IMG/VR virus record: IMGVR_UViG_3300009159_000084
Coordinates: 1-56,816 of that record
Source: a virus
Taxonomy: Duplodnaviria > Caudoviricetes
Direction: 5' to 3' (one strand)
DNA: 56,816 nucleotides
Both the position numbers and the translations under genes were made by a program. Positions 1 through 56,816 of this stretch are shown here, piece after piece. The notes below the pieces were generated by a model. That model worked only from the letters and a program-made list of their open reading frames with translations, was not told the DNA's origin and searched no databases. Positions within the stretch are counted from its first letter, which is position 1. Each line of letters opens with the position of its first letter.

Positions 1-157
1 CATTGATGCTTCTGAAAAAACTTCTACTACAGCCGCAACTCCTACGACTATTGCTACAGCAAATATTGCTGATGATGCTGAAATTACTTTTGATATTGAT
101 GTTGCTGGTACTGGTGCTAAAGGGTTGAAAGTAATTCTGTTCTTTAAGAGGCAGTAG
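1..157 (+). CDS. C-terminal fragment of tail fibre/structural protein; continues the ORF at 56106->end
   Basis: Frame 2 reads IDASEKTSTTAATPTT...DDAEITFDIDVAGTGAKGLKVILFFKRQ*, the expected continuation of ...PTVDINVGGTS at the window end. Confidence 0.75.
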   Translation, partial: IDASEKTSTTAATPTTIATANIADDAEITFDIDVAGTGAKGLKVILFFKRQ

Positions 158-996
158 TGAGTTTCCTACTTAATCCATATATTATCGGCGGCCCAATAGT
201 TGCAACTGGTGGGACAATTTCTATTGTAGGAAATTATAAAGTCCATGTTTTTACAACTAATGGAACATTTACTGTTACTTCCATGCCTGCTGGAGCAACA
301 GCAGAATTTCTTATTGTAGGTGGTGGAGGTGGAGGCGGCTCTCGCCACGGTGGCGGTGGCGCTGGAGGTGGGGTCCTTTACGGGACAGTTAACCTCGCAG
401 TGCAGTCATACTCTGCAACTATTGGTAGCGGAGGGACATCATCACAAACAGATCCAGGCACTGGGTCTGTTGGCACTAATGGGGGCAACACAATTTTTGA
501 CACGTTTACTGCTCTTGGCGGTGGAGGCGGTGGCTCGTACACAGCAGGAGTCCCTACAGGTGGAGGCTCTGGCGGTGGTGGCGGTGGTGGAAATAATACT
601 GGGGCAGGATCTGCAAACCAAACTAGCAGTAGTCCATTAACTGCATATAAAAACAATGGTGGTAACGGGGGCGGTGGCAATGGTGGTGGTGGCGGCGGTG
701 GTGCAGGCGCAGTAGGTAACAATGCTGCTGGTGATGATACTGGTGGCAATGGCGGCAACGGTTACATTTTTAATTTCTTAGGTACAAATGATACTTACGC
801 TGGTGGTGGCGGCGGCGGTGGTTCAGGTGGTGGAGGTTCAGGAGGAACTGGTGGCGGCGGAACAGGTAGCAATAACAGCGCAACTGCTGGAACAAATGGT
901 CTTGGCGGCGGTGGCGGTGGAGCAAGATCATCAGATACATCAGCCCGTGGTGGCAATGGTGGCACTGGAGTAGTGCTTGTAAGGTATTTGCTATGA
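157..996 (+). CDS. Glycine-rich tail-associated protein (copy 1)
   Basis: ATGG..VHVFT..LIVGGGGGG..GGxGVVLVRY architecture; GTG start overlaps upstream stop. Confidence 0.75.
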   Translation: MSFLLNPYIIGGPIVATGGTISIVGNYKVHVFTTNGTFTVTSMPAGATAEFLIVGGGGGGGSRHGGGGAGGGVLYGTVNLAVQSYSATIGSGGTSSQTDPGTGSVGTNGGNTIFDTFTALGGGGGGSYTAGVPTGGGSGGGGGGGNNTGAGSANQTSSSPLTAYKNNGGNGGGGNGGGGGGGAGAVGNNAAGDDTGGNGGNGYIFNFLGTNDTYAGGGGGGGSGGGGSGGTGGGGTGSNNSATAGTNGLGGGGGGARSSDTSARGGNGGTGVVLVRYLL

Positions 997-1871
997 GTTT
1001 TCTTCTTAACCCATACATTATTGGTGGTCCTGTAGTTGCGACAGGCGGCACTATCACAACAGTTTCTAATTACAACGGCACTGGTGAGACATGGAAAGTG
1101 CATACATTTACAACCGTTGGTGCGAGTGCATTTGTCGTATCGTCACCGGGAAATGTTTCATATCTTCTGGTAGCGGGTGGCGGTGGTGCTGGATCACGAC
1201 ATGCTGGTGGTGGCGGAGGCGGTGGGTTGCTAACGGGAACGCTTAATGTAACGTCTCAGTCTTATGCAACAACGGTTGGTAACGGAGGCGCAGGTGCGGG
1301 TGGTGGATCAGGGCATGGCACGAATGGGGATAACTCGACAGCGTTTGGCTTGACCGCTCTGGGTGGTGGATATGGCGGTGGCTATGTTGATGCAGGAGGT
1401 CAAGCACCCGGTGGCTCAGGCGGATCAGGCGGCGGCGGCGCGGGCGCTAGTGGGATTGCTGGTGGTACGGGTGACGGGGGTGCTGGCACATCGGGACAGG
1501 GGCTTGGCGGTGCGCGTGGATCGGACGTAAATGCCCAATGGTGCGGTGGCGGTGGAGGTGGCGCAGGTCAAGCAGGTGCGCGTAACTCTGGGAACGTCGG
1601 AGGTAAGGGCGGTGATGGTTTATCTTCTAGCATCTCAGGAAGTGCGCTGGTTTATGCGGGTGGAGGCGGCGGCGCAGGAGACGGCAACGTAGACGGAAAT
1701 GGTGGTGCAGGAGGATCTGGTGGAGGCGGACGAGGAACGGGTGCGTATGCGCCTGCCCCGGGAATAGCAGGAACTAACGGATTAGGTGGCGGAGGCGGAG
1801 GCGCACGAGATACAGGTGTTGGCGGCGCGGGTGGCAGTGGAATTATTGTCATTGCTTACAAGATCGGATAA
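993..1871 (+). CDS. Glycine-rich tail-associated protein (copy 2)
   Basis: Same architecture and identical N-terminus MSFLLNPYIIGGP; ATGA overlap. Confidence 0.75.
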   Translation: MSFLLNPYIIGGPVVATGGTITTVSNYNGTGETWKVHTFTTVGASAFVVSSPGNVSYLLVAGGGGAGSRHAGGGGGGGLLTGTLNVTSQSYATTVGNGGAGAGGGSGHGTNGDNSTAFGLTALGGGYGGGYVDAGGQAPGGSGGSGGGGAGASGIAGGTGDGGAGTSGQGLGGARGSDVNAQWCGGGGGGAGQAGARNSGNVGGKGGDGLSSSISGSALVYAGGGGGAGDGNVDGNGGAGGSGGGGRGTGAYAPAPGIAGTNGLGGGGGGARDTGVGGAGGSGIIVIAYKIG

Positions 1872-1873
1872 TC

Positions 1874-1986
1874 ATGAGTTTTCTTCTTAACCCATATTTA
1901 AGTGGAATGTTATTGCAACCAAAACTGGTGTAACTTTAACTTCTTCACGCAATACCTACATGCCTGATTACACGCTCGATATTTGA
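1874..1986 (+). pseudogene. Remnant third copy of the MSFLLNPY gene
   Basis: atgagttttcttcttaacccata repeats the start of 993; stop at 1933; a shifted frame gives VIATKTGVTLTSSRNTY. Confidence 0.55.
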
Positions 1987-2013
1987 AATATTCATGGGAG
2001 AAAGGAAACCCAA

Positions 2014-2280
2014 ATGGCACATGCAGCAAAAATTGAGAATGGTCTAGTGACGCAAGTTATTGTTATCGGAAATGATGACATTGGTGGCGATGGGTTTAGT
2101 CCTGAAATTGAGGCTAATGCTCAGGCTTTCATTAACTCTCTCGCCGGCTTGGAGGGGGAGTGGCGGCTAACGTCGTATAATAATAATTTTCGTGGTAAGT
2201 ATGCAGGGATTGGCGACACGTTCGATGAAGCACTGGATGAGTTTGTGTCACCCGTAGTTACGCCTGTCGTACCTAAATAG
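2014..2280 (+). CDS. Tail-associated small protein (chaperone-like)
   Basis: MAHAAKIENGLVTQVIV...SYNNNFRGKYAGIG motif, typically next to Gly-rich phage tail genes; good RBS. Confidence 0.6.
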   Translation: MAHAAKIENGLVTQVIVIGNDDIGGDGFSPEIEANAQAFINSLAGLEGEWRLTSYNNNFRGKYAGIGDTFDEALDEFVSPVVTPVVPK

Positions 2281-2293
2281 TTAGGATTAAAAA

Positions 2294-2716
2294 ATGGCTA
2301 CAACGCGAGCGTTAAGTACCGCAAATATTGTTGCGTCTAATGCGTTAAAGGCTGACATTATGAGCGAGCCTGTTACTGATTACACGGTGAGTGCGAGTGT
2401 GGTCACGTTTAATCTGACTAATGGCAACGTTGGGTATTTGTCTGCTTCAGCGTCTTCAAACTATACGTTGAATGTGACGAATCCTTCTACTACTGATGGC
2501 CGTTCTACGACGGTTACGTTGTTTGCTTTGCAGGGGGCGACGGGGTATATCCCTAGCGCAGTTCAGGTTTCTGGTTCGGCTCAGACGATTAAGTGGGCCG
2601 GTGGTACTGCTCCTACTCCGACTTCTACTTCGGGAAAGATTGACGTATTCTCCTTTAGCCTTATACGTCGTTCAAGCGCGTGGACTGTGCTCGGTACTAG
2701 CCTGTTGAATTTCTGA
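2294..2716 (+). CDS. Tail fibre-associated beta-rich protein
   Basis: IKWAGGTAPTPT..GKIDVFSF motif; Ser/Thr rich. Confidence 0.6.
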   Translation: MATTRALSTANIVASNALKADIMSEPVTDYTVSASVVTFNLTNGNVGYLSASASSNYTLNVTNPSTTDGRSTTVTLFALQGATGYIPSAVQVSGSAQTIKWAGGTAPTPTSTSGKIDVFSFSLIRRSSAWTVLGTSLLNF

Positions 2717-3498
2717 TGCCTAGGTGGGGAAGCACGGGAAAGATTTTTGGGCCGGATGGTGGAATCAGCAGAGCGTCATACAACAACGCTACTGGTGGAA
2801 CTATCACCACATTTGTTTCTACAGGTCAGGCCGGTACTACCACAGGTAGAACGTATCGTGTCCATTCATTTACAACTACCGGTGCAAACTCTTTAGTGGT
2901 TACTGCCGCTATTAACCCTTTTGATTGGCTTGTTGTTGGCGGCGGCGGTAGTAATGGTGGGGGAAATGGTGGTGGCGGTGGCGCTGGCGCTTTCAAACAA
3001 ACTTATGCAGGAACGCTCACAGTCCAGACGTATTCGCTAACGGTCGGCGCTGTCGCGGGATCATCAGTATTTAACGGAATTACTTCCGGTGCTGGAGGCG
3101 GCGGTGGCGGCGAAGGCAGTGGCGGAGGCGGAGGGTCTAACGGCTCTTCTGGCGGCGGCGGCGGTATGCAACCATCAGCACGAGGAGACTGGATTCCCGG
3201 TGGGTCCGGCAGCAGTCCCGGAACTAATGGTGGACAAGGTTCTATGGGTTGGGACTACGACTCAAACGGTGCTGGTGGCGGTGGAGGTGGTTCTACTTCT
3301 GGCGGTGGCAATGGCGGATACCGTAGCGGTGGTGGCGGTGGTGCCGGAACAAGTAGCGCAATACGCGGAACTGCTTACACATACTGCTCTGGCGGTAATG
3401 GAATGGGCACAGATGGCCCCGGTGGTGGTACAGGTACATATGGTTCAGGTGGAGCAACACAAGGTATTGTAGTCGTCCGTTATGAGGTAGCGCCGTGA
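2716..3498 (+). CDS. Glycine-rich tail-associated protein (copy 3)
   Basis: ATGGTIT..YRVHSFT..LVVGGGG..GIVVVRY. Confidence 0.7.
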   Translation: MPRWGSTGKIFGPDGGISRASYNNATGGTITTFVSTGQAGTTTGRTYRVHSFTTTGANSLVVTAAINPFDWLVVGGGGSNGGGNGGGGGAGAFKQTYAGTLTVQTYSLTVGAVAGSSVFNGITSGAGGGGGGEGSGGGGGSNGSSGGGGGMQPSARGDWIPGGSGSSPGTNGGQGSMGWDYDSNGAGGGGGGSTSGGGNGGYRSGGGGGAGTSSAIRGTAYTYCSGGNGMGTDGPGGGTGTYGSGGATQGIVVVRYEVAP

Positions 3499-4193
3499 TT
3501 AATTATGAATGGAATCAAGACTTACTTAACTGGCAAGAAGGAACCCCAAGTACCGTTCCCGTAATTCGCGCATACGATTGGGAAACAAGTAGCGATGAAC
3601 CCCCATTCATGGCATACATTGCCATTCCTAAAACTGGCACAAGTTCTATCTTTGAACAGTTAGCCATGCCAAAAGTATGCACTTCTCGGCATCAGACAAG
3701 GCATGTTCCAGCGGTTGCTACTTTAGATCACAATCATGATCATTCATTGATTACTTTTATTCGTGAACCGTTTCAACTGTATTGCTCATTCTACATTTTT
3801 ATGAAATGGCGCATAGATAACGGTTTCATTGGCAGCCCTATGCAAATGTTCCACGCTAATACAGAAAACGTAGCACTTATCCAATCAGGCGCAACACTTG
3901 AAGAATTTCTTCTCCAATGCCCTGTTGGTCAGTTCTATCCATATTTTGTTAATCCTTTAACAGCGCAAGATTTTGATTTCATTGGCAACATTGACCGCTT
4001 TGAAGAATCAATCGTTGCTTTTAATGCAATGTTTAATTTGTCGTTAGATGTAGTTCATTACAATAAAGGACAACAGGATTCTCCTTATGTTGTGAGTGAT
4101 GAGGTTGTTGCGGCTTTTAAGTCACGTCAATCTGAGGAATATGTTGTGTATAACGATTTGTTGTTGGCTTCGAATTTGATGCTGGAAAATTAA
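3495..4193 (+). CDS. Sulfotransferase (Sulfotransfer_2-like)
   Basis: YIAIPKTGTSS (PAPS 5'-PSB loop), FIREP, DFIG motifs. Confidence 0.7.
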   Translation: MINYEWNQDLLNWQEGTPSTVPVIRAYDWETSSDEPPFMAYIAIPKTGTSSIFEQLAMPKVCTSRHQTRHVPAVATLDHNHDHSLITFIREPFQLYCSFYIFMKWRIDNGFIGSPMQMFHANTENVALIQSGATLEEFLLQCPVGQFYPYFVNPLTAQDFDFIGNIDRFEESIVAFNAMFNLSLDVVHYNKGQQDSPYVVSDEVVAAFKSRQSEEYVVYNDLLLASNLMLEN

Positions 4194-4264
4194 AAATAAC
4201 ACTTTCAGGCAAAGATTCCCCGCCACCTATTCCATGTTAAACGGGTGTTTGATAGGTTGTGGTT

Positions 4265-4927
4265 ATGCGCGTAGCCCTGATTACTGCCGTCTATAACGGC
4301 TATGACCCTGTAAAAGATTTGCCTGCCGATCACGGATTTGATGAAGTGATCTGTGTCACAGATGGGGAGAGTCCTGTTGGTGAGGGCTGGGACATTGTGT
4401 TTGAGCCGTCCAATTTACATCCCCGGCTTGCTGCTAAGCGGCCTAAAATGATGCCTTGGTTGTATACGGATTGTGATGCAGCGGTGTGGCTTGATGCCTC
4501 GTTTAGTGTGAAATCTGCTGATTTTTCTCGGTGGGCGCGGCAACTGCTTGCGATGAGTGATTTTATTGTGTGGCCCCATCCTGAGAACAGGTATTGCATT
4601 ACGCAAGAGGCGCCTGTGTGTTGGGATTGGGAGAAATATAAGGATTGGGATATGCGGGGTCAGTTGCAGCATTATCTTGATGATGGGATGCCTCGTGATT
4701 GGGGTTTGTTTGCGTGTGGAACGGTGGGCTACCGGTTTACTGATGAGGTTAAAGATTTTGGTGAGCAGTGGTATGCGGAGCAGGCCCGGTGGAGTATTCA
4801 GGATCAGGTATCTTTGCCGTATTTGTTGTGGAAGAACGGCAAGCGGTTTGGTTTATGGCCTGCTCATGAGTATAAGAATGATTTTGTGGAGTTGCATTGG
4901 GCGGATCGTCCTAATCCTTCGCAGTGA
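4265..4927 (+). CDS. Glycosyltransferase-like protein (DUF616/TOD1-MUCI70-like)
   Basis: ITAVYNGYD, CVTD, KMMP, WLDAS, HPENRYC, DQVSLPY motifs. Confidence 0.7.
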   Translation: MRVALITAVYNGYDPVKDLPADHGFDEVICVTDGESPVGEGWDIVFEPSNLHPRLAAKRPKMMPWLYTDCDAAVWLDASFSVKSADFSRWARQLLAMSDFIVWPHPENRYCITQEAPVCWDWEKYKDWDMRGQLQHYLDDGMPRDWGLFACGTVGYRFTDEVKDFGEQWYAEQARWSIQDQVSLPYLLWKNGKRFGLWPAHEYKNDFVELHWADRPNPSQ

Positions 4928-5603
4928 TGAGCGAGTCGATGTGTTCGTGTAGGTCGATGAGCGGTCGCCAACTCGGCACGGGTTCGTGTGGATAACATGG
5001 AATAGCGGTCGGGTATTCCGGGTAATCGTTTGCAGTGAGTTCGTATTGGGCGGCAAGTTCTTTGGGGCTGATTGGTTGCCATGTTGCCGCCGCGTAAACG
5101 CCTCTGGGGGCCGCTAGAGCCGCTATTAGGGCCCTTGCTACGTCATTGACGTGAATGAAGTCTCGTGGCTGCTCCGATAGCCCGGTGAGTTCCCTGACCC
5201 CGTTGAGTGCCTGTACGAGTTGAGGCACGAATCCGCGTCCCGGTCTTGCCTCGTCTCCGTAGATTGAATAGGGGATGACGTGGGTTGCCGTGCGAAATAT
5301 TTGCTGTTGTTGGTTCTTTAAGTGGGTGTAAAGCAGGTCTTTACAGTTACCTTCAGCGTCTTGCCACCATGATCCGACGACTATGATTTTTGAGATCCGG
5401 TGGGCCCGAAGGTAATTGGCGAGGTCGAGGTTGAAGTCAGTGAAGGCTCCGACGGCTACGGGGTCGCGGTAATTTGGTGCGGCGCAGTGAATGACTGCAT
5501 TGACTGCATGTTCGGGGAGTTCGCGGCCAATGGGGTAGGGGTTGTCGAGCATTTCCATGAGCACTGTTCCGAGGTGCCCGGTGGCTCCTGTGACGCCGAT
5601 CAC
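4911..5603 (-). CDS. NAD-dependent epimerase/dehydratase
   Basis: VTGATGHLG Rossmann motif, YxxxK (YTHLK), RDFIHVNDVA. Confidence 0.8.
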   Translation of the reverse strand: MIGVTGATGHLGTVLMEMLDNPYPIGRELPEHAVNAVIHCAAPNYRDPVAVGAFTDFNLDLANYLRAHRISKIIVVGSWWQDAEGNCKDLLYTHLKNQQQQIFRTATHVIPYSIYGDEARPGRGFVPQLVQALNGVRELTGLSEQPRDFIHVNDVARALIAALAAPRGVYAAATWQPISPKELAAQYELTANDYPEYPTAIPCYPHEPVPSWRPLIDLHEHIDSLITAKD

Positions 5604-6283
5604 GGCAGGCTCTTAATGAGTTCGGCTATTTCGTTGTCTGCCTGTTGCCGAATGGTGGTGTCGAGATTAATGCCGGACATGGTTTCGTGTGTCTCACCGA
5701 TGTCAAAAATTGCGGTAATAAATTGGCTGTGATACGGGACGGCGTGGGGCGTGGCGTGTAACCAAAATCCCCAATCGGACCATCTCACATCGGGATAGCC
5801 GCCGGCCTTTTCCCATAATGATCGCTTATATGGGGAGTGAGCGGGCAGGGTATTGAATTGTTGAAGCGCGATGGTGTTCCATGCGCCCATCCACCGGTGC
5901 CCGTTTGACATGAGTAGGTTACCGACCATGAGGTTGGCGCCGAGTTCTTCAGCACGGTTGAGGTCAGCAAAGGCATCGGGCATCATTTGATCATCAATAC
6001 CGCAGTAGGCGACCCATTCAGAGTCCGCTGCCTTGACGGCGGCGTTGAAGTATTCGACCCCGAACCCGCTACTCAATGGCACGAACTTTACGGGTATGTC
6101 ATACCCGGTGGGTACAGTTGTTATGACTTGCGCGTGATCCTCATAATGGTGGGTTATCACGATTTGACTTGGGCGAGGATTTATGAGGAGGACGGCATTC
6201 CACCATCGTGGGATAAAATGCGCGTAGGCGGCTGACTCTGCAATTGTAAAAAGCGTGACGGTGGGTGTACTAACGGGGGTCAT
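5600..6283 (-). CDS. Glycosyltransferase family 2-like
   Basis: N-AAVKAA-x-SEWVAYCGIDD, WEKAGGY, SDWGFW. Confidence 0.7.
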   Translation of the reverse strand: MTPVSTPTVTLFTIAESAAYAHFIPRWWNAVLLINPRPSQIVITHHYEDHAQVITTVPTGYDIPVKFVPLSSGFGVEYFNAAVKAADSEWVAYCGIDDQMMPDAFADLNRAEELGANLMVGNLLMSNGHRWMGAWNTIALQQFNTLPAHSPYKRSLWEKAGGYPDVRWSDWGFWLHATPHAVPYHSQFITAIFDIGETHETMSGINLDTTIRQQADNEIAELIKSLP

Positions 6284-6333
6284 GGACTGTAGTATCGCAG
6301 TTAAGCCCCGTAAAGCAAGATTGGACCCCGCGT

Positions 6334-7386
6334 ATGTCGAGTGTGGCGTTTATCAGTACTGACTTCAATCCTGCCGTCAACCCGCCTGAGCCTAATGGGT
6401 GCGCGTGGTATCGGCTTGTGCTTCCTTCGCGGGAGGTTCAAAAGTTTGGGTGGGAAACCGGCGTCGGTATGCCTAGGGCAACGGCGGACATGGGTTTTGG
6501 TATTGCTCACGGTGATGGCGCCTATTTTGGGTGGGATGTCACGGTTTTGAAATTGTTGATGCACTCAAGCACCCCGGACATGATTCGTGTCATGCAATCC
6601 AAGGGTCAGCGCGTCATTGTGGACGTAGACGATTTTCATTTTGGGATCCACCCGGAAAACATTGCTGCCCGCAATACTGACCCGAACATTAACCCTGAAA
6701 CTAATCGCATGTTTTTTGAGATGGGGATCCGGGCGGCGGATACGGTCACGGTTTCTACAGAATTTCTTGCTAACTTTTATGAGCAACGCTGTCGAGATGT
6801 GCGGTTGATTCGTAACGCTATCGACGTGGACCGATTCACTATGGTCACACAGCCCGATGTGCCAACGTTTGGGTGGGTTGGCGCCACCATGTGGCGTTCG
6901 GGTGACATTGAAATGCTTGCGGATTGGTTGCCTGAATTCGCTCGCGTAAACAATGTCCCCGTCCACCATTCGGGCCACATCCCGGGAGACTCACGACACT
7001 TCGCTGTAAGGGCCGGCATGAAGCGAGTTAATACCGTGATGATGCAACCTATTACGAAGTACCCGTCACTGTTGCAGCACATCAATGTTGGCCTTGTGCC
7101 CTTGGTGCGTACTGATTTTAATGAAGCAAAATCAAACTTAAAGGGACTTGAGTATGCCGCTTCAGGCATCCCCTTTATTGCTACGCCTACAAAAGAATAC
7201 GAATTGCTCGCTAAGGATGGGGTGGGGCGGTTAGCGTCTAGTCCTGAAGAGTGGGCATTCCATGCTACTCAATTGCTTGATCCTGAGGTGCGCCGTGTAG
7301 AGGCTGAATATGCACGCAAAGTCGTAGAAGAAAAATACAACATCACGGTGAGAGGTGAGCAATGGGTTACCGCGCTGAATGGATAA
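6334..7386 (+). CDS. Glycosyltransferase (GT-B/GT4-like)
   Basis: GCAWYRL, DVDD, VTVST, GLVPL..FNEAKSNLKGLEYAASGIP. Confidence 0.8.
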   Translation: MSSVAFISTDFNPAVNPPEPNGCAWYRLVLPSREVQKFGWETGVGMPRATADMGFGIAHGDGAYFGWDVTVLKLLMHSSTPDMIRVMQSKGQRVIVDVDDFHFGIHPENIAARNTDPNINPETNRMFFEMGIRAADTVTVSTEFLANFYEQRCRDVRLIRNAIDVDRFTMVTQPDVPTFGWVGATMWRSGDIEMLADWLPEFARVNNVPVHHSGHIPGDSRHFAVRAGMKRVNTVMMQPITKYPSLLQHINVGLVPLVRTDFNEAKSNLKGLEYAASGIPFIATPTKEYELLAKDGVGRLASSPEEWAFHATQLLDPEVRRVEAEYARKVVEEKYNITVRGEQWVTALNG

Positions 7387-7988
7387 CGCATCAAGGAAAC
7401 GTGTCGGTTCATTCGGAGGTGATGCTGCACGCTGTTGATCGTTTTTTGCAACGGAAACCGTTGCGGGTGCTCATTCTTGGTGTTGGCAATGGCGGATCAA
7501 TGCAGGTGTGGGAGAAAGTTTTACCTGAGGGTTCGACATTGCATGGCGTTGATATGAATCCCGCTTGCATCGATTTGGGTTTGAATGTTGTAGTTGGAGA
7601 TGCAAAAGATCGGACATGGGTAAGTCAGACGTTCAAAGGAAAATGGTTTGATTTAATTATTGATTCGACCGGGGAAATGGTGAATCACCTTTGGCCATAT
7701 TTAACGGTTAACGGACTCATGGTGTACGAGAATTATATCTTTAAGGATATGATCGAACTTGCTCACGCTATTGAGAATGAAAGTAAATCGTGGTTGCCTG
7801 TTGAAGAAATAATGCAGATCATGTGGTTCCCAAAAATTGCGGCTATTGAGAAACGAAATCCTCGGGTTGTCCCCTATCTTGATATTATTGTTGGAGCCCA
7901 TGATCCCATTGTTCCCGTGAGCAATTACATTGCGCGTGGAGCAAAACGTATTGCTCCAATAAAACCGGAGGCTGTTACTCCCGAGTAG
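7362..7988 (+). CDS. Class I SAM-dependent methyltransferase-like protein
   Basis: LILGVGNGGS..W, GVD, GDA, FDLIID; motifs somewhat degenerate. Confidence 0.6.
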   Translation: MGYRAEWITHQGNVSVHSEVMLHAVDRFLQRKPLRVLILGVGNGGSMQVWEKVLPEGSTLHGVDMNPACIDLGLNVVVGDAKDRTWVSQTFKGKWFDLIIDSTGEMVNHLWPYLTVNGLMVYENYIFKDMIELAHAIENESKSWLPVEEIMQIMWFPKIAAIEKRNPRVVPYLDIIVGAHDPIVPVSNYIARGAKRIAPIKPEAVTPE

Positions 7989-8014
7989 GTGGGTTCTTCT
8001 GGCAAACTAGGGGA

Positions 8015-8422
8015 ATGATTTTCTCATCCGTTGTGTTGGCTGAAGTTGGTTTGCAAGACGGGTTTTCGTGGGAAGACATTGTTGCTTTTTCTATCGGGTT
8101 TATAGCCGTCATTACTGCTCTGGGAATGATTCACCGGGCTGTCGTCAAGCCGGCAATGCGTGAGTTTCGTGAGTTCAAAGATTGGCTTCGCAAATTTCAA
8201 AGAGATTGGGATGGCGAAGAGGCTTCACCGGGTAGAGATCGAGTCCCCGGGGTCATGGAACGCCTTAATCGCGTGGACGGTGAACTGCAGCGCAATGGCG
8301 GAAATTCGGTGAAAGACAAAGTAATTGAGGCGTCGGAACAGATCGGCGTTCTTGAAGAACGTGTCGGTGTCATTGAGGCCCGTCAAATAGAAATACAGGA
8401 AGTAGTAAATAAGAAGTCGTAA
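8015..8422 (+). CDS. Membrane protein of the lysis cassette
   Basis: One TM segment plus PGVMERL..NGGNSVKD motif seen in actinophage lysis regions. Confidence 0.55.
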   Translation: MIFSSVVLAEVGLQDGFSWEDIVAFSIGFIAVITALGMIHRAVVKPAMREFREFKDWLRKFQRDWDGEEASPGRDRVPGVMERLNRVDGELQRNGGNSVKDKVIEASEQIGVLEERVGVIEARQIEIQEVVNKKS

Positions 8423-8451
8423 ACACCCCCCGGTATGGGTAGAATCCGGGT

Positions 8452-8778
8452 GTGATTGATGAAACCCCAGAAACAAAGCCCCGCACTGTTAAGGCAAAGC
8501 CCGAGGATCAGCCCGTGAACCGGCGCTCAGAATTGGCATTGAAACTTAAGGGCGGTGGAATATCGTCGGGAGATCGAGGCCATCAGGTCGAAATTGTTCA
8601 GAAAGCCCTACTCACGTTAGGGTTTTATGACGGTCCCGCAGATGGCCGATATGGCATCGTATTAACCAAGGCAGTACGACAATTCCAATCAGCAAACAAT
8701 CTCCGCATTACCGGCGATGTTAATGTCGCAACGTGGGAACGATTGTTTGCTTCTATCGAAAGTGAGACCCATGTTTAG
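8452..8778 (+). CDS. Stand-alone peptidoglycan-binding domain protein
   Basis: GDRGHQVEIVQKAL..GPADGRYG..AVRQFQSANNL..TG..TW (PG_binding_1). Confidence 0.8.
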   Translation: MIDETPETKPRTVKAKPEDQPVNRRSELALKLKGGGISSGDRGHQVEIVQKALLTLGFYDGPADGRYGIVLTKAVRQFQSANNLRITGDVNVATWERLFASIESETHV

Positions 8779-9001
8779 TAAACAATTCTGGAGGGACGCC
8801 ACAGAGCGTGCCCTCAAGACCGCAGCGCAAGCAGGCATTCTTGCCCTCGGAGCCGATCAGATTAACGTTCTTGGACTCGATTTGGTCAACATTTTTGGCT
8901 TTATGGTGGGTGGCGCTTTGCTGTCGTACTTGACTTCAATCGTGTCGATCAAGTTCGGCACCCCGGGAACACCGAGTCTTGTAAGCGGAGATAGCGAATG
9001 A
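8771..9001 (+). CDS. Holin, r1t family
   Basis: FWRDATERALKTAAQA...LLSYLTSI signature. Confidence 0.8.
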   Translation: MFSKQFWRDATERALKTAAQAGILALGADQINVLGLDLVNIFGFMVGGALLSYLTSIVSIKFGTPGTPSLVSGDSE

Positions 9002-9498
9002 AAACCATCCATGGCTGGGAAGTTATTGAAAAGGGTAACGATCCAAAGTTGAAGAATCTTTTAGTCCCGGGAACCGTCCGCCGGTTGAAGGTCCGCGCTG
9101 ATATTGGCGGTTACCTAATAGCATTCGCTTCAGAATTCCACACGTTGATTTCCCCTATTGACGTTGGTACTTATGACGATTGGGGCTGGTCACCTTTGCG
9201 TGACGGCCGTGCTTCAAGTTCCCCTTCCGATCATTGTGCCGGTGTGGCGATTGATTTGAATGCTACGACTACGGGCTCGCAATCCAAGAGCAATGTGTTC
9301 TGGGCCACTCACCCTAAAAAGGCTTTGGCCATGCGTGCTTTACTCAAAAAATACAACCTCATTGAATGGGGTGGCGATTACAAGCGCGTCTATGACCCTA
9401 TGCACCTGACGTTCAAAGAGGGCGTTAACGCTACAAAGGTAAAGGCCGATATGAAGCGTCTTGGAATTACTCCAAGTGGCATTATCAAAGCAGCCTAA
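8998..9498 (+). CDS. Endolysin, M15-family peptidase
   Basis: SDHCAGVAID (SxH..D), WGGDY..DPMH zinc motifs. Confidence 0.85.
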   Translation: MKTIHGWEVIEKGNDPKLKNLLVPGTVRRLKVRADIGGYLIAFASEFHTLISPIDVGTYDDWGWSPLRDGRASSSPSDHCAGVAIDLNATTTGSQSKSNVFWATHPKKALAMRALLKKYNLIEWGGDYKRVYDPMHLTFKEGVNATKVKADMKRLGITPSGIIKAA

Positions 9499-9524
9499 CT
9501 GCTATATTTTCTCCGGGAAGCCTT

Positions 9525-9556
9525 GGGGCCCACTGATCTTCGGATTGGTGGGCCTC
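9525..9556 (+). terminator. Hairpin after the endolysin, probable terminator
   Basis: ggggcccactgatc-TTCG-gattggtgggcctc, 14-bp stem with cUUCGg loop. Confidence 0.65.
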
Positions 9557-9681
9557 AATGTATTTAGGTGGCGGTGCCCCATAAGACCCCAAATGGGACA
9601 CCGCCTACTCCGGAGGCCCGTGGGAGAGGGGAGAGGTGGGCCTACAACGAAGTGAGGAAATTGTGTCACACTTCTCCACCC

Positions 9682-9718
9682 ACCCCGCTAGACATGAACA
9701 TAACGGGGGGTGTATGCT
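9682..9718 (+). promoter_or_regulatory. Promoter of the recombination/replication operon (CCCCG..CGGGG variant)
   Basis: ccccg..taacgggggg-TG-TATGCT upstream of RBS AGGAGAGG and ATG 9750. Confidence 0.5.
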
Positions 9719-9749
9719 CTTGTTAACCCCAAAGCAAGGAGAGGAAAAA

Positions 9750-10304
9750 ATGACTGCAGAAATTAGCATTGACGAATTCGAAACAGAAACAATTCAAGAA
9801 GAGCGCGAACACTTCAAGATTGTTGACGACGCACAGGCCGCATGGGCAATGCGTAAACTGCTCGGCTACCAAAAGAAAATTGAAGAAAACAAAACCATCG
9901 CCGAAGCAGAATTACAACGCATCGACGCATGGCTAGACCACGTCAACTCAAAATTTGACAGCGACATCGGTTACTTTGAAGCCATCCTCGTGCAGTACGC
10001 ACGCAACGAGCGTGTGGTATCTGACCGAAAGACCATTGAAACGCCATATGGCAAGGTCAAGTCCCGTCAGACACAACCCAAGTACACGATTGACGAGACA
10101 GAGTTTCTTCCATGGGCTAAGGTTCATCGCCCTGAGTGGGTACAGACTTTCGAAAAGCCGGTTCTCGCTGAAATCAAAAAGCAGACAGAGATTGAACACA
10201 CAACAACGCTTGGCCCAATCGCCATGACCCCGGATGGAGAAATCGTTCCCGGTGTGCGAGTCGATCCCGCTGCCATTAACTTCACCGTGGAGGTAGACAA
10301 GTGA
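9750..10304 (+). CDS. Mu Gam-like host-nuclease inhibitor
   Basis: F.I.DD..A.WAMRKL, coiled coil, KTIETPYGKVKSR. Confidence 0.75.
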   Translation: MTAEISIDEFETETIQEEREHFKIVDDAQAAWAMRKLLGYQKKIEENKTIAEAELQRIDAWLDHVNSKFDSDIGYFEAILVQYARNERVVSDRKTIETPYGKVKSRQTQPKYTIDETEFLPWAKVHRPEWVQTFEKPVLAEIKKQTEIEHTTTLGPIAMTPDGEIVPGVRVDPAAINFTVEVDK

Positions 10305-10933
10305 AAAGTAATCTGACTAGCGAGCAAATTAACGAACTAATTAAGCCCATCGACCCATCTCGCATTGGCCGTGACGGCAAGGGCTTTAGCCACGTCGAAG
10401 CGTGGGACGTGCGTAAGCGCATGATTCAAATCTTTGGGCCCGCTAACTGGAGTTCTGAGGTTTCGGACATGGAACTCATTTATGAGTCAGTCGACGAGTC
10501 AGGTTCTAAGCCACGTTACTCAGTGGCCTACCGGGCTCGCTGTGAGATTCGAGTTGACCGCCATGTCTACGCCGAATGGGCCGCCGGGGATGCCACAAAC
10601 TACCCAAGCCGCGCTGACGCCCACGATCAGGCTATCAAGACCGCTGAGTCGCAGGCTTTCAAACGTGCTTGCGTGAATCTCGGTGACCAATTCGGTCTCA
10701 GCCTGTACAAGGATGGGTCAGCGGAGGCCACAGTAGGCGAAATCGTGGGACAGGAGCACACTGACGCCATAAACGTGCCTATCTGGATGAGTTCCTTCGA
10801 ACAGGCTGAAAGCCTCTCAGGGCTCGATCTGATCACTTCTGAGATCAAGTCCGCTGACCTAGGCAAAAGCGACCGAGAAACCCTCATCGCGGGATTCCGT
10901 GCAGCAAAGGCCCGCATCGAGGCAGGACAGTGA
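10301..10933 (+). CDS. Rad52/Sak-family single-strand annealing protein
   Basis: FSHVEAWDV..IFG..NWS..AHDQAIKTAESQAFKRAC..LGDQFGLSLY. Confidence 0.85.
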   Translation: MKSNLTSEQINELIKPIDPSRIGRDGKGFSHVEAWDVRKRMIQIFGPANWSSEVSDMELIYESVDESGSKPRYSVAYRARCEIRVDRHVYAEWAAGDATNYPSRADAHDQAIKTAESQAFKRACVNLGDQFGLSLYKDGSAEATVGEIVGQEHTDAINVPIWMSSFEQAESLSGLDLITSEIKSADLGKSDRETLIAGFRAAKARIEAGQ

Positions 10934-11682
10934 GCATTCAGCGCGTCCCCGAAACACCATTTGCACAGATCGCCAACGAAGCCCTACGCGACAGCCGCCT
11001 GTCGTTCAAGGCCCGTGGCCTTCTGGCAATGGTGCTCTCACACTCAGGTGAATGGACAGCGACACTTAAATGGTTGCAGTCACAATCAGAGAAAGACGGG
11101 CGCGAAGCGATACAGACGGCACTCAACGAACTTACTGAATATGGGTACCGTGAAGTGTTCAATGAACGCGACACCGATGGGGAAATTCGGACCATTGTTG
11201 TGTGGAGACACACTGCAGAAGTGCGGATTCCCCGGCCAACGGGAAACCCGGCCACCGGAAATCCCGGCCGCCGGGAAACCCGTGGGGCATTAGAACACCA
11301 TCCTTCAGAACACTATTTATCAGAACACAATAAAGAACTCTCCATCATCGACGAGTCGACGACGGCGTTCGAATGTTTCTGGAATATTTATCCCCGCAAG
11401 GTAGGAAAAGACGCAGCAAGAAAAGCATTCCGTAAAGCAGCGACAGGAACTGACTGGAAAATCATTATTGATGGCGCACGCCGCTATGCTGCAGATCCAA
11501 ACCGCGAAGCAGAATTCACGGCACACCCCACAACGTGGATCAACGCCGGACGATGGAGCGACGAACCACTGCCAGCACGAGGCAACAAACAGCCCGCCTA
11601 CACGACGTACGCGCAAGCAGCAAACGACCTATACGACTTCAACGCCATGATCGAGATTGGACCATCAGATGACCCCTTCTGA
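10930..11682 (+). CDS. Replication initiator-type HTH protein
   Basis: N-term F.QIAN..LRD.RLSFKARGLL wHTH; C-term FWNIYPRKVGK..A..HPTTWIN..RW. Confidence 0.75.
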   Translation: MSIQRVPETPFAQIANEALRDSRLSFKARGLLAMVLSHSGEWTATLKWLQSQSEKDGREAIQTALNELTEYGYREVFNERDTDGEIRTIVVWRHTAEVRIPRPTGNPATGNPGRRETRGALEHHPSEHYLSEHNKELSIIDESTTAFECFWNIYPRKVGKDAARKAFRKAATGTDWKIIIDGARRYAADPNREAEFTAHPTTWINAGRWSDEPLPARGNKQPAYTTYAQAANDLYDFNAMIEIGPSDDPF

Positions 11683-12028
11683 AGCAGCAACAGTCCTTGC
11701 AGTCATCGTCAGCATCGACGCGAGACTCACCGCACGATCCAAAGAGGATGCAGAAAACCGCGCAAAGGCATGGGCACTCACTCTCGACACAGACATGCCC
11801 GTAGAACTCGCACGCGGCCTAGCACTCACTCACTACCGGGAATCAACCGATTCCCTCATGCCAGCATCCCTCAACCGGCTATGGCGCCAGCATCGTAAAA
11901 CCGTTAACGAAGCGCAGCGCATGATCATCGAAGCCGAATCACTACGCGAACAAGCAGAAATTGCCGTACCCATGCCAGAAAACTTCAAGACCCTCATCAA
12001 CGAGGCCATGGAAAAGATCGGACGATGA
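11669..12028 (+). CDS. Putative helicase loader/inhibitor
   Basis: MTPSEAA.VL...AW...HYRES...MPA motif; follows the initiator. Confidence 0.5.
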   Translation: MTPSEAATVLAVIVSIDARLTARSKEDAENRAKAWALTLDTDMPVELARGLALTHYRESTDSLMPASLNRLWRQHRKTVNEAQRMIIEAESLREQAEIAVPMPENFKTLINEAMEKIGR

Positions 12029-12399
12029 AGGTAACCCAATCCGTACGGGATGCTGTACTTGCCAGAGCAAACTACCAATGCGAATACTGTCACGGCTCGC
12101 TGCACGCCATGAGTATCCACCACAGGCAACCACGCCAAATGGGCGGATCCAAAGGATCATTCATTAACGAAGCAGCAAACCTCCTTGCCCTATGCGGATC
12201 AGGAGTAACCGGCTGCCACGGAGAAGTGGAATCCAACAGGGCACGCGCATACGACCTCGGTCTACTCGTACATCGCGGCTACATCCCAGCCCACGTCCCC
12301 TACGCCGACAATCTCGGTCACTGGTGGCTACTCACCGAAGACACAAAAACGCCTATAGAATTCCCATTCATCCACACAACCCCCGGACTAACGAGTTGA
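12025..12399 (+). CDS. HNH endonuclease
   Basis: CEYC..HHRQPR.MGG..NLLALCGSGVTGCHG. Confidence 0.85.
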   Translation: MKVTQSVRDAVLARANYQCEYCHGSLHAMSIHHRQPRQMGGSKGSFINEAANLLALCGSGVTGCHGEVESNRARAYDLGLLVHRGYIPAHVPYADNLGHWWLLTEDTKTPIEFPFIHTTPGLTS

Positions 12400-12445
12400 C
12401 CCCCGGTATGAGTAAGATAGCCCAAACCCCTTCGAGAGGAACACA

Positions 12446-12715
12446 ATGAGCACGATCCAACCCGCAGAAATGATAGACCTAGAGGAAATCAAATCCCTCA
12501 CCGAACTCATTCGCGGCCACCAACGCGCCATTGAAGAAATCTCTACCATCCGCCGCAACCTCATCCTCGGTGTACGCAATAAACGAATCACCTACCGGGA
12601 AATTGCTGCAGCAATGGAAGTAACCGAGCAATCCGTATACAAAATTCTTCGCCCATCCATCGCAACCGCTAAAGCAGCAGCAAAAGCCCAAGCAGAAGCA
12701 AACACAGGCGAATAA
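12446..12715 (+). CDS. HTH DNA-binding protein
   Basis: ITYREIAAAMEVTEQSVYKIL; CCCCGG copies upstream (12381, 12401). Confidence 0.75.
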   Translation: MSTIQPAEMIDLEEIKSLTELIRGHQRAIEEISTIRRNLILGVRNKRITYREIAAAMEVTEQSVYKILRPSIATAKAAAKAQAEANTGE

Positions 12716-13120
12716 ATGCTCACCTTCACAGTAGACGGCGACCCAAAACCACAAGGATCCAAACGTGGTTTCGTCACCAAAACTGGAAGAGTAGCCATGG
12801 TCGAACAAGCAGGAAAACCCCTCAAAGACTGGCGCGAAAAAATTGCGTACACCGCACGGGCAGCCCGCATCGCCTCACATTGGGAACCATACGCCGACGG
12901 GGCCGTAGAAGTAGAAATAGTTTTCCGCATGAAACGGCCCCTCAAACCCAAGTTCCTCGTCCCAGCGGTACGCCCAGACCTCGACAAACTCGTCCGCTCA
13001 GTATTCGACGCCTGCACCACCGCACACATCTGGACAGACGACTCACAAGTGACCCACCTCACAGCAAGAAAAGAATACGGAACACCCGGAATCACGGTCA
13101 CGGTATGGATCAAGAAATAG
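12716..13120 (+). CDS. rusA: RusA-family Holliday junction resolvase
   Basis: GDPKPQGSK, PDLDKLVR..DA..WTDDSQV. Confidence 0.9.
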   Translation: MLTFTVDGDPKPQGSKRGFVTKTGRVAMVEQAGKPLKDWREKIAYTARAARIASHWEPYADGAVEVEIVFRMKRPLKPKFLVPAVRPDLDKLVRSVFDACTTAHIWTDDSQVTHLTARKEYGTPGITVTVWIKK

Positions 13121-13218
13121 TCGTCTACTGCCAACGGTGCAAAGCACCCGAAGCAACCGTCTACAAAGGATGGGCACTCCTATGCCCACAATGCAAAGAA
13201 GACTCAGATGAAGAATAA
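13105..13218 (+). CDS. Small zinc-finger protein
   Basis: CQRC...CPQC; overlaps neighbouring genes. Confidence 0.5.
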   Translation: MDQEIVVYCQRCKAPEATVYKGWALLCPQCKEDSDEE

Positions 13219-13342
13219 ACGCACCCTCCTTGAAGAACGCCTCCACCGTGCATCAATCATCAGTTGGATCATCATCGGTACAGTGATCACCACATGGGTA
13301 GGACTCATGATCACACTCATCACAATCAGGGAAAACACATGA
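13208..13342 (+). CDS. Small membrane protein
   Basis: 44 aa, one TM helix, coupled overlaps. Confidence 0.5.
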   Translation: MKNKRTLLEERLHRASIISWIIIGTVITTWVGLMITLITIRENT

Positions 13343-13425
13343 AAGAATTCTACGGACGCTGGAAATACTCCAAAAAGCGCGGGGCATGGATCTGGAAATG
13401 GAAAAAGCGTAAGGTCAACCCATGA
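13339..13425 (+). CDS. 28-aa Trp/Lys/Arg-rich peptide
   Basis: MKEFYGRWKYSKKRGAWIWKWKKRKVNP; ATGA overlaps at both ends; RBS AGGG. Confidence 0.5.
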   Translation: MKEFYGRWKYSKKRGAWIWKWKKRKVNP

Positions 13426-14555
13426 GCCTCACCCCCCTACGCGAACTCAAAGCACACCCCGAAAACGCACGCCTAGGAAACGTTGACCTCATCGCCCAAT
13501 CATTAGAACACCACGGGCAATACTCGCCCATCGTTATTAACCAAGACAACGTGATACTCGCCGGGCACCACGTTGCTCAAGCAGCAAAAAAACTTGGCTG
13601 GAAAGACATCGAAACAGTCCAAGTAACCGTCAACGCACAACAAGCCCGCAAAATCCTCCTCGCAGACAACCGCACCTCAGACCTCGCCACCTACAACGAA
13701 ACAATCCTCCTCGAACTCATCGAAGCGCTCCCCGACCTAGAAGGCACAGGATTCGGCCCGGCAGACATCGACGCCCTCGACGCCATCATCCACGGAGACA
13801 TCCCCGAACCCCCCACAAAAGGCGAAGAAACACCACCCACCGACATCGTGCAACTCAAACTCGGCCACGCCTTCCAAACAGACATCCCCCGCGACCACTG
13901 GGAAGCATGGAAAGACACCCACCTCACAGACATGAAACGCGGCAAAGCCCTCACCACCATCAAAACCATGCTCCAACTCCCCACCCCATCAAAACCCGAC
14001 CACACACCACCCAAAATCCCCGGCCTCACCGAAACCGTCCCCATACACGACATCACCCCACACCCCACCAACCCACGAGAAGGCGACATCGGGACAGTAG
14101 CCCAATCCCTCGAAACAAACGGCCAATACAAACCCATCACCGTCAACCGCACAACCGGCCACATCATCAAAGGCAACCACACCTACATGGCCGCACGCTC
14201 ACTAGGCTGGGACCGAATCAGCGTCCACTGGATCGACGTCACACTCGAAGAAGAAACCAAAATCCTCCTCATCGACAACCGCACAAGCGACCTCGCCACA
14301 TACAACACAGAAAACCTCAAAACCCTCCTCACAGAAATCCGCGACCTCACAGGAACCGGATACACGCCAAGCGACGCCCACGACATCCTCAACGGAGGCA
14401 CCACACGCCCCGGACCAAAACCCACAGGCCAAACACAAATGAAACTCGCAGAATACGGATGGCGAATGCCCACCGATCTCTACGAACAATGGGCCAACGC
14501 ACTAACCCTCCAAGATGTGATAGAACTACTCCAACTACACACACAACCCCAGTAG
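13422..14555 (+). CDS. Protein with two ParB/Srx N-terminal domains
   Basis: HP.N.R.G....A.SL...GQY.PI.....I..G.H..AA..LGW...DNRTSDLATYN occurs twice. Confidence 0.85.
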   Translation: MSLTPLRELKAHPENARLGNVDLIAQSLEHHGQYSPIVINQDNVILAGHHVAQAAKKLGWKDIETVQVTVNAQQARKILLADNRTSDLATYNETILLELIEALPDLEGTGFGPADIDALDAIIHGDIPEPPTKGEETPPTDIVQLKLGHAFQTDIPRDHWEAWKDTHLTDMKRGKALTTIKTMLQLPTPSKPDHTPPKIPGLTETVPIHDITPHPTNPREGDIGTVAQSLETNGQYKPITVNRTTGHIIKGNHTYMAARSLGWDRISVHWIDVTLEEETKILLIDNRTSDLATYNTENLKTLLTEIRDLTGTGYTPSDAHDILNGGTTRPGPKPTGQTQMKLAEYGWRMPTDLYEQWANALTLQDVIELLQLHTQPQ

Positions 14556-14570
14556 GGATACAATCCTAAA

Positions 14571-15065
14571 ATGGCAATCGAAACCCCCAACGGAAAAAAG
14601 GTCGGCCGCAAAACCGACCTCACCCCCGAACTGCAAGAAAAAATCGTCGGCTACATTCAAGGCGGAAACTACGTTGAAACAGCCGTAGCAGCAGCCGGGA
14701 TAGGCAAGACATCTTTCTATAATTGGATGGACCGAGGAAAAACAATCCAAGACCAAATGAAAGCCGACCCCGAATACACACCCTCAGTTTATGAACTCCC
14801 GTTTGTGGAATTTGTGAACGCTATAGAGGAAGCGCAAGCAAAAGCAGAAGCCCTCCACGTTGCAGTCATCCAAAAGGCCGCAATAACCGGCACATGGCAG
14901 GCATCGTCATGGTGGTTAGAGCGCACGCGGGCTAAGAAGTTTGCTCGTATGGAAAAGACCGAACTGACCGGAGCAGACGGCGGCGCCGTACGCATCGACG
15001 TGTCAACTGAAGATCTTGAGCGTAAAGTGTCCAAGGTTCTGGAGAAGAGAGAAGAAACCCAATGA
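14571..15065 (+). CDS. Terminase small subunit
   Basis: GRKT.LTPE, HTH, WQASSWWLER, ELTGADGGAV; upstream of TerL. Confidence 0.75.
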   Translation: MAIETPNGKKVGRKTDLTPELQEKIVGYIQGGNYVETAVAAAGIGKTSFYNWMDRGKTIQDQMKADPEYTPSVYELPFVEFVNAIEEAQAKAEALHVAVIQKAAITGTWQASSWWLERTRAKKFARMEKTELTGADGGAVRIDVSTEDLERKVSKVLEKREETQ

Positions 15066-15352
15066 GCGTAGTAGCAGCCCGTAAAAAGCCCATCGTTGTA
15101 CAGGCCATGCAGTGGACCGAAGACAACACTGAAGCAATGCAGGAATGGGTAGGCGTCGGTATCGACGGGAAAAGTAAGTTTATGATCGTGCAGCCAATGC
15201 CCGGCATTAAAACGCCGCCCGCATCCATTTGGAACAAATTCCATGACTGGATCGCCGTGTATCAAAACGATTGGATCATTGAAGGCGTAGAAGGCGACTA
15301 CTACCCATGTGACGCCGTGACGTTCGAGGCGACCTATGAGGTAGCCAACTAG
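15062..15352 (+). CDS. Conserved phage hypothetical protein
   Basis: RKKPIVVQAMQW...DWII.GVEG.YYPC..FEATYE motif. Confidence 0.7.
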   Translation: MSVVAARKKPIVVQAMQWTEDNTEAMQEWVGVGIDGKSKFMIVQPMPGIKTPPASIWNKFHDWIAVYQNDWIIEGVEGDYYPCDAVTFEATYEVAN

Positions 15353-15355
15353 CCA

Positions 15356-16975
15356 ATGCGCCTCGTCGACAAAGTGCTCTCCGCTACCACGCAAGAGCGC
15401 TATGAAATCTATGCGGCCCTCTCACCTCAAGAGAAGGCCGCCCTCAACATGCTCTTAGAGTCCGAGATTGATAACCCGTGGGCCATGTATGAGGGTCTAC
15501 CCGTCGAGTTCATTGAGCAGGGCCTAGGGGAAACGCTATGGTCTAAGCAGATCGAGATCGCTCACAGTGTCGTAAAGAACCAGAGAACCGCCGTGAGCGC
15601 CTGTCACGCCCCCGGAAAGAGTCACCTGTCTGCTCGTATCGTGTCGTGGTGGATCGCCTCCCACGCACCCGGTACAGCCCTCGCAATCACCATCGCACCA
15701 ACACACCGTCAGGTCCGCAACATTATCTGGCCCCACATTCGCCGCTGTGCTTACATCGCCAAACTCCCCGGCGAAGTCCTCACACAGACATGGAAAATCA
15801 ACGGCGACCTCGTGGCCTACGGATTCTCCCCGTCCCCATACGATGAAGCAGCCACACAGGGCATCCACGCACCAAACCTCCTCATCGTCGTTGACGAAGC
15901 CGGCGGTATCGGTGAAGTGGTAGGCCGCGCCCTCGAAGCCCTCATGACCGGCGGTAACACGCGCCTCCTACTGCTCGGTAACCCACCAACCGATCAAGAA
16001 GATTCATGGTTCGAACGGTGCTACACGAGTCCCCTGTACCACACGATCCAAATCGGTGCCTACGACACACCAAACTTCACAGGCGAAACCGTGGGAATCT
16101 GTAAAACATGCCCACCACAAGTGTCAGAGCATTTGATCACCAAACACCTCGTGGATCAAAGATGGGTCGATGATGTCATTAGCGAATTTGGTGCAGATTC
16201 CCCATTCGTTGAAGCCCGCGTGTGGGCACGGTTCCCGCGCTCAACAGCGAACAAAGTCATCCCGTTCTCATGGTGCGAGAAATCCATTGAAAACAATGAC
16301 CCCATTCCCTCCGAGGCAATCAGGCTCGGTATCGACATTGCGGCAGACGGCGGTGACGAATTCGTGATCGCTGAAGCAGACGGTTACGTCACTAAAGTTA
16401 TTCACCGCTCTTCAGGATCCGCTAATGAGAATGCCGTGGACGTAGCAAAAATGTGCATGGACCAGATACATGCAGCGGAGGCTAAACACGTTGAGCGGGG
16501 CGTCCTTGAGCCGGTAAAGGTCAAGATTGACACTATCGGCGTTGGTTGGGGTGTCGTGTCCATGTTGCAGAAATGGTCAGATGAAGGCCGCCACAAGGGC
16601 AAGATCATTCCCGTTAACGTTGCCGAGCGTGCCAAGGATCCCGAAAAGTTTCGTAATATTCGTGCTGAATTGTGGTGGAACGGGCGTGCCTTGCTGCAGC
16701 CACGTCAGGACGGATCTCAGGATGTCCGCCTCGATAATGACCGCAAGGTTATGTCACAACTTGCCGGCCCTACTTTCAAGTCAGATAGCAGCGGGCGTAT
16801 ACAGATCGAATCTAAAGTCGATATGAAACGCCGTGGGGTATCAAGCCCTGATCGGGCGGAAGCCGTGCTGCTCGCCCTGTATGAGCCTCCGGGTAAAAAC
16901 ATTCCTAACGTGTCACCGATCACTATTGGTCAAGACAACCAATTCAGTAACCTCAACTTCTCGCCATCGTTCTAA
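15356..16975 (+). CDS. terL: Terminase large subunit
   Basis: Walker A variant CHAPGKS, Walker B IVVDEA, LLGNP, nuclease GIDIA..GGD, SPDRAEA. Confidence 0.92.
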   Translation: MRLVDKVLSATTQERYEIYAALSPQEKAALNMLLESEIDNPWAMYEGLPVEFIEQGLGETLWSKQIEIAHSVVKNQRTAVSACHAPGKSHLSARIVSWWIASHAPGTALAITIAPTHRQVRNIIWPHIRRCAYIAKLPGEVLTQTWKINGDLVAYGFSPSPYDEAATQGIHAPNLLIVVDEAGGIGEVVGRALEALMTGGNTRLLLLGNPPTDQEDSWFERCYTSPLYHTIQIGAYDTPNFTGETVGICKTCPPQVSEHLITKHLVDQRWVDDVISEFGADSPFVEARVWARFPRSTANKVIPFSWCEKSIENNDPIPSEAIRLGIDIAADGGDEFVIAEADGYVTKVIHRSSGSANENAVDVAKMCMDQIHAAEAKHVERGVLEPVKVKIDTIGVGWGVVSMLQKWSDEGRHKGKIIPVNVAERAKDPEKFRNIRAELWWNGRALLQPRQDGSQDVRLDNDRKVMSQLAGPTFKSDSSGRIQIESKVDMKRRGVSSPDRAEAVLLALYEPPGKNIPNVSPITIGQDNQFSNLNFSPSF

Positions 16976-16987
16976 TACACTGGCCTC

Positions 16988-17182
16988 ATGCAAACAATCA
17001 AAAAGTACAGCACGGTGCATGTAAAAATGCTCACTGGGCGTATCCGTCACATGGTGATTGAAACTGTCACCGATCAGAACACGATCAGTGGGCGAGTCGG
17101 ATCGAACACCAACGGGGTTGACGTAAACGCAACCCGGGCCGTCTCAACGACAACCCGGGGTAAGCAGTTCAATCAGGTCTAA
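16988..17182 (+). CDS. Hypothetical protein
   Basis: ORF with -10 box TACACT 6 nt upstream of ATG. Confidence 0.5.
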   Translation: MQTIKKYSTVHVKMLTGRIRHMVIETVTDQNTISGRVGSNTNGVDVNATRAVSTTTRGKQFNQV

Positions 17183-17361
17183 AGATCAATGTCGTGGTTG
17201 TCGTATAAGTACTGGAGCAGAGTGGCGGCGCCACCTGTGATCTCAAGCGCGAGTAAACGTAAGGTTTCAACGTCGTCGTTTTTCAATGCGGTGTCTGCTT
17301 GACGGATGCACTCTCGGACGTAGCGCCAATCTGAGCGGACTTGAGTTTTCGTGGTGTTCAT
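17179..17361 (-). CDS. Hypothetical protein
   Basis: RBS GGAGAGAGG and own promoter element. Confidence 0.65.
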   Translation of the reverse strand: MNTTKTQVRSDWRYVRECIRQADTALKNDDVETLRLLALEITGGAATLLQYLYDNHDIDL

Positions 17362-17388
17362 GGGGTTTCCTCTCTCCGTTGTATTCTC

Positions 17389-17426
17389 AGTATACCATAA
17401 CCGGGGTTAGGTGTTTGTATTGGGGT
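17389..17426 (-). promoter_or_regulatory. CCCCGG/extended -10 promoter
   Basis: Minus strand aaacacctaaccccgg-tta-TG-g-TATACT. Confidence 0.65.
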
Positions 17427-17668
17427 CACTCCTCCACATCGCGTGTCGCAGTACCAAACTTAAAATCACGCTCAAAAAGATCCCGCACAACCAACCACTC
17501 ACTACGGCTATCCCCACGAACAGCGCGATAATTAAGGCTAGGAATAGAAACAGACTCAGACCCGTTCCAATACGAGCCATCCTCCTGTGAAGCATGAAGA
17601 GCAGCACGGCGCACAGCCGCATACTTAGTTTTGAAAGTAGTAATAACGACAACCGTTGAAGTGGACAT
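17426..17668 (-). CDS. Hypothetical protein
   Basis: RBS AAGGA; part of leftward operon. Confidence 0.6.
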   Translation of the reverse strand: MSTSTVVVITTFKTKYAAVRRAALHASQEDGSYWNGSESVSIPSLNYRAVRGDSRSEWLVVRDLFERDFKFGTATRDVEE

Positions 17669-17682
17669 GAATTGTTCCTTTC

Positions 17683-18021
17683 CTAGAACTCGTGAAACCC
17701 AAGGTCATGAAGATCTTCCCGAATGTTGCCCCGCTTAATTTCCCAAGCGGTCAACCGAGCAATCCCCTGATCAATCTGCTTAGCGGACCCCGTGCCATTG
17801 ACTAACCAATAGCGTGTCTGCTTGTAATACTCAGTGGCTTTCTTATCGGCTTCGACCCACCGCTTAACAAGCGATTGGGCTTTCTTGATCGCTGCCCACT
17901 GTTGCTTGGTGATTGTCGGTCCGGCGTAAGTAGCGCCGTTCTTGATGATGTTGGTGACAACGTGTTCGCCGAATTCTTCGACTTTGGTGTATGTCCCGGA
18001 TACGTCCAAAAAGTTGCTCAT
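17683..18021 (-). CDS. Hypothetical protein
   Basis: RBS AAGGGG; ATGA coupling. Confidence 0.6.
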   Translation of the reverse strand: MSNFLDVSGTYTKVEEFGEHVVTNIIKNGATYAGPTITKQQWAAIKKAQSLVKRWVEADKKATEYYKQTRYWLVNGTGSAKQIDQGIARLTAWEIKRGNIREDLHDLGFHEF

Positions 18022-18188
18022 AGTGACCCCTTCACAACGAAGACAAGATGATTATTAACGGAGACTCGGACATTTTCCCCCTGAGTCTCAAGTTCCAGCG
18101 TCACCTTCTCGCCTCGTGCTAAGTGATCGGCTAGCCGACCAATCGCCTCGGCTACTGCGTAATTAGGCTGCTCTCCCGATATTTTCAT
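18018..18188 (-). CDS. Hypothetical protein (56 aa)
   Basis: MKISGEQPNY...KGSL; RBS GAGAGG; not in the ORF track. Confidence 0.6.
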   Translation of the reverse strand: MKISGEQPNYAVAEAIGRLADHLARGEKVTLELETQGENVRVSVNNHLVFVVKGSL

Positions 18189-18216
18189 TTTCTTTCCTCT
18201 CTCTCGCTACATGAAA

Positions 18217-18289
18217 AGCATATCATGCCCCGGGTTAGGTTCATGTATTGGGGGGGTGTGTCGGACACTAAATCGGGGTATGGTAAACT
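18217..18289. promoter_or_regulatory. Divergent pair of CCGGGG/extended -10 promoters
   Basis: Minus: taacccgggg-ca-TG-a-TATGCT; plus: gacactaaatcgggg-ta-TG-g-TAAACT. Confidence 0.65.
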
Positions 18290-18310
18290 ATGTTCTGGAA
18301 GGGAGAACAC

Positions 18311-18883
18311 ATGAGACCACGCGACACACAGCGATCTCGCGTCTATGAGGCCGACAGAGCAATTGCCACATGGGCACAAGAAATATCAAACAACGAACTA
18401 CAAGCCTTCGTTGACAAAGCACTAGACAAACGAGCAATCCGAGCACGATGGGGAGCACGCAAGGTCTACGTCGAACTGGGCAGAGGCGGAGCGCACGGTA
18501 ACTACAATCGAATCAGCCTCGGTGTGCAGACACGAAACCCGCACATTATTTGTCACGAACTTGCGCACTCGCTGACCTCAAATAAGTACGCGGCTCACGG
18601 CCCCGAATACTGCGGCGTATACCTGTTTATTGCCAACGTAATTATTGGGCCGGAATTTGCAAAACAACTTCGTGCGGCGTTCAAAGCGCAAAAAGTTAAA
18701 GTCAACAGAAAAGGCATTCCTCCAATTACTGGCACGGTGGTTGAATCTCGATCCGCAGTTGATCGTCTTGCTCGTCAGCGGGCTAAAGCCGAAGCAACGG
18801 CCAAGATTAAGAAATGGATTGAGACCGGGGTGATTAGCAAAGCGGAAGCGAAGCGCGTGGTTGATTCCGCGACACGCCGATAA
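18311..18883 (+). CDS. HExxH zinc metallohydrolase (SprT/Rv0185-like)
   Basis: RDTQRSRVYEA N-terminus, ICHELAH, HGPEY. Confidence 0.7.
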   Translation: MRPRDTQRSRVYEADRAIATWAQEISNNELQAFVDKALDKRAIRARWGARKVYVELGRGGAHGNYNRISLGVQTRNPHIICHELAHSLTSNKYAAHGPEYCGVYLFIANVIIGPEFAKQLRAAFKAQKVKVNRKGIPPITGTVVESRSAVDRLARQRAKAEATAKIKKWIETGVISKAEAKRVVDSATRR

Positions 18884-18891
18884 GTAATGCA

Positions 18892-18954
18892 CCCCCGGTT
18901 GTAACACTAAACCGGGGGTGTGCTAAACTGGTTATATCAAGGGACGGGAGACCC
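18892..18954 (+). promoter_or_regulatory. CCCCCGG-N13-CCGGGGG promoter plus GGGACGGGAGACCC start-associated sequence
   Basis: Inverted repeat, TG-c-TAAACT, then the 14-mer just before ATG 18956. Confidence 0.75.
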
Positions 18955-18955
18955 A

Positions 18956-19828
18956 ATGAGCATCAAAAACCTCGCAGTACAGGTAGACGAACGCCTAGCC
19001 GAATTGCTGTTCGCACGCGAGGAACACCAAATAAAATCCAACTACGCCCGAGACGCCATCCGCCGTGCAGCCGGACAAAAGTCCGACTACCGCACCGGAC
19101 AATGGGACGGCGACTTCCAAACAGCCCTCACCGTTTTGAAAAACGATCCAAGCGAATACAAGCAGCGCCCAATTGCTGAATGGGAAAACCAAAACCGTCA
19201 ACTACTGCAGATCTCTTTCGAGATCGAAGAACTCAGCGAAGTATGGGAAGAAGAACGCTGGACCCGCGCCTTCCTAGTCATCAACGGCAACGGCCACATT
19301 CACTCAACCACCGGCTGCTCAACTTGCTTCCCGACTACCAAGTTCGAATGGCTCACCCAATACAGTGCCGATCTTGAAATTGAGATCGTGGAACTGGCCG
19401 GCGAAACTGCCTGCACGATCTGCTACCCATCGGCTCCCGCCGAGATCTTGAACCGCCCAGCAACGATCCAATCCAAGAACCGCACCGAGCGCGAAGCAAA
19501 CCGCTTGAAAGCCGCTGCCGCTAAAGCCGCCCGTGATGCTAAGCGCATCGCTAGCGCACCAACAGCCGACGGATCCACGTTGTCAGTGCCATCTCGCTGG
19601 AACGGGCGCAACGAAAAAATCAAGACGGAACGGACAGCGATTTCTTTCTGGTACGAGTGTGAAGATGACATTCAATGGAAGTGTGCAGTTGACCGTACGG
19701 ACAAGACTGAGAAGGCAATCGAGGCTCAAACGATCATTGAAGAGGCACTTGCCGGCAAGAACGGGATCACTGCTCTTGAGCAGCGAGAGATCTTGCAGGT
19801 CAAGTACGCCAAGCGACGTAAGAATTAG
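18956..19828 (+). CDS. Hypothetical protein with Cys/His zinc motifs
   Basis: GHIHSTTGCSTC...CTICYPSAP. Confidence 0.7.
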   Translation: MSIKNLAVQVDERLAELLFAREEHQIKSNYARDAIRRAAGQKSDYRTGQWDGDFQTALTVLKNDPSEYKQRPIAEWENQNRQLLQISFEIEELSEVWEEERWTRAFLVINGNGHIHSTTGCSTCFPTTKFEWLTQYSADLEIEIVELAGETACTICYPSAPAEILNRPATIQSKNRTEREANRLKAAAAKAARDAKRIASAPTADGSTLSVPSRWNGRNEKIKTERTAISFWYECEDDIQWKCAVDRTDKTEKAIEAQTIIEEALAGKNGITALEQREILQVKYAKRRKN

Positions 19829-19839
19829 GAGTAAAAACA

Positions 19840-20007
19840 ATGAATGATCCACAAGATATTTTAGGAATTATTTCTGCTTGGGAATACGAAGGCGCATATC
19901 CCGAGGCAATGGAAAAGGCTCGCAAAAAACTGCGTAAAGAATGGCCGGTATTGGCTAGCGCGCTCGATAATGCGGCTAAGCAAAACAGACGAGGAGAACA
20001 GCAATGA
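19840..20007 (+). CDS. Hypothetical protein (55 aa)
   Basis: RBS AGGAG; coupled to next ORF. Confidence 0.55.
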   Translation: MNDPQDILGIISAWEYEGAYPEAMEKARKKLRKEWPVLASALDNAAKQNRRGEQQ

Positions 20008-20228
20008 TTCAGGTGCCAGCCGTAGGTCAAGTAATCCCCCTTGAGACAGGGGACGCCACCGTCCTAGACATTCGTAGCAGATACGGAGATCTCACCGTGC
20101 TTGCCGGCCGCGATCACCCGGTGCATCCGTTTGCCACATGGAAGTTAGACACTGTGAATGGGGCGCTCTTTGGGGGGCGCTATTTTGTCAAGTTGGCTGA
20201 AGCCGAACTAGACTTCAGTCAGCGCTAA
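20004..20228 (+). CDS. Hypothetical protein
   Basis: RBS GAGGAG. Confidence 0.6.
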   Translation: MIQVPAVGQVIPLETGDATVLDIRSRYGDLTVLAGRDHPVHPFATWKLDTVNGALFGGRYFVKLAEAELDFSQR

Positions 20229-20285
20229 CCCCCATGTAAGCAATTGGGGTACAATTTTCTAAACCCGGGTAACTAGGGAGGTAGG

Positions 20286-20774
20286 ATGAAAGTTCCATGC
20301 AAGGTGTGTGCTCAATTCCTTGACCCCGTATGGGTCGAAGTAGGAGTCGACGCTCACCCATCATGTGAGTCTGATTTCGAATGTCCCCATGGTGTTGAAC
20401 GCGGACCTCGCTATTGCCCTTTCTGCCGGAAAACCAATCCGGGCCTCACCGCTCCAATAGCCCTAGAAAAGGCTAGGAAGCCGGTAGAGCGCCAAGTCGT
20501 GCTAGTTGGGGCCGAACACCCTCAGTCCTCGCAACTGGCAGCCCAGAGGGCCCTGCCGTCCTCGGGCTCAAAGCGCCGTCTCGTACTTGACGCGATCCGT
20601 GAGTCAGGAGACGGGCTTTGCGACTGGCAGTTAGAACGCTTACTGGAGTGGAAGCATGAGTCAGCGTCAGCCTGTAGGCGTAGCCTTGTGAAGGATGGGT
20701 GGGTGCAGGATTCTGGGAGAGTCCGGCCCGTGCCTGATACGGGTAATGCGGCGATTGTTTGGGTTACTGCCTGA
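20286..20774 (+). CDS. Zinc-finger plus winged-HTH protein
   Basis: CKVC..HPSC..CPHG..CPFC; C-term S..RRSLVKDGWVQDSG..AIVW. Confidence 0.65.
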   Translation: MKVPCKVCAQFLDPVWVEVGVDAHPSCESDFECPHGVERGPRYCPFCRKTNPGLTAPIALEKARKPVERQVVLVGAEHPQSSQLAAQRALPSSGSKRRLVLDAIRESGDGLCDWQLERLLEWKHESASACRRSLVKDGWVQDSGRVRPVPDTGNAAIVWVTA

Positions 20775-20811
20775 CCCCCCTGTAAACACCTAACCCCGGG
20801 TGTGCTAAAAT
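20775..20811 (+). promoter_or_regulatory. CCCCGGG/extended -10 promoter
   Basis: aaacacctaaccccggg-tg-TG-c-TAAAAT. Confidence 0.65.
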
Positions 20812-20838
20812 AAAGTTGTCTAGGAGAGGAGACACAAA

Positions 20839-20964
20839 ATGAACGAAATCCAATGCGCAACGTGCGACGGAAAAGGTTATTGGCTCGTATGGGGCAGTGA
20901 CGGAAAAGAGATCAAAGACTGCTACAACTGTGGCGGCCACGGCACCGTCAAGGCTCGGTCATGA
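20839..20964 (+). CDS. Small DnaJ-type zinc-finger protein
   Basis: CATCDGKG...CYNCGGHG; RBS AGGAG. Confidence 0.65.
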   Translation: MNEIQCATCDGKGYWLVWGSDGKEIKDCYNCGGHGTVKARS

Positions 20965-21383
20965 GAGACGCAGCCCAAAATGTGCGCTTCAAATTTGCCC
21001 AACTGGTCAATGAATTTGGCACCGAATGGGAAATAGTTCAACACAGCCCCACAGGCCCAAACGACGGAGAATGCTGGACCCGGGCTTGGAACCGCTCCAA
21101 CACAGAAGGCTTGGAGTACGCCGAGGGATTCGCTGTAACCCCACAAACTCTTGTCATCCACGGATTTAGTGTCAAAAAGAGCCTGCTCGGTGAAACAGTT
21201 ATTGAATCTACCGAGGGATTCGAAAAAGCCTTGGCCTATAAGGGTTTTGTCATAAACACGCAGCATCCGCATGTAATCAAGGTAATTGATTTGCATCGCA
21301 GGGCCGGAGATCCAAATTCAAGCGTTTTGGAAACCATTTTGTACTCGCAGCCTTGGGAGCGAGTGCGGGAGGTAATCAAATGA
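20961..21383 (+). CDS. Hypothetical protein
   Basis: ATGA-coupled ORF. Confidence 0.6.
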   Translation: MRDAAQNVRFKFAQLVNEFGTEWEIVQHSPTGPNDGECWTRAWNRSNTEGLEYAEGFAVTPQTLVIHGFSVKKSLLGETVIESTEGFEKALAYKGFVINTQHPHVIKVIDLHRRAGDPNSSVLETILYSQPWERVREVIK

Positions 21384-21580
21384 AAGCCCACGATCCGCGT
21401 ACTGTGATAGCCATCACATTAGCCGGTGTGTTGCCCGATAACTGTTCAATTTCAACGTTTTCTTTGCAAATTGCCGAGCAACTGGCACACTGGCTAACTA
21501 TGAAAGCCGAAGAATTTGATGCGCTCGATGATCGAGCCCCCGGCTATCACGAATTAGCACAGCGCCTAACAGCCCGCTAA
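21380..21580 (+). CDS. Hypothetical protein
   Basis: RBS GGAGGT; ATGA overlap. Confidence 0.6.
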   Translation: MKAHDPRTVIAITLAGVLPDNCSISTFSLQIAEQLAHWLTMKAEEFDALDDRAPGYHELAQRLTAR

Positions 21581-21612
21581 TTCTGTCCCTGTCCCCGAGT
21601 GATCGGATAATC

Positions 21613-22116
21613 ATGCTCGAAACTCTTGTATTGGCTGCTGCATTGATTGCAACGCCTGAAATGAAGCAAGTCCCATCTACCCCGCCGGCAGTGGTGGCCA
21701 CTAGGCAAGACCCAAATCAAACAGGAATCAAAGACAGCGCCTACAAGGGTAAGTTCTACCTTAAAGGCCGATTCGAGCCGTATCGCAAATGCGTAGCCTT
21801 TCGAGAAGGGCGCGGCCAATACTGGGGAACCGGATCACACGGCTTATACCAATCCACTTACCAAATGACAGCACCGCTAGTCAGGGGCGCCGCTTGGATG
21901 ATGGGCCCAGAACTGCGCCGCATGTTCGGCGTCAAGCAAGGCAACGTCATCCAATACCGCCTCCTACACACCAAGGGAAGCAAGTGGAGCCGTTTCTACA
22001 TGGACATGGGGTTCTACACCATTCTCAACTGGAAAGGCCCCGGAGAGGGCGATAAACACTGGCACGGAGGCCGCTACGGCTGCAGCCTGCGAGCAAAAAC
22101 ATGGAAGGTGGCCTAA
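21613..22116 (+). CDS. Secreted lysozyme/transglycosylase-like protein
   Basis: Signal-like N-terminus; C..RE.RGQY...YQSTYQM resembles the SLT/Rpf catalytic Glu region. Confidence 0.5.
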   Translation: MLETLVLAAALIATPEMKQVPSTPPAVVATRQDPNQTGIKDSAYKGKFYLKGRFEPYRKCVAFREGRGQYWGTGSHGLYQSTYQMTAPLVRGAAWMMGPELRRMFGVKQGNVIQYRLLHTKGSKWSRFYMDMGFYTILNWKGPGEGDKHWHGGRYGCSLRAKTWKVA

Positions 22117-22226
22117 TGGCAGACCCCACAAAAGTCACCACCTGCCCACGATGTGGGCAACCTGTCTGGTCACCGACACTAGAAAACAAAGGCTGCCCGA
22201 TTTGTAAGGCTCTCGACGGCCGCTGA
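22116..22226 (+). CDS. Small zinc-finger protein
   Basis: CPRC...CPIC; TAATG overlap. Confidence 0.5.
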   Translation: MADPTKVTTCPRCGQPVWSPTLENKGCPICKALDGR

Positions 22227-22243
22227 TCCTCTACCCTTGGCAC

Positions 22244-22501
22244 ATGGGTAAAAAGCAGGAACCTGAAGAGCCGGTCACGTTTGAAGACCGACTCATGCAG
22301 GCCCTTGCCTCACTGCTACCCGATGAAGGGCCAATCATGGTCACTTCATGGATCGCATTCCTTGAATACGTCAACGAAGACGGGCACCCACAACTAGCAG
22401 CCTTCGCTTCACAAATGCCGCCGTGGCGCATGACCGGCATGATCGACGCGGGCGCCGAACTGCTCGCTGAAGAATTCGAATACGACGATTACGACGAATA
22501 A
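22244..22501 (+). CDS. Hypothetical acidic protein
   Basis: ORF with leaderless-type -10 box. Confidence 0.6.
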   Translation: MGKKQEPEEPVTFEDRLMQALASLLPDEGPIMVTSWIAFLEYVNEDGHPQLAAFASQMPPWRMTGMIDAGAELLAEEFEYDDYDE

Positions 22502-22567
22502 CACCCCGGGTGTTGAAAAGTAAACCCCTATACGCAACAATGGGTCATCATTTTCGAACGGGGAATA

Positions 22568-22876
22568 GTGGACTTTGAAACAGCCCCATGCGTAGGGCAA
22601 GACCCGGCACTGTTCGACCACTACACATTCCCATCTGCCGCGAGCGGCGTCGCTATCTGCAGCACCTGCCATCTCACCGTGGAATGCCTAGATTGGGTAC
22701 GGCCACAAAAAAGTTTCTTCGATGGGGTTGCCGGGAAACTTGTTTGGCGTAACGGGTATCGTGTTCGACCTGACAACAGCACGCGAGAAGACCGCATCAT
22801 TCGGCTACGCAAAGAACGGGAGAACACAATTCGTGGCATTTCATCAGATCATCCCGAAGGGTTACCCAAATTTTAA
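22568..22876 (+). CDS. whiB: WhiB-family transcription factor (divergent)
   Basis: C..DP.LF...CxxC.....C...DGVAG. Confidence 0.75.
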   Translation: MDFETAPCVGQDPALFDHYTFPSAASGVAICSTCHLTVECLDWVRPQKSFFDGVAGKLVWRNGYRVRPDNSTREDRIIRLRKERENTIRGISSDHPEGLPKF

Positions 22877-23120
22877 TGGGGAACAACTTTGCAGCCAAAC
22901 AGACCCGGATTTGTTTTACAACGACAAACCGGATTCAAACGTTACAAAACAACTTCGTCTCATATGTGCGAGGTGCCCAAAACTTGTGGATTGCAGAGAA
23001 TATGCGATACACAATGAAAGAGATGGTTTCTGGGGTGGACTTACTGCCCGGGAACGTCAAGGAGTACGCAAGAGAATCAACATTATTATCAAAAATCAGC
23101 AGCGCATGTCTGCCGCCTAA
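22833..23120 (+). CDS. whiB: WhiB-family transcription factor
   Basis: CSQTDPDLFY..ICARCP...CREYA..GFWGGLTARER. Confidence 0.9.
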   Translation: MAFHQIIPKGYPNFNGEQLCSQTDPDLFYNDKPDSNVTKQLRLICARCPKLVDCREYAIHNERDGFWGGLTARERQGVRKRINIIIKNQQRMSAA

Positions 23121-23135
23121 AGAAAAGAGAAAACA

Positions 23136-23555
23136 ATGAGCACAACCGTTACGTTAACTGGACGCCTTGGTGCGGATCCTGAACTTCGTTTTACTGCAGG
23201 TGGGAAACCTGTTGTGTCATTCACTATGGTGACATCGAAGTCAGTGAAGAATAAAGACACCGAGCAGTGGGAAGAGAGTGAGACCACTTGGTGGCGTTGT
23301 ACCGCATGGGATCAGATGGCCGAAAACATTACTGAAGCGTTTTCTAAAGGTGACGCCGTAATTGTTGTGGGCCGTGCCTATTCGGAGAAGTATACGACTA
23401 AAGAAGGTGTTGAACGTCAGACTCTTTCAGTGCAGGTGTATAACGCTGGCCCGGATTTGCGGATGGCTAAAGCCGTGAAGCGTTCGGCGCCGTCTGTTGC
23501 TGCAGTGAATGATCCATGGGCTACTAGCCCGGTTGGTGATGAGCCGCCTTTCTGA
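23136..23555 (+). CDS. ssb: Single-stranded DNA-binding protein
   Basis: LTGRLGADPELRFT, AW..MAEN, C-terminal DEPPF. Confidence 0.95.
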   Translation: MSTTVTLTGRLGADPELRFTAGGKPVVSFTMVTSKSVKNKDTEQWEESETTWWRCTAWDQMAENITEAFSKGDAVIVVGRAYSEKYTTKEGVERQTLSVQVYNAGPDLRMAKAVKRSAPSVAAVNDPWATSPVGDEPPF

Positions 23556-23631
23556 TCCAAGCGAGGATGCGGGTCTTGAGTACATTGCATGGCTTGAGAC
23601 CCGCTACCGCTGGGAATGTGACGACACGCTA

Positions 23632-23711
23632 CCCCCGGTGTAAAGAACTAATCCGGGGTATGGTACGCTTACTTATGTAAGAGAGGGAAAGGCCCTCGGG
23701 ACGGGAGACCC
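23632..23711 (+). promoter_or_regulatory. CCCCCGG-N14-CCGGGG promoter plus GGGACGGGAGACCC
   Basis: TG-g-TACGCT at 23661-23669; 14-mer at 23698-23711. Confidence 0.75.
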
Positions 23712-23713
23712 AA

Positions 23714-24154
23714 ATGAGCACAGCGACTATCGCAACCAAAGTTTTGCCTGACGACATCGCTCAGGTATTTATTGAAGCCCGCGCCGCTGCAGAAACAGCA
23801 GCCGCAGCATGTGTACCAACACCAATCGTCGTCGGTACAGCAAAGTCAATATTCGGCGAAGGCAGCAACGACATCGACTACGCCAAGAAAACCTATTACG
23901 TCCCTAGCGGCGTTTGCGGTTTTGCCGGCGTCAAGATCCGCCCAGCACGCGGCAAGATCGTGACATGGCTCAAGGGCAAGGGCATCGGTCGCCCAGATTC
24001 ATACGCGGGCGGCTACTACATCGCCTCGTACGAATTCGCCACCAGCACTCGTGGATCTCAATCCTACGAAGTTGCGTGCGCTGCCGCTCGTGGAGCAGCC
24101 AGCCTATTGGCCTCCTACGGATTGAAAGTAAGCGTCGAGTCACGTCTCGACTAA
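23714..24154 (+). CDS. Conserved phage hypothetical protein
   Basis: GVCGFA.V...QS.E..A.A......G....SRLD motif. Confidence 0.7.
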   Translation: MSTATIATKVLPDDIAQVFIEARAAAETAAAACVPTPIVVGTAKSIFGEGSNDIDYAKKTYYVPSGVCGFAGVKIRPARGKIVTWLKGKGIGRPDSYAGGYYIASYEFATSTRGSQSYEVACAAARGAASLLASYGLKVSVESRLD

Positions 24155-24159
24155 AAGAC

Positions 24160-24266
24160 TCCGGCGTTAGATCGTGACCCCCATCCGATTTAGCGCCGGA
24201 CCCCGCCCGGGGGTTATGCGACCGCTAGTTCTCCCCCGTTCTAGCAGCGACTCGCTACCCCCGGGC
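24160..24266 (+). ncRNA. Putative structured RNA: two hairpins with C-rich loops
   Basis: 15-bp stem 24160-74/24186-200; second stem 24205-28/24241-66 with loop TTCTCCCCCGTT. Confidence 0.45.
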
Positions 24267-24289
24267 ACCAAACTATCTAGGGAGAATCA

Positions 24290-24472
24290 ATGTGGGTAAA
24301 GCACACTCAACGCATCGAACCAACAATCGCTATAGAACGCGGTTCAACATTCGAGATCACTATTACGTTCAGCCCGGATCTGAAAATCTTATTGTCTTAC
24401 GAGGAAGGGAGACGGTTGTGTCACAAACTCGAAACAGCATTAGCCGATCACGAAATCAACGACGGGGAGTAA
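24290..24472 (+). CDS. Hypothetical protein
   Basis: RBS AGGGAG. Confidence 0.55.
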   Translation: MWVKHTQRIEPTIAIERGSTFEITITFSPDLKILLSYEEGRRLCHKLETALADHEINDGE

Positions 24473-24587
24473 GGCTTACACCTCGGGGTTGGTTTGTGTT
24501 GTATCTGGGCATTATTGTGGTTGCTATTGTTGCAAACATTCTGCTCCGTGATTTCTGTTGGGGCGGTCCATGCGTTTGGGAGGAACA

Positions 24588-24809
24588 ATGATTAAAAATA
24601 AAGATCAGGCTCAAGTGCAAAGAAATTACGCATGGGCCGTTGCCGAATGGCTTCGTGACACTGATGAATATGATATTTACGCGGCCGATATTTTAGATTG
24701 TTTAGCCTGTTTAGGGTTTACCTTAATTCCTTCAACAACAGACGAAGCAGACGCAATGACCCTCGCATACATCATGGAATTGGATTTATATGTCGAAAAG
24801 GATTCCTAA
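24588..24809 (+). CDS. Hypothetical protein
   Basis: RBS GGAGG. Confidence 0.6.
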   Translation: MIKNKDQAQVQRNYAWAVAEWLRDTDEYDIYAADILDCLACLGFTLIPSTTDEADAMTLAYIMELDLYVEKDS

Positions 24810-25011
24810 ATACAGCGAAGATTTTATTCGCAATTTTTGTGAAGAATTTGAATGGACACGCCCACGACATAGCGGCCTCTGTTCAGTCGCCGCACCCATT
24901 TTCAATCTATCGCCTAGGACCGTTGCAAAATACCTTACTTACGGCAAAACCAATTTTGGGATAGTTGTTTCTCACGTTGATGACTCAACTAGGGCTAGGC
25001 TCTCCGCATGA
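24790..25011 (+). CDS. Possible HTH protein
   Basis: VAAPIFNLSPRTVAKYL. Confidence 0.45.
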   Translation: MSKRIPKYSEDFIRNFCEEFEWTRPRHSGLCSVAAPIFNLSPRTVAKYLTYGKTNFGIVVSHVDDSTRARLSA

Positions 25012-25122
25012 TTGACATGGCTATCATCATTGCGTTTGGGCTTATCTGTTTCACGGTTGGCTACATCATTGGAAAGATCTTTGCTGTAGCAGATTCTGTA
25101 ACAAATACGGGGAAGGGGAAAA

Positions 25123-25332
25123 ATGACCACCCACACCGCAAATTTTCGTCCCGATCATGATGAACTATGTGGTCGTGGTCAGGGGGGAAGTTCCAATACC
25201 GGGTGTGATAAATGTTTAGGCATTAAGATCGCACGCGACGAAGGATTCAAGCGCGGTTACAAGGCCGCTCTTGGAGACGTGGAGGCAATACAGAAACGGT
25301 TGTGGGAAGAGGTTATTGATGAAAAATCATGA
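25123..25332 (+). CDS. HDxLC-motif protein 1
   Basis: HDELC..CDKC..I..AR. Confidence 0.55.
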   Translation: MTTHTANFRPDHDELCGRGQGGSSNTGCDKCLGIKIARDEGFKRGYKAALGDVEAIQKRLWEEVIDEKS

Positions 25333-25510
25333 TCCGTTATGCCCGGCCCCTCATCCGCAATTGATTCTTCCAACGATCTGCACTTACTGCCAACTCATTG
25401 ATCAAGTGGTTGAACGTGAATCAAAAAATAGTGGCATTGATGGCAAATGGTTTTATACCGATACCGAACAATTACAGAATGCTCTTGAAAGGTTTTTCAG
25501 TGACTCATGA
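25319..25510 (+). CDS. HDxLC-motif protein 2
   Basis: HDPLC..CTYC..I; RBS GAGG. Confidence 0.55.
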   Translation: MKNHDPLCPAPHPQLILPTICTYCQLIDQVVERESKNSGIDGKWFYTDTEQLQNALERFFSDS

Positions 25511-25826
25511 CCCGTTGTGCCGTTTGCAGAATGATGAACTTTGCGATTGCGCGTTCATTACCGAGATTCGCGAGAATGAGCGTGAGGCAATGACTGAAGG
25601 TATTCAGTCGCTTGATGCGTTCAAGGTGGGTCAGGAGGCTTATGCAATGGGCCGTGAGGATGCTATCCGTGGGGTGCAGTCGGTGAAGGTAACCGGGATT
25701 GCTGTGTTTCAGGAGGATACGCCGTTGACCCTCGCTGAGCGGGTGAAGACGCGGTGTTTGGATGCGGCTATTGGGCGTGCGCCGGTCGACACGCTGATTT
25801 TGCCGGGGTCAATACAACAGACTTAA
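25500..25826 (+). CDS. HDxLC-motif protein 3
   Basis: HDPLC..CDC.FI..IR; GTG start after AAGG. Confidence 0.55.
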   Translation: MTHDPLCRLQNDELCDCAFITEIRENEREAMTEGIQSLDAFKVGQEAYAMGREDAIRGVQSVKVTGIAVFQEDTPLTLAERVKTRCLDAAIGRAPVDTLILPGSIQQT

Positions 25827-25843
25827 CCGGGGTATGCTAAACT
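25803..25843 (+). promoter_or_regulatory. CCGGGG/extended -10 promoter
   Basis: taaccgggg-ta-TG-c-TAAACT; GAGGGAGACCC before ATG 25877. Confidence 0.7.
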
Positions 25844-25876
25844 GGGGTTGTACCGAGAGAGAGGGAGACCCCAGAA

Positions 25877-26029
25877 ATGAAAAGCATTGTTGGAACCAAA
25901 GAGTGGGAAGAAGCCTGCGCCGAATACGTCGCCGCTTTGGACAAGGCCGCAGAAACCGGATACAAGGGCTGGGAACACGCAAGTTGTGACCACGCTTACG
26001 GCTACTGCACCGAGGGCGGTTACAAATGA
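25877..26029 (+). CDS. Hypothetical protein (50 aa)
   Basis: First ORF after the promoter; not in the ORF track. Confidence 0.55.
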   Translation: MKSIVGTKEWEEACAEYVAALDKAAETGYKGWEHASCDHAYGYCTEGGYK

Positions 26030-26139
26030 GCGCCTTAGAGACCATCGCCGTTGCTTGCGGAATCATCATCGGCTTACTGGCCACCGGATCAATTCTGTCA
26101 TTTGCGTTAACCGCCGCGATTGAAGGAGAGCAATCATGA
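26026..26139 (+). CDS. Small membrane protein
   Basis: Hydrophobic, 37 aa, ATGA overlaps. Confidence 0.5.
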   Translation: MSALETIAVACGIIIGLLATGSILSFALTAAIEGEQS

Positions 26140-26462
26140 GCACCGAATACATTGCCAAGACCATCCAAAAGCAAATCGGCACCGATGCTTGGTTAGCGGT
26201 ATCAGCCCGCAACGCATCATTCTGTGAAGTCCCTGAAGGCGTCCAACTACGCTTCCGTTACGGCTCAAGTCACGGGCTTGCCCAATGGTGCGAGATCACC
26301 TACAACCGTGGCAGCGACGACTACGCGATCTGGGCATACAAAATCAATCGCAAGGGTGAGCGCGTAGAACTCGACTACGACAAGCGCATTGCTAAGTTCG
26401 AAGGCATTTACTTCGACACCCTGCCATGGCTTATCCGCGACATCAATTCGGAGGCAGCATGA
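26136..26462 (+). CDS. Hypothetical protein
   Basis: RBS AAGGAG; A.TI..Q.G motif. Confidence 0.65.
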   Translation: MSTEYIAKTIQKQIGTDAWLAVSARNASFCEVPEGVQLRFRYGSSHGLAQWCEITYNRGSDDYAIWAYKINRKGERVELDYDKRIAKFEGIYFDTLPWLIRDINSEAA

Positions 26463-26587
26463 ACACATGCGCCGTTTGCGGCGGGCCACTCCCTGAAGAG
26501 CGCCCAAAATACATCACGACCTGTTCACCTGAGTGCCGCCAAGAGCGCACCGCACAAATCATTTTCGGAAAGGAATCATCAAAATGA
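26459..26587 (+). CDS. Small zinc-finger protein
   Basis: CAVCG...TCSPEC. Confidence 0.5.
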   Translation: MNTCAVCGGPLPEERPKYITTCSPECRQERTAQIIFGKESSK

Positions 26588-26793
26588 GCGTTGACTACAA
26601 AACCCTAAAGATCGGCGATGTTCTCGAATATGAAGATCGCGCAAATCCGCCACAGCAATACGTTGTGCTCAAGCCCTATGTCACCAATTTTGGTTCTGAA
26701 TGGGAACTTATCGGATGGGAAGAAAATAAACCGGTAAAGAAATATTCGGATTGCCGTCAAGCGGGCTGGAAACTTGTATCGGAGGAATCATGA
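26584..26793 (+). CDS. Hypothetical protein
   Basis: RBS AAGGA; coupled. Confidence 0.55.
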   Translation: MSVDYKTLKIGDVLEYEDRANPPQQYVVLKPYVTNFGSEWELIGWEENKPVKKYSDCRQAGWKLVSEES

Positions 26794-27122
26794 GCGACAA
26801 CAGCACAAAAGAATACGCACAACACCTAGCCGACACAGTATTTCAAGCATCAGAAACAGGTGACCCATACGAATTCGTTTCAGATGTCCTAGACATACGA
26901 CGCACCTACTCCAGCAGTGGCGACCTGTTTAGTGTGTCGCTACTCGTAACCTTCGGTGGCCCTAATGCTTGGCTCCATGTCCAAAGCAACGGCATCGAGG
27001 TAGAAGTATCTTGGTATTCAGATCCAGCGGTTAAGTGGGTTTATTGCCCTGACTTCGCTGACTCGATCCTTGAATTGTTTAATGACTGGGACATGGACGC
27101 TGCTCGTGGAGTGAGGCGATGA
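26790..27122 (+). CDS. Hypothetical protein
   Basis: RBS GGAGG; LLVTFGGPNAW motif. Confidence 0.6.
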   Translation: MSDNSTKEYAQHLADTVFQASETGDPYEFVSDVLDIRRTYSSSGDLFSVSLLVTFGGPNAWLHVQSNGIEVEVSWYSDPAVKWVYCPDFADSILELFNDWDMDAARGVRR

Positions 27123-27150
27123 ATGACTTGCGTCTGACCAAGGAGGAATC

Positions 27151-27687
27151 ATGAACTACGACCTCAGCACCGTTGAAGGTGCCCTGCAATTAGTAATTGA
27201 AGCCCACGCCGGGCAGGTGGATAAGCAAGGCCACCCATACATCCTGCACCTTGTTCGAGTCGGTGCATCACTTTGGCGGTTCGGTGATGACGCTGTTATT
27301 GCCGGATTGTTGCATGACGTAGTGGAAGACAGCGCGGTCACGTTGCAAGATCTCGCAAATTATGGCGCTTCACCTGCCGTAGTGAGCGCGGTTGCCTCGG
27401 TTACAAAACACACCTCAGAAGCCAATTGGGAGGACTATGAGGTCAGTATCCGTAAGGCTCTGGCCGATCCGGTGGGCAAGTGGGTTAAGGCCGCTAACGT
27501 GGCTGACAATGCCGGGCGTTTGGATGGGATCCCGTGGGGTCCGTTGCATAAGCGTTTGGAATCCAAGTATGAGAAGGCTGTTGCGTTGATTGCTACGGTG
27601 ATTCCGGGTTATCGGATTGATTTGGAGTTGCGTCCCGCGCGAGACATTTTTGATGATTTGTCGGATGCGGATTTCCGAGATCTATAG
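27151..27687 (+). CDS. HD-domain hydrolase, RelA/SpoT small alarmone hydrolase-like
   Basis: AHAGQVDK.G.PYILH, AGLLHDVVED, VKAANVADN. Confidence 0.8.
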   Translation: MNYDLSTVEGALQLVIEAHAGQVDKQGHPYILHLVRVGASLWRFGDDAVIAGLLHDVVEDSAVTLQDLANYGASPAVVSAVASVTKHTSEANWEDYEVSIRKALADPVGKWVKAANVADNAGRLDGIPWGPLHKRLESKYEKAVALIATVIPGYRIDLELRPARDIFDDLSDADFRDL

Positions 27688-27696
27688 CGCGACACA

Positions 27697-27763
27697 CCCC
27701 CCGGTAATTGATACATAACCCGGGTGTGGTACACTGAAAGTACACAACAGGGACGGGAGACCC
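27697..27763 (+). promoter_or_regulatory. CCCCGG-N14-CCCGGG promoter plus GGGACGGGAGACCC
   Basis: TG-g-TACACT at 27727-35; 14-mer at 27750-63. Confidence 0.75.
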
Positions 27764-27766
27764 AAA

Positions 27767-28078
27767 ATGAGCACTGCAATCGACATCAAGCCCGGCACGA
27801 TCTTCAAATCGTCATGGGGATATGACCAAACAAACATTGATTTCTACAAAGTCGTCAAGACCTCGGCAAAGTCTGTGTGGCTGATCAAGGTCGGTCAAGA
27901 AATCCTGAGCGAATCAATCTATGGCGAGGAAGTAGTTCCCGCCGATGGCTACGAAATCGGTAAGACGTTTGTTCGTCGCCCACAGTTCTACGGCGAAGAT
28001 CCTTACGTTTCAATTTCTAGTTATGCCGGTGCTTCAGTCTGGAACGGCAAGCCTGCTACTCAAACTCACACGCATTAA
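27767..28078 (+). CDS. Conserved phage hypothetical protein
   Basis: G.IF.SSWGYDQTNIDFY.V motif. Confidence 0.7.
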   Translation: MSTAIDIKPGTIFKSSWGYDQTNIDFYKVVKTSAKSVWLIKVGQEILSESIYGEEVVPADGYEIGKTFVRRPQFYGEDPYVSISSYAGASVWNGKPATQTHTH

Positions 28079-28093
28079 GTTGCAACACGCCCA

Positions 28094-28157
28094 CCCCGGT
28101 GCGTGACACCAAACCGGGGTTTGATATACTGGTTATACAACGAGGGACGGGAGACCC
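28094..28157 (+). promoter_or_regulatory. CCCCGG-N14-CCGGGG promoter plus GGGACGGGAGACCC
   Basis: TG-a-TATACT at 28122-30; 14-mer at 28144-57. Confidence 0.75.
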
Positions 28158-28160
28158 AAA

Positions 28161-28553
28161 ATGACCACAATTCGCACCCCAGAAATCACCAAGCACGACA
28201 AAGAAAACCGCTCAATCGAAGCAATCTGGCACTCAACAATTCCCACACTGAGCGGGAAAGAAGGCCAAGCAGCCATCGTGCTAAACACTCACCACATCAA
28301 ACAAGCCAAGCGCGTAGTCACAACTCTGAAATACGTCGAAATCGTTGAAAGCCCCGGCTACCGCGTAGTCAGGTGGGAAACCGGCTGGCCCATCGTCCGC
28401 ATCGGCGACGAAAAGATCGCACGTTACTCAGTCAAGGAACTTGAAGAAATCTTTCAATTCCACATCGAAAACATTTCCTCCTACGCTCGCGGCAGCAACG
28501 TCGGAGAACTCGTAGCAGCCATCCAACTCACAGAACAGGCGGTAGCATCATGA
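28161..28553 (+). CDS. Hypothetical protein
   Basis: ORF after the start-associated sequence. Confidence 0.65.
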   Translation: MTTIRTPEITKHDKENRSIEAIWHSTIPTLSGKEGQAAIVLNTHHIKQAKRVVTTLKYVEIVESPGYRVVRWETGWPIVRIGDEKIARYSVKELEEIFQFHIENISSYARGSNVGELVAAIQLTEQAVAS

Positions 28554-28723
28554 AACAACTCGTCACTCAAATCATTGAATACGAATCCGGCGAACTTTCC
28601 AACGTAGAAATCGTTGAACTGTTCCAAGAACTCGTCGACACCGGAGTCCTGCACCAACTGCAGGGAAGTTACCAGCGCACAGCCCGACAACTATTCGAAG
28701 AAGGATTCTTAGTCACCCCATAA
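28550..28723 (+). CDS. Conserved small phage protein
   Basis: YESGEL...LFQELVDTG...LQGSYQRTA. Confidence 0.6.
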   Translation: MKQLVTQIIEYESGELSNVEIVELFQELVDTGVLHQLQGSYQRTARQLFEEGFLVTP

Positions 28724-28760
28724 CGCACACCAACGGCCCTCACCCCGGTACACTGACACG

Positions 28761-28919
28761 ATGGACAGTGACGCCGGGGTGATCGCTAATCTGACGCCGC
28801 TCGGAATATGGGCAGCACAGATACACGAGTTTTACACGGCATTGCAGGACGCAGGCTTTACAGAAACTGAAGCACTAACATTAGTGACCGGGATGCTCGC
28901 GCAGCCCGACAACGACTAG
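28761..28919 (+). CDS. Small hypothetical protein
   Basis: HEFYTALQDAGFTETEAL; leaderless-type -10 box. Confidence 0.55.
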   Translation: MDSDAGVIANLTPLGIWAAQIHEFYTALQDAGFTETEALTLVTGMLAQPDND

Positions 28920-28934
28920 CGTGGCGGGAGATTC

Positions 28935-30455
28935 ATGGCACCCCGGGTTGATCTAGGAGAACTAGGCACCTCTGGTCTTAAGCGGACCAGCGGATTTGTC
29001 TATGACGAATTCCTCACCCGACTACGCGGAATTCAGGGTGTACGCACCTACCGCGAAATGTCGGACAACGATCCCGTCATTGGCGCCGTGCTGTATGCCA
29101 TCGAGAAAGTTATTACCCGCCTTGAATGGCGCGTCGATCCCTACCGCGACAACACCCCTGACGGTGAACCAGACACAAACGATGTAGAAACCGCTGAGTT
29201 CATTGAATCATGCCTCAACGACATGAGCGACTCATGGGACTCAACGCTGTCACAAATTCTTTCCATGTGCATTTACGGTTGGTCATTCCACGAAATCGTA
29301 TACAAGCGCCGCATTGACCCCGAACAAAAAGATCCATCAAAGCGTTCAAAATACACCGACGGTAAAATTGGTTGGCGCAAGTGGGCTATCCGTGGCCAAG
29401 AAACACTCTACCTATGGACGTTTGATAAAGACGGCGGCATTCAAGGAATGCAGCAAGTCGATCAATACAGTGGACACGGCAACGTAGAGATCCCTATCGA
29501 AAAGGCTCTGTTATTCCGCACCACTGCAGCAAAAAACAACCCTGAAGGCCGCTCACTGTTGCGTAACGCTTTCCGCCCTTGGTGGTACAAGCGTCGCATT
29601 GAAGAAATTGAAGCCATCGGTATCGAGCGTGACCTTGCCGGTCTCCCAATCGCAAGCGTCCCACCGGAATACCTGTCAAGCACTGCCACTGCTGAACAAA
29701 AGCAAGTACTTGCAGCAATTCAGCAAATGGTCACGTCGATTAAACGCAATGAAAACGAGGGCATCGTTTTCCCAATGGTGTACGACGAATCAGGCCACAA
29801 ACTGTTTGACCTGACCCTGTTGAGTAGTGGCGGATCACGCCAATTCGACACAGACAAAATCATTTCCCGCATGGATGCCCGCATTGCTATGAGCGTCCTA
29901 TCGGACTTCATTCTCCTCGGTCAAGATCGCGTGGGTTCATTCGCTCTCGGTGCAACAAAAATGGATCTATGGTCCATGTCCGTTGACTCTATTGCTAAAA
30001 CCATTGCAGATACCGTCAATCAGCACGCCATCCCTCGCCTACTACGCTTGAATGGCATGGACGCTAGCCGTCCGCCCGTGCTGCAATACAGCGAAGTCGC
30101 GCACGTTGATCTTGCTGAGATCGCGGACTTCGTGGCGAAGATGACAACCGCTGGAGTGCTCGCACCGGATCCCGCTCTGGAAGATCACTTGCGTGAAGTT
30201 GCCGGTCTTCCACCCGCTTCGCATGACTTCCAAGACAGCGGATCGGGGCAGATGAGTGCCGATGACGTGAAGAACCTCATGGCCCTCCCGCCCGCTCAAC
30301 GTATCGTGGCTGAACGTACCGGTATTGTTCCCGATAAGCCTGCATTCCCCGGCGCACTGCCGAACGTGCAAAGCAAGAATCAGGAAAACAAACCGTCGTT
30401 CCCGGGTTCAGGTAACAACACTGAAAAGCCGGGCACTGATACCGCAACGGAGTAG
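28935..30455 (+). CDS. Portal protein (DUF935/Mu gp29-like)
   Basis: YREM..ND, YGWSFHEIVYK, NPEGRSLLR, GIERDLAG.P, GSFALG, IPRL..LNG. Confidence 0.88.
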   Translation: MAPRVDLGELGTSGLKRTSGFVYDEFLTRLRGIQGVRTYREMSDNDPVIGAVLYAIEKVITRLEWRVDPYRDNTPDGEPDTNDVETAEFIESCLNDMSDSWDSTLSQILSMCIYGWSFHEIVYKRRIDPEQKDPSKRSKYTDGKIGWRKWAIRGQETLYLWTFDKDGGIQGMQQVDQYSGHGNVEIPIEKALLFRTTAAKNNPEGRSLLRNAFRPWWYKRRIEEIEAIGIERDLAGLPIASVPPEYLSSTATAEQKQVLAAIQQMVTSIKRNENEGIVFPMVYDESGHKLFDLTLLSSGGSRQFDTDKIISRMDARIAMSVLSDFILLGQDRVGSFALGATKMDLWSMSVDSIAKTIADTVNQHAIPRLLRLNGMDASRPPVLQYSEVAHVDLAEIADFVAKMTTAGVLAPDPALEDHLREVAGLPPASHDFQDSGSGQMSADDVKNLMALPPAQRIVAERTGIVPDKPAFPGALPNVQSKNQENKPSFPGSGNNTEKPGTDTATE

Positions 30456-30457
30456 TT

Positions 30458-31576
30458 ATGGCGTTGACCATTGGTGGCAAGGGTCGCAATCCCGGCGGCT
30501 CTGGCCCTCAGGCCCCGCTTACCCCGTTGGAGCAGTCGCTCACTGAGCGTGTTGCTGCAGCATTGCGGGTATTGGGCACACAGATGGATCCCGATGCTTA
30601 CGCACGCGCTATAACGGCTCTTGATCCCGATCTGTTGGAACGTTTGCTTGCAAACATCAACATGGATCGCATTGACATGCTTATGCGTGACACGATGCGG
30701 GGCATTGTTATTAAGGGCGGCACTGAAGAGGCTCGCCGTATTTTGCGTTCTAATCCTCGAGCACAGTTCAACATGGATTCCGCTCTTGCCTATACAGGCC
30801 AGAAACTTGAATCAGGCATTATCCTGCCGGGTAGTCAACTGCCACCCCCTCCCGGTATCGAGTTTGCTCTTGAAACCCCCGTTGAGCGAATGTTTAACAC
30901 GATCAGCACCCGGGCGACCGATTATGCGACAACACGATCAGCGCAACTCGTGCGCGAGATCACTGACGCTAACCGTCTCGCTATTCGTCAAGTAATCTCA
31001 CAGGCATTCACAAAACCTCGGACAGTGGACGCTACAGCCCGTGAACTACGGCAAATTGTTGGCCTTCATCCACGGTGGGCTCGTGCCGTGCTGAATTTTG
31101 ATGAAAAGAATTTCACGGCCATGGTGAAGGCCGGTGTGTCACTCGATGATGCCCGTGCCCGTACCGATAACTTGACGAAAAAGTATCGAGATAAGTTGAT
31201 TCGTCGCCGCGCTGAAATGATTGCCCGCACTGAAGTGCAACAGGCTCAAAACTTTGGTCGCGCTGCATCATGGGAGGCGTCAGATAAAGCCGGTCTCGTG
31301 GATCCCACCTCGATGAAAGAATGGCGCACGGCGCCTCGTGGGTCGAGTTACGGGGAGCCATGTGACGAATGTGCTGCTATGCGGGGCACGCGGGTACCTT
31401 GGAACGGAACGTTTGGTAATGGTGACGTAATGCCACCGGCTCATCCTCATTGCCGCTGTACAGCCGTTCTTGTCCCGCCTACTCGTGGGCTTGAAGGATT
31501 ACCTTCTCAGGATCTTGGTTCATGGATTACTCAATTGGATGCGTTGGAAGCGCAAGATGCGGCGGTTACCTCATGA
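30458..31576 (+). CDS. MuF/SPP1 gp7-like head morphogenesis protein
   Basis: RAEMIARTE, K.W, CDEC, PPAHPHCRC. Confidence 0.88.
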   Translation: MALTIGGKGRNPGGSGPQAPLTPLEQSLTERVAAALRVLGTQMDPDAYARAITALDPDLLERLLANINMDRIDMLMRDTMRGIVIKGGTEEARRILRSNPRAQFNMDSALAYTGQKLESGIILPGSQLPPPPGIEFALETPVERMFNTISTRATDYATTRSAQLVREITDANRLAIRQVISQAFTKPRTVDATARELRQIVGLHPRWARAVLNFDEKNFTAMVKAGVSLDDARARTDNLTKKYRDKLIRRRAEMIARTEVQQAQNFGRAASWEASDKAGLVDPTSMKEWRTAPRGSSYGEPCDECAAMRGTRVPWNGTFGNGDVMPPAHPHCRCTAVLVPPTRGLEGLPSQDLGSWITQLDALEAQDAAVTS

Positions 31577-33399
31577 CCGAAATCTATTTTGAGCCCGGTC
31601 TTACTCCCGTTTTGAAGCATCCCGGTCATTCCGATCAAAAAGTTCATGGGCGGCGCGGCCCCGGCGTGTCAGTAAAACCTGAAGTCGCTGGATCCATCCT
31701 TGAGCGGGTAAAAGCCAATGGTGGCTTGTCGGTGAACATGCTTGACGGGTCGGAGCCAACTACTGGGTTCATGGTCGCTAAGGGCGGCACTAAGGGCGAC
31801 ATCGTTGATGCGGATGAATTCTTTGACGCTAAGAAAGGTCCGGCTCATCTTTCATCATTTTTGAAGACACATAAAGCGTCCCTAACTAAGGGTTCATACC
31901 TCGGGTTATGGCACAACACTGAAGATGGTAAGGTCTACCTCGACGTATCCGACAACATCAAGGATCGTGGGAAAGCAATAACTGCAGGGAAACGGCGTAA
32001 CCAGATTAGTATTTGGGACGTCGCTAATTTTAAGGAGATCGGTACAGGTGGCACAGGAGAACTCGCCAAAGAAATTGCAGGCAGTGGAGTTGCCGGATTT
32101 GTCGACGGCTACGGACGAAGAGATCGACAAGTACGCGCAACAGATCTGGGAGAAGTTCGCTCAGACTCAGTAGTCGTAAAGTTTGCTCCCGGTCTTGTTC
32201 CTTTGTTGAAGCACGGTGATCTTTCACGCCCCGGGTATGCGGCAATGCACCCCGATAGTCAAGGACGAATCGGTGTACACACCGGTCGACGCACTGACGC
32301 AAAAAATCAAGCAAAAGCAGATGCAAACCTTATTCATGAGGCGACCTCGCTGGAGGCGCTACCTGCCGATATGCAAGGTCGAGTCAACGAAGGTCTCACA
32401 ACCCTCGGTATTACATCAGATCAAATGGATGCAAACATTGAAGCAACCCTCAGTCGAGCCAATATCGACGGAGCAGATCCCGCTGGACAAAACTGGTACG
32501 GCGACGCAAACGCCGCATCTAAAGACATATCAGAACGATATGGCGTAACTCATGAACAATCCGCCGGGATGATTGCAGCGACAAGCCCACAGCAACCGTG
32601 GGGCGATAACGTTACAGCGGTTGAATACATGGCTAAAGCAACAAAAGAAAACCACGAAATTCAAACTGGCGCCCTCATGGATCACCAACGCACTAAAGGC
32701 AAGGGCGATACTCGATCACTTTACGAATGGGCAAAATCGGAAGTAGATGGCCGCACTATGGATGGCGAAATACACAACATGCCGGCCATTGCAGAACTAC
32801 AGGGCAAGCGCATGTCGGACATTAAAGATCCTTATGTGCGGGCCGCTTTGATGAAGGCTCAAGCCCAAATGGGTTACCGTGTTTCAGGTATCGGCACAAA
32901 TAAAGATGGGCAATCGTTGAAAACGGTTGACGATCTCACCGGTCTTGTAGCCCCCGTCAAATTTACTTGCGGCGTTCAACATCTTGGCCGTGCGGTGAGG
33001 ATTTCTGATGGAGAGCAACCGGACATGGTGCTTAATGGGCATAAAGTTCGTTCGTTCTATAACAACATTCGCAATCCTAAAAGTAAGCACGATGACATTA
33101 CGGTTGATTCTCATGCTTTCAGTATTGCGATGGGTAAAAAGTACGGTTCGGGGTCCGATGAATACAAGTATTTCAGCGGTTCGGGTTGGAAGGCACGCGG
33201 TGCCTCACCGGTTTCGAACAAAACGCTTGGGGTTTCGGGTCTTTATCCCGCGTTTGCTGACTCTTATCGCCGGGTAGCAGCAAAACATGGACTGTCAGCG
33301 CATCAAGTGCAATCCATAACGTGGGTTCAATGGCGTAAAGACAACCCCGATCAAACTCGTGGTGGACAAATGGCTAGGGAGGCCGCAAATGCCGGATAA
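31573..33399 (+). CDS. Two-module head-associated polyprotein (tagged domain plus HhH-like domain)
   Basis: F.PGL.P.LKH leader twice; HPGHSDQKVHG tag; C-term WY..SPQ.W..N / KVRSFYNNI / TVDSH / QSITW; ATGA-coupled to MuF. Confidence 0.7.
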   Translation: MTEIYFEPGLTPVLKHPGHSDQKVHGRRGPGVSVKPEVAGSILERVKANGGLSVNMLDGSEPTTGFMVAKGGTKGDIVDADEFFDAKKGPAHLSSFLKTHKASLTKGSYLGLWHNTEDGKVYLDVSDNIKDRGKAITAGKRRNQISIWDVANFKEIGTGGTGELAKEIAGSGVAGFVDGYGRRDRQVRATDLGEVRSDSVVVKFAPGLVPLLKHGDLSRPGYAAMHPDSQGRIGVHTGRRTDAKNQAKADANLIHEATSLEALPADMQGRVNEGLTTLGITSDQMDANIEATLSRANIDGADPAGQNWYGDANAASKDISERYGVTHEQSAGMIAATSPQQPWGDNVTAVEYMAKATKENHEIQTGALMDHQRTKGKGDTRSLYEWAKSEVDGRTMDGEIHNMPAIAELQGKRMSDIKDPYVRAALMKAQAQMGYRVSGIGTNKDGQSLKTVDDLTGLVAPVKFTCGVQHLGRAVRISDGEQPDMVLNGHKVRSFYNNIRNPKSKHDDITVDSHAFSIAMGKKYGSGSDEYKYFSGSGWKARGASPVSNKTLGVSGLYPAFADSYRRVAAKHGLSAHQVQSITWVQWRKDNPDQTRGGQMAREAANAG

Positions 33400-33550
33400 C
33401 ACAATTGATACACGCACTAACCCGGAAGAACTTGGTGACCTTGTAGCCCCATGGGATCGCTTTCTTGACGGTGAATCTGCAGCATTCTATGACTTAAGTG
33501 AGGAAGAGCAAAGAAATGCAAAAGCAAACTTCCCTTTGCTCTGTCCATAA
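33389..33550 (+). CDS. Small acidic protein, candidate immunity
   Basis: RBS AGGGAGG; 53 aa, D/E-rich; overlaps upstream stop. Confidence 0.5.
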   Translation: MPDNTIDTRTNPEELGDLVAPWDRFLDGESAAFYDLSEEEQRNAKANFPLLCP

Positions 33551-33598
33551 CGCGGTAACCTTAGACAGACCAAACCCTGATTTGAATGAGGCCAGAGC

Positions 33599-36571
33599 GT
33601 GACTGATACAGCGACCCGTCTTGCGGGGCTCTCGGATGAGCGCCTCATGTCCCTACACAAAGCAGCGGACAAAAAAGCCCCTGTCGACGCGGCCCAAATT
33701 GAAGCACATCACCTTATTGCTACAGAATTGTTGAAGCGCGGACTAGAACACGGCCATAATGACGATTCTTGGGCCTCTGCAGTCATCATTAAAGACACTG
33801 TAGGCATTTCCTCACCGGAAGAAATTGACGCCCCAGAGGGCATGGAAAAGGCTTGGGCTGAAACGCTGAAAGATGGCGGCACGGTCTCAATTTTGCTCAC
33901 AGTTGACGGTTACGTCCTCAAAGCAGATCCAACTGTCTCCGATGTCCACGTCGATGCCGTAATGGGGGGCCGTCGCCGTCGCCCATTAGACAAAGCCGAA
34001 TGGAAAGAGGGAGACTTCGCGGTCTGGGGTTCCTCCGGCGGATCAGCCAGAGGACAGATCGAGCACATCATGCGGGAAGGAGTCCTCGGTATACCCGATA
34101 GCGACTTTAGTATTGAAGCCACGGAAGATGATCCGGCTGTTCTGCTGCGGATCTTCCGTAAAGGTCCTAAAGGTTGGGCTGCAACAGAGACCCTCGTAGG
34201 TCACAAGATGTCTGCCCTTAACCCCATCGAAGACTTGATTAAGGAAGCGGGCTATCAAGTACCCGAAGGGGTGCAATCCGCTGCTAAAACTGCCCTCAAG
34301 TGGATCGCTGATGGTCAATCGGGTGACGGGTTCACGTCAGTTGGTAGAAATAGAGCCGATCAACTCGCCTCCGGTGGAACTGTAAGTCGCGCAACCCTCG
34401 TTAAGATGAGGGCCTATTTCGCTCGACATTTTGTGGATAAAGAGGCTGAGGGATGGGGAGACCGCACTGATCCAACCCCCGGTATGGTTGCTTGGTATGC
34501 GTGGGGCGGTGACGCTGGCCGCACATGGGCGAACACAATACTAGGCAAGGTCGAGAAGCGCGCCATCCCAGAAGCGATCACAGATCTACACATAAACATT
34601 GAAAACCGTCAGCACGCTATAGACGAATATTTGTATGGCCCAATGAATCCTGAGGAGCCCGGTGACTACTGGGAGCGACTGGGCGCAGTTTGGGATGTTT
34701 CCGCAGAAGAGGCTTTCACAACCCACTGCGGAAATTGCTCTGCCTTCAACATCACGCCAGAAATCCGCACCGCTATCGCTGACGCTATCGGGGAAGGCGG
34801 CGAAGAGGTAGTAACCTCCGCCGACCTCGGCTACTGCGAACTGTTTCAGTTCAAATGTGCTGCCGCCCGTTCCTGCTCCGCTTGGCTGGTTGGGGGGCCA
34901 ATTGGATTATCCGACGAAGAAGAAGATGGGGAGATTGAACTTCTTGCCTCCATGGATCAACAAGATCTTACAGATTTTGCTAGTTACGCCTACCTCGCTG
35001 ACGAAAACAGCATAGACAAGGCTGGTAACCCTGAATCGTTGCGCGATTATTGGCGCGGCGGCGGCAAGGGCAAAGTGTCATGGGGTGCCGGTGGAGATTT
35101 TACTTCATGTGTCGCCGCTGTAGGCAAGTACATGAGCAGCGAGCAGGCTAAGGGCTATTGCGCTATTCGTCACCGTGAGGTTACGGGAATGTGGCCGGGA
35201 GATAAGCGCAACCGTATGAAGAAAGAATCAACCGTTGTGTTGAAGCATCCGGGTCACAGTGATCAAAAAGTTCATGGCGGTCATGGTGGTGGCGCGGGTA
35301 CTGATCTTTCCCCTGAAGGCAAGACTCTTATCAAGCAGAATCTTTCACGCGGCAATCTTGTCGAGTCCTACGGTGCGTCATATGATCACGGCAAGGCGGC
35401 AAAAGCATTTGGTCAAGATCACGTCGACCGTAAAGTAAGCGAGTCCGTTGGTAAGCGCGATGCGTTGATCAGTCAACACGCCGGTAAGACACGTTCTCAC
35501 GCTACTGAAGGTGCGGCGTTTTCTGTTGCCTCACATCAAGGTTTCATTGATGGGGCCATGGGACGTAAAGCACAGTTTGCTCGGTCACATAACTTTGGTG
35601 AAACTGTCGCTGGATTCTTTGGCGCTGGCCTATCTGGTGCGACTAAGGCTCGTGAACCGTTCGAGAAACATCCGGGTCACTCTGATCAGTCAGTCCATGG
35701 CCGTAAGGGTGGAGGATCTGCAAGCGCTGGGGCTAAGGCTCCCGCAAAGGTCGAACCTAAGACTGGTGTTAAGCGTCCCGGTATGGGCGACGGTACAAAA
35801 GTAAGCGACGAAGATTTTGCTAAATTAAAAGACGGATCCGCTGGGGCGCATATTATTGGGCGCGACAAAAACGGCGCTCCTATTTTCACCCCGGAACGTC
35901 AAGCGCTCCACGATAAAATTGTTCTTGACTCAGTAACAGGGGTGCCTACTTCAAAAGATTTGACTTACAGTATGCTCGGGGGAGGCCCCGCTGCTGGAAA
36001 GTCAAGCATGGAATCCAAAGTTATTGGTGACTATAGAGGGAAAGCCGTTGCCGTTAATTCAGACAACGTAAAAGTGCAACTTCCTGAATTTCAAGCAAAA
36101 ATTGACAGCGGCACTACTGGTTCTGAAGCCGCAGCGTTTGTGCATGAAGAATCTTCATACGTTGCAAAACGTGTTCAACAAGCCGCATTTGAGCGTCGTC
36201 AAGACGTTGTGCTTGATGGCACGGGTGATTCAAGCGCTGAAGGTTTGCAGGGAAAAATAGATAAAGCGCATAAACTTGGTTATACAGTCAATGGATATTA
36301 CGCGACTCTTCCAACTGAGACTGCCGTTCGGTTAGCGAAACAACGCGAAGCAGAAACTGGTAGAGGTGTTCCTGAACACACTATTAGAGGGACACATAAA
36401 TCAGTTTCGCAAGTTTTTCCAACTGCGGTTAAAGGTATGGACAAAATTCAATTATTTGATACGTCTGATTTTTCGGCAGGCCCTAAATTGATTGCCGAGG
36501 GAAGTAAAGGCCGTTTAATTATCCGCGACGCGGATGCTTACGAGTCTTTCTTAAATAAGGGGAATGAATAA
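33599..36571 (+). CDS. Multidomain head-associated polyprotein with C-terminal zeta-toxin (P-loop kinase) domain
   Basis: GGGPAAGKSS, VNSD..K, HEES, VVLDGT, R..ETGRGVP; two HPGHSDQxVHG tags; several small upstream domains. Confidence 0.8.
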   Translation: MTDTATRLAGLSDERLMSLHKAADKKAPVDAAQIEAHHLIATELLKRGLEHGHNDDSWASAVIIKDTVGISSPEEIDAPEGMEKAWAETLKDGGTVSILLTVDGYVLKADPTVSDVHVDAVMGGRRRRPLDKAEWKEGDFAVWGSSGGSARGQIEHIMREGVLGIPDSDFSIEATEDDPAVLLRIFRKGPKGWAATETLVGHKMSALNPIEDLIKEAGYQVPEGVQSAAKTALKWIADGQSGDGFTSVGRNRADQLASGGTVSRATLVKMRAYFARHFVDKEAEGWGDRTDPTPGMVAWYAWGGDAGRTWANTILGKVEKRAIPEAITDLHINIENRQHAIDEYLYGPMNPEEPGDYWERLGAVWDVSAEEAFTTHCGNCSAFNITPEIRTAIADAIGEGGEEVVTSADLGYCELFQFKCAAARSCSAWLVGGPIGLSDEEEDGEIELLASMDQQDLTDFASYAYLADENSIDKAGNPESLRDYWRGGGKGKVSWGAGGDFTSCVAAVGKYMSSEQAKGYCAIRHREVTGMWPGDKRNRMKKESTVVLKHPGHSDQKVHGGHGGGAGTDLSPEGKTLIKQNLSRGNLVESYGASYDHGKAAKAFGQDHVDRKVSESVGKRDALISQHAGKTRSHATEGAAFSVASHQGFIDGAMGRKAQFARSHNFGETVAGFFGAGLSGATKAREPFEKHPGHSDQSVHGRKGGGSASAGAKAPAKVEPKTGVKRPGMGDGTKVSDEDFAKLKDGSAGAHIIGRDKNGAPIFTPERQALHDKIVLDSVTGVPTSKDLTYSMLGGGPAAGKSSMESKVIGDYRGKAVAVNSDNVKVQLPEFQAKIDSGTTGSEAAAFVHEESSYVAKRVQQAAFERRQDVVLDGTGDSSAEGLQGKIDKAHKLGYTVNGYYATLPTETAVRLAKQREAETGRGVPEHTIRGTHKSVSQVFPTAVKGMDKIQLFDTSDFSAGPKLIAEGSKGRLIIRDADAYESFLNKGNE

Positions 36572-36573
36572 AG

Positions 36574-37440
36574 ATGGCTAAAGCAAGTGATATTTTTTCA
36601 ATTACCGCAGAAATAGTGCGTGGCAAAGAAAAAACAGATAGTTTGGTTCCGTTGGATTCTGAATTATCTGAATTATGGGATTTGATTGCGGCAGATGTTG
36701 CTGCATCTCCTGAAACTATTTGGGATATTCCAAGCGAAAATCCTGATATCGATACGGATGATCTTGCATATATGGATGAGCCTGCAACAAAAAGTATCGG
36801 TATCGAGTCAGATGAATTAACGCTCGTATCTAAAGCCGTGCCAGAGCGTATGTTCACCCTTGGCCCGATGTACATCCCCAATCGCATGGATGCACACGCC
36901 GAATGGACAGACCCCGATGAACTACAGAAAGCCGTTTGGGAATACGTCCGCAAGGGTGACCGTCGCATCAGGCTGCAACACAACCGCGATGTAGTAGCAG
37001 GTGAGTTCGTTGAAGTCATGGCATGGCCGTATCCCGTTGAAGTACCCATGGTGCAAAAAAGCGGTGCTACAACAAACATGACTTTCCCCGCTAACACTGT
37101 TTTCCTTGGTGTCGTGTGGGAGCCATGGGCATGGGAGTTAGTGAAGAACGATAAGTTACGCGGCTACTCAATCGGCGGCCGTGCCGAGCGCCTTCTCGCT
37201 GACCTTCCTGAAGAGTACGTCGGTAAGGCTATGGCACCGTTTGAAGACGCTATCCGCATTGAGGCTGAAGATTCACCTCAGCAACCAATCGACATTGGGC
37301 AGCAGATCGCTACCGCTGTCGCTGAAGCAATGAAATCAATTAGTCCTACCGTTAATGTCGTCATGCCTGAAGACAAGCCTAAGATTAGGCGCGTCGAACG
37401 TGATGATCACGGCAATATTTTACGAATCGTTGAGGAGTGA
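36574..37440 (+). CDS. XkdF-type prohead serine protease with acidic N-terminal extension
   Basis: G.MYIPN..DAH.EW...EL.KA, LQH, W.LVK..LRGYSIGG. Confidence 0.82.
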   Translation: MAKASDIFSITAEIVRGKEKTDSLVPLDSELSELWDLIAADVAASPETIWDIPSENPDIDTDDLAYMDEPATKSIGIESDELTLVSKAVPERMFTLGPMYIPNRMDAHAEWTDPDELQKAVWEYVRKGDRRIRLQHNRDVVAGEFVEVMAWPYPVEVPMVQKSGATTNMTFPANTVFLGVVWEPWAWELVKNDKLRGYSIGGRAERLLADLPEEYVGKAMAPFEDAIRIEAEDSPQQPIDIGQQIATAVAEAMKSISPTVNVVMPEDKPKIRRVERDDHGNILRIVEE

Positions 37441-37796
37441 CAGTGGGCTTAGTAAACGATGGAAAAAATCTTATGCTGACCGGGTTCACCGGATCGGTGC
37501 GATATGTTTCTTTGCACACGGGCGACCCTTCCACTAATGGTGCTAACGAAGTTACGGGCGGATCGTATACCCGTGAGAGTGTGGTGTGGGCCGCCGCTGC
37601 GAGTGGATCTGTTTCTAGCGCGTCCGTTATTGTTTTCGATGTCCCCGGTTCGAACACGATCACTTACCTTGGGTATTGGTCGGCTGTGACGGCGGGAACG
37701 TTTTATGGTTCACGCGCTTTAGATACGTCTCAGTCCTTTGCCACAGCGGGTACTTACACAATCGCTACCGGAAACCTGACTGAATCACTTTCATAG
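37437..37796 (+). CDS. Virion structural protein
   Basis: YVSLHTGDP..GANEVTGGSY.R motif. Confidence 0.6.
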   Translation: MTVGLVNDGKNLMLTGFTGSVRYVSLHTGDPSTNGANEVTGGSYTRESVVWAAAASGSVSSASVIVFDVPGSNTITYLGYWSAVTAGTFYGSRALDTSQSFATAGTYTIATGNLTESLS

Positions 37797-37798
37797 CC

Positions 37799-38392
37799 AT
37801 GGGCGGTTTCGATACTCCGATCACCTATGACGACCCGCGAATTCTTTACGGGTCAGCAAACGTTTCCTATGACGGAAATCCTTTACTCACCGGTTCAGTG
37901 TATGGCGTTTCGACTGCAGTCATTGCGGTCACGCTGTCTCCAAACTTAAACGGGGCTGCTACCGGATCAACTGGATCTGCGGGTCTTGCGACCGGAATCA
38001 TGGGCCACTCGGGTTCAGTAACAGGATCAACTGCCACTTCAGGATCAAATAGAGGGGCCCCACGGTTCACGGGAGTTATCTCCGGGGCAACGACTAGCAA
38101 CGGATCTGTTGCGGGCTACGAAGGCGATTCAGGGCTTATTTCCGGGTCAACGGTGAGCACCGGGCTGGTCATCGGTACGCCTTACATCCCAGAACCACCC
38201 GCACCGCCTGAGCCGAATCAAACATCAGGCACTTTGCCACTCATGTTTTCTCCCGAGCAATCAAAGGCCCCATATCTCACCTTCACTGCGACCCTTAGTG
38301 GTATTAGTATTGTTACTGGCGGAGTAGCGGGCATGAAGCGAATCCGTGAAGACGATGATGTTGAAGTGTTCACATTGCTGGGATTGCTTTAA
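37799..38392 (+). CDS. Virion structural protein with G/S/T repeats
   Basis: Repeated G..SG.T.S.G units. Confidence 0.55.
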   Translation: MGGFDTPITYDDPRILYGSANVSYDGNPLLTGSVYGVSTAVIAVTLSPNLNGAATGSTGSAGLATGIMGHSGSVTGSTATSGSNRGAPRFTGVISGATTSNGSVAGYEGDSGLISGSTVSTGLVIGTPYIPEPPAPPEPNQTSGTLPLMFSPEQSKAPYLTFTATLSGISIVTGGVAGMKRIREDDDVEVFTLLGLL

Positions 38393-38444
38393 GTGTGCTT
38401 GTAGACTTACCTAGCGGGTAAGGTACTTTACTAGAGGAGTAACA

Positions 38445-38960
38445 ATGTTTCTGTCCAATGACAATGGGGTAAGTACCTCATTCGCTAAGCAGGCCACGCC
38501 AATGTTTAAGGCAGCCCCTGAAGTTGTGGCAGTACTACGCCCCTTGCTCGCTGACGTGTACGCCATGCAGACCGCTGTTCAGGGCGCTCACTGGAACGTG
38601 CAGGGCACTGACTTTGCTCAATACCATGAACTCTTCGCTGAGATCTATAGCGATGTCGCGGACAGCATTGACCCGCTCGCTGAGAACATCCTTAAGGCCG
38701 GCGGGCTCGCTGTAGCGTCCCTGACCGACATGCAGGCCCTCCGTACCACCACTGACCCGGTAGAGTCCCGCGATGCACGCCAATTGGCTATCGGTCTTGC
38801 TGCAATGAATGACGCCGTGCTCGTGCGGATCAATGCCGCATTCCTTGTGGCCGAGTCACAGAATGAGCCGGGCATCTCGAATTTCCTTGCTGACCGTGAC
38901 GACATGCACAAGAAGTGGCGCTGGCAGTTGCGTGCATCTCTTGGTGAGCCTGTTGGCTAA
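38445..38960 (+). CDS. dps: Dps / ferritin-like protein
   Basis: AHWNV.G..F...HELF..Y.......D..AE, NFLADR...H.K..W.L. Confidence 0.9.
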   Translation: MFLSNDNGVSTSFAKQATPMFKAAPEVVAVLRPLLADVYAMQTAVQGAHWNVQGTDFAQYHELFAEIYSDVADSIDPLAENILKAGGLAVASLTDMQALRTTTDPVESRDARQLAIGLAAMNDAVLVRINAAFLVAESQNEPGISNFLADRDDMHKKWRWQLRASLGEPVG

Positions 38961-39153
38961 CCCCCTGCCTGATGATCTGCCTCCGCTGTTGCGGGCGTGG
39001 ATTGAGCAGTTGCTGTCCGATGACGTGGTGAAGTTTGTTCGGGCGTTTCCTGATGCTCAGGTTGACGTGCGGTTGTCTGCCGTTAAAGGAAAAGTTCGTG
39101 CGCGTCCTACTGTTGTAATCAATGGTGGTCCGCAAACAATGCTGGAAATCTGA
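38953..39153 (+). CDS. Hypothetical protein
   Basis: Fills the gap; start codon uncertain (TTG). Confidence 0.45.
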   Translation: MANPLPDDLPPLLRAWIEQLLSDDVVKFVRAFPDAQVDVRLSAVKGKVRARPTVVINGGPQTMLEI

Positions 39154-39214
39154 CCCCACATATTTCACGGCCGTAAGTAACGTAAAAATTGGATAACTAA
39201 ACTCACTTCCCCAA

Positions 39215-39232
39215 CCGGGGTCGTGCTAATCT
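39215..39232 (+). promoter_or_regulatory. Promoter of scaffold/capsid operon
   Basis: aaCCGGGG-tcg-TG-c-TAATCT. Confidence 0.55.
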
Positions 39233-39310
39233 TCTGTTAGTCGAGACCTGCGGGTCGTCGCCCACTTAACGTGGATGGCGGCTCGCTTTTTAATGCAGGG
39301 AGGAACTGGT

Positions 39311-40108
39311 ATGTCACGACCGGCTCGCAAGATGGTCAATCTATCCATCGAAGAGACATCCGGTGTCGATCATCCGGCACACCTGCATGAGGGATGGCTA
39401 GTAATGAAAGCAGCCTCGGATGACGCGGTATTAGAAGCACTGGATGACAGTGTTGAGTCGCCGAGTGACGTAACCGAAAAGTCAACCGAGGAGGTTCCCA
39501 TGGAGACCACTGAAGAAGTAAAGGCTGAAAAGCCTTCGTACGAAGATCTTGAAAAGGCCCTTGCAGAAGCGACTGAGAAGATCGCTGAAATGGCAAAGGC
39601 CGCAGAGCCAGAAGAAACAGAAGCAGACGCTGAAGACATCATGAAGTCAGCACCTGAAGAATTCCGTAAGGCTTTCGAATCAATGCAGAAGTCAATCGAC
39701 GACGCTGTTGCAGCGAAGGAAGCCACTGAGGCTGAACTTCGCAAGGAACGTGGCGAACGTGCTGACGCTGATGCAATCGTGAAGGCACGCGATGCTTTCG
39801 CACACCTCGGCCTCGACGCCGAGCAGGTTGGCCCGGCCCTGCGCCGTTTGGCTGAAACCGATTCTGATCTCGCTAAGTCCGTTGAAGACGTACTCACCGC
39901 TGCTAACGCAAAGGTCGAGTCGGCTGACATTTTTAGTGAGATCGGTAAGTCTGCCCGTCCGTCGGGAAGTTCTTACGAGCAAGCCGAAGCAATGGCTAAG
40001 GCTGCAGTTGCAGGCGGAAAGTCCGCAACATTTGAGCAGGCTTTGGCAGCCGTGTACACGGAGCAGCCAGAACTGTACAACCAATACCTCGCCGAGCAAG
40101 GGAAGTGA
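39311..40108 (+). CDS. Capsid scaffold protein with N-terminal protease-like strand
   Basis: Acidic coiled coil, many xxK-A/S sites; N-term LSIEETSGVDHPAH; RBS GGGAGG. Confidence 0.75.
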   Translation: MSRPARKMVNLSIEETSGVDHPAHLHEGWLVMKAASDDAVLEALDDSVESPSDVTEKSTEEVPMETTEEVKAEKPSYEDLEKALAEATEKIAEMAKAAEPEETEADAEDIMKSAPEEFRKAFESMQKSIDDAVAAKEATEAELRKERGERADADAIVKARDAFAHLGLDAEQVGPALRRLAETDSDLAKSVEDVLTAANAKVESADIFSEIGKSARPSGSSYEQAEAMAKAAVAGGKSATFEQALAAVYTEQPELYNQYLAEQGK

Positions 40109-40117
40109 GCCTAAACC

Positions 40118-40516
40118 ATGGCCTACGAATTCAGTAATTACGCAATTAAGACCACGCTCGTCGCGGGCGCGGATCTTTCATCCTCACAGTACAAGTTTGT
40201 GAAGATTGACAACGCAACCGGTTATGCGGTCATTGTCAGTGGAGCAACCGACCGCCCAGTTGGTGTTCTTCAGAACAGCCCAACTTCAGGTCAAGAAGCA
40301 GAAGTTCTTATCTCGGGCGGCACCAAGGTGTACGCCGGCGGTACCGCTTCAGCAGGACAGCCGCTGTTTGCATCGGCTTCAGCAACTGCCGTAACGCTTG
40401 CGTTCGGTACCACCGGGTCCGCCGCGTATGCAGTGGGAACCTTCATCACTACCGGCGCTGCTGGCAACGTTGTGACTGCGGTCATCAACTGCGGCAACGC
40501 AGGTCGCGGACTCTAA
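40118..40516 (+). CDS. Capsid cement/decoration protein (DUF2190-like)
   Basis: AGADLS..QY.FVK..GVLQN.P..G; between scaffold and MCP. Confidence 0.75.
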   Translation: MAYEFSNYAIKTTLVAGADLSSSQYKFVKIDNATGYAVIVSGATDRPVGVLQNSPTSGQEAEVLISGGTKVYAGGTASAGQPLFASASATAVTLAFGTTGSAAYAVGTFITTGAAGNVVTAVINCGNAGRGL

Positions 40517-40529
40517 GGAGAACTGAGAA

Positions 40530-41510
40530 ATGCCACAGCCAACAATCAGCAGCGTCCATATTGATGCGATCCTGACTAACGTCTCGATTGCATATATGCA
40601 GCAGGCTCAGAACTTTATCGCAGATAAGGTTTTCCCTATCGTTCCTGTCGATAAGAAGTCAAACAAGTACTTCACCTACTCAAAGAACGATTGGTTCCGT
40701 GACGAGGCTCAGCGCCGCGCTCCGGGTACTGAATCAGCCGGTGGCGGTTACACGCTTTCGACCGATTCATACAGTGCAGATGTGTGGGCATTCCATAAGG
40801 ATGTCGACGATCAGACACTCGCTAACGCTGACACCCCTCTAAACCCTCTTCGTGAGGCTGCAGAGTTTGTCACCTCCCGTTTGCTGCTCCGTCGTGAAGT
40901 TCAGTTCATTACTGACTACATGGCTGCAGGCGTATGGGGCACCACCGCATCGGGTGTTTCTTCCGCTAGCCCATCTACAAATGAGTTCACTCAGTGGAGC
41001 GATTACGCTAACTCGGATCCAATCGAGACCATTGAAGCAGCAAAGGCAACAATTCTTAGCAGCACAGGCTACGAGGCCAATACCCTCGTACTTGGCTACG
41101 ACGTGTTCCGCAAGTTGAAGAATCACCCTGACGTAATTGATCGTTACAAGTACACGACCGCTAACGTCATCACTGAAGACATGCTTGCACGTCTGTTCGG
41201 TGTTGACCGTATCCTCGTGGCTAAGTCAGTGCGTGCAACCAACGCTGAAGGCGCTACTGCGGCTTACGGTTTCAACTTCGGCAAGGCTGCTTGCTTGCTC
41301 CACGTTGCACCAAATCCGGGCTTGATGACGCCATCCGCTGGCTACATCTTCGCTTGGACCGGTGTTTCAGGTGGCCTCGGTTCAACCATCGGTACTTCAC
41401 AGTTCCGTATGGAATACTTGAAGGCAAGCCGTGTTGAGGCTGAAGTTGCGTTCGACAACAAGGTTGTCGCCACGGACCTCGGTTACTTCATGACCACTGC
41501 GGTTGCTTAA
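40530..41510 (+). CDS. Major capsid protein
   Basis: H.D..LTN.SIAY.Q..FIAD.VFP.VPV, W.DY.NSDP, PSAGY.F.W. Confidence 0.88.
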   Translation: MPQPTISSVHIDAILTNVSIAYMQQAQNFIADKVFPIVPVDKKSNKYFTYSKNDWFRDEAQRRAPGTESAGGGYTLSTDSYSADVWAFHKDVDDQTLANADTPLNPLREAAEFVTSRLLLRREVQFITDYMAAGVWGTTASGVSSASPSTNEFTQWSDYANSDPIETIEAAKATILSSTGYEANTLVLGYDVFRKLKNHPDVIDRYKYTTANVITEDMLARLFGVDRILVAKSVRATNAEGATAAYGFNFGKAACLLHVAPNPGLMTPSAGYIFAWTGVSGGLGSTIGTSQFRMEYLKASRVEAEVAFDNKVVATDLGYFMTTAVA

Positions 41511-41530
41511 CGTTTAACGCAATACCCTGA

Positions 41531-41569
41531 CGAAAGGGGTCGGCGGGTGATCCCTGCTGGCCCCTTTCG
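41531..41569 (+). terminator. Hairpin after the MCP
   Basis: cgaaaggggtcggcggg / cctgctggcccctttcg stem. Confidence 0.65.
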
Positions 41570-41586
41570 CCTATTAAGGAGAAGAA

Positions 41587-42021
41587 ATGGCTTGGACTTA
41601 TAGCGGCGATCCTGCAAATTCAACTAAGGATGCTGTTCGTTTTCTTATTGGTGACACGGATACAACCGATCAGTTGCTGAATGATGCTGAAGTGAATTTC
41701 TGCATTGTTCAAGCGGGCGAGTCGATCTATCAGTCTGCTCATGATTGTTGCTATTCAATTGCTTCAAAGTTTTCGCGCATGGCTACAAGCAAAACCGTCG
41801 GTGACCTTTCATTGTCGTATTCGGATCGCGCTAAAGCGTTTTTTGAGTTGGCTAATGAATTGCTTGAACTTAGTGCCCGCCGTGAGCCGCCGATTCCTTG
41901 GGCTTCACCTGCCAATATGCAACGCACCGATGAGAAGAGCGTGCCTCCTACTAACGGTACTGATTTCTGGACCGGGCAAATGGATTACAACCGTGGCAAT
42001 TACTGGAGGAATACTCCATGA
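41587..42021 (+). CDS. Head-tail adaptor
   Basis: W.YSGDP..D.VRFLIGDT..L.D.E; position. Confidence 0.7.
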   Translation: MAWTYSGDPANSTKDAVRFLIGDTDTTDQLLNDAEVNFCIVQAGESIYQSAHDCCYSIASKFSRMATSKTVGDLSLSYSDRAKAFFELANELLELSARREPPIPWASPANMQRTDEKSVPPTNGTDFWTGQMDYNRGNYWRNTP

Positions 42022-42350
42022 CAATTGAGCGTGATTTTGCGGAGATGATGCAACAGGTTGCCATCTTTGCTAATCAAGCGTCAATTGATAAGTACGGTAA
42101 GCAAACCTTCTCTGCATCACCAACTTCGTATTCTGCGCGGCTCATGTATGGGCAGCGAATTATTCGCGATAAAGATGGTCGTGAAATTGTTGAGGCAGGC
42201 AAGGCCATCATTTATGGTGTGCTACCTGATGCTGTTACGACGTTGAGCAAGATTGTGTTACCCGATGGAACAAGCCCAAAGATCCTTTACGTCAGTACAA
42301 TTCAGGATGAGCACGGCGATCATCACACGTCGGTAACGTTCGGACAGTAG
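42018..42350 (+). CDS. Head-tail stopper
   Basis: DKYGK, RDKDGRE, LPDG; position. Confidence 0.65.
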   Translation: MTIERDFAEMMQQVAIFANQASIDKYGKQTFSASPTSYSARLMYGQRIIRDKDGREIVEAGKAIIYGVLPDAVTTLSKIVLPDGTSPKILYVSTIQDEHGDHHTSVTFGQ

Positions 42351-42358
42351 GAGGGGCC

Positions 42359-42772
42359 ATGGCTAGCGCTATAAAGGTGAAGAACCTTGAGGCTTTGCAA
42401 CATGCGTTTGTTCGCGCCGGTAGCAAGGCCCCACAGTTTGCGGCCAAGGCTTTGTTTGAAGAGGCTCAAGAGGCGTTTGTTCTCTCGCAGTCCGTGGTTC
42501 CCGTGCGGTATGGAAATTTGCGGGCGTCCGGTGAAGTATCTGGCCCGCGAGTGAGCGGTACTCGTGCATATTGCGAGATCAATTACGGTGGGCCCGCTAC
42601 CCCATACGCAATTTTTGTGCATGAGTTGCCACCATCGAGAGCCCGCCATGATCCACCGACCCGGTGGAAGTACCTCGAAAATCCTGTTCGTTTGTACGCT
42701 CAAGACATGGGTGCGCGGATGACCGTTCGCGTACTTGACATGATCGCTAAAGAATTCGAGATCGGTTCATGA
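42359..42772 (+). CDS. Neck protein (HK97 gp10-like)
   Basis: VPV..GNLRAS, YA.FVHE, KYLE.P. Confidence 0.75.
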   Translation: MASAIKVKNLEALQHAFVRAGSKAPQFAAKALFEEAQEAFVLSQSVVPVRYGNLRASGEVSGPRVSGTRAYCEINYGGPATPYAIFVHELPPSRARHDPPTRWKYLENPVRLYAQDMGARMTVRVLDMIAKEFEIGS

Positions 42773-43170
42773 ATACTATTCTGGAAGCAGTTGGCGACTA
42801 TCTTGTGAGCGCAAGTGTAGGGACGCTTGGCACGAATATGTTTCTCGCAGTCATGCCGGAAACCCCTGACACGTTGATTACGATCTACGAAAATGCCGGA
42901 AATCGTCCATCTTTCACAATGGGCGCCGGGGTGACCGCTATTGATCGACCTCTTATTCAAGTGATCTGTCGTGCTGGTCGTGGAGATTATCCAACTGCCC
43001 GAGATCAGGCCGAAACTATTCGCCAATTGTTGGGTGCCGTTGTCGAGCAAACAATAAGTGGCGTGAACGTTATGCGAATTGAGCCTCAGGGATCAATCGT
43101 TCCAATGGGTGAAGACGAAAACCTACGACCTATGGTGTCGGTGAATTTTGAGTGCATGGTCCGGCCGTGA
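42769..43170 (+). CDS. Tail terminator
   Basis: MPETPD, P.IQV.CR, G.DEN.R..SVNF. Confidence 0.75.
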   Translation: MNTILEAVGDYLVSASVGTLGTNMFLAVMPETPDTLITIYENAGNRPSFTMGAGVTAIDRPLIQVICRAGRGDYPTARDQAETIRQLLGAVVEQTISGVNVMRIEPQGSIVPMGEDENLRPMVSVNFECMVRP

Positions 43171-43307
43171 GCGACGCCTACGGCAGAACTGTTGTGACAG
43201 ATGATCACCCGAGGTGCTGGAGATGCAATAGAGTTCTAGCGTTGCTGGCAACGAGACCTTGGGCGATCTTGTGTTCTCGGTGCAAAGCAGAAAACCGTAG
43301 CCAATAG
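43167..43307 (+). CDS. Mu Com-like zinc-ribbon protein
   Basis: RCWRCNRVLA...ILCSRCKAEN; GTGA-coupled; not in the ORF track. Confidence 0.65.
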   Translation: MSDAYGRTVVTDDHPRCWRCNRVLALLATRPWAILCSRCKAENRSQ

Positions 43308-43318
43308 TAGGAGATAAA

Positions 43319-43576
43319 ATGTCAAACTTTGATGACGATATTGATGCACTACTGGCATCACCGCAACAAGTTCGTTTGGGAGTTTGCAAAGTCAAATATA
43401 TTTTACAAACCGTGACCCCGGTGCAGTCTGAAAAGATTCAGAAACTTGTTGATGCTGGGGTGATTGCGGGGCCGCAGTTAGCGCGTATCTTGCAAAAGCA
43501 CGGGTTTGAAATCACCGACAAAGCCATTAACCGTCATCGTCGTAGGCTTACCGGTGGAGGGTGTTCATGCCCGTAA
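43319..43576 (+). CDS. Hypothetical protein with Cys/His motif
   Basis: CKV...RHRRR...CSC; RBS AGGAG. Confidence 0.6.
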   Translation: MSNFDDDIDALLASPQQVRLGVCKVKYILQTVTPVQSEKIQKLVDAGVIAGPQLARILQKHGFEITDKAINRHRRRLTGGGCSCP

Positions 43577-43830
43577 CAAAAAATACGGTTGTTGTGTTAG
43601 CGATTGATGACCGTATTTGGTTTGATGCAATAACTCTTGTGGATTATTTGCGGGATCTTGAAAAGCAAGCGCAAGGCCACATGGAACAGGCTAAAGAAGA
43701 GCAAGATTACGACCGTGCTCTAGCGGCTTACTCTGCTAGTGAATCTATCCGTCAAATTACTGATGGGTTTGTGTTGTCGTCTATCACTGCTGCCGAAACT
43801 ATTAGAGGACGCCGTGAGTCTCGACGATGA
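43567..43830 (+). CDS. Hypothetical protein
   Basis: RBS GGAGG; overlaps neighbours. Confidence 0.55.
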   Translation: MPVTKNTVVVLAIDDRIWFDAITLVDYLRDLEKQAQGHMEQAKEEQDYDRALAAYSASESIRQITDGFVLSSITAAETIRGRRESRR

Positions 43831-45004
43831 TTTGGATGCTTTAACTAGCCCGGGTGCTATCAATGACTATCGCCCAAACGTAGCAATGAAACATCCTTCG
43901 GGGTGGGAGCCGGGTGTTGCTTGGGATGGCAATGCCGGCACTTTGACGACTCAACCGTTAGATGCTCGCCCCAATGATTGGGCGGATCTGTTGGCGGTGT
44001 GGGATCTTGACGCTGATCAGTTTGAGGTGATTGAGCCGGTTCAGTACAGGGCGTGGGATGCGCCGGATCCTGAGGGTGGTTTGCGGCGTTTGTACTATTA
44101 CAAGGCTGCTATTCGTAAGCGTTCGGTCAGTACCGCCTCTGTGGAAGAGTTGCTAGCCGTTTTGAAGGGCCGTAAGCCTAAAACTCCGGTGCCTTCTACC
44201 GGTGAGGGCATGATCTATTGCGTTCCCGCTGGAGATCTGCAGATCGGTAAACCCGACGGTGACGGCACCGAGGGAACCATTAACCGGTTCCTGACTAAGA
44301 CGGACGCCGCTGTAGCCCGCTTGAAGGAACTTCGCAAGATGGGCCGCAAGGTCGACGGGATCCTGTTGCCGTGGCTTGGTGACTGCATGGAAGGTCTCGT
44401 GAGTCAGGGCGGCGCTCTAGCGATGGCCGGTCGCTTGGATCTCACTATGACTGAGCAGTTGCGGGTCTACCGACGCCTCATGCTGCATCAAATTCAATGT
44501 TTTGCGCCGCTCTCCGACAATATCATCATCCCCATCGTGCCCGGCAACCATGATGAAGTGCAGCGCGTAGGCAAGGTACAGCGACGATACGACGACTCAT
44601 GGGCCATAGAAGGGGCTGTAGCGGTCGCTGACGCCCTAAAACTAGCCCCGGGCTACGAACACATATCTTTCGTGTTTCCCGGGCACGATGAACTCACAAT
44701 CACGTTAAACGTCGGTGGGACGGACGTAGGGTTCGCTCACGGTCATCAATTTGGGCGTGACCCCATGAAATGGTGGGCTAATCAATCCCACGGAATGCAA
44801 CCCATCGGTGGAGCAACCCTTCTCCTCGGTGCTCACCTGCATCACCTACGGGTAGAACAGTCCGGTGCTAAATCATTCATGCAAATCCCCGCCCTCGACG
44901 GTGGCTCGACGTGGTGGCGTCACCGGACAGGACAAGATGCCCCCTCGGGTATGGTCTCCATGTTGATCGGCCACGGCGGCTGGTCGGATTTGGCTGTGCT
45001 ATGA
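43814..45004 (+). CDS. Calcineurin-like metallophosphoesterase
   Basis: GDLQIGK, GDCME, PGNHDE, HGH, GAHLHH. Confidence 0.85.
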   Translation: MSLDDDLDALTSPGAINDYRPNVAMKHPSGWEPGVAWDGNAGTLTTQPLDARPNDWADLLAVWDLDADQFEVIEPVQYRAWDAPDPEGGLRRLYYYKAAIRKRSVSTASVEELLAVLKGRKPKTPVPSTGEGMIYCVPAGDLQIGKPDGDGTEGTINRFLTKTDAAVARLKELRKMGRKVDGILLPWLGDCMEGLVSQGGALAMAGRLDLTMTEQLRVYRRLMLHQIQCFAPLSDNIIIPIVPGNHDEVQRVGKVQRRYDDSWAIEGAVAVADALKLAPGYEHISFVFPGHDELTITLNVGGTDVGFAHGHQFGRDPMKWWANQSHGMQPIGGATLLLGAHLHHLRVEQSGAKSFMQIPALDGGSTWWRHRTGQDAPSGMVSMLIGHGGWSDLAVL

Positions 45005-45243
45005 CGAGTGAAGAGTTTGCTGACAGGGTTGAGAATGCCGTCCGGGCTGTACGCGGCCGGGTTCTAGGGGTCGGGCAAGAACAATACGACGATGGTTCAG
45101 GGGTGCAACGTTTCGAGGGCCGGTCAATAGATCAGATCCTTGTGGATGCCCTTGAAGAGGTTGAAGATCTCATTGTTTACGGCGTGCAAATGCAGATTCA
45201 AATAAACAAATTACGAGAAGAAATTAAACTCGCACTTACTTAG
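45001..45243 (+). CDS. Possible MazG-like all-alpha pyrophosphatase
   Basis: G.EQY...DALEEVEDL..Y (EExxD). Confidence 0.45.
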   Translation: MTSEEFADRVENAVRAVRGRVLGVGQEQYDDGSGVQRFEGRSIDQILVDALEEVEDLIVYGVQMQIQINKLREEIKLALT

Positions 45244-45367
45244 GTTTCTACCGTAGACTTACCGTGTAGTTGATCGTACCCCAAGTGGGTCCAATCCGTC
45301 GCTACATTCGTGGCCCTAGTGGTCCCTGAGGCGGTGCGGATTCCGCGCTGCCTTCAGGGAGGAAACC

Positions 45368-45541
45368 GTGCCGTACAAGGTACTTACCGGACTGTCATAT
45401 CCGCCAGACAAGAACGCTGAAGTTGGCGATGTCGTCAACGATCTTCCACCTACCTCAGTCAAGTGGCTCCTTGATCAAGGACACATTGAGGCACTCGGCG
45501 ATACGCCCGCGCCTTCCAACAACAAAAAGGATGGTGAGTAA
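45368..45541 (+). CDS. Small structural-region protein
   Basis: YKVLTGLSYP..GDVV.DLP..SVKWLL.QG.IE; RBS GGGAGG. Confidence 0.6.
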   Translation: MPYKVLTGLSYPPDKNAEVGDVVNDLPPTSVKWLLDQGHIEALGDTPAPSNNKKDGE

Positions 45542-46257
45542 TGGCCTTCCGCCACGGAAAGAGCGCGGCTGTTTTCTACAACGGCACCAATTTGACGAGT
45601 TACCTCAACGAGGCATCCGTCAGCAACTCAGTCGAAACGGCTGAAACCACAACTTTTGGCAACGACGCTAAGACCTACGTCACCGGCCTGAAGGACGGCA
45701 CGATCAGCGCCGCAGGCATGTTCGATGGTTCTGCCAGCGCTGTTGATCAAACTCTCACAAACACCCTTGGCGCTACCGCAGCGGACGTAATCACCTACGC
45801 ACCTGACGGCGCTGTTATTGGTCGCCGGTCATACTCAGCCGCAGTGCGTGAGACTTCATACGAAGTAACTTCTCCTGTTGGCGATGTCGTGGCAGTTAGC
45901 CTTGAAGTACAGGCCGATGGTGGAGTTAACCCGGGTTACCTTTTGGGTGCGGCGACCACCGTTGCCGCTTCAGGTGTCGGTACCTCAATCGACAACACCA
46001 CATCAAGCACAGACGGAGTCGGATACGTTCACTTCTATTCAAACAGTCGAGATGGCTCAAGCACGTTCAAGGTGCAGCACTCATCCGACAACTCAACCTT
46101 CGTTGATCTGATTACGTTCACAAGCGTGTCAGCGTCAACGACGGGCGGCGAGAGAATTGCCGTCTCAGGTGCGGTCAACCGTTATGTCCGCGCCTCGCAC
46201 GTCCCCGGAGGAACTTCCGGGTCAGTCACCTACACAATGGCGTTTGCCCGGAAGTAA
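45541..46257 (+). CDS. Tail tube-like protein with C-terminal beta domain
   Basis: Paralogue of 46272 (ETAETTTFGND.KTY.TGL.D) plus KVQHSSDNSTF.DL..RYVR domain. Confidence 0.7.
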   Translation: MAFRHGKSAAVFYNGTNLTSYLNEASVSNSVETAETTTFGNDAKTYVTGLKDGTISAAGMFDGSASAVDQTLTNTLGATAADVITYAPDGAVIGRRSYSAAVRETSYEVTSPVGDVVAVSLEVQADGGVNPGYLLGAATTVAASGVGTSIDNTTSSTDGVGYVHFYSNSRDGSSTFKVQHSSDNSTFVDLITFTSVSASTTGGERIAVSGAVNRYVRASHVPGGTSGSVTYTMAFARK

Positions 46258-46271
46258 GAAGGAGTATCACA

Positions 46272-46700
46272 ATGGCATTTGTTCACGGTAAGAAGGCCGT
46301 ATTCAAGATCGACAACTCAGCAGGCACCCCTACTGACATCAGCGCATACTGTGAAGAGGTCAGCCTCTCTCGCAGCATTGAGACCGCTGAAACCACCACG
46401 TTCGGTAACGACTCAAAGACTTACATCACCGGTCTTACCGATGCCACCGTTAGCCTGAGCGGCAAGTTTGATGCAGCAAACGCATCTGCTGTCGACGCAG
46501 TGCTGACCGGCATCCTCGGCTCGGCTTCAACCGTGTCGTGGGCGTACCGCACCAGCAGCGCATCAACCAGCACATCCAACCCTGAGTACCAAGGCGAGGG
46601 CATCCTCACCTCATACGAAGTGGCTGCAACTGTGGGTGACGCTGTGACCTTCAGTGCTGAACTTCAGGTCTCGGGTGCTGTTACCCGCGCCACCGCATAA
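46272..46700 (+). CDS. Major tail tube protein
   Basis: MAFVHGK, ETTTFG, G..LTSYE...VGD.V.FSAELQVSG. Confidence 0.8.
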   Translation: MAFVHGKKAVFKIDNSAGTPTDISAYCEEVSLSRSIETAETTTFGNDSKTYITGLTDATVSLSGKFDAANASAVDAVLTGILGSASTVSWAYRTSSASTSTSNPEYQGEGILTSYEVAATVGDAVTFSAELQVSGAVTRATA

Positions 46701-46760
46701 GGTTTCACTTAGCAGTATCAATCGTGGGCCTTTGTGCCCCCTTACGGAAGTGAGTACCAA

Positions 46761-47132
46761 GTGTCTCTACGCGACAAGATCCTCGCAGCGGATGACATCC
46801 AATCCGAGGCAGTGGAAGTCCCTGAATGGGGCGTCACTCTTGAGGTTCGCGGCATGAACGGTGCAGACCGTTCCCGCATCCTTGAGGCCGCTTCTGCCTC
46901 GGACGACGGCAAGATCAGTATCGGCAATATGTATGTCGAGACTGTGATTGCAAGCACCTACGACCCGGAAACGGGTTTGCGTGTGTTCTCAGAAAATGAT
47001 CGTGATGCACTCATGGGTAAGAGTGCTTCAGCGATTGACCGTCTAGCAACGGTAGGTATGCGCCTATCAGCGATGGATGGGAAAGCGACGGACACCGCGA
47101 AGGTGACGTTTCCTGAAGAATCCGCATCGTAG
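46761..47132 (+). CDS. Tail assembly chaperone (G)
   Basis: LRDKILAADD..E.VEVPEWG..VRGM. Confidence 0.8.
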   Translation: MSLRDKILAADDIQSEAVEVPEWGVTLEVRGMNGADRSRILEAASASDDGKISIGNMYVETVIASTYDPETGLRVFSENDRDALMGKSASAIDRLATVGMRLSAMDGKATDTAKVTFPEESAS

Positions 47133-47301
47133 GTTTCTGTTCGAGTTAGCCGAAAAACTAGGTAGGACAGTCGGTGAACTCTTGTATGGCTCAGGTTCTC
47201 ACCGGCCGATCTCTTCGTTTGAATTGACGGAGTGGTCGGCCGTGTGGGAATTGAGAGCGTATGAGCAAGAACAGGCAATGAAGAAAAGATCAAGAAAGTA
47301 A
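47110..47301 (+). CDS. Tail assembly chaperone frameshift extension (T)
   Basis: +1 frame FLKNPHRRFLFELAEKLGRTVGEL..ISSFELTEW; no ATG start. Confidence 0.65.
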   Translation, partial: FLKNPHRRFLFELAEKLGRTVGELLYGSGSHRPISSFELTEWSAVWELRAYEQEQAMKKRSRK

Positions 47302-47316
47302 CTTGGAGGTGGCGAC

Positions 47317-50300
47317 GTGGCTCAGGTAACTGTAACCGCGCAGTATGTTGCCGACACTACCTCGTATGTTAATAACGTACGCAAGGCCACGGACGCCACC
47401 AACTCTTTTGCAGCATCATTACCCAACGCGGCACGTTCTCAAGACGCTGTTAAAACATCAACAATTGCTCTCGGTACAGCGATGGGCACTCTTGGCGCTT
47501 CAGTTCTTGCTAAAGCCGCTGCCGCTGTAAAAAACTTCGCTATGCAGGGCATTCGCGCTGCTGCTCAATATGAACAAACCGTAATTTCCATGAAAGGAAT
47601 CTTCCAAGGTTCCGGCATGGACGTGCAGGAGGCTGCAAAGAAAACCGAATCCTACCTCGGTGAATTGCGTGACTTCGCTGCCAAGACTCCGTTTGAATTA
47701 CCTCAAACCCTTGACGCTGTTAAGCGACTTCTATCTATCGGCTATGCCGCTGACGATGTAAAAGACCGTTTGCTGCCTGCCATTGGTGACATCACTTCCG
47801 CCCTCGGCCAACCTGCTTCAGCAATTAACGGTGTGGTGTATGCGTTTGGACAGATGAAATCTGCTGGACGTGTCATGTCTCAGGACTTGATGCAGATAGG
47901 TAATCAACTTCCCGGCTTTAACGCAAAAATGACCCTTACTAAGGAACTGTTCAACGGTGACGTTGGGGCGATGGCTAAGGCGATGGAGTCCGGGTCTTTG
48001 GATTCGACTAAGGCTATTGACGTTTTGATTGAGGGAATGAAGAAATTCCCGGGTGCTGCCGGCGCTATGGAACGTCAATCTAAATCGCTTAATGGTGTTA
48101 TCTCGACGTTTAAGGACACAGTAAACAATGCGTTGATTGATGGCATCATGCCGGCAATTCCGGCTTTGTCTGGAACGCTTGAGGGTCTTATCCCACCGGT
48201 TGAGGCTGCAGCAAAAGCCTTTGGCGATAACCTTGGTCCATTGTTGATTCAAGCCGCTGAAATTATGAGCGCGTTTGGTCCTATTGTTACTGCCGTTATT
48301 CCTCCTTTGATGCAATTGACTTCGGCCACCGGTGGTATCACCGTAATTTTGAAGGCCCTTTCTCCGGTCATTGTTGCCGCCGGTAACGCCTTGGGGATTA
48401 TTGCTAGTGCGTTTAACATTTTGCCGGGACCAATCAAGGACGCTATCGGTGTCATGATTGCCTTGCGTTTAATCATGTTCAAACTAAATGTTGATGCAGC
48501 AAAAATGTCGGCAGGAATGACTGCGGCCTTTGCCAAAATTTTCATGGTATTCAAAATGACAATGAATGGCATGAAAACCCAAATGATTGCGTCTACAACG
48601 CAAATGGGTGCTTTGGGTGCTGCCGCTAAATTCCTTGGCATGGGAGTAGTAAATTCGTTCCGCACCATGGTTATTGCTGCTAAATCATTTATGGTTTCTC
48701 TTGGCCCTATAGGCTGGGCATTGATTGCCGCTTCTGCCGCAATGGAATTCTTCATGGGCAAGAGCGCCGCTACCGATGCCGCCGTGTCTCAGTTGAAAGA
48801 AACTATTGACGCTACCACCGGAGCACTCAATGAAATGGGTGTGCAATACATATCTTCTGAGTTCCGAACCAATATTAGTCAAGAAGATTTAGACATTCTT
48901 AAAAAGTACGGCATCACCATGGAAGAAATGATTGCTGCAGCCGATCAGGGCGGCGATGCTATGGAATCATTTAAGACCAAAATGGCCGGAATAGATGCTA
49001 AAGATTTTGGTTTGCTCTCGGCAACGATCATGGATCCGGTTAAAACTATTCAAAATACTGTCGAAGGTATGAACGAGTATGTTACCGCTGCTAGAGAAAA
49101 GTCTGGTATCGATAAACAAGCCGCTAGAGACGCAAAATCTTACACAGGTGCTTTAAGCGGTCAAACTGCTGAGGTAAAAAAATCTAATACTGAAATTTAT
49201 CTTGCCGCTGTTTACGCAAGACGAGGCACGGATGCTACGCAGGTTTTAACAACTGCAATTAATGGTGCAACGTTTGCTTACAAAAAGTTTAATGACACGT
49301 TGAGTGTTCAAGAGCAATGGGATAACGCAATAAGTTCAAGTAATGATCTTGCTGACACCCTGAAAAAGAATGGTCAGCAGTTTGATAACACCACAAAAAA
49401 GGGTCTTGAAAATCGTGCTGCTATTCGTGACACGGCTAAGGCTTGGATTGAGTACGCTGATGCTGCTAACGATCCGATTATTAAACAGAAACGTCTTGCT
49501 GAGGGTGAAGCGGCAATGCGTAGAGCGCTTAAAGGTAAATTTGATTCTAAGGAACTTGGTGTTGTTCAAGCGTTTAAGAATGCACAGAAAGAAACTAATC
49601 TCGGTGCTGATGCTTGGGATAAGGAAAAGAAGGCGGCGTCTGGCGCGGGTATTGATGTTGGAACAAACTTTGTTAACGGTATTGCTGAAGCATTAAAGGC
49701 CAAGAAGCAAGAAGTGGAAACCGCTGCTGGCGAGACCGGTACAGCAATGCTTACCGGTGCTAATAACGCTATCGCTGCTAAATCTCCTTCTCGTGAGGCA
49801 ATGAAAGTTTCCGGTAACTTTATTGACGGCATCGTGGTTGGCCTTAAAGCCCGTACAGGTTTGGTACTTAAAGGAAGCGCGGCAGTTGGTCAAGAACTGT
49901 TGGCCGGTGTTAAGGATGCCCTGAAGTCCGGAGGAAATATTTCGGGTTTGCTTTCCGGTGTGTTTGGTTCAATGCCTGAAATTCCTACCCCGCTTGAGGC
50001 TGCTCTTGGTAAGAAGGGTGCGGAGAGTTACCTGAAGAAGCATAAGAAGGAACTTTCTGCATTGCAGCAAGCCTTTGGTGATATGGACAAACTTAACGAG
50101 ACCATGAAGACAGCGAAGGCTGCTTTGATGGAGATCGGTGACGCAAGCAAGCAGATTTCTGGCGTGTACAGGGGTGCGACTCTCACTGAGGCCGGTTCGG
50201 ACATTATTAGTGCGCTCGGTAAAGAGGGCAATCTTTCGAGTGCGATGTCGATGCTCGCTCAATTGGGCGCATCGGCTGACGCTGCTTATGATTCTTTGAT

Positions 50301-51813
50301 TTCTGTTGCTAAGGGTGGGCAGAAGAAGGCGCTTGTCGGTGGGAAGAACGCGACAAGCAAGTATGTCGAGGCGATGAAGAGTGAAGTCGCTGGTTTGATG
50401 ATTCGCCGTCAGGAAATTGAAACTGCTCTTGGCGCTATCGAGAAAACCTACAACGACAAGACGGACGCTATCGCTGCCGCTTACGATCCGTTGGAGAAGG
50501 CCGCTGAAAATAGTTTGAAGTCGTTGAAGGATAAGTGGGATGCCGCTATTCCTCCGTTGGAGAAGGCTCTTGAGGCCGCTAATGCCGCATTCGATAAAGA
50601 GAATGAGGTATTGAAGACTCTGATTTCTGATCGTGATTCATTCTTGAAGAGCATTGGTGACGGTTTCCGTTCGTTTGCGAACAATCTATCTAATACCACG
50701 AAGTCTGTAATTAAGATCACTCAGGATCTTGGTAACGGGATGACGTTGACTACCGATAAGGAAGTCACTGACGCGAGTTCATTCCGCACAAATCTTGAAG
50801 ATCGCCTCGCTTCGATCAGGGAATTTGGCGCGAACATCCGTAGCCTGCTTGCGCGTGGTCTTGATGCTTCGCTTGTTAAGGATTTTGTTTCTGCGGGTGT
50901 TGATTCTGCGGGTTCGACTGTTGCCGCTCTTGCGGGTTCTGCTGATTCTGAGTTGGCTGCTATCAATGCCGCTCAGACTGCTCTTGCTGCTGAAGTTTCT
51001 TCGTTCCAAAGCACTGCCTCGGCTCAGTGGTTTAATGCGGGTATCGCTCAACAGGAGGCTGTGGTTGCTCCGTTGCGTGCCGCTGCTGCTGCTGCTCAGT
51101 CCGCTCTGGATCTTGCTACGCAAACTCGTGACAGGGAGTTGAAAGATACTCAGGCTCATTTGGATGCGTTGAAGGCTGCCCGTGAGACTGAACTTGCGTC
51201 CGCTTTGTCTGATTACAATAATCAGAAGGTTGTGTTGCAGGCGGAAATGAACGCAATTGATAGTGATCTTGCTACTCGTGCCGCGAGCATTCAGAAGTAC
51301 TTTACTGATTTGATGGACCCTAAGACGGGTCTTCCTCCTCAGATGCTGTTGGTCGGTAAGGCCGCTATGAATGGTCTTATTGCGGGTATTGATTCTCGTA
51401 AGGATGCCGTGTTGGCGTCGGTGCGGGCTATCGCTACCGCCGCCAAGGTCGAGATGGAGAAGGTGTGGTTAATCAATTCGCCTTCTCGTGTGGCCGCGAC
51501 TATTGGTGAGCAGATCGCTGATGGTTTGATTCAGGGTCTTGCGGGCAGTGAAGGCGCCGTACGGGCCGCTGCTAGTAGCCTTGCAGCAAACGTCATGCTC
51601 CCTACCGATGTGCCGTCTATGACCTCTCTAGCCCCTTCAATGGGTGCCATGGGAATCTCTAGCGGTGTTGGTGGCGGGGTCATGATCCAAAACAGTTACG
51701 AGGTCAACGTGCAGTCGCTGGCAGGAGATAAGCGTCAGATTGGTCGTGAGGTAGTTGAGGCTATCCGCGCCTTTGAGCGCACCTCAGGCCCTGTCTACAT
51801 GCCGGCAGGTTAA
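47317..51813 (+). CDS. Tape measure protein
   Basis: 1498 aa; FAAKTPF, hydrophobic middle, SPSR motifs, coiled coils. Confidence 0.92.
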   Translation: MAQVTVTAQYVADTTSYVNNVRKATDATNSFAASLPNAARSQDAVKTSTIALGTAMGTLGASVLAKAAAAVKNFAMQGIRAAAQYEQTVISMKGIFQGSGMDVQEAAKKTESYLGELRDFAAKTPFELPQTLDAVKRLLSIGYAADDVKDRLLPAIGDITSALGQPASAINGVVYAFGQMKSAGRVMSQDLMQIGNQLPGFNAKMTLTKELFNGDVGAMAKAMESGSLDSTKAIDVLIEGMKKFPGAAGAMERQSKSLNGVISTFKDTVNNALIDGIMPAIPALSGTLEGLIPPVEAAAKAFGDNLGPLLIQAAEIMSAFGPIVTAVIPPLMQLTSATGGITVILKALSPVIVAAGNALGIIASAFNILPGPIKDAIGVMIALRLIMFKLNVDAAKMSAGMTAAFAKIFMVFKMTMNGMKTQMIASTTQMGALGAAAKFLGMGVVNSFRTMVIAAKSFMVSLGPIGWALIAASAAMEFFMGKSAATDAAVSQLKETIDATTGALNEMGVQYISSEFRTNISQEDLDILKKYGITMEEMIAAADQGGDAMESFKTKMAGIDAKDFGLLSATIMDPVKTIQNTVEGMNEYVTAAREKSGIDKQAARDAKSYTGALSGQTAEVKKSNTEIYLAAVYARRGTDATQVLTTAINGATFAYKKFNDTLSVQEQWDNAISSSNDLADTLKKNGQQFDNTTKKGLENRAAIRDTAKAWIEYADAANDPIIKQKRLAEGEAAMRRALKGKFDSKELGVVQAFKNAQKETNLGADAWDKEKKAASGAGIDVGTNFVNGIAEALKAKKQEVETAAGETGTAMLTGANNAIAAKSPSREAMKVSGNFIDGIVVGLKARTGLVLKGSAAVGQELLAGVKDALKSGGNISGLLSGVFGSMPEIPTPLEAALGKKGAESYLKKHKKELSALQQAFGDMDKLNETMKTAKAALMEIGDASKQISGVYRGATLTEAGSDIISALGKEGNLSSAMSMLAQLGASADAAYDSLISVAKGGQKKALVGGKNATSKYVEAMKSEVAGLMIRRQEIETALGAIEKTYNDKTDAIAAAYDPLEKAAENSLKSLKDKWDAAIPPLEKALEAANAAFDKENEVLKTLISDRDSFLKSIGDGFRSFANNLSNTTKSVIKITQDLGNGMTLTTDKEVTDASSFRTNLEDRLASIREFGANIRSLLARGLDASLVKDFVSAGVDSAGSTVAALAGSADSELAAINAAQTALAAEVSSFQSTASAQWFNAGIAQQEAVVAPLRAAAAAAQSALDLATQTRDRELKDTQAHLDALKAARETELASALSDYNNQKVVLQAEMNAIDSDLATRAASIQKYFTDLMDPKTGLPPQMLLVGKAAMNGLIAGIDSRKDAVLASVRAIATAAKVEMEKVWLINSPSRVAATIGEQIADGLIQGLAGSEGAVRAAASSLAANVMLPTDVPSMTSLAPSMGAMGISSGVGGGVMIQNSYEVNVQSLAGDKRQIGREVVEAIRAFERTSGPVYMPAG

Positions 51814-51816
51814 CCG

Positions 51817-53076
51817 ATGGCTGGTTTTGATCCACGGATTGACTACACAAATGCTTTCGCTTTTGATTCTGAGCGCCTGTATGACGGGTTTCATTATTTT
51901 GGCGATAACCCGGGGCCTTGGAAAGTAGAGATTGCTTTCGACCTTTCCGCTAACGGTGTCGGGAACTGGTTTACGTTAGATGATTCCGTTAAGGGTCTCC
52001 TTAACAATGCGACGTATCTGCTTGCGGGAGACATTTTCACTGACGTCACTCGGTGGGTTCGTTCTATTCAGATTCGTCGTGGACGTTCACGGCAGTTGGA
52101 AAAGTTTGTTGCCGGTCAGTGTGAAATTGTTTTTGATAACCGTGACCGTATTTATGATCCAACAATGCAGGGGTCACCGTTCTACGGATCCATCGTACCC
52201 CGTAAGCAAGTCCGTATTACTTACGATGGTTACCCCGTGTGGGCCGGAAATACACAGGACTGGGATTTTGATTACGATCTTCGTAAGAATGATGCGACCG
52301 CGATTATGCGTGGCCTTGACGGTTTTGCCTACATGGCTACTCAGTTAGTGGCGGCGCAAACTTTCACTACACAGTTGACGGGTGCTCGCATTAATACGGT
52401 TTTGACTCAACTGGGTTGGCCTTCGACGCAGCGTGATATTGATTCTGGTACCGCTTCAGTTGCCGCCGATACTGTGGCGACCGGTGGTACGAACGCTTTG
52501 GGGTATTTGCAGAAAGTGGAAACTTCACAAAATGGTTTGTTTTTCATGAATTCTGAGGGTCTAATCAGGTTTGTTGCGAACGCTAACGGTAACCCTACTG
52601 GTTTCATTGTGAGCCAAGACGCTATCGGCATGGTCGATTATGAAGTTGTATATGGCGCTGAAGAATTGTGGAATAAAGTCAACGTCACTTACTACAGTGG
52701 ATCCGTTGAGGCAACGGTCACGGCAAATGACACGATAAGCCAAGGCAAGTATGGCGTGTTTGAGTCAACCTACGACACGTTGCTTTCGGGTAGCGCCCAA
52801 TCTGCGAGTCTTGCTACGGCGTTGGTGACTAAATATTCTGAGCCCCGTTACCGTATCAATAAGGTTGTTTTTGATATGCGTGGACTTGATGTTTCTTCTA
52901 AGGCACAAGTTTTGTCTATGGAGATGGGTGACTCTTTGACGGTTGAATATACTCCTTCTAACGTTGGTGCCCCTTTGGATAGAGTGTGTTTGATTGACGC
53001 TATTGAACATCAGGCGAGTGCGGCTCCGTTGCGTCACACTGTCACGCTGGCTCTTACGGATCTTGGGGCCGCATAA
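51817..53076 (+). CDS. Minor tail protein
   Basis: F.LDD..G.L, I.RGRSR.L..F.AG...DN.DR; follows TMP. Confidence 0.75.
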   Translation: MAGFDPRIDYTNAFAFDSERLYDGFHYFGDNPGPWKVEIAFDLSANGVGNWFTLDDSVKGLLNNATYLLAGDIFTDVTRWVRSIQIRRGRSRQLEKFVAGQCEIVFDNRDRIYDPTMQGSPFYGSIVPRKQVRITYDGYPVWAGNTQDWDFDYDLRKNDATAIMRGLDGFAYMATQLVAAQTFTTQLTGARINTVLTQLGWPSTQRDIDSGTASVAADTVATGGTNALGYLQKVETSQNGLFFMNSEGLIRFVANANGNPTGFIVSQDAIGMVDYEVVYGAEELWNKVNVTYYSGSVEATVTANDTISQGKYGVFESTYDTLLSGSAQSASLATALVTKYSEPRYRINKVVFDMRGLDVSSKAQVLSMEMGDSLTVEYTPSNVGAPLDRVCLIDAIEHQASAAPLRHTVTLALTDLGAA

Positions 53077-53091
53077 TTATGAGGAGAAATC

Positions 53092-53457
53092 ATGACTAAC
53101 TTTATTTCGGGTACGGCGTTGACTGCTGCTGCTTTGAACTCCGCTTTTAATCAGTTGTCGATCAATGCCCAGACCGGCGCTTATACGTTGGTTTTGGCGG
53201 ATCAGGGGGGCGGTGTGATGGTCACTTCTTCATCGGCTAATGCGCTCACAATTCCCCCTAACTCTTCAGTGGCCCTTCCTGTGGGGACGACGGTGATTGT
53301 TGCTCAATTGGGCACCGGTATCACGACACTAACCCCCGGTGCGGGAGTGAGCATTGTTGGTACCCCCGGTTTGAAACTCCGTGCCCGTTATTCAGGAGCG
53401 ACACTTATTCAGACCGCTGCAAATACTTGGCTAGCCATTGGCGACCTCAGTGCCTAG
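53092..53457 (+). CDS. Minor tail protein
   Basis: INAQTG.YTLVL.D..TIPPNSSVA.P.GT..GDL. Confidence 0.7.
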   Translation: MTNFISGTALTAAALNSAFNQLSINAQTGAYTLVLADQGGGVMVTSSSANALTIPPNSSVALPVGTTVIVAQLGTGITTLTPGAGVSIVGTPGLKLRARYSGATLIQTAANTWLAIGDLSA

Positions 53458-53923
53458 TCCGGCTTTCTTCGCGGTCTTGAACGGTGGCAGCGGGGTCACG
53501 GCAACCAAACCGACGATGACATATACCTCGACGGGAACGTTTACGGTCACGAACTACGACAGCCAACTTGCGTACACGGCAGGCGGCACGGGTGCGATCT
53601 CAACAAGCACGTTCACGGTTTCGGCGACTACGGGTTCGGGCACGTTGTTTGCAACATCACCGAAAGGTTCTGCTGGTTCTACGACTACGGCCTACCGGCA
53701 GGCAGTCACACAGACCTTCACACAAACCGGCGACCCTTACGTTGACTATTCGCCTTCCCCTAACGGCGGCACCTACTACGCCACGAATCAATGGAATCCA
53801 ACCGACGGATCACCTGCCGGTTATTACGCGGTGATCACTCCGGGCTACTACACAAACGATTCCTACACTGGATCCGGTTACACCTTCAGTTCGACGTATA
53901 ATGAGTGGTATAAAATCGTATGA
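53450..53923 (+). CDS. Minor tail protein
   Basis: T/S/Y-rich ORF in tail module. Confidence 0.55.
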   Translation: MPSPAFFAVLNGGSGVTATKPTMTYTSTGTFTVTNYDSQLAYTAGGTGAISTSTFTVSATTGSGTLFATSPKGSAGSTTTAYRQAVTQTFTQTGDPYVDYSPSPNGGTYYATNQWNPTDGSPAGYYAVITPGYYTNDSYTGSGYTFSSTYNEWYKIV

Positions 53924-53947
53924 GAATTGAGCCTTTAGGAGCGCATC

Positions 53948-54991
53948 GTGGCAACTAACTACCCGGGCGCCATCGACTCTTTAACAAATCCGGCGTCCAC
54001 CGACCCGATGACATCACCGGCTCACGCCGCTCAACACTCTAACGCTAACGACGCCATTGAGGCTATCGAAACTATTCTAGGTGCATCCCCTCAATCTTCA
54101 GCGTCAACTGTGAGTGCCCGTATCGCCAGCATGGAAGCGTACATTCCTTCGATATCTGCGTCTGTCACTGCCGCTGCCCTTTCCGCTTCACAGGCTTCTA
54201 CCTCTGCAGCCGCCGCTGCTGCTTATGAGTTGAGTGCCTCGCAGTATTCCGCTTCAGCAAATACGGCCTACACCGCTACCGCTGCCCTATACGACACTTT
54301 CGATGATCGTTACTTGGGCGCCAAGGCTTCTGATCCCACTTTAGACAACGACGGCAACGCCCTAGCGGTCGGCGCTTTATACTTCAACACGGTTAGTAGC
54401 GTGATGCGTGTCTACACGGGGACCGTGTGGATTAACGCGGTCGATACGCCATACAACTGGTCCGGTCCTATCGCCATCTCGGCCTCTTCGGCGTCCCCTG
54501 CCTTACAGATCACGCAACTCGGTACCGGCGATGTTATTAAACTCCTCGACGAGGCCGGTGACACTAGCCCATTCGTGTTGACCGCTGCCGGTGCAATCCT
54601 CACCTACTCCGCAGTGACTGCTTCAGGTGCCTCAGGGCGCTTCCAAGGACACGGTGCTGTCACTCAATGCACCTCCTCAACACGTCCGGGTTCACCGCTT
54701 GAGGGCGACATTATTTACGAAACAGACACGGACCTGTTTTACGGCTACAACGGCGCGGCATGGGCTTCAATTGGTGGTGGATCTATCGCCTACCAAACCT
54801 CGGCGCCCACGGTAAACTTGTCGACAGGTACTCTATGGGTCGACTCGGATGGTTCTTCCGATGTAGTGAACGCTAACGACTACTACACAAAGACTTTAAC
54901 GTACGCTAAAACTGAAACCTATTCACAGGCCGAAGTCACTGCCCTCGTGGCAACGGCAGGCTACACACCGTTTTTCCTGATGGGAGCATGA
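53948..54991 (+). CDS. Tail fibre-like protein
   Basis: MATNYP..D..TNP, FDDRYLGAK..DNDGNAL, TRP..G..YETDT, PFFLMGA. Confidence 0.7.
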   Translation: MATNYPGAIDSLTNPASTDPMTSPAHAAQHSNANDAIEAIETILGASPQSSASTVSARIASMEAYIPSISASVTAAALSASQASTSAAAAAAYELSASQYSASANTAYTATAALYDTFDDRYLGAKASDPTLDNDGNALAVGALYFNTVSSVMRVYTGTVWINAVDTPYNWSGPIAISASSASPALQITQLGTGDVIKLLDEAGDTSPFVLTAAGAILTYSAVTASGASGRFQGHGAVTQCTSSTRPGSPLEGDIIYETDTDLFYGYNGAAWASIGGGSIAYQTSAPTVNLSTGTLWVDSDGSSDVVNANDYYTKTLTYAKTETYSQAEVTALVATAGYTPFFLMGA

Positions 54992-54992
54992 C

Positions 54993-55334
54993 ATGGCAAT
55001 TACTTACAAGCGCGTGGGCGCGGTTCAACCGGTAGGCACGATCACCACGGCGAGCACCCTATATCTTGCGGCTTCTGCCGCTGGTACGTCGTCCGTGCTT
55101 TCGACTGTTGTGATCTGTAACACAGCGTCGACTTCAGCAACGTACCGTCTAGGTGTATCTACTACAGCATCGTTTGAGACCACGGGTTACCTCGTGTATG
55201 GCGCCACTGTTAACGCCAACGATTCAGTATTCCTAACCCTAGGTGTGTCCCTTGATCCAACAAATCGTTACCTACTCGCAAGCACTTCAGCGAGTACCGT
55301 CGTGTTGAGCGCTTTCGGGGTGGAGAATTCCTAA
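54993..55334 (+). CDS. Minor tail protein
   Basis: YK..G..P..LY..ST..ICN..TYR..LTLG..SAFG.E. Confidence 0.65.
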   Translation: MAITYKRVGAVQPVGTITTASTLYLAASAAGTSSVLSTVVICNTASTSATYRLGVSTTASFETTGYLVYGATVNANDSVFLTLGVSLDPTNRYLLASTSASTVVLSAFGVENS

Positions 55335-56068
55335 TGGGTCTCGGCGCTGCTGCATCTAGTGGATTATCTTCAGGGGGAAAAGCAAGAAGTGCTGCTCAAG
55401 CGCCATTAAGTATTGGCGTGGGTATTAACGCTAATTTCACTAACACTGCAACTGGCACATATTCTTCAAGTGGCGTAAACTATAAATACGTTACCTATAA
55501 TTCTACAAGTTCAGTCACTTTTGACTCTACTGGTTACGCATCTATGCTTGTTGTCGGCGGTGGCGGCGGTGGTCATTATGACGGAAATACTGCTGGTGCT
55601 ACTGGTGGCGGTGGCGGTGTTCGTGAACACATTTTTTATGTAACTGCTGGAACTTACACCGTAACTATTGGCGCTGGTGGAGGCGTTTCTACCGTTGGTG
55701 GAACTTCTGATCTTGTTAATATACTTAAAGCCGGTGGTGGAGGTGGAGCATTAAGTCAAATTAATGCTACATGCGATCCTTTTTATGATAGACCCGGTGT
55801 TGGCGGTGGAGTTGGTCAAGGAGCCTTTTTTCTTACATATACACAGACTGGTTACGGATCAAATGGTAGTGGTGCAGGTGGAACTATTTACGGATCAACA
55901 GCGCAATCTGGTGTTACAAGTTCTATAAACAACACTTCGACTGAATACGGTAAGGCTGTCACTTACAACGGTGGTGCTGGTGCAGGAGCAGCAAACACTG
56001 GAACTGGTGGCGGTCGTGGTACTGCCGGTGGGTCAGGAATCATTATTGTGCGAGTGAGGACTAACTAA
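55334..56068 (+). CDS. Glycine-rich tail-associated protein (copy 4)
   Basis: LVVGGGGGG..YTVTIGAGG..ANTG.GG..GSGIIIVR. Confidence 0.7.
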   Translation: MGLGAAASSGLSSGGKARSAAQAPLSIGVGINANFTNTATGTYSSSGVNYKYVTYNSTSSVTFDSTGYASMLVVGGGGGGHYDGNTAGATGGGGGVREHIFYVTAGTYTVTIGAGGGVSTVGGTSDLVNILKAGGGGGALSQINATCDPFYDRPGVGGGVGQGAFFLTYTQTGYGSNGSGAGGTIYGSTAQSGVTSSINNTSTEYGKAVTYNGGAGAGAANTGTGGGRGTAGGSGIIIVRVRTN

Positions 56069-56105
56069 TGCACGATAGTATTAGCCCAGACACGGCGGAG
56101 GAATA

Positions 56106-56816
56106 ATGGCAACGATTAGTACCGTACCGCGTCCCGCGTATGTCTACGACGCGAGCGCAAGCACTTGGTACCCGATAGGTGGGCAGGCACAAGCCTTCCT
56201 GAGTGTGTATGAATATTCCGCTTCGGCCGGTCAAACCACGTTTTCGGGTGCGGATCTCAACTCAGCGAGCCTGTCATACACTTCTAATGCCCTGTCATTA
56301 TTCCTTAACGGTGTGCTGCTTGCCCCCGGTGATGATTACACGGCTACTTCGGGGTCGTCTGTGGTGTTGGCTTCGGGAGCCGCCGCATCTGACTACTTGA
56401 TCGCTCAAGCAATCACGTCATTCACTGTCGCTAATACTTATACTCAGGCTCAAGTTGATGGCTATCTTGCGTCAAAATCGGCTAGTGCTACTACATATAC
56501 GAGTTCTCAGGTTGATGGTTATCTTGCATTAAAAGCAAATCTTGCTGGGCCTACCTTTACGGGTACGGTAACCATTCCAACAGAATCAGTAACTACTTCA
56601 ACTATTGGAACATTAACTGTATCTACAAAACTTATTGCAGAAGAACAAATGCAGATTGCTCTTTCTGACGAAACAACCGCAATCACAACTGGCACAGGCA
56701 AACTTACAATGCGAGCACCATTTGCATTAACTCTTACGCAAATCCCTAGAGCATCTGTAAATACTGCGTCTTCATCTGGTTTGCCAACAGTTGATATTAA
56801 CGTTGGCGGCACATCA
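56106..56816 (+). CDS. Tail fibre/structural protein, runs off the end
   Basis: Open frame MATISTVPRPAYVYD..LFLNGVLL..DYTA..ALSDETTAITTGTGK..; RBS GGAGG. Confidence 0.75.
   Translation, partial: MATISTVPRPAYVYDASASTWYPIGGQAQAFLSVYEYSASAGQTTFSGADLNSASLSYTSNALSLFLNGVLLAPGDDYTATSGSSVVLASGAAASDYLIAQAITSFTVANTYTQAQVDGYLASKSASATTYTSSQVDGYLALKANLAGPTFTGTVTIPTESVTTSTIGTLTVSTKLIAEEQMQIALSDETTAITTGTGKLTMRAPFALTLTQIPRASVNTASSSGLPTVDINVGGTS

Follow-up and report, generated by a model that had tools for sequence, protein, structure and literature searches.

A short, His-rich peptide that recurs in two head-gene polyproteins of a Caudoviricetes record (IMG/VR IMGVR_UViG_3300009159_000084; the whole 56,816-nt stretch analyzed is termed the window) is the local variant of a widespread header on swappable cargo modules in head-module polyvalent proteins, with a consensus of roughly [K/E/N]-H-(L)-P-G-x-H-D-Q-x-x-H-G-[R/G]-x-G-G. 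This HDQ-type header tag is apparently undescribed, and a literature search found no paper describing the motif. The tag very probably acts as a modular header of head-module cargo, and the evidence favors a two-part element consisting of a protease-matched cut-site residue and an invariant header. Judging from sequence, the phage's own head protease probably has a cut site immediately ahead of the tag, and the chances that this protease cuts exactly between the Lys and the first His appear evenly balanced. For the whole account, in which the junction elements are cut by the head protease and the modules are freed in the shell and injected, we estimate a probability of about 0.5.

A six-frame scan found HPGHSDQxVHG exactly three times in the window, each time preceded by Lys, always on the + strand and only in two long ORFs, hereafter polyproteins A and B (Table 1). 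The three-copy tag, first noted in a sequence-only reading of the window as K-HPGHSDQ(K/S)VHG, is real; the copies occupy positions 31618-31650, 35246-35278, and 35669-35701, with Lys codons starting at 31615, 35243, and 35666. A degenerate DNA pattern for the tag had three forward and no reverse matches in the record, and its backwards-read control had none. The same reading held that the tag is kept as protein while diverging at synonymous sites, and most differences among the DNA copies indeed lie at third codon positions, with Ser encoded by TCC, AGT, or TCT. Tags 1 and 2 encode an identical peptide despite differing at 5 of 32 bases (hand count), which shows that the peptide itself is under selection and that the copies do not stem from a recent duplication of the DNA. 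A longer leader, F-x-P-G-L-x-P-x-L-K-H, had been placed twice in polyprotein A and was recovered there at 31588-31620 and 32182-32214.

ORF coordinates and family matches agree on the proposed gene order of MuF, polyproteins, and prohead protease. MuF, the protease, and polyproteins A and B are separate adjacent ORFs, in keeping with the claim that the effectors are carried on polyproteins of their own and not as MuF fusions, and the MuF stop codon overlaps the ATG of polyprotein A. A different domain follows each tag, as had been suggested: phrog_17808 behind tag 1, a helical module behind tag 2, and Zeta_toxin behind tag 3. In a 15-row alignment of the protease, the Ser of GYSIGG and an Asp were invariant and a His was near-invariant. 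The Atlas record of polyprotein B begins at residue 17.

Table 1. Head-module features of the window (positions are those of the window).
Feature	Position	Strand	Basis or remarks
Portal, Portal_Mu family	28935..30455	+	PF06074, E 3.2e-43; phrog_113 portal, E 1.5e-90
MuF-like head morphogenesis protein, own ORF	30458..31576	+	PF04233, E 4.7e-10, residues 237-336
Polyprotein A, 608 aa	31573..33399	+	ORF list, Pfam, and PHROG matches
Leader FEPGLTPVLK and tag 1 (HPGHSDQKVHG)	31588..31650	+	Linker RRGPG follows
Cargo module 1 of A, about residues 27-195	31651..32157	+	phrog_17808, E 7.7e-10, residues 65-152
Second leader FAPGLVPLLKH	32182..32214	+	Degenerate header GDLSRPGYAAMHPDSQG next, in place of the HDQ core
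DUF7178 module of A	32404..33372	+	PF23802, E 5.7e-33, three stretches; phrog_3842
Polyprotein B, 990 aa from GTG	33599..36571	+	ORF list; alternative start is ATG at residue 17
N-terminal head-associated part of B, about 540 aa	33599..35221	+	phrog_2859, Cys-rich HiPIP-like stretch, phrog_6439
Tag 2, K-HPGHSDQKVHG	35243..35278	+	STVVL before, GHGGGAG after
Helical cargo module, B residues about 567-665	35297..35593	+	AF2, 8-row alignment, pLDDT 85-95
Tag 3, K-HPGHSDQSVHG	35666..35701	+	AREPFE before, RKGGGSASAG after
Zeta-toxin-like kinase domain, C-terminal cargo of B	35963..36424	+	PF06414, E 8.2e-22, residues 789-942
XkdF-type prohead serine protease, Peptidase_S78_2	36574..37440	+	PF14550, E 5.6e-11; domain 36823-37191
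Scaffold-like protein	39275..40108	+	phrog_13547, E 5.5e-61
Major capsid protein	40530..41510	+	phrog_1005, E 2.4e-102; PF03864

Polyprotein A is arranged as a leader, tag 1, the phrog_17808 module, a second leader with a degenerate header, and the DUF7178 module. It is 65% identical to residues 632-1226 of an orthologue of 1,232 aa (P0005), in which three further tagged modules lie upstream of the A-like part, tag 1 aligns position for position with the canonical KHLPGKHDQKSHG, and the degenerate header is kept at the matching place. A similar degenerate header, LLKHGEPDRAGYELLHPGG, stands ahead of the cargo in P0161. For cargo module 1, tblastn matches were hypothetical proteins of Rhodococcus and Fusobacterium phages, and the Atlas returned unnamed viral clusters only (score 0.85).

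For the N-terminal part of polyprotein B, tblastn matches lay under two kinds of genes in phage DSL-LC01, "capsid maturation protease" and HiPIP, and in the relative G009 the protease ORF (L283:11235-12320) has the same phrog_2859-like and Cys-rich stretches as its N-terminal part. AF2 modeled the helical module as four helices (37-46, 49-69, 71-92, and 99-119 in model numbering) flanked by tag segments with pLDDT <50, tag 2 falling within model residues 1-31 and the segment of tag 3 being likewise of low confidence; a PDB fold search with this module had no match at E <= 0.001 and an Atlas search gave no hit. The Zeta domain matched the PDB zeta toxin 1gvn (E 1.8e-4), and the P-loop GGGPAAGKS is seen in its translation. 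Cassette swapping at the tag is directly visible in relatives of polyprotein B. P0006 shares 66% identity with B over B residues 1-710 and is unrelated to it beyond, homology ending about eight residues past tag 3, and P0006 carries an alarmone-synthetase-like end (PDB 8vx3, E 3.7e-10). Among eight relatives sharing the middle module of B, the C-terminal cargo was Zeta in four (precomputed Pfam calls) and a single alarmone-synthetase-like sequence in the other four, those of P0009, P0159, and P0161 being assigned by reading the sequences. In P0162, the B-like polyprotein is fused to the protease.

The profile search that the sequence-only reading had proposed, run with a 40-column tag profile, matched 160 representative proteins at E <= 1e-3 among 1.84 billion, with varied domains behind the tag. 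Among the listed proteins new to this search, 135 of 146 carry the tag by regular expression, with one copy in 82, two in 32, three in 12, four in 8, and five in 1. Canonical PGxHDQxxHG occurred in more than 119 viral stretches; among the matches listed, which comprised 95 unique contexts, positions -2 and -3, left free in the search pattern, were H in 76 and K in 55, respectively. The header stands before unrelated modules in polyvalent proteins and also opens many small stand-alone proteins. Modules behind it include Zeta, three ADP-ribosyltransferase stretches, GNAT, PI3/4-kinase-like, DUF7178, DUF3626, and LigT. In a Pfam tally of 122 tagged proteins, most had no family and the remainder were spread over many (ART, 6; DUF7178, 5; GNAT, 4; PI3/4-kinase-like, 3; Zeta, RelA_SpoT, Gln_amidase, and others, 1 each), and hence the tag does not always precede the same domain. 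Where gene context could be checked, it was that of the head module, the nearest strict tag lying 55 bp to 7.7 kb from the protease in all 16 records with a detected S78_2 or ClpP. The tally, the swaps, and this context uphold the idea that genes of the head module carry a modular label ahead of effector domains unrelated to one another.

In 54 tag-bearing viral records, the head-protease family goes with the residue that precedes the first His, an association that is confounded by relatedness, as the records represent few head-module lineages and not 54 independent events. The K/R type (n = 42) goes with XkdF/HK97-type proteases, with Peptidase_S78_2 in 23 records and Peptidase_S78 in 6; ClpP was found in 1 and none of these in 12; the single ClpP-matching record, G025, is an exception of the K type. 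ClpP was found in four of five N-type records, the fifth, without a hit, being a fragment (21% complete). In the E type (n = 5), phrog_15531 protease, fused to the capsid protein, was found in three and no protease in two. The phrog_15531 search covered all of the 54 records except seven (G028, G035, G037, G038, G039, G040, and G042), and it found this family in 0 of the 35 K/R-type records searched. None of the four protease families was found in 17 of the 54 records, many of them fragments, but three (G044, G051, and G052) rated 100% complete. Residues after the tag had no protease-class pattern by eye. T4-type protease (PF03420) had no match in 24 records, but the search control likewise gave 0, so this negative carries no weight. 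S78_2 is enriched among tag-bearing records, occurring in 23 of 54 compared with 1 of 30 viral records of at least 20 kb without a bona fide tag. G008 and G013 have protease domain and tag, in this order, inside one 1146-aa frame.

Comparable hydrophobic-x-K stretches, candidate cut sites after Lys, occur in the protease and scaffold. LVSK-A lies just before the protease domain in the window and in L299, L291, L290, and L292 (LMSK-A in P0162), and LVMK-A lies at the scaffold N-terminus in the window, G005, and G009. In the window this conserved scaffold stretch reads ETSGVDHPAHLHEGWLVMK-AASDD and may be a further cut site after Lys. Hydrophobic-x-K is a common pattern, however, with many further occurrences in these proteins, and such additional "sites" are therefore weak evidence.

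We propose that the three K-HPGHSDQxVHG peptides are junction elements in flexible linkers of two head-module polyvalent proteins. The first part of each would be a short hydrophobic leader ending in Lys (PVLK, VVLK, or PFEK), the putative site at which the XkdF-type serine protease, whose gene lies directly downstream, would cut. The second, an invariant His/Asp/Gln core with a Gly/basic linker (HPGH-x-DQ-xx-HG-RxGG), would stay on the released module as its new N-terminus. Polyproteins A and B would enter the prohead with portal, MuF, scaffold, and protease; the protease would cleave behind the Lys of every leader, cutting free, within the closed shell, the phrog_17808, DUF7178, and helical modules as well as the zeta-toxin kinase, and the freed modules would exit with the DNA at infection. 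Cleavage between Lys and His, presence in virions, and injection are what we infer for the modules of A and B. Because phages with different protease folds all keep the core unchanged, it cannot be the protease that constrains it. In the stand-alone proteins P0111 and P0131, the leader ahead of HPGH is as short as MSVK, which places the functionally conserved part after the Lys; a cut four residues from the N-terminus of such a protein would seem pointless if the tag were only the primed side of a cut site.

A pure address label, that is, a capsid-targeting sequence whose binding by scaffold, portal, MuF, or capsid interior would suffice to load the protein, with cleavage incidental or absent, seems unlikely, though polyprotein A opens with leader and tag, 58 of the 135 tagged representatives have their first tag in the N-terminal 40 residues and another 52 have it at residues 41-110, and the core is far better conserved than a cut site requires. 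The tag is found before every module of one polypeptide, with up to six copies by regular expression (P0001) or seven profile stretches (P0015), and since one address per polypeptide would suffice, these repeats count against a pure address. Nor is there a constant candidate reader: MuF, present in 11 of 17 near-complete tag-bearing records, is not obligatory for tag carriers, and portal, capsid, and protease families all vary between them, portals ranging from Portal_Mu in the window to a tag-carrying HK97-family portal in P0008. With a reader encoded by the phage, one would moreover expect co-evolution of the two and drift of the tag. The initial reading of the tag as a packaging or processing address thus survives as to the modular label, while the repeat before every module fits a junction better than an address.

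Capsid targeting sequences of T4 internal proteins were reportedly described by Mullaney and Black in 1996. As presented in PMC9026906, N-terminal T4 propeptides of 10 to 19 residues target unrelated proteins into the core, a precedent for an address, and can carry foreign proteins there; the targeting sequence is tied to head loading and prohead protease processing and is proposed as a means to plug varied proteins into capsids. The tag is similarly a short peptide common to otherwise unrelated proteins. However, the T4 propeptide is removed, its conserved part preceding the cut, whereas the core of the tag follows the presumed cut; unlike the T4 sequence, the tag is repeated internally and common to phages with different head-protein families, and the two have no likeness in sequence.

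Rather improbable is a self-contained chemical motif, H-x2-4-H-x0-1-D-Q-x-x-H-G, that would bind metal (Zn, Ni) or act autocatalytically with no phage-specific partner, possibly in linker compaction or protection in the capsid or in metal-assisted self-cleavage. Near-invariant His, Asp, Gln, and Gly across at least four protease types and several capsid and portal families would be explained, because the constraint would be chemistry and not a co-evolving partner, and the flanks vary freely. Yet no solved structure contains the motif, and AF2, which models no metals, gives the tag no fold. A second kind of header, F-N-P-N-H-D-A-R-G-R-F-G-T-G-G, stands without the three His in the equivalent place beside two HDQ tags in P0113, and the degenerate header of polyprotein A, GDLSRPGYAAMHP, has no DQ core but is conserved in P0005. 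A mere recombination joint, in which the repeat is a short DNA homology patch for cassette exchange and the peptide functionless, would suit the break of homology at the tag between B and its relatives, but it is highly improbable and already disfavored by the synonymous divergence and different Ser codon families of the three copies, by distant phages keeping the peptide and not the DNA, and by a strict DNA pattern found in only 2 other viral contigs versus 160 protein clusters by peptide profile.

Among the known systems closest to the proposed cleavable junction with a retained header are phage-type polyvalent proteins (Iyer, Burroughs, Anand, de Souza, and Aravind 2017, J Bacteriol; PMC5512222), which, like A and B, carry several unrelated conflict or effector domains per polypeptide among virion genes. 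Components named there include zeta-toxin-like kinase, RelA/SpoT, ART, and GNAT, with fusions to MuF and portal, and in some an "assemblin-like" head peptidase is C-terminal and predicted to process them (PMC5512222), which is exactly the arrangement of P0162. Unlike those fusions, protease, MuF, and the two polyproteins are separate ORFs in the window. The main text of PMC5512222 has no mention of a conserved inter-domain motif or of linker, glycine, or low-complexity. In MuF polymorphic toxins of temperate phages (Jamet et al. 2017, BMC Biol; PMC5576092), toxin domains are likewise associated with the MuF head protein, as variable C-terminal cassettes that include alarmone-synthetase- and kinase-type domains, as in the relatives here; those toxins are fused to the MuF domain, whereas in the window MuF has its own ORF and the cargo is on other polyproteins. 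Motif, linker, or cleavage wording does not occur in the text of PMC5576092. Relative to the polyvalent-protein paper (PMC5512222), the new element is the link between head-protease family and the residue that immediately precedes the tag. A common header of this kind would let phages swap modules as cassettes.

A six-frame scan of the window found HPGHSDQ.VHG three times, each copy preceded by Lys and lying inside polyproteins A and B only, so the number and location of the tags claimed by the sequence-only reading stood, as did its two copies of the leader F-x-P-G-L-x-P-x-L-K-H, both in A. A backwards-read control of the tag DNA pattern gave no match in the record. The synonymous divergence that had been claimed was also borne out: the DNA copies vary at third codon positions, Ser being encoded by TCC, AGT or TCT, and the peptide has therefore been selected, with no recent duplication. 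When residues 536-720 of B were modeled with AF2 (8-row alignment), pLDDT was below 50 over most of model residues 1-31, which hold the leader, tag 2 and the Gly linker, and over most of the stretch from residue 137 to the end, which includes tag 3, and was 85 to 95 for the helical module between the two tags. Given low confidence around a confident module, the tags are predicted to be short linear motifs in flexible linkers. No match to the helical module was returned by Foldseek against the PDB at E <= 0.001, and a PDB profile search with the tag gave two chance matches only (E about 4). In the ESM Atlas, the A module matched unnamed viral clusters only (score 0.85) and the B module matched nothing.

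The window, a 56.8-kb contig of an uncultured virus with a completeness rating of 94%, carries the genes for A and B within its head module. Downstream of the protease, genes for a Gp80-like head protein, a 197-aa Gly/Ser-rich protein and a ferritin/Dps-like protein precede that for the scaffold-like protein, which is separated from the major capsid protein by a 132-aa protein.

Features of the window and their coordinates
Feature	Positions	Strand	Basis or content
Group-1 glycosyltransferase	6334-7386	+	
ParB_N-domain protein	13422-14555	+	
HD_4-domain protein	27151-27687	+	PF13328, E 2.8e-9
Portal, Portal_Mu	28935-30455	+	Pfam
MuF	30458-31576	+	ORF ends with its own stop codon
Polyprotein A, 608 aa	31573-33399	+	phrog_17808, DUF7178
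Degenerate header in A	32182-32290		Precedes DUF7178
63-aa ORF in the 200-base A-B gap	33359-33550	+	Pfam search: no match
Polyprotein B, 990 aa	33599-36571	+	phrog_2859, phrog_6439, helical module, Zeta_toxin
N-terminal domains of B	33599-35221		phrog_2859, Cys-rich HiPIP-like stretch
XkdF-type protease (Peptidase_S78_2)	36574-37440	+	Pfam
Protease-scaffold gap	37437-39274		Gp80-like, Gly/Ser-rich and Dps genes
Ferritin/Dps-like protein	38445-38960	+	PF00210, E 5.1e-13; without tag
Scaffold-like protein	39275-40108	+	
N-terminus of scaffold-like protein	39275-39410	+	LSIEETSGVDHPAHLHEGWLVMK
Major capsid protein	40530-41510	+	
Tape measure protein, 1498 aa	47317-51813	+	

The tape measure protein suggests a long-tailed phage. 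In two tagged relatives, G009 (L283:12281-13851) and G005 (L280:3029-4526), the protease-scaffold gap instead holds two small tagged proteins of 238 to 286 aa, with the tag at about residue 65 to 100 and without a Pfam or PHROG match, and the gap looks like an insertion hot spot. The LSIEETSGVDHPAHLHEGWLVMK stretch at the scaffold N-terminus is conserved in both relatives; we take it to resemble the C-terminal strand motif of HK97-type proteases, and it may be the remnant of a protease-scaffold fusion.

The tag is not private to this phage. Six tags, the three of the window plus three others on two viral contigs picked out with a DNA pattern, made up a 40-residue seed alignment. A word-index search with this seed returned giant proteins of 1638 to 1961 aa, each with five to six copies of KHPGH[SAQ]DQK[SV]HGR alternating with zeta-toxin, ADP-ribosyltransferase and other modules, and an exhaustive profile search (E <= 1e-3) matched 160 representative proteins, a single protein having as many as seven matched stretches. 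By regular expression, the tag was present in 135 of the 146 listed proteins new to the profile search, once in 82, twice in 32, three times in 12, four times in 8, and five times in 1. Of these proteins, 58 had their first tag no more than 40 residues from the N-terminus, 52 had it at 41 to 110 residues, and 25 further in; a median of 184 residues separated a tag from the next one or from the protein end. Variants in the same protein set included KHLPGKHDQKSHG, KHGSHDQKDHG, and EHGDHDQQTHG. Polyprotein A shares 65% identity with residues 632-1226 of the metagenome protein P0005, and its KH-PGHSDQKVHG aligns to KHLPGKHDQKSHG of the latter. This alignment proves directly that the canonical form, PGxHDQxxHG, and the window form are one element.

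Viral contigs held more than 119 stretches matching the PGxHDQxxHG DNA pattern. Among the matches listed, which gave 95 unique contexts, His occupied position -2 in 76 and Lys position -3 in 55, although neither is part of the pattern, and the commonest residue after HG was Arg, then Gly; about one-fifth of the listed contexts resemble off-frame noise. Conservation of these flanking residues among the matches listed rules out chance or low complexity as the origin of the tag. Over bacterial genome contigs, the HPGHxDQxxHG pattern matched at least 120 stretches, nearly all of them off-frame in GC-rich genomes; among the matches listed, only L168, L171, L180, L215, and L271 look genuine. These come from a Chitinophagales MAG (L168), a Micromonosporaceae MAG (L171/L180), Rhizocola hellebori (L215), and an Anaerolinea MAG (L271), and are presumably prophages or mis-binned phage contigs. 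No match to the 40-aa canonical tag region was found by tblastn in the annotated phage collection, with a short query and the low-complexity filter on, and the eight genes checked in phage DSL-LC01, which has the N-terminal domains of B, held no tag.

Two further header forms were seen. A degenerate header, LLKHG[D/E]xxR[P/A]GY..[M/L]HP, precedes DUF7178 in both A and P0005, and in P0161, a relative of B, a LLKHGEPDRAGY..HP form resembling the second leader of A precedes an alarmone-synthetase-like domain; judged from these sequences, the degenerate header looks like a sub-type of its own rather than decay. The metagenome protein P0113 (837 aa) has two HDQ-type tags and, at residue 516, VVVKFNPNHDARGRFGTGG, in which a second header family, F-N-P-N-H-D-A-R-G-R-F-G-T-G-G, holds a place equivalent to that of the HDQ tags. 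Both the VVVKFNPNHDARGRFGTGG stretch and the second leader of the window open with VVVKF.

In agreement with the sequence-only reading, the domains that follow the tag are unrelated, comprising Zeta_toxin, ADPrib_exo_Tox, GNAT, PI3/4-kinase-like, DUF7178, DUF3626, LigT/2H, and Gln_amidase in individual proteins, along with a weak RadC match. A Pfam tally of 122 tagged representatives, which leaves out 13 tagged proteins longer than 1000 aa, counted ADP-ribosyltransferase in six, DUF7178 in five, GNAT in four, PI3/4-kinase-like in three, and ClpP, Phage_portal, Phage_min_cap2, Zeta, RelA_SpoT, and others once each; the majority had no Pfam family. The profile search and tally that had been proposed for the tag thus revealed a widespread header before many different domains.

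Exchange of cargo at the tag was clearest among relatives of B. P0006 is 66% identical to B from residue 1 to about eight residues past tag 3 and is unrelated beyond, where B ends in a Zeta toxin (PF06414, 78.1 bits against a cut-off of 22.3; P-loop GGGPAAGKS; PDB 1gvn, E 1.8e-4) and P0006 in a domain matching a small alarmone synthetase (PDB 8vx3, E 3.7e-10). The middle module of B is common to eight proteins, four with Zeta (precomputed Pfam) and four with an alarmone-synthetase-like end, a call made for three of the latter four by reading the sequences. At orthologous junctions of these relatives the header takes the forms KHPGH.DQ, KHEAHDQ, KHGAHDQ, and KHLAGKHDQ, as well as the degenerate form of P0161. 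Just upstream of the head module in the window lies the HD_4 gene, a domain type that we take to be that of (p)ppGpp hydrolases; since relatives of B carry alarmone-synthetase-like cargo, it may be a self-protection or counter-measure gene. In P0162, a B-like protein is fused to the S78_2 protease. The protease ORF of the relative G009 (L283:11235-12320) has the N-terminal domains of B as its own N-terminal part, so that B appears to have its cargo cassettes inserted between the accessory and the catalytic domains of the protease.

The viral records classed by the residue before the first His, and searched for head-protease families, comprised 24 that carry the HPGH form and 30, each of at least 20 kb, that carry the canonical form. 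The resulting class-by-class tally is new here.

Head-protease families in 54 tagged records by residue before the first His (phrog_15531 search took in 47 of the 54)
Class	Records	S78_2	S78	ClpP	phrog_15531	None of these
K or R	42	23	6	1 (G025)	0 of 35 searched	12
N	5	0	0	4	0	1 (fragment, 21% complete)
E	5	0	0	0	3	2
F or H	2	0	0	0	0	2

S78_2 was found in 23 of the 54 tagged records compared with 1 of 30 background viral records of at least 20 kb, the latter being those with off-frame or context-less pattern matches only, and the link between protease and residue rests on a few head-module lineages, not 54 independent events. Where an S78_2 or ClpP domain was located (16 records), the distance to the closest strict tag always fell between 55 bp and 7.7 kb; G008 and G013 have the protease domain and then the tag in one 1146-aa frame. 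In L141, the capsid protein and the phrog_15531 'head maturation protease' form a fusion protein. Portal types differ, being Portal_Mu in the window and HK97-type in P0008, in which the C-terminal extension of the portal carries the tag. PF04586 was found in none of the 24 HPGH-type records; nor was PF03420, but the control for that search matched nowhere. By eye, residues after HG showed no pattern with protease class.

The window protease scored 43 bits against Peptidase_S78_2 (cut-off 24), and in a 15-row S78_2 alignment the Ser in GYSIGG was invariant and the His in LQH near-invariant, making them the probable catalytic residues. Three further stretches fit a cut-site account (slash, candidate cut), each being weak alone: LVSK/A, which immediately precedes the protease domain and is conserved between the window row and five relatives, with LMSK/A in the fused P0162; LVMK/A near the scaffold N-terminus in the window, G005 and G009; and MSVK, which alone precedes HPGH in some stand-alone proteins. 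A hydrophobic-x-K sequence is common in these proteins. Co-folding of the protease domain (15-row alignment) with a leader-plus-tag peptide, run without controls, scored 0.16 against a mark of 0.32, a value that weighs neither way on binding. We know of no published cleavage site for the XkdF-type family. HK97 protease cuts its own capsid protein after Lys and T4-type proteases cut after Glu, but the match of these residues to classes K and E is loose, since the family of the E-class protease found here is a different one.

The header core is the same whatever the head proteins of the phage, and the residue immediately before it varies with the protease family. The simplest account of a constant core and a protease-tracking residue would be a two-part element, in which a protease-specific cut site ending in K, N, or E is followed by a conserved header that would be kept at the N-terminus of the released module. 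In a further reading, the HDQ-xx-HG header might be a portable signal across phage families, marking a polypeptide to be kept in the prohead and to leave with the DNA by way of portal and tail, the reader being a metal ion or something that all tailed-phage heads share and not a lineage-specific protein, and the preceding residue being tuned to the head protease of each phage; we give this reading a probability of about one in four. The core might also be a generic capsid or exit signal, or a metal site formed by its three His and Asp. Against the latter stands P0113, where the second header family holds an equivalent place beside two HDQ tags, which makes it unlikely that header function depends on three histidines. 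The sequence-only reading of the tag as a packaging or processing address that plugs effectors into the head is partly supported, its observation being confirmed: the tag is a modular label in head-module genes before unrelated domains, which are swapped at it. MuF was present in 26 of 42 records searched and in 11 of the 17 that were at least 90% complete.

A and B are phage-type polyvalent proteins, with packaging and delivery predicted. Like other members of that class, they hold at least two unrelated domains per polypeptide, conflict or effector domains among them, and are encoded among virion or packaging genes, between portal/MuF and protease/scaffold/capsid. The accessible text of Iyer et al. 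2017 (PMC5512222) already predicts packaging, injection, and processing by an assemblin-like peptidase for polyvalent proteins, lists zeta-like kinase and RelA/SpoT domains among their cargo, and describes the peptidase as zincin-like or as assemblin-like at the C-terminus; here the associated peptidase appears to be S78_2, whose gene begins 3 bases past the last base of B and which is fused to a B-like protein in P0162. In the MuF polymorphic toxins, as described in the accessible text of Jamet et al. 2017 (PMC5576092), the toxin is C-terminally fused to MuF, whereas here MuF stands as an ORF by itself, closed by a stop codon, and Pfam found no MuF domain in A or B. Strictly taken, A and B therefore fall outside the MuF polymorphic toxins, and the effectors do lie on separate polyproteins, as had been proposed. 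In function, the header comes closest to the capsid targeting sequence of T4, described in the accessible part of PMC9026906 as an N-terminal propeptide of 10 to 19 residues that is removed; the header core, in contrast, lies after the presumed cut and is repeated internally, two of the three window copies (tags 2 and 3) being internal, the protease is S78_2 and not S77, and Lys instead of Glu precedes the tag. Literature searches on the motif, MuF toxins, capsid targeting, and polyvalent-protein cleavage found no description of the tag in the text accessible, which for PMC9206674 and PMC12991175 has no bearing on it. The tag is a widespread and apparently undescribed junction header of polyvalent head cargo proteins.

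Proteins carried in the head and injected are the first move of phages against host defenses, and are hard to recognize from sequence. A header that marks such cargo would allow candidate injected effectors to be listed directly in uncultured phages, and the residue beside it would also report the specificity of the phage head protease. Through its link to the XkdF-type protease, the tag also allows a first guess about the specificity of that family, and the processing predicted by Iyer et al. becomes testable at the bench, since predicted cut sites can now be mutated. If the portable-signal reading is true, one profile would list injected effectors in metagenomes, most of them of no known family, and the tag could load chosen proteins into unrelated phage heads.

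Follow-up and report, generated by a model that had tools for sequence, protein, structure and literature searches.

The head module of the phage genome studied here carries a kinase of the zeta/AvrRxo1 type at the C-terminus of a cargo polyprotein, and the prohead protease encoded directly downstream begins with a small acidic domain, termed type A below, that adjoins kinases of this kind in most of the loci anchored on them. We estimate at roughly two in three the probability that the kinase is a capsid-packed toxin, that type A on the protease is its cognate silencer, and that the two arrived as one cassette. The window, by which we mean the whole stretch analysed (56,816 nucleotides; IMG/VR virus record IMGVR_UViG_3300009159_000084, Duplodnaviria; Caudoviricetes), had been the subject of an earlier note, which proposed a toxin-antitoxin cassette inserted at the junction of the cargo and protease genes. 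Of that proposal, the single acquired cassette and the N-domain as a conserved partner of the kinase have stood, and the antitoxin reading of type A, still putative, has gained strong comparative support.

The head module

The window is a near-complete siphovirus-like genome, and its host is probably actinobacterial. The polyprotein consists of a trunk (aa 1-733) and the C-terminal kinase module (aa 734-990); its sole Pfam hit is Zeta_toxin, and aa 737-989 match the PHROG 'minor head protein' family phrog_16619. Trunk residues 301-560 are 64-76% identical to those of relatives that bear another C-terminal domain. A linker motif of the type KHPGHSDQKVHG(GHG) was found by regex scan in four copies in the window, all within the two head polyproteins, and similar motifs flank domains in relatives; the last copy, KHPGHSDQSVHG, is a candidate cleavage or recombination boundary. 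The coordinates of all features are collected in Table 1.

The protease ORF begins two nucleotides after the kinase stop codon, as the earlier note had read it, and the sequence aagggga sits 11 nt 5' of its ATG. The corresponding junctions in relatives are equally compact, with 4-nt overlaps (ATGA/GTGA) or 1-nt overlaps of the TAATG type. The protease gene lies between portal/MuF and scaffold/major capsid protein, and XkdF is the sole head-protease family match among the 63 ORFs scanned; we infer that it encodes the essential capsid-maturation protease of this phage. The Pfam match to Peptidase_S78_2 (XkdF) spans aa 84-206 of 288 (E 5.6e-11, 43 bits vs 24), so that about 83 residues precede the protease domain. 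Residues H108 and S199 are invariant in alignments of 30 and 33 relatives, and herpesvirus assemblins head the Foldseek matches of the protease, weakly (E 0.011-0.03, TM 0.25-0.32, prob 0.97 for E 0.011). The C-terminal tail, modelled by AF2 with a helix at 241-255 and a hairpin at 272-287, may serve in capsid targeting.

Table 1. Features of the polyprotein-protease junction, in window coordinates
Feature	Position	Strand	Basis
Head polyprotein (polyvalent cargo protein), 990 aa	33599..36571	+	ORF
Linker motif KHPGHSDQKVHG(GHG) inside polyprotein	35243..35287	+	regex scan
Last linker motif KHPGHSDQSVHG	35666..35701	+	regex scan; ~32 aa ahead of low-GC cassette
Low-GC cassette: kinase module, N-domain and linker of protease gene	35794..36834		cumulative-GC change points 35793, 36834
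Zeta/AvrRxo1-type P-loop kinase module	35801..36568	+	Pfam, PDB profile, fold comparison
Pfam Zeta_toxin match in kinase module	35963-36424	+	Pfam
Walker A GGGPAAGKS (K801)	35978-36004	+	motif
Catalytic Asp equivalent, D822 (aligned to zeta D67)	36062-36064	+	alignment
Tight junction TAA, AG, ATG	36569..36576	+	TAA 36569-36571, ATG at 36574
XkdF protease ORF, 288 aa	36574..37440	+	ORF
Type A domain, aa 1-54, acidic two-helix, putative immunity/antitoxin	36574..36735	+	AF2, HMM
Acidic disordered linker, aa 55-90, tethers type A to protease	36736..36843	+	AF2, composition
XkdF (Peptidase_S78_2) protease core	36844..37212	+	Pfam; invariant H108, S199
Protease C-terminal tail, ending ...DKPKIRRVERDDHGNILRIVEE	37213..37440	+	conserved in closest relatives

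The kinase module

The Walker A motif and the catalytic Asp are intact, and K801, D822 and K825 are invariant across 21 related sequences, along with the rest of GGGxxGK and with HEESS, DGTG, R916 and H933; K801 and D822 align with K46 and D67 of zeta. The Pfam match to Zeta_toxin is strong (aa 789-942 of the polyprotein, E 8.2e-22, 78.1 bits vs a cut-off of 22.3), but this model is promiscuous, matching 14 of 14 control genomes, 13 of them above cut-off, and the family assignment therefore rests on a PDB profile search and on fold comparison as well. A single-sequence search of the PDB returned zeta alone (E 2.6e-5). The profile built from the 21 relatives found zeta (1gvn_B, E 1.2e-9) and AvrRxo1-ORF1 (E 9e-9), then PezT (E 2e-5); the first family beyond these was Pnkp1 (E 1.8e-4). 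Fold comparison, in which a relative with 39% identity (L118), modelled by AF2, stood in for the window's own domain, ranked AvrRxo1-ORF1 first (Z 18.9 over 241 residues, 22% identity), ahead of zeta (17.8), PezT (17.0) and polynucleotide kinase as the next family (13.0). By these profile and model comparisons, the kinase is at least as near to AvrRxo1 as to zeta/PezT.

AvrRxo1 is a NAD kinase, and zeta and PezT are UDP-GlcNAc kinases. UDP-GlcNAc, which the earlier note had named as what zeta/PezT toxins phosphorylate, cannot be assumed as the substrate here. Members of this family act elsewhere as growth-arresting toxins, and by analogy the kinase of the window is a putative toxin. A kinase equally near a NAD kinase might instead be a packaged enzyme that, as infection begins, modifies a nucleotide or sugar-nucleotide of host or phage (such as NAD or a cell-wall precursor), with type A as a regulatory or activating subunit; phage zeta-like kinases have indeed been suggested to weaken the wall and so aid DNA injection (Iyer et al. 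2017; PMC5512222). We regard this as very unlikely, since all characterised members of the fold group are reported to arrest bacterial growth unless neutralised (PMC4938570; PMC5923241; PMC6356619), and a parallel RelA/SpoT-like cassette, described below, speaks for a logic of toxin and immunity.

The protease's N-terminal domain

The N-extension of the protease is strongly acidic (21 acidic and 5 basic among 83 residues, pI about 4.05) and lies outside the XkdF match, much as the earlier note had described a ~70-aa acidic segment, except that the last ~25 residues of that segment belong to a disordered linker. Residues 1-50 are modelled by AF2 with pLDDT 88-97 as two helices (4-15 and 29-44), and the type A domain is thus predicted to fold independently. 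For the linker (aa 55-90; 10 acidic and 2 basic in 36 residues) pLDDT drops to 37-56; Arthrobacter phages that lack zeta have a similar acidic run ahead of their protease core. The type A HMM matches aa 3-67 of the window protease (E 1.4e-21), and free-standing homologues are 67-127 aa long.

Type A is without sequence match to any Pfam family or solved structure. Neither a Pfam search with the window's N-extension nor a PDB profile search with type A returned anything at E<=10, Arc1 being present in the PDB as a chain of 4z8q, and two free-standing homologues gave a chance-level Pfam match to Mst1_SARAH (E 0.11), below cut-off. No sequence similarity was detected to epsilon, PezA or Arc1, and there was no Pfam or PDB match to epsilon or the PezA C-domain at E<=10.

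Nucleotide composition joins this domain to the kinase. The AT-richer patch that had been noticed ending near 36800 proves to be a low-GC block that covers exactly the kinase module and the N-domain, its edges in GC3 coinciding with domain boundaries; about eight patches in the window, this one included, lie more than 2 sd under its mean. The proposed check of GC and codon usage bore this out: GC3 is 0.33 in the kinase module and 0.24 in the N-extension of the protease, against 0.45-0.57 elsewhere in the two genes and in those around them. Composition thus supports the view that kinase module and N-domain are one laterally acquired cassette.

Type A tracks the kinase

Among 80 viral loci anchored on the protease, type A was found in the protease ORF in 23, and in all 23 a zeta domain ends 0-70 nt upstream. 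Relatives without zeta, in which the presence of the extension would by the earlier note have refuted its reading, lack it: in loci without an adjacent zeta, type A occurs in 0 of 56 protease ORFs, and in four of these 56 a zeta distant from the protease has a 65-aa type A ORF of its own behind it. Pfam, run on 46 of the 72 extracted C-termini upstream of the protease, confirmed Zeta_toxin in 23 of the 46, comprising 22 type A loci and L014. This last zeta locus (L014/L159/L272) bears an unrelated N-extension.

Loci sampled from the kinase side tell of the same association. Type A adjoins the kinase in 65 of 80 zeta-anchored loci, mostly as a free ORF of 60-110 aa (~65 aa) that starts, as a rule, 0-20 nt past the kinase stop and has no XkdF within 3 kb (43/80). 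In the others it is fused to XkdF (12), fused to other large ORFs (3), contained in the kinase ORF (2) or encoded convergently on the opposite strand (5); 11 of the 80 have no type A at E<0.01, and in four the ORFs run off the locus. In a six-frame scan of 238 viral loci (1.79 Mb), 81 of 82 type A HMM hits were no more than 1.2 kb from where their own toxin domain ends. Of 49 metagenome loci drawn as a further sample, 10 have type A; zeta lies directly upstream in nine, and upstream of the tenth the sequence extends for just 88 nt. Among bacterial genomes and MAGs, from several phyla, eight of the ten closest kinases have type A behind them. The surveys support the N-domain as a conserved partner of this kinase clade. 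For a natural fusion of kinase and type A, AF2 gave a model with a pTM of 0.65, which equals the share of the kinase domain alone and is therefore uninformative on docking.

Fusion of the partner to the protease is common but not obligatory. Since 43 of the 80 zeta-anchored loci have a free partner ORF, protease fusion is not needed for the pairing, and the tie to an essential gene that the earlier note had envisaged is at most a side effect. These same free ORFs, together with the five convergent ones, count against the view of type A as an adaptor or chaperone for loading, one that joins the cargo polyprotein to the protease for packaging or substrate presentation, the kinase needing no silencing. 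Precedents for such a role are 2H phosphoesterase-XkdF fusions in Arthrobacter phages, an effector-protease combination thought to load cargo, and the assemblin-like peptidases reported at the C-termini of polyvalent proteins (PMC5512222); Arc1 itself was first described as a chaperone (PMC4938570), and a partner does sit on XkdF in 12/80 zeta-anchored and 31/80 RSH-anchored loci. That said, the two toxin families with paired N-domains are classic examples of toxins that arrest growth and have immunity proteins, according to PMC12226406, and we think it unlikely that type A serves as an adaptor alone. Adaptor and inhibitor roles are not mutually exclusive.

An alternative cassette at the same site

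In 28 of the 80 protease-anchored loci an unrelated N-domain, type B, occupies the same site, always behind one other C-terminal domain, which is RelA/SpoT-like (profile matches in the PDB: 8vx3 'SaSAS', E 3e-28; Tas1, E 0.05). Type B is likewise specific, 96 of its 98 hits in the 238 loci being at most 1.2 kb away from the end of the toxin domain that goes with them. In L047-like relatives, trunk, toxin, N-domain and XkdF form one ORF. On a tree of the XkdF core (52 rows), cassette type switches 12 times, with at least four switches forced by well-supported branches, and the toxin domain always switches together with the N-domain; between the window and a type B locus (L009), the core shares 85% identity. 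The pairing of types A and B with their toxins, the surveys and the switching together suggest that a toxin-immunity cassette logic, as known from AvrRxo1:Arc1 and MuF toxins, operates at the cargo/protease junction.

Co-switching alone is no proof of interaction, because adjacent genes are exchanged together anyway. Adjacency would by itself account for the pattern if type A were a passenger in a recombination unit between the linker motif and the start of the XkdF core, with a function related to the protease (for instance as a pro-peptide) or to neither neighbour; flanks that are 64-85% identical around a variable cassette fit such a unit. We find this improbable, as type A stays beside the kinase when fused elsewhere (to a ParB-like protein in P0122 and within 1,000-aa ORFs in L120 and L126), when inverted (L110), and when the kinase lies 5 kb from XkdF (L043, L044, L059, L065), and in the 80 protease-anchored loci it was never seen in the protease ORF without zeta directly upstream.

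Comparison with known systems

The nearest solved relative of the kinase belongs to the AvrRxo1-Arc1 pair (AvrRxo1-ORF1:ORF2) of Xanthomonas and relatives. There, as in the loci described above, a small helical partner is encoded directly downstream of the kinase: Arc1 is reported to have 81-121 aa in 3-4 helices, and AvrRxo1 to be a delivered effector whose module has a GC content below that of its genome (PMC4938570). Type A, at ~55-65 aa, is the smaller partner and in the window forms part of a protease, and the Arc1 motif KExFD...(Y/L)ExxYY is not visible by eye in the type A alignment. Delivery also differs, being by type III secretion there and, as proposed, by the phage capsid here, where the kinase is the C-terminal domain of a ~1,000-aa polyprotein.

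Epsilon/zeta and PezAT share the kinase fold and catalytic residues (the Walker A Lys and the equivalents of D67 and R171), and their antidotes, like the putative antidote type A, are small, acidic and helical. Unlike those systems, in which the antitoxin gene lies upstream of the toxin, the partner here is downstream, an order found in AvrRxo1:Arc1 and polymorphic toxins; type A has no DNA-binding or autoregulatory part, and the pair sits in the head module of a phage, where those systems are addiction modules of plasmids or chromosomes.

Closer in setting are the MuF polymorphic toxins of temperate phages (Jamet et al. 2017; Apk2 toxins), in which a conserved trunk encoded near portal and MuF likewise carries a variable C-terminal toxin, with co-varying putative immunity directly downstream. 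A small immunity ORF is reported directly after 89% of 191 MuF toxins (PMC5576092), and RelA/SpoT-type (p)ppApp synthetase domains occur among MuF-type toxins with binder-type immunities (PMC12226406); zeta has 0 occurrences in the main text of the MuF toxin paper (PMC5576092). In the window, by contrast, Phage_Mu_F lies on a separate 372-aa protein (30458-31576), and in this group of loci the putative immunity domain is often joined to the product of the following gene, in most cases the XkdF protease. No integrase was found among the ORFs scanned in the window, so the temperate-phage rationale of those toxins may not apply. The polyprotein also resembles the multi-domain, packaged polyvalent proteins of Iyer, Burroughs, Anand, de Souza and Aravind (2017), packaging being a proposal here; that work names a zeta-toxin-like kinase among them, and the portions of it available to us describe no cognate immunity or antitoxin partner and no partner-protease fusion (PMC5512222).

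A proposed mechanism

In the favoured account of toxin and silencer, type A most likely binds and silences the kinase, in the way that AvrRxo1 is held by Arc1 and polymorphic toxins by their immunity proteins. The two would have arrived jointly as the low-GC cassette, which went in with the polyprotein trunk on one side and the XkdF protease domain on the other, and by virtue of this site the toxin would have become the C-terminus of the polyprotein and the partner the N-terminus of the protease. Tightly coupled translation would yield the two proteins at a ratio of roughly 1:1, the tethered partner would hold the kinase off in the producing cell, and the complex would enter the procapsid along with the protease. 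Once activated, the protease may cut the polyprotein at the linker motifs and remove the partner, so that free kinase would be ejected into the next host.

A bolder version of this scheme can be offered tentatively. The protease-tethered immunity domain might be at once a safety catch and a loading hook: cargo and protease would enter the procapsid as one silent complex, after which the protease would destroy its own immunity domain, cut the linker motifs and arm the toxin only in the sealed capsid, with zeta/AvrRxo1-like plus type A and RelA/SpoT-like plus type B as interchangeable cassettes. If true, this would amount to a system, carried by phages, that delivers polymorphic toxins and arms them by proteolysis.

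Implications

To our knowledge, how phages survive making capsid-packed toxins is largely unstudied. The analysis defines two undescribed candidate immunity families, type A and type B, and one swap site, and raises the question of whether a packaged zeta/AvrRxo1-type kinase acts on a cell-wall precursor or on NAD in the newly infected cell. This locus and roughly 150 relatives point to a general answer to the problem of survival, namely that cargo toxins come with cognate small partner domains. The partner is often part of the maturation protease, which offers a possible route by which a toxin may be disarmed in the producer and armed in the virion.

The kinase module and its genomic setting

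The 56,816-base IMG/VR record, estimated to be 94% complete, encodes WhiB, a tail module of siphovirus type and a head module, and its closest named phages infect Arthrobacter hosts. The head module runs from the portal through a MuF-like protein and two polyproteins to the XkdF (Peptidase_S78_2) protease, a scaffold-like protein and the major capsid protein. A ferritin/Dps-like gene also lies within it, with the protease on one side and the scaffold-like gene on the other. Immediately upstream of the module is an ORF with an HD_4 domain of the RelA/SpoT hydrolase type; relatives of the window have a RelA/SpoT-like toxin cassette, and this ORF may encode an alarmone hydrolase similar to the Apk2-toxin immunities of the hydrolase type.

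Features of the head module, the protease and the low-GC regions
Feature	Position	Remarks
178-aa HD_4 ORF	27151-27687	E 2.8e-9
Portal	28935	first in head-module order
MuF-like protein	30458	after portal
625-aa DUF7178 polyprotein	31522	between MuF-like protein and 990-aa polyprotein
990-aa polyprotein	33599-36571 (+)	trunk aa 1-733, kinase module aa 734-990
KHPGHSDQ(K/S)VHG motif	31615-31650, 32209-32253, 35243-35287, 35666-35701	three copies and one variant, KHGDLSRPGYAAMHP
XkdF protease, 288 aa	36574-37440 (+)	directly after 990-aa polyprotein
Two-helix domain	protease aa 1-50	AF2 pLDDT 88-97, confidently folded
Acidic linker	protease aa 55-90	disordered in AF2 model
XkdF core	protease aa 91-210	AF2 pLDDT 70-88
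Protease C-terminal tail	37350-37437	after core; AF2 helix and conserved C-terminal hairpin
Ferritin/Dps-like gene	38445-38960	Pfam Ferritin, E 5e-13
Low-GC block	35793-36834	cumulative GC change points
Further low-GC patches	1-350, 1800-2200, 3500-4350, 7500-7950, 24500-25000, 48400-49600, 56400-56800	>2 sd below window mean GC

The C-terminal module of the 990-aa polyprotein matches Pfam Zeta_toxin (aa 789-942, E 8e-22). This model also matched all 14 control genomes, so the kinase assignment was checked independently. A profile of 21 relatives searched against the PDB retrieved zeta (1gvn_B, E 1.2e-9), AvrRxo1-ORF1 (E 9e-9) and PezT (E 2e-5), with other solved families lower, and polyprotein residues K801 and D822 align with zeta K46 and D67. 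A GGGxxGK motif, the Asp equivalent to D67, HEESS, DGTG, one Arg and one His are invariant across the kinase relatives. For the fold, the comparison used an AF2 model of a relative (39% identical) rather than the window's own domain; it superimposed on AvrRxo1-ORF1 with a Z of 18.9 (22% identity), on zeta with 17.8 and on PezT with 17.0, with polynucleotide kinase well below at 13.0. Because of these profile matches, aligned residues, invariant motifs and the relative's fold, the module belongs to the zeta/AvrRxo1 superfamily and is intact, standing at least as near to AvrRxo1, a NAD kinase, as to the UDP-GlcNAc kinases.

The junction and the protease N-domain

The polyprotein ends with a TAA at 36569-36571, and a Shine-Dalgarno-like aagggga precedes the protease ATG at 36574. 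A programmed frameshift joining kinase to protease is ruled out by an in-frame TGA, in the protease frame, three codons upstream of that ATG. In relatives the frame relation is always -1, because their coupling junctions are of the ATGA/TAATG type.

The AF2 model of the protease, built with 33 relatives, separates a two-helix N-domain (termed type A here) from the XkdF core by a disordered acidic linker; in the extension as a whole, acidic residues outnumber basic ones 21 to 5. The best fold matches of the core are herpesvirus assemblins, though these are weak (E 0.011). The C-terminal tail (...VNVVMPEDKPKIRRVERDDHGNILRIVEE), a predicted beta hairpin following a helix, is strongly conserved in the nearest relatives and may be a capsid-targeting element.

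The window's extension had no Pfam match, and the type A alignment no PDB match in a profile search, at E ≤ 10; the ESM Atlas gave no usable match to type A, and a metagenome scan with a single N-domain sequence gave none at all. Among 1.8 billion representative proteins, the N-domain had only 9 matches at E ≤ 1e-3, which include free proteins of 67-88 aa and one fusion to a ParB-like domain.

The kinase module and the extension share a compositional signature, with a GC3 of 0.33 and 0.24, respectively, compared with 0.45-0.57 for the polyprotein trunk, for the XkdF core and for genes nearby. The earlier note had described an intact kinase, an acidic extension and an AT-rich patch covering both, and the ORF junction, the AF2 domain split and the GC and GC3 block bear this out in all respects. 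Seven more patches of low GC occur in the window, the lowest (0.35) near 3900, and suggest other laterally acquired segments.

Pairing of kinase and N-domain among relatives

The association was examined from several directions, beginning with 80 viral loci retrieved with an XkdF alignment. N-extensions and upstream C-termini were grouped by clustering of the last 200 aa together with HMMs; single-linkage BLAST clustering over-merged the groups. Sample counts for sets of 80 loci use a lenient threshold of E<0.01, and the 238-locus and metagenome counts one of 1e-3. Type A lies within the protease ORF in 23 of the 80 loci, and in all 23 a zeta domain ends 0-70 nt upstream. Pfam Zeta_toxin was found in 23 of 46 upstream C-termini (46 submitted of 72 extracted), namely those of 22 type A loci and L014. 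Zeta lies several kb from XkdF at four loci, each time with a 65-aa type A ORF of its own after it.

A second N-domain, type B, is unrelated to type A and occurs in 28 of the 80 loci, always after one other C-terminal domain. This domain is RelA/SpoT-like (RSH), matching PDB 8vx3 'SaSAS' at E 3e-28, Tas1 at E 0.05 and Pfam RelA_SpoT at only E 0.008. In the rest of the sample XkdF forms the end of longer polyproteins, some of which contain type B as well as an internal RSH domain; in L047 and L234 a single 974-aa ORF comprises trunk, RSH, type B and XkdF. One lineage (L014, L159 and L272) has zeta upstream of XkdF, separated by 57 nt in the same frame, but its 83-aa protease N-extension (MTEIDFEQWARDN...) is unrelated to type A, which could mean a third type of partner or the lack of any. 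Arthrobacter phages Laroye, Waltz and Ottawa (gene 18/87) have a 2H phosphoesterase (LigT-like) domain fused in front of XkdF, and GenBank labels for this protein vary among RNA ligase, aldolase, capsid maturation protease and hypothetical protein. Fusions of this kind mark the protease N-terminus as a frequent docking site for accessory domains.

When 80 loci were anchored on zeta instead, type A adjoined the kinase in 65. It was a free ORF of 60-110 aa in 43, mostly 0-20 nt past the kinase stop, and otherwise was fused to XkdF (12) or other large ORFs (3), shared an ORF with the kinase (2) or was encoded convergently on the opposite strand (5), as in L110, where a type A-like 65-aa ORF overlaps the kinase stop by 4 nt. 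Eleven loci had no type A at E<0.01, and in four the ORF runs off the locus. In the 80 RSH-anchored loci, type B is joined to XkdF 31 times and to another protein 6 times, stands free in 21, lies in the same ORF in 2 and is missing from 12; a further 8 run off the locus.

HMM scans of loci retrieved by other anchors approached the question from the type A side. Across 238 loci (1.79 Mb, six frames), a count that includes duplicates since some contigs came from more than one scan, 81 of 82 type A matches lay no more than 1.2 kb from where their own toxin domain ends, as did 96 of 98 type B matches, both type B exceptions being loci cut at the 5' end. Ten of 49 metagenome loci had type A, nine of them with zeta directly upstream and the tenth with just 88 nt of upstream sequence. 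Among 29 loci from bacterial genomes and MAGs, eight of the ten closest kinases, spread over several phyla, are followed by type A.

Cassette exchange and the case for a partnership

A tree built from 52 XkdF cores shows 12 changes of cassette type; at least four are forced by well-supported branches, and in all cases the toxin switches together with the N-domain. In its core the window shares 85% identity with L009, an RSH/type B locus; its trunk (aa 301-560) and core are 64-85% identical to RSH/type B relatives, and the intervening sequence is unrelated. Conserved flanks around a swappable toxin-plus-immunity cassette are the same pattern as that of polymorphic toxin systems.

Co-switching would follow from adjacency alone. 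The partnership is argued more strongly by the persistence of the pairing with different fusion partners, without a nearby protease and in inverted arrangement. Relatives also show tandem cassettes (L018, L109, L201 and L274), in which zeta is followed by a type A-XkdF-RSH protein and then a free type B ORF, and a single ORF holding zeta, type A and RSH (L099). AF2 modeling of L118, a natural fusion of kinase and type A, from an alignment without the type-A-only rows that MAFFT had misplaced, gave a pTM of 0.65, which equals the kinase's share of the chain and is uninformative on docking.

The earlier note had proposed a toxin-antitoxin cassette with the antitoxin fused to the protease, and reasoned that an extension present in zeta-less relatives would speak against it. 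Of the 80 protease-anchored loci, none of those lacking an adjacent zeta has type A in its protease ORF, and co-occurrence, joint switching and persistence in other settings support the part of the proposal that concerns the cassette and the partnership. From these sequence comparisons, type A is probably the cognate immunity protein or an antitoxin-like binder of the kinase, a reading to which we give a probability of roughly two in three.

Relation to known systems and possible role of the fusion

Zeta-like kinases and C-terminal assemblin-like peptidases in phage polyvalent proteins have been published (Iyer 2017, PMC5512222), as has the toxin-immunity logic of phage head modules (Iyer 2017; Jamet 2017). 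A literature search found neither a conserved partner family for phage zeta/AvrRxo1-like kinases, nor a second one, occupying the same site, for the RSH-like domain, nor the frequent fusion of type A or type B partners to XkdF, though supplementary files of the published work may list such architectures. A search on protease-antitoxin fusions or zeta in capsid proteins returned nothing relevant beyond Iyer 2017.

Three known systems offer analogies. In AvrRxo1:Arc1 the antitoxin is downstream of the toxin, helical and 81-121 aa long (PMC4938570); MuF toxins have small downstream immunity ORFs (PMC5576092; PMC12226406); and polyvalent proteins contain assemblin-like peptidases (PMC5512222). Type A would be produced in step with the kinase via the coupled junction and, in the window, be tethered to the protease by the flexible linker. 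By these analogies, the kinase would be silenced in the producing cell, partner and kinase would enter the procapsid together, and the protease would then remove the partner and cut the polyprotein. The KHPGHSDQ(K/S)VHG copies and variant are confined to the two polyproteins, each followed by a Gly-rich stretch, and akin motifs flank domains in relatives (L099, L015 and L053); judged by sequence, these KHPGHSDQxVHG repeats are candidates for linkers between cargo domains or for sites at which the protease cleaves.

Since free partners outnumber fused ones, fusion to the protease is inessential for pairing. It may be a mere result of cassette exchange at a junction anchored downstream by the conserved start of the protease core, or it may add a loading or arming function.
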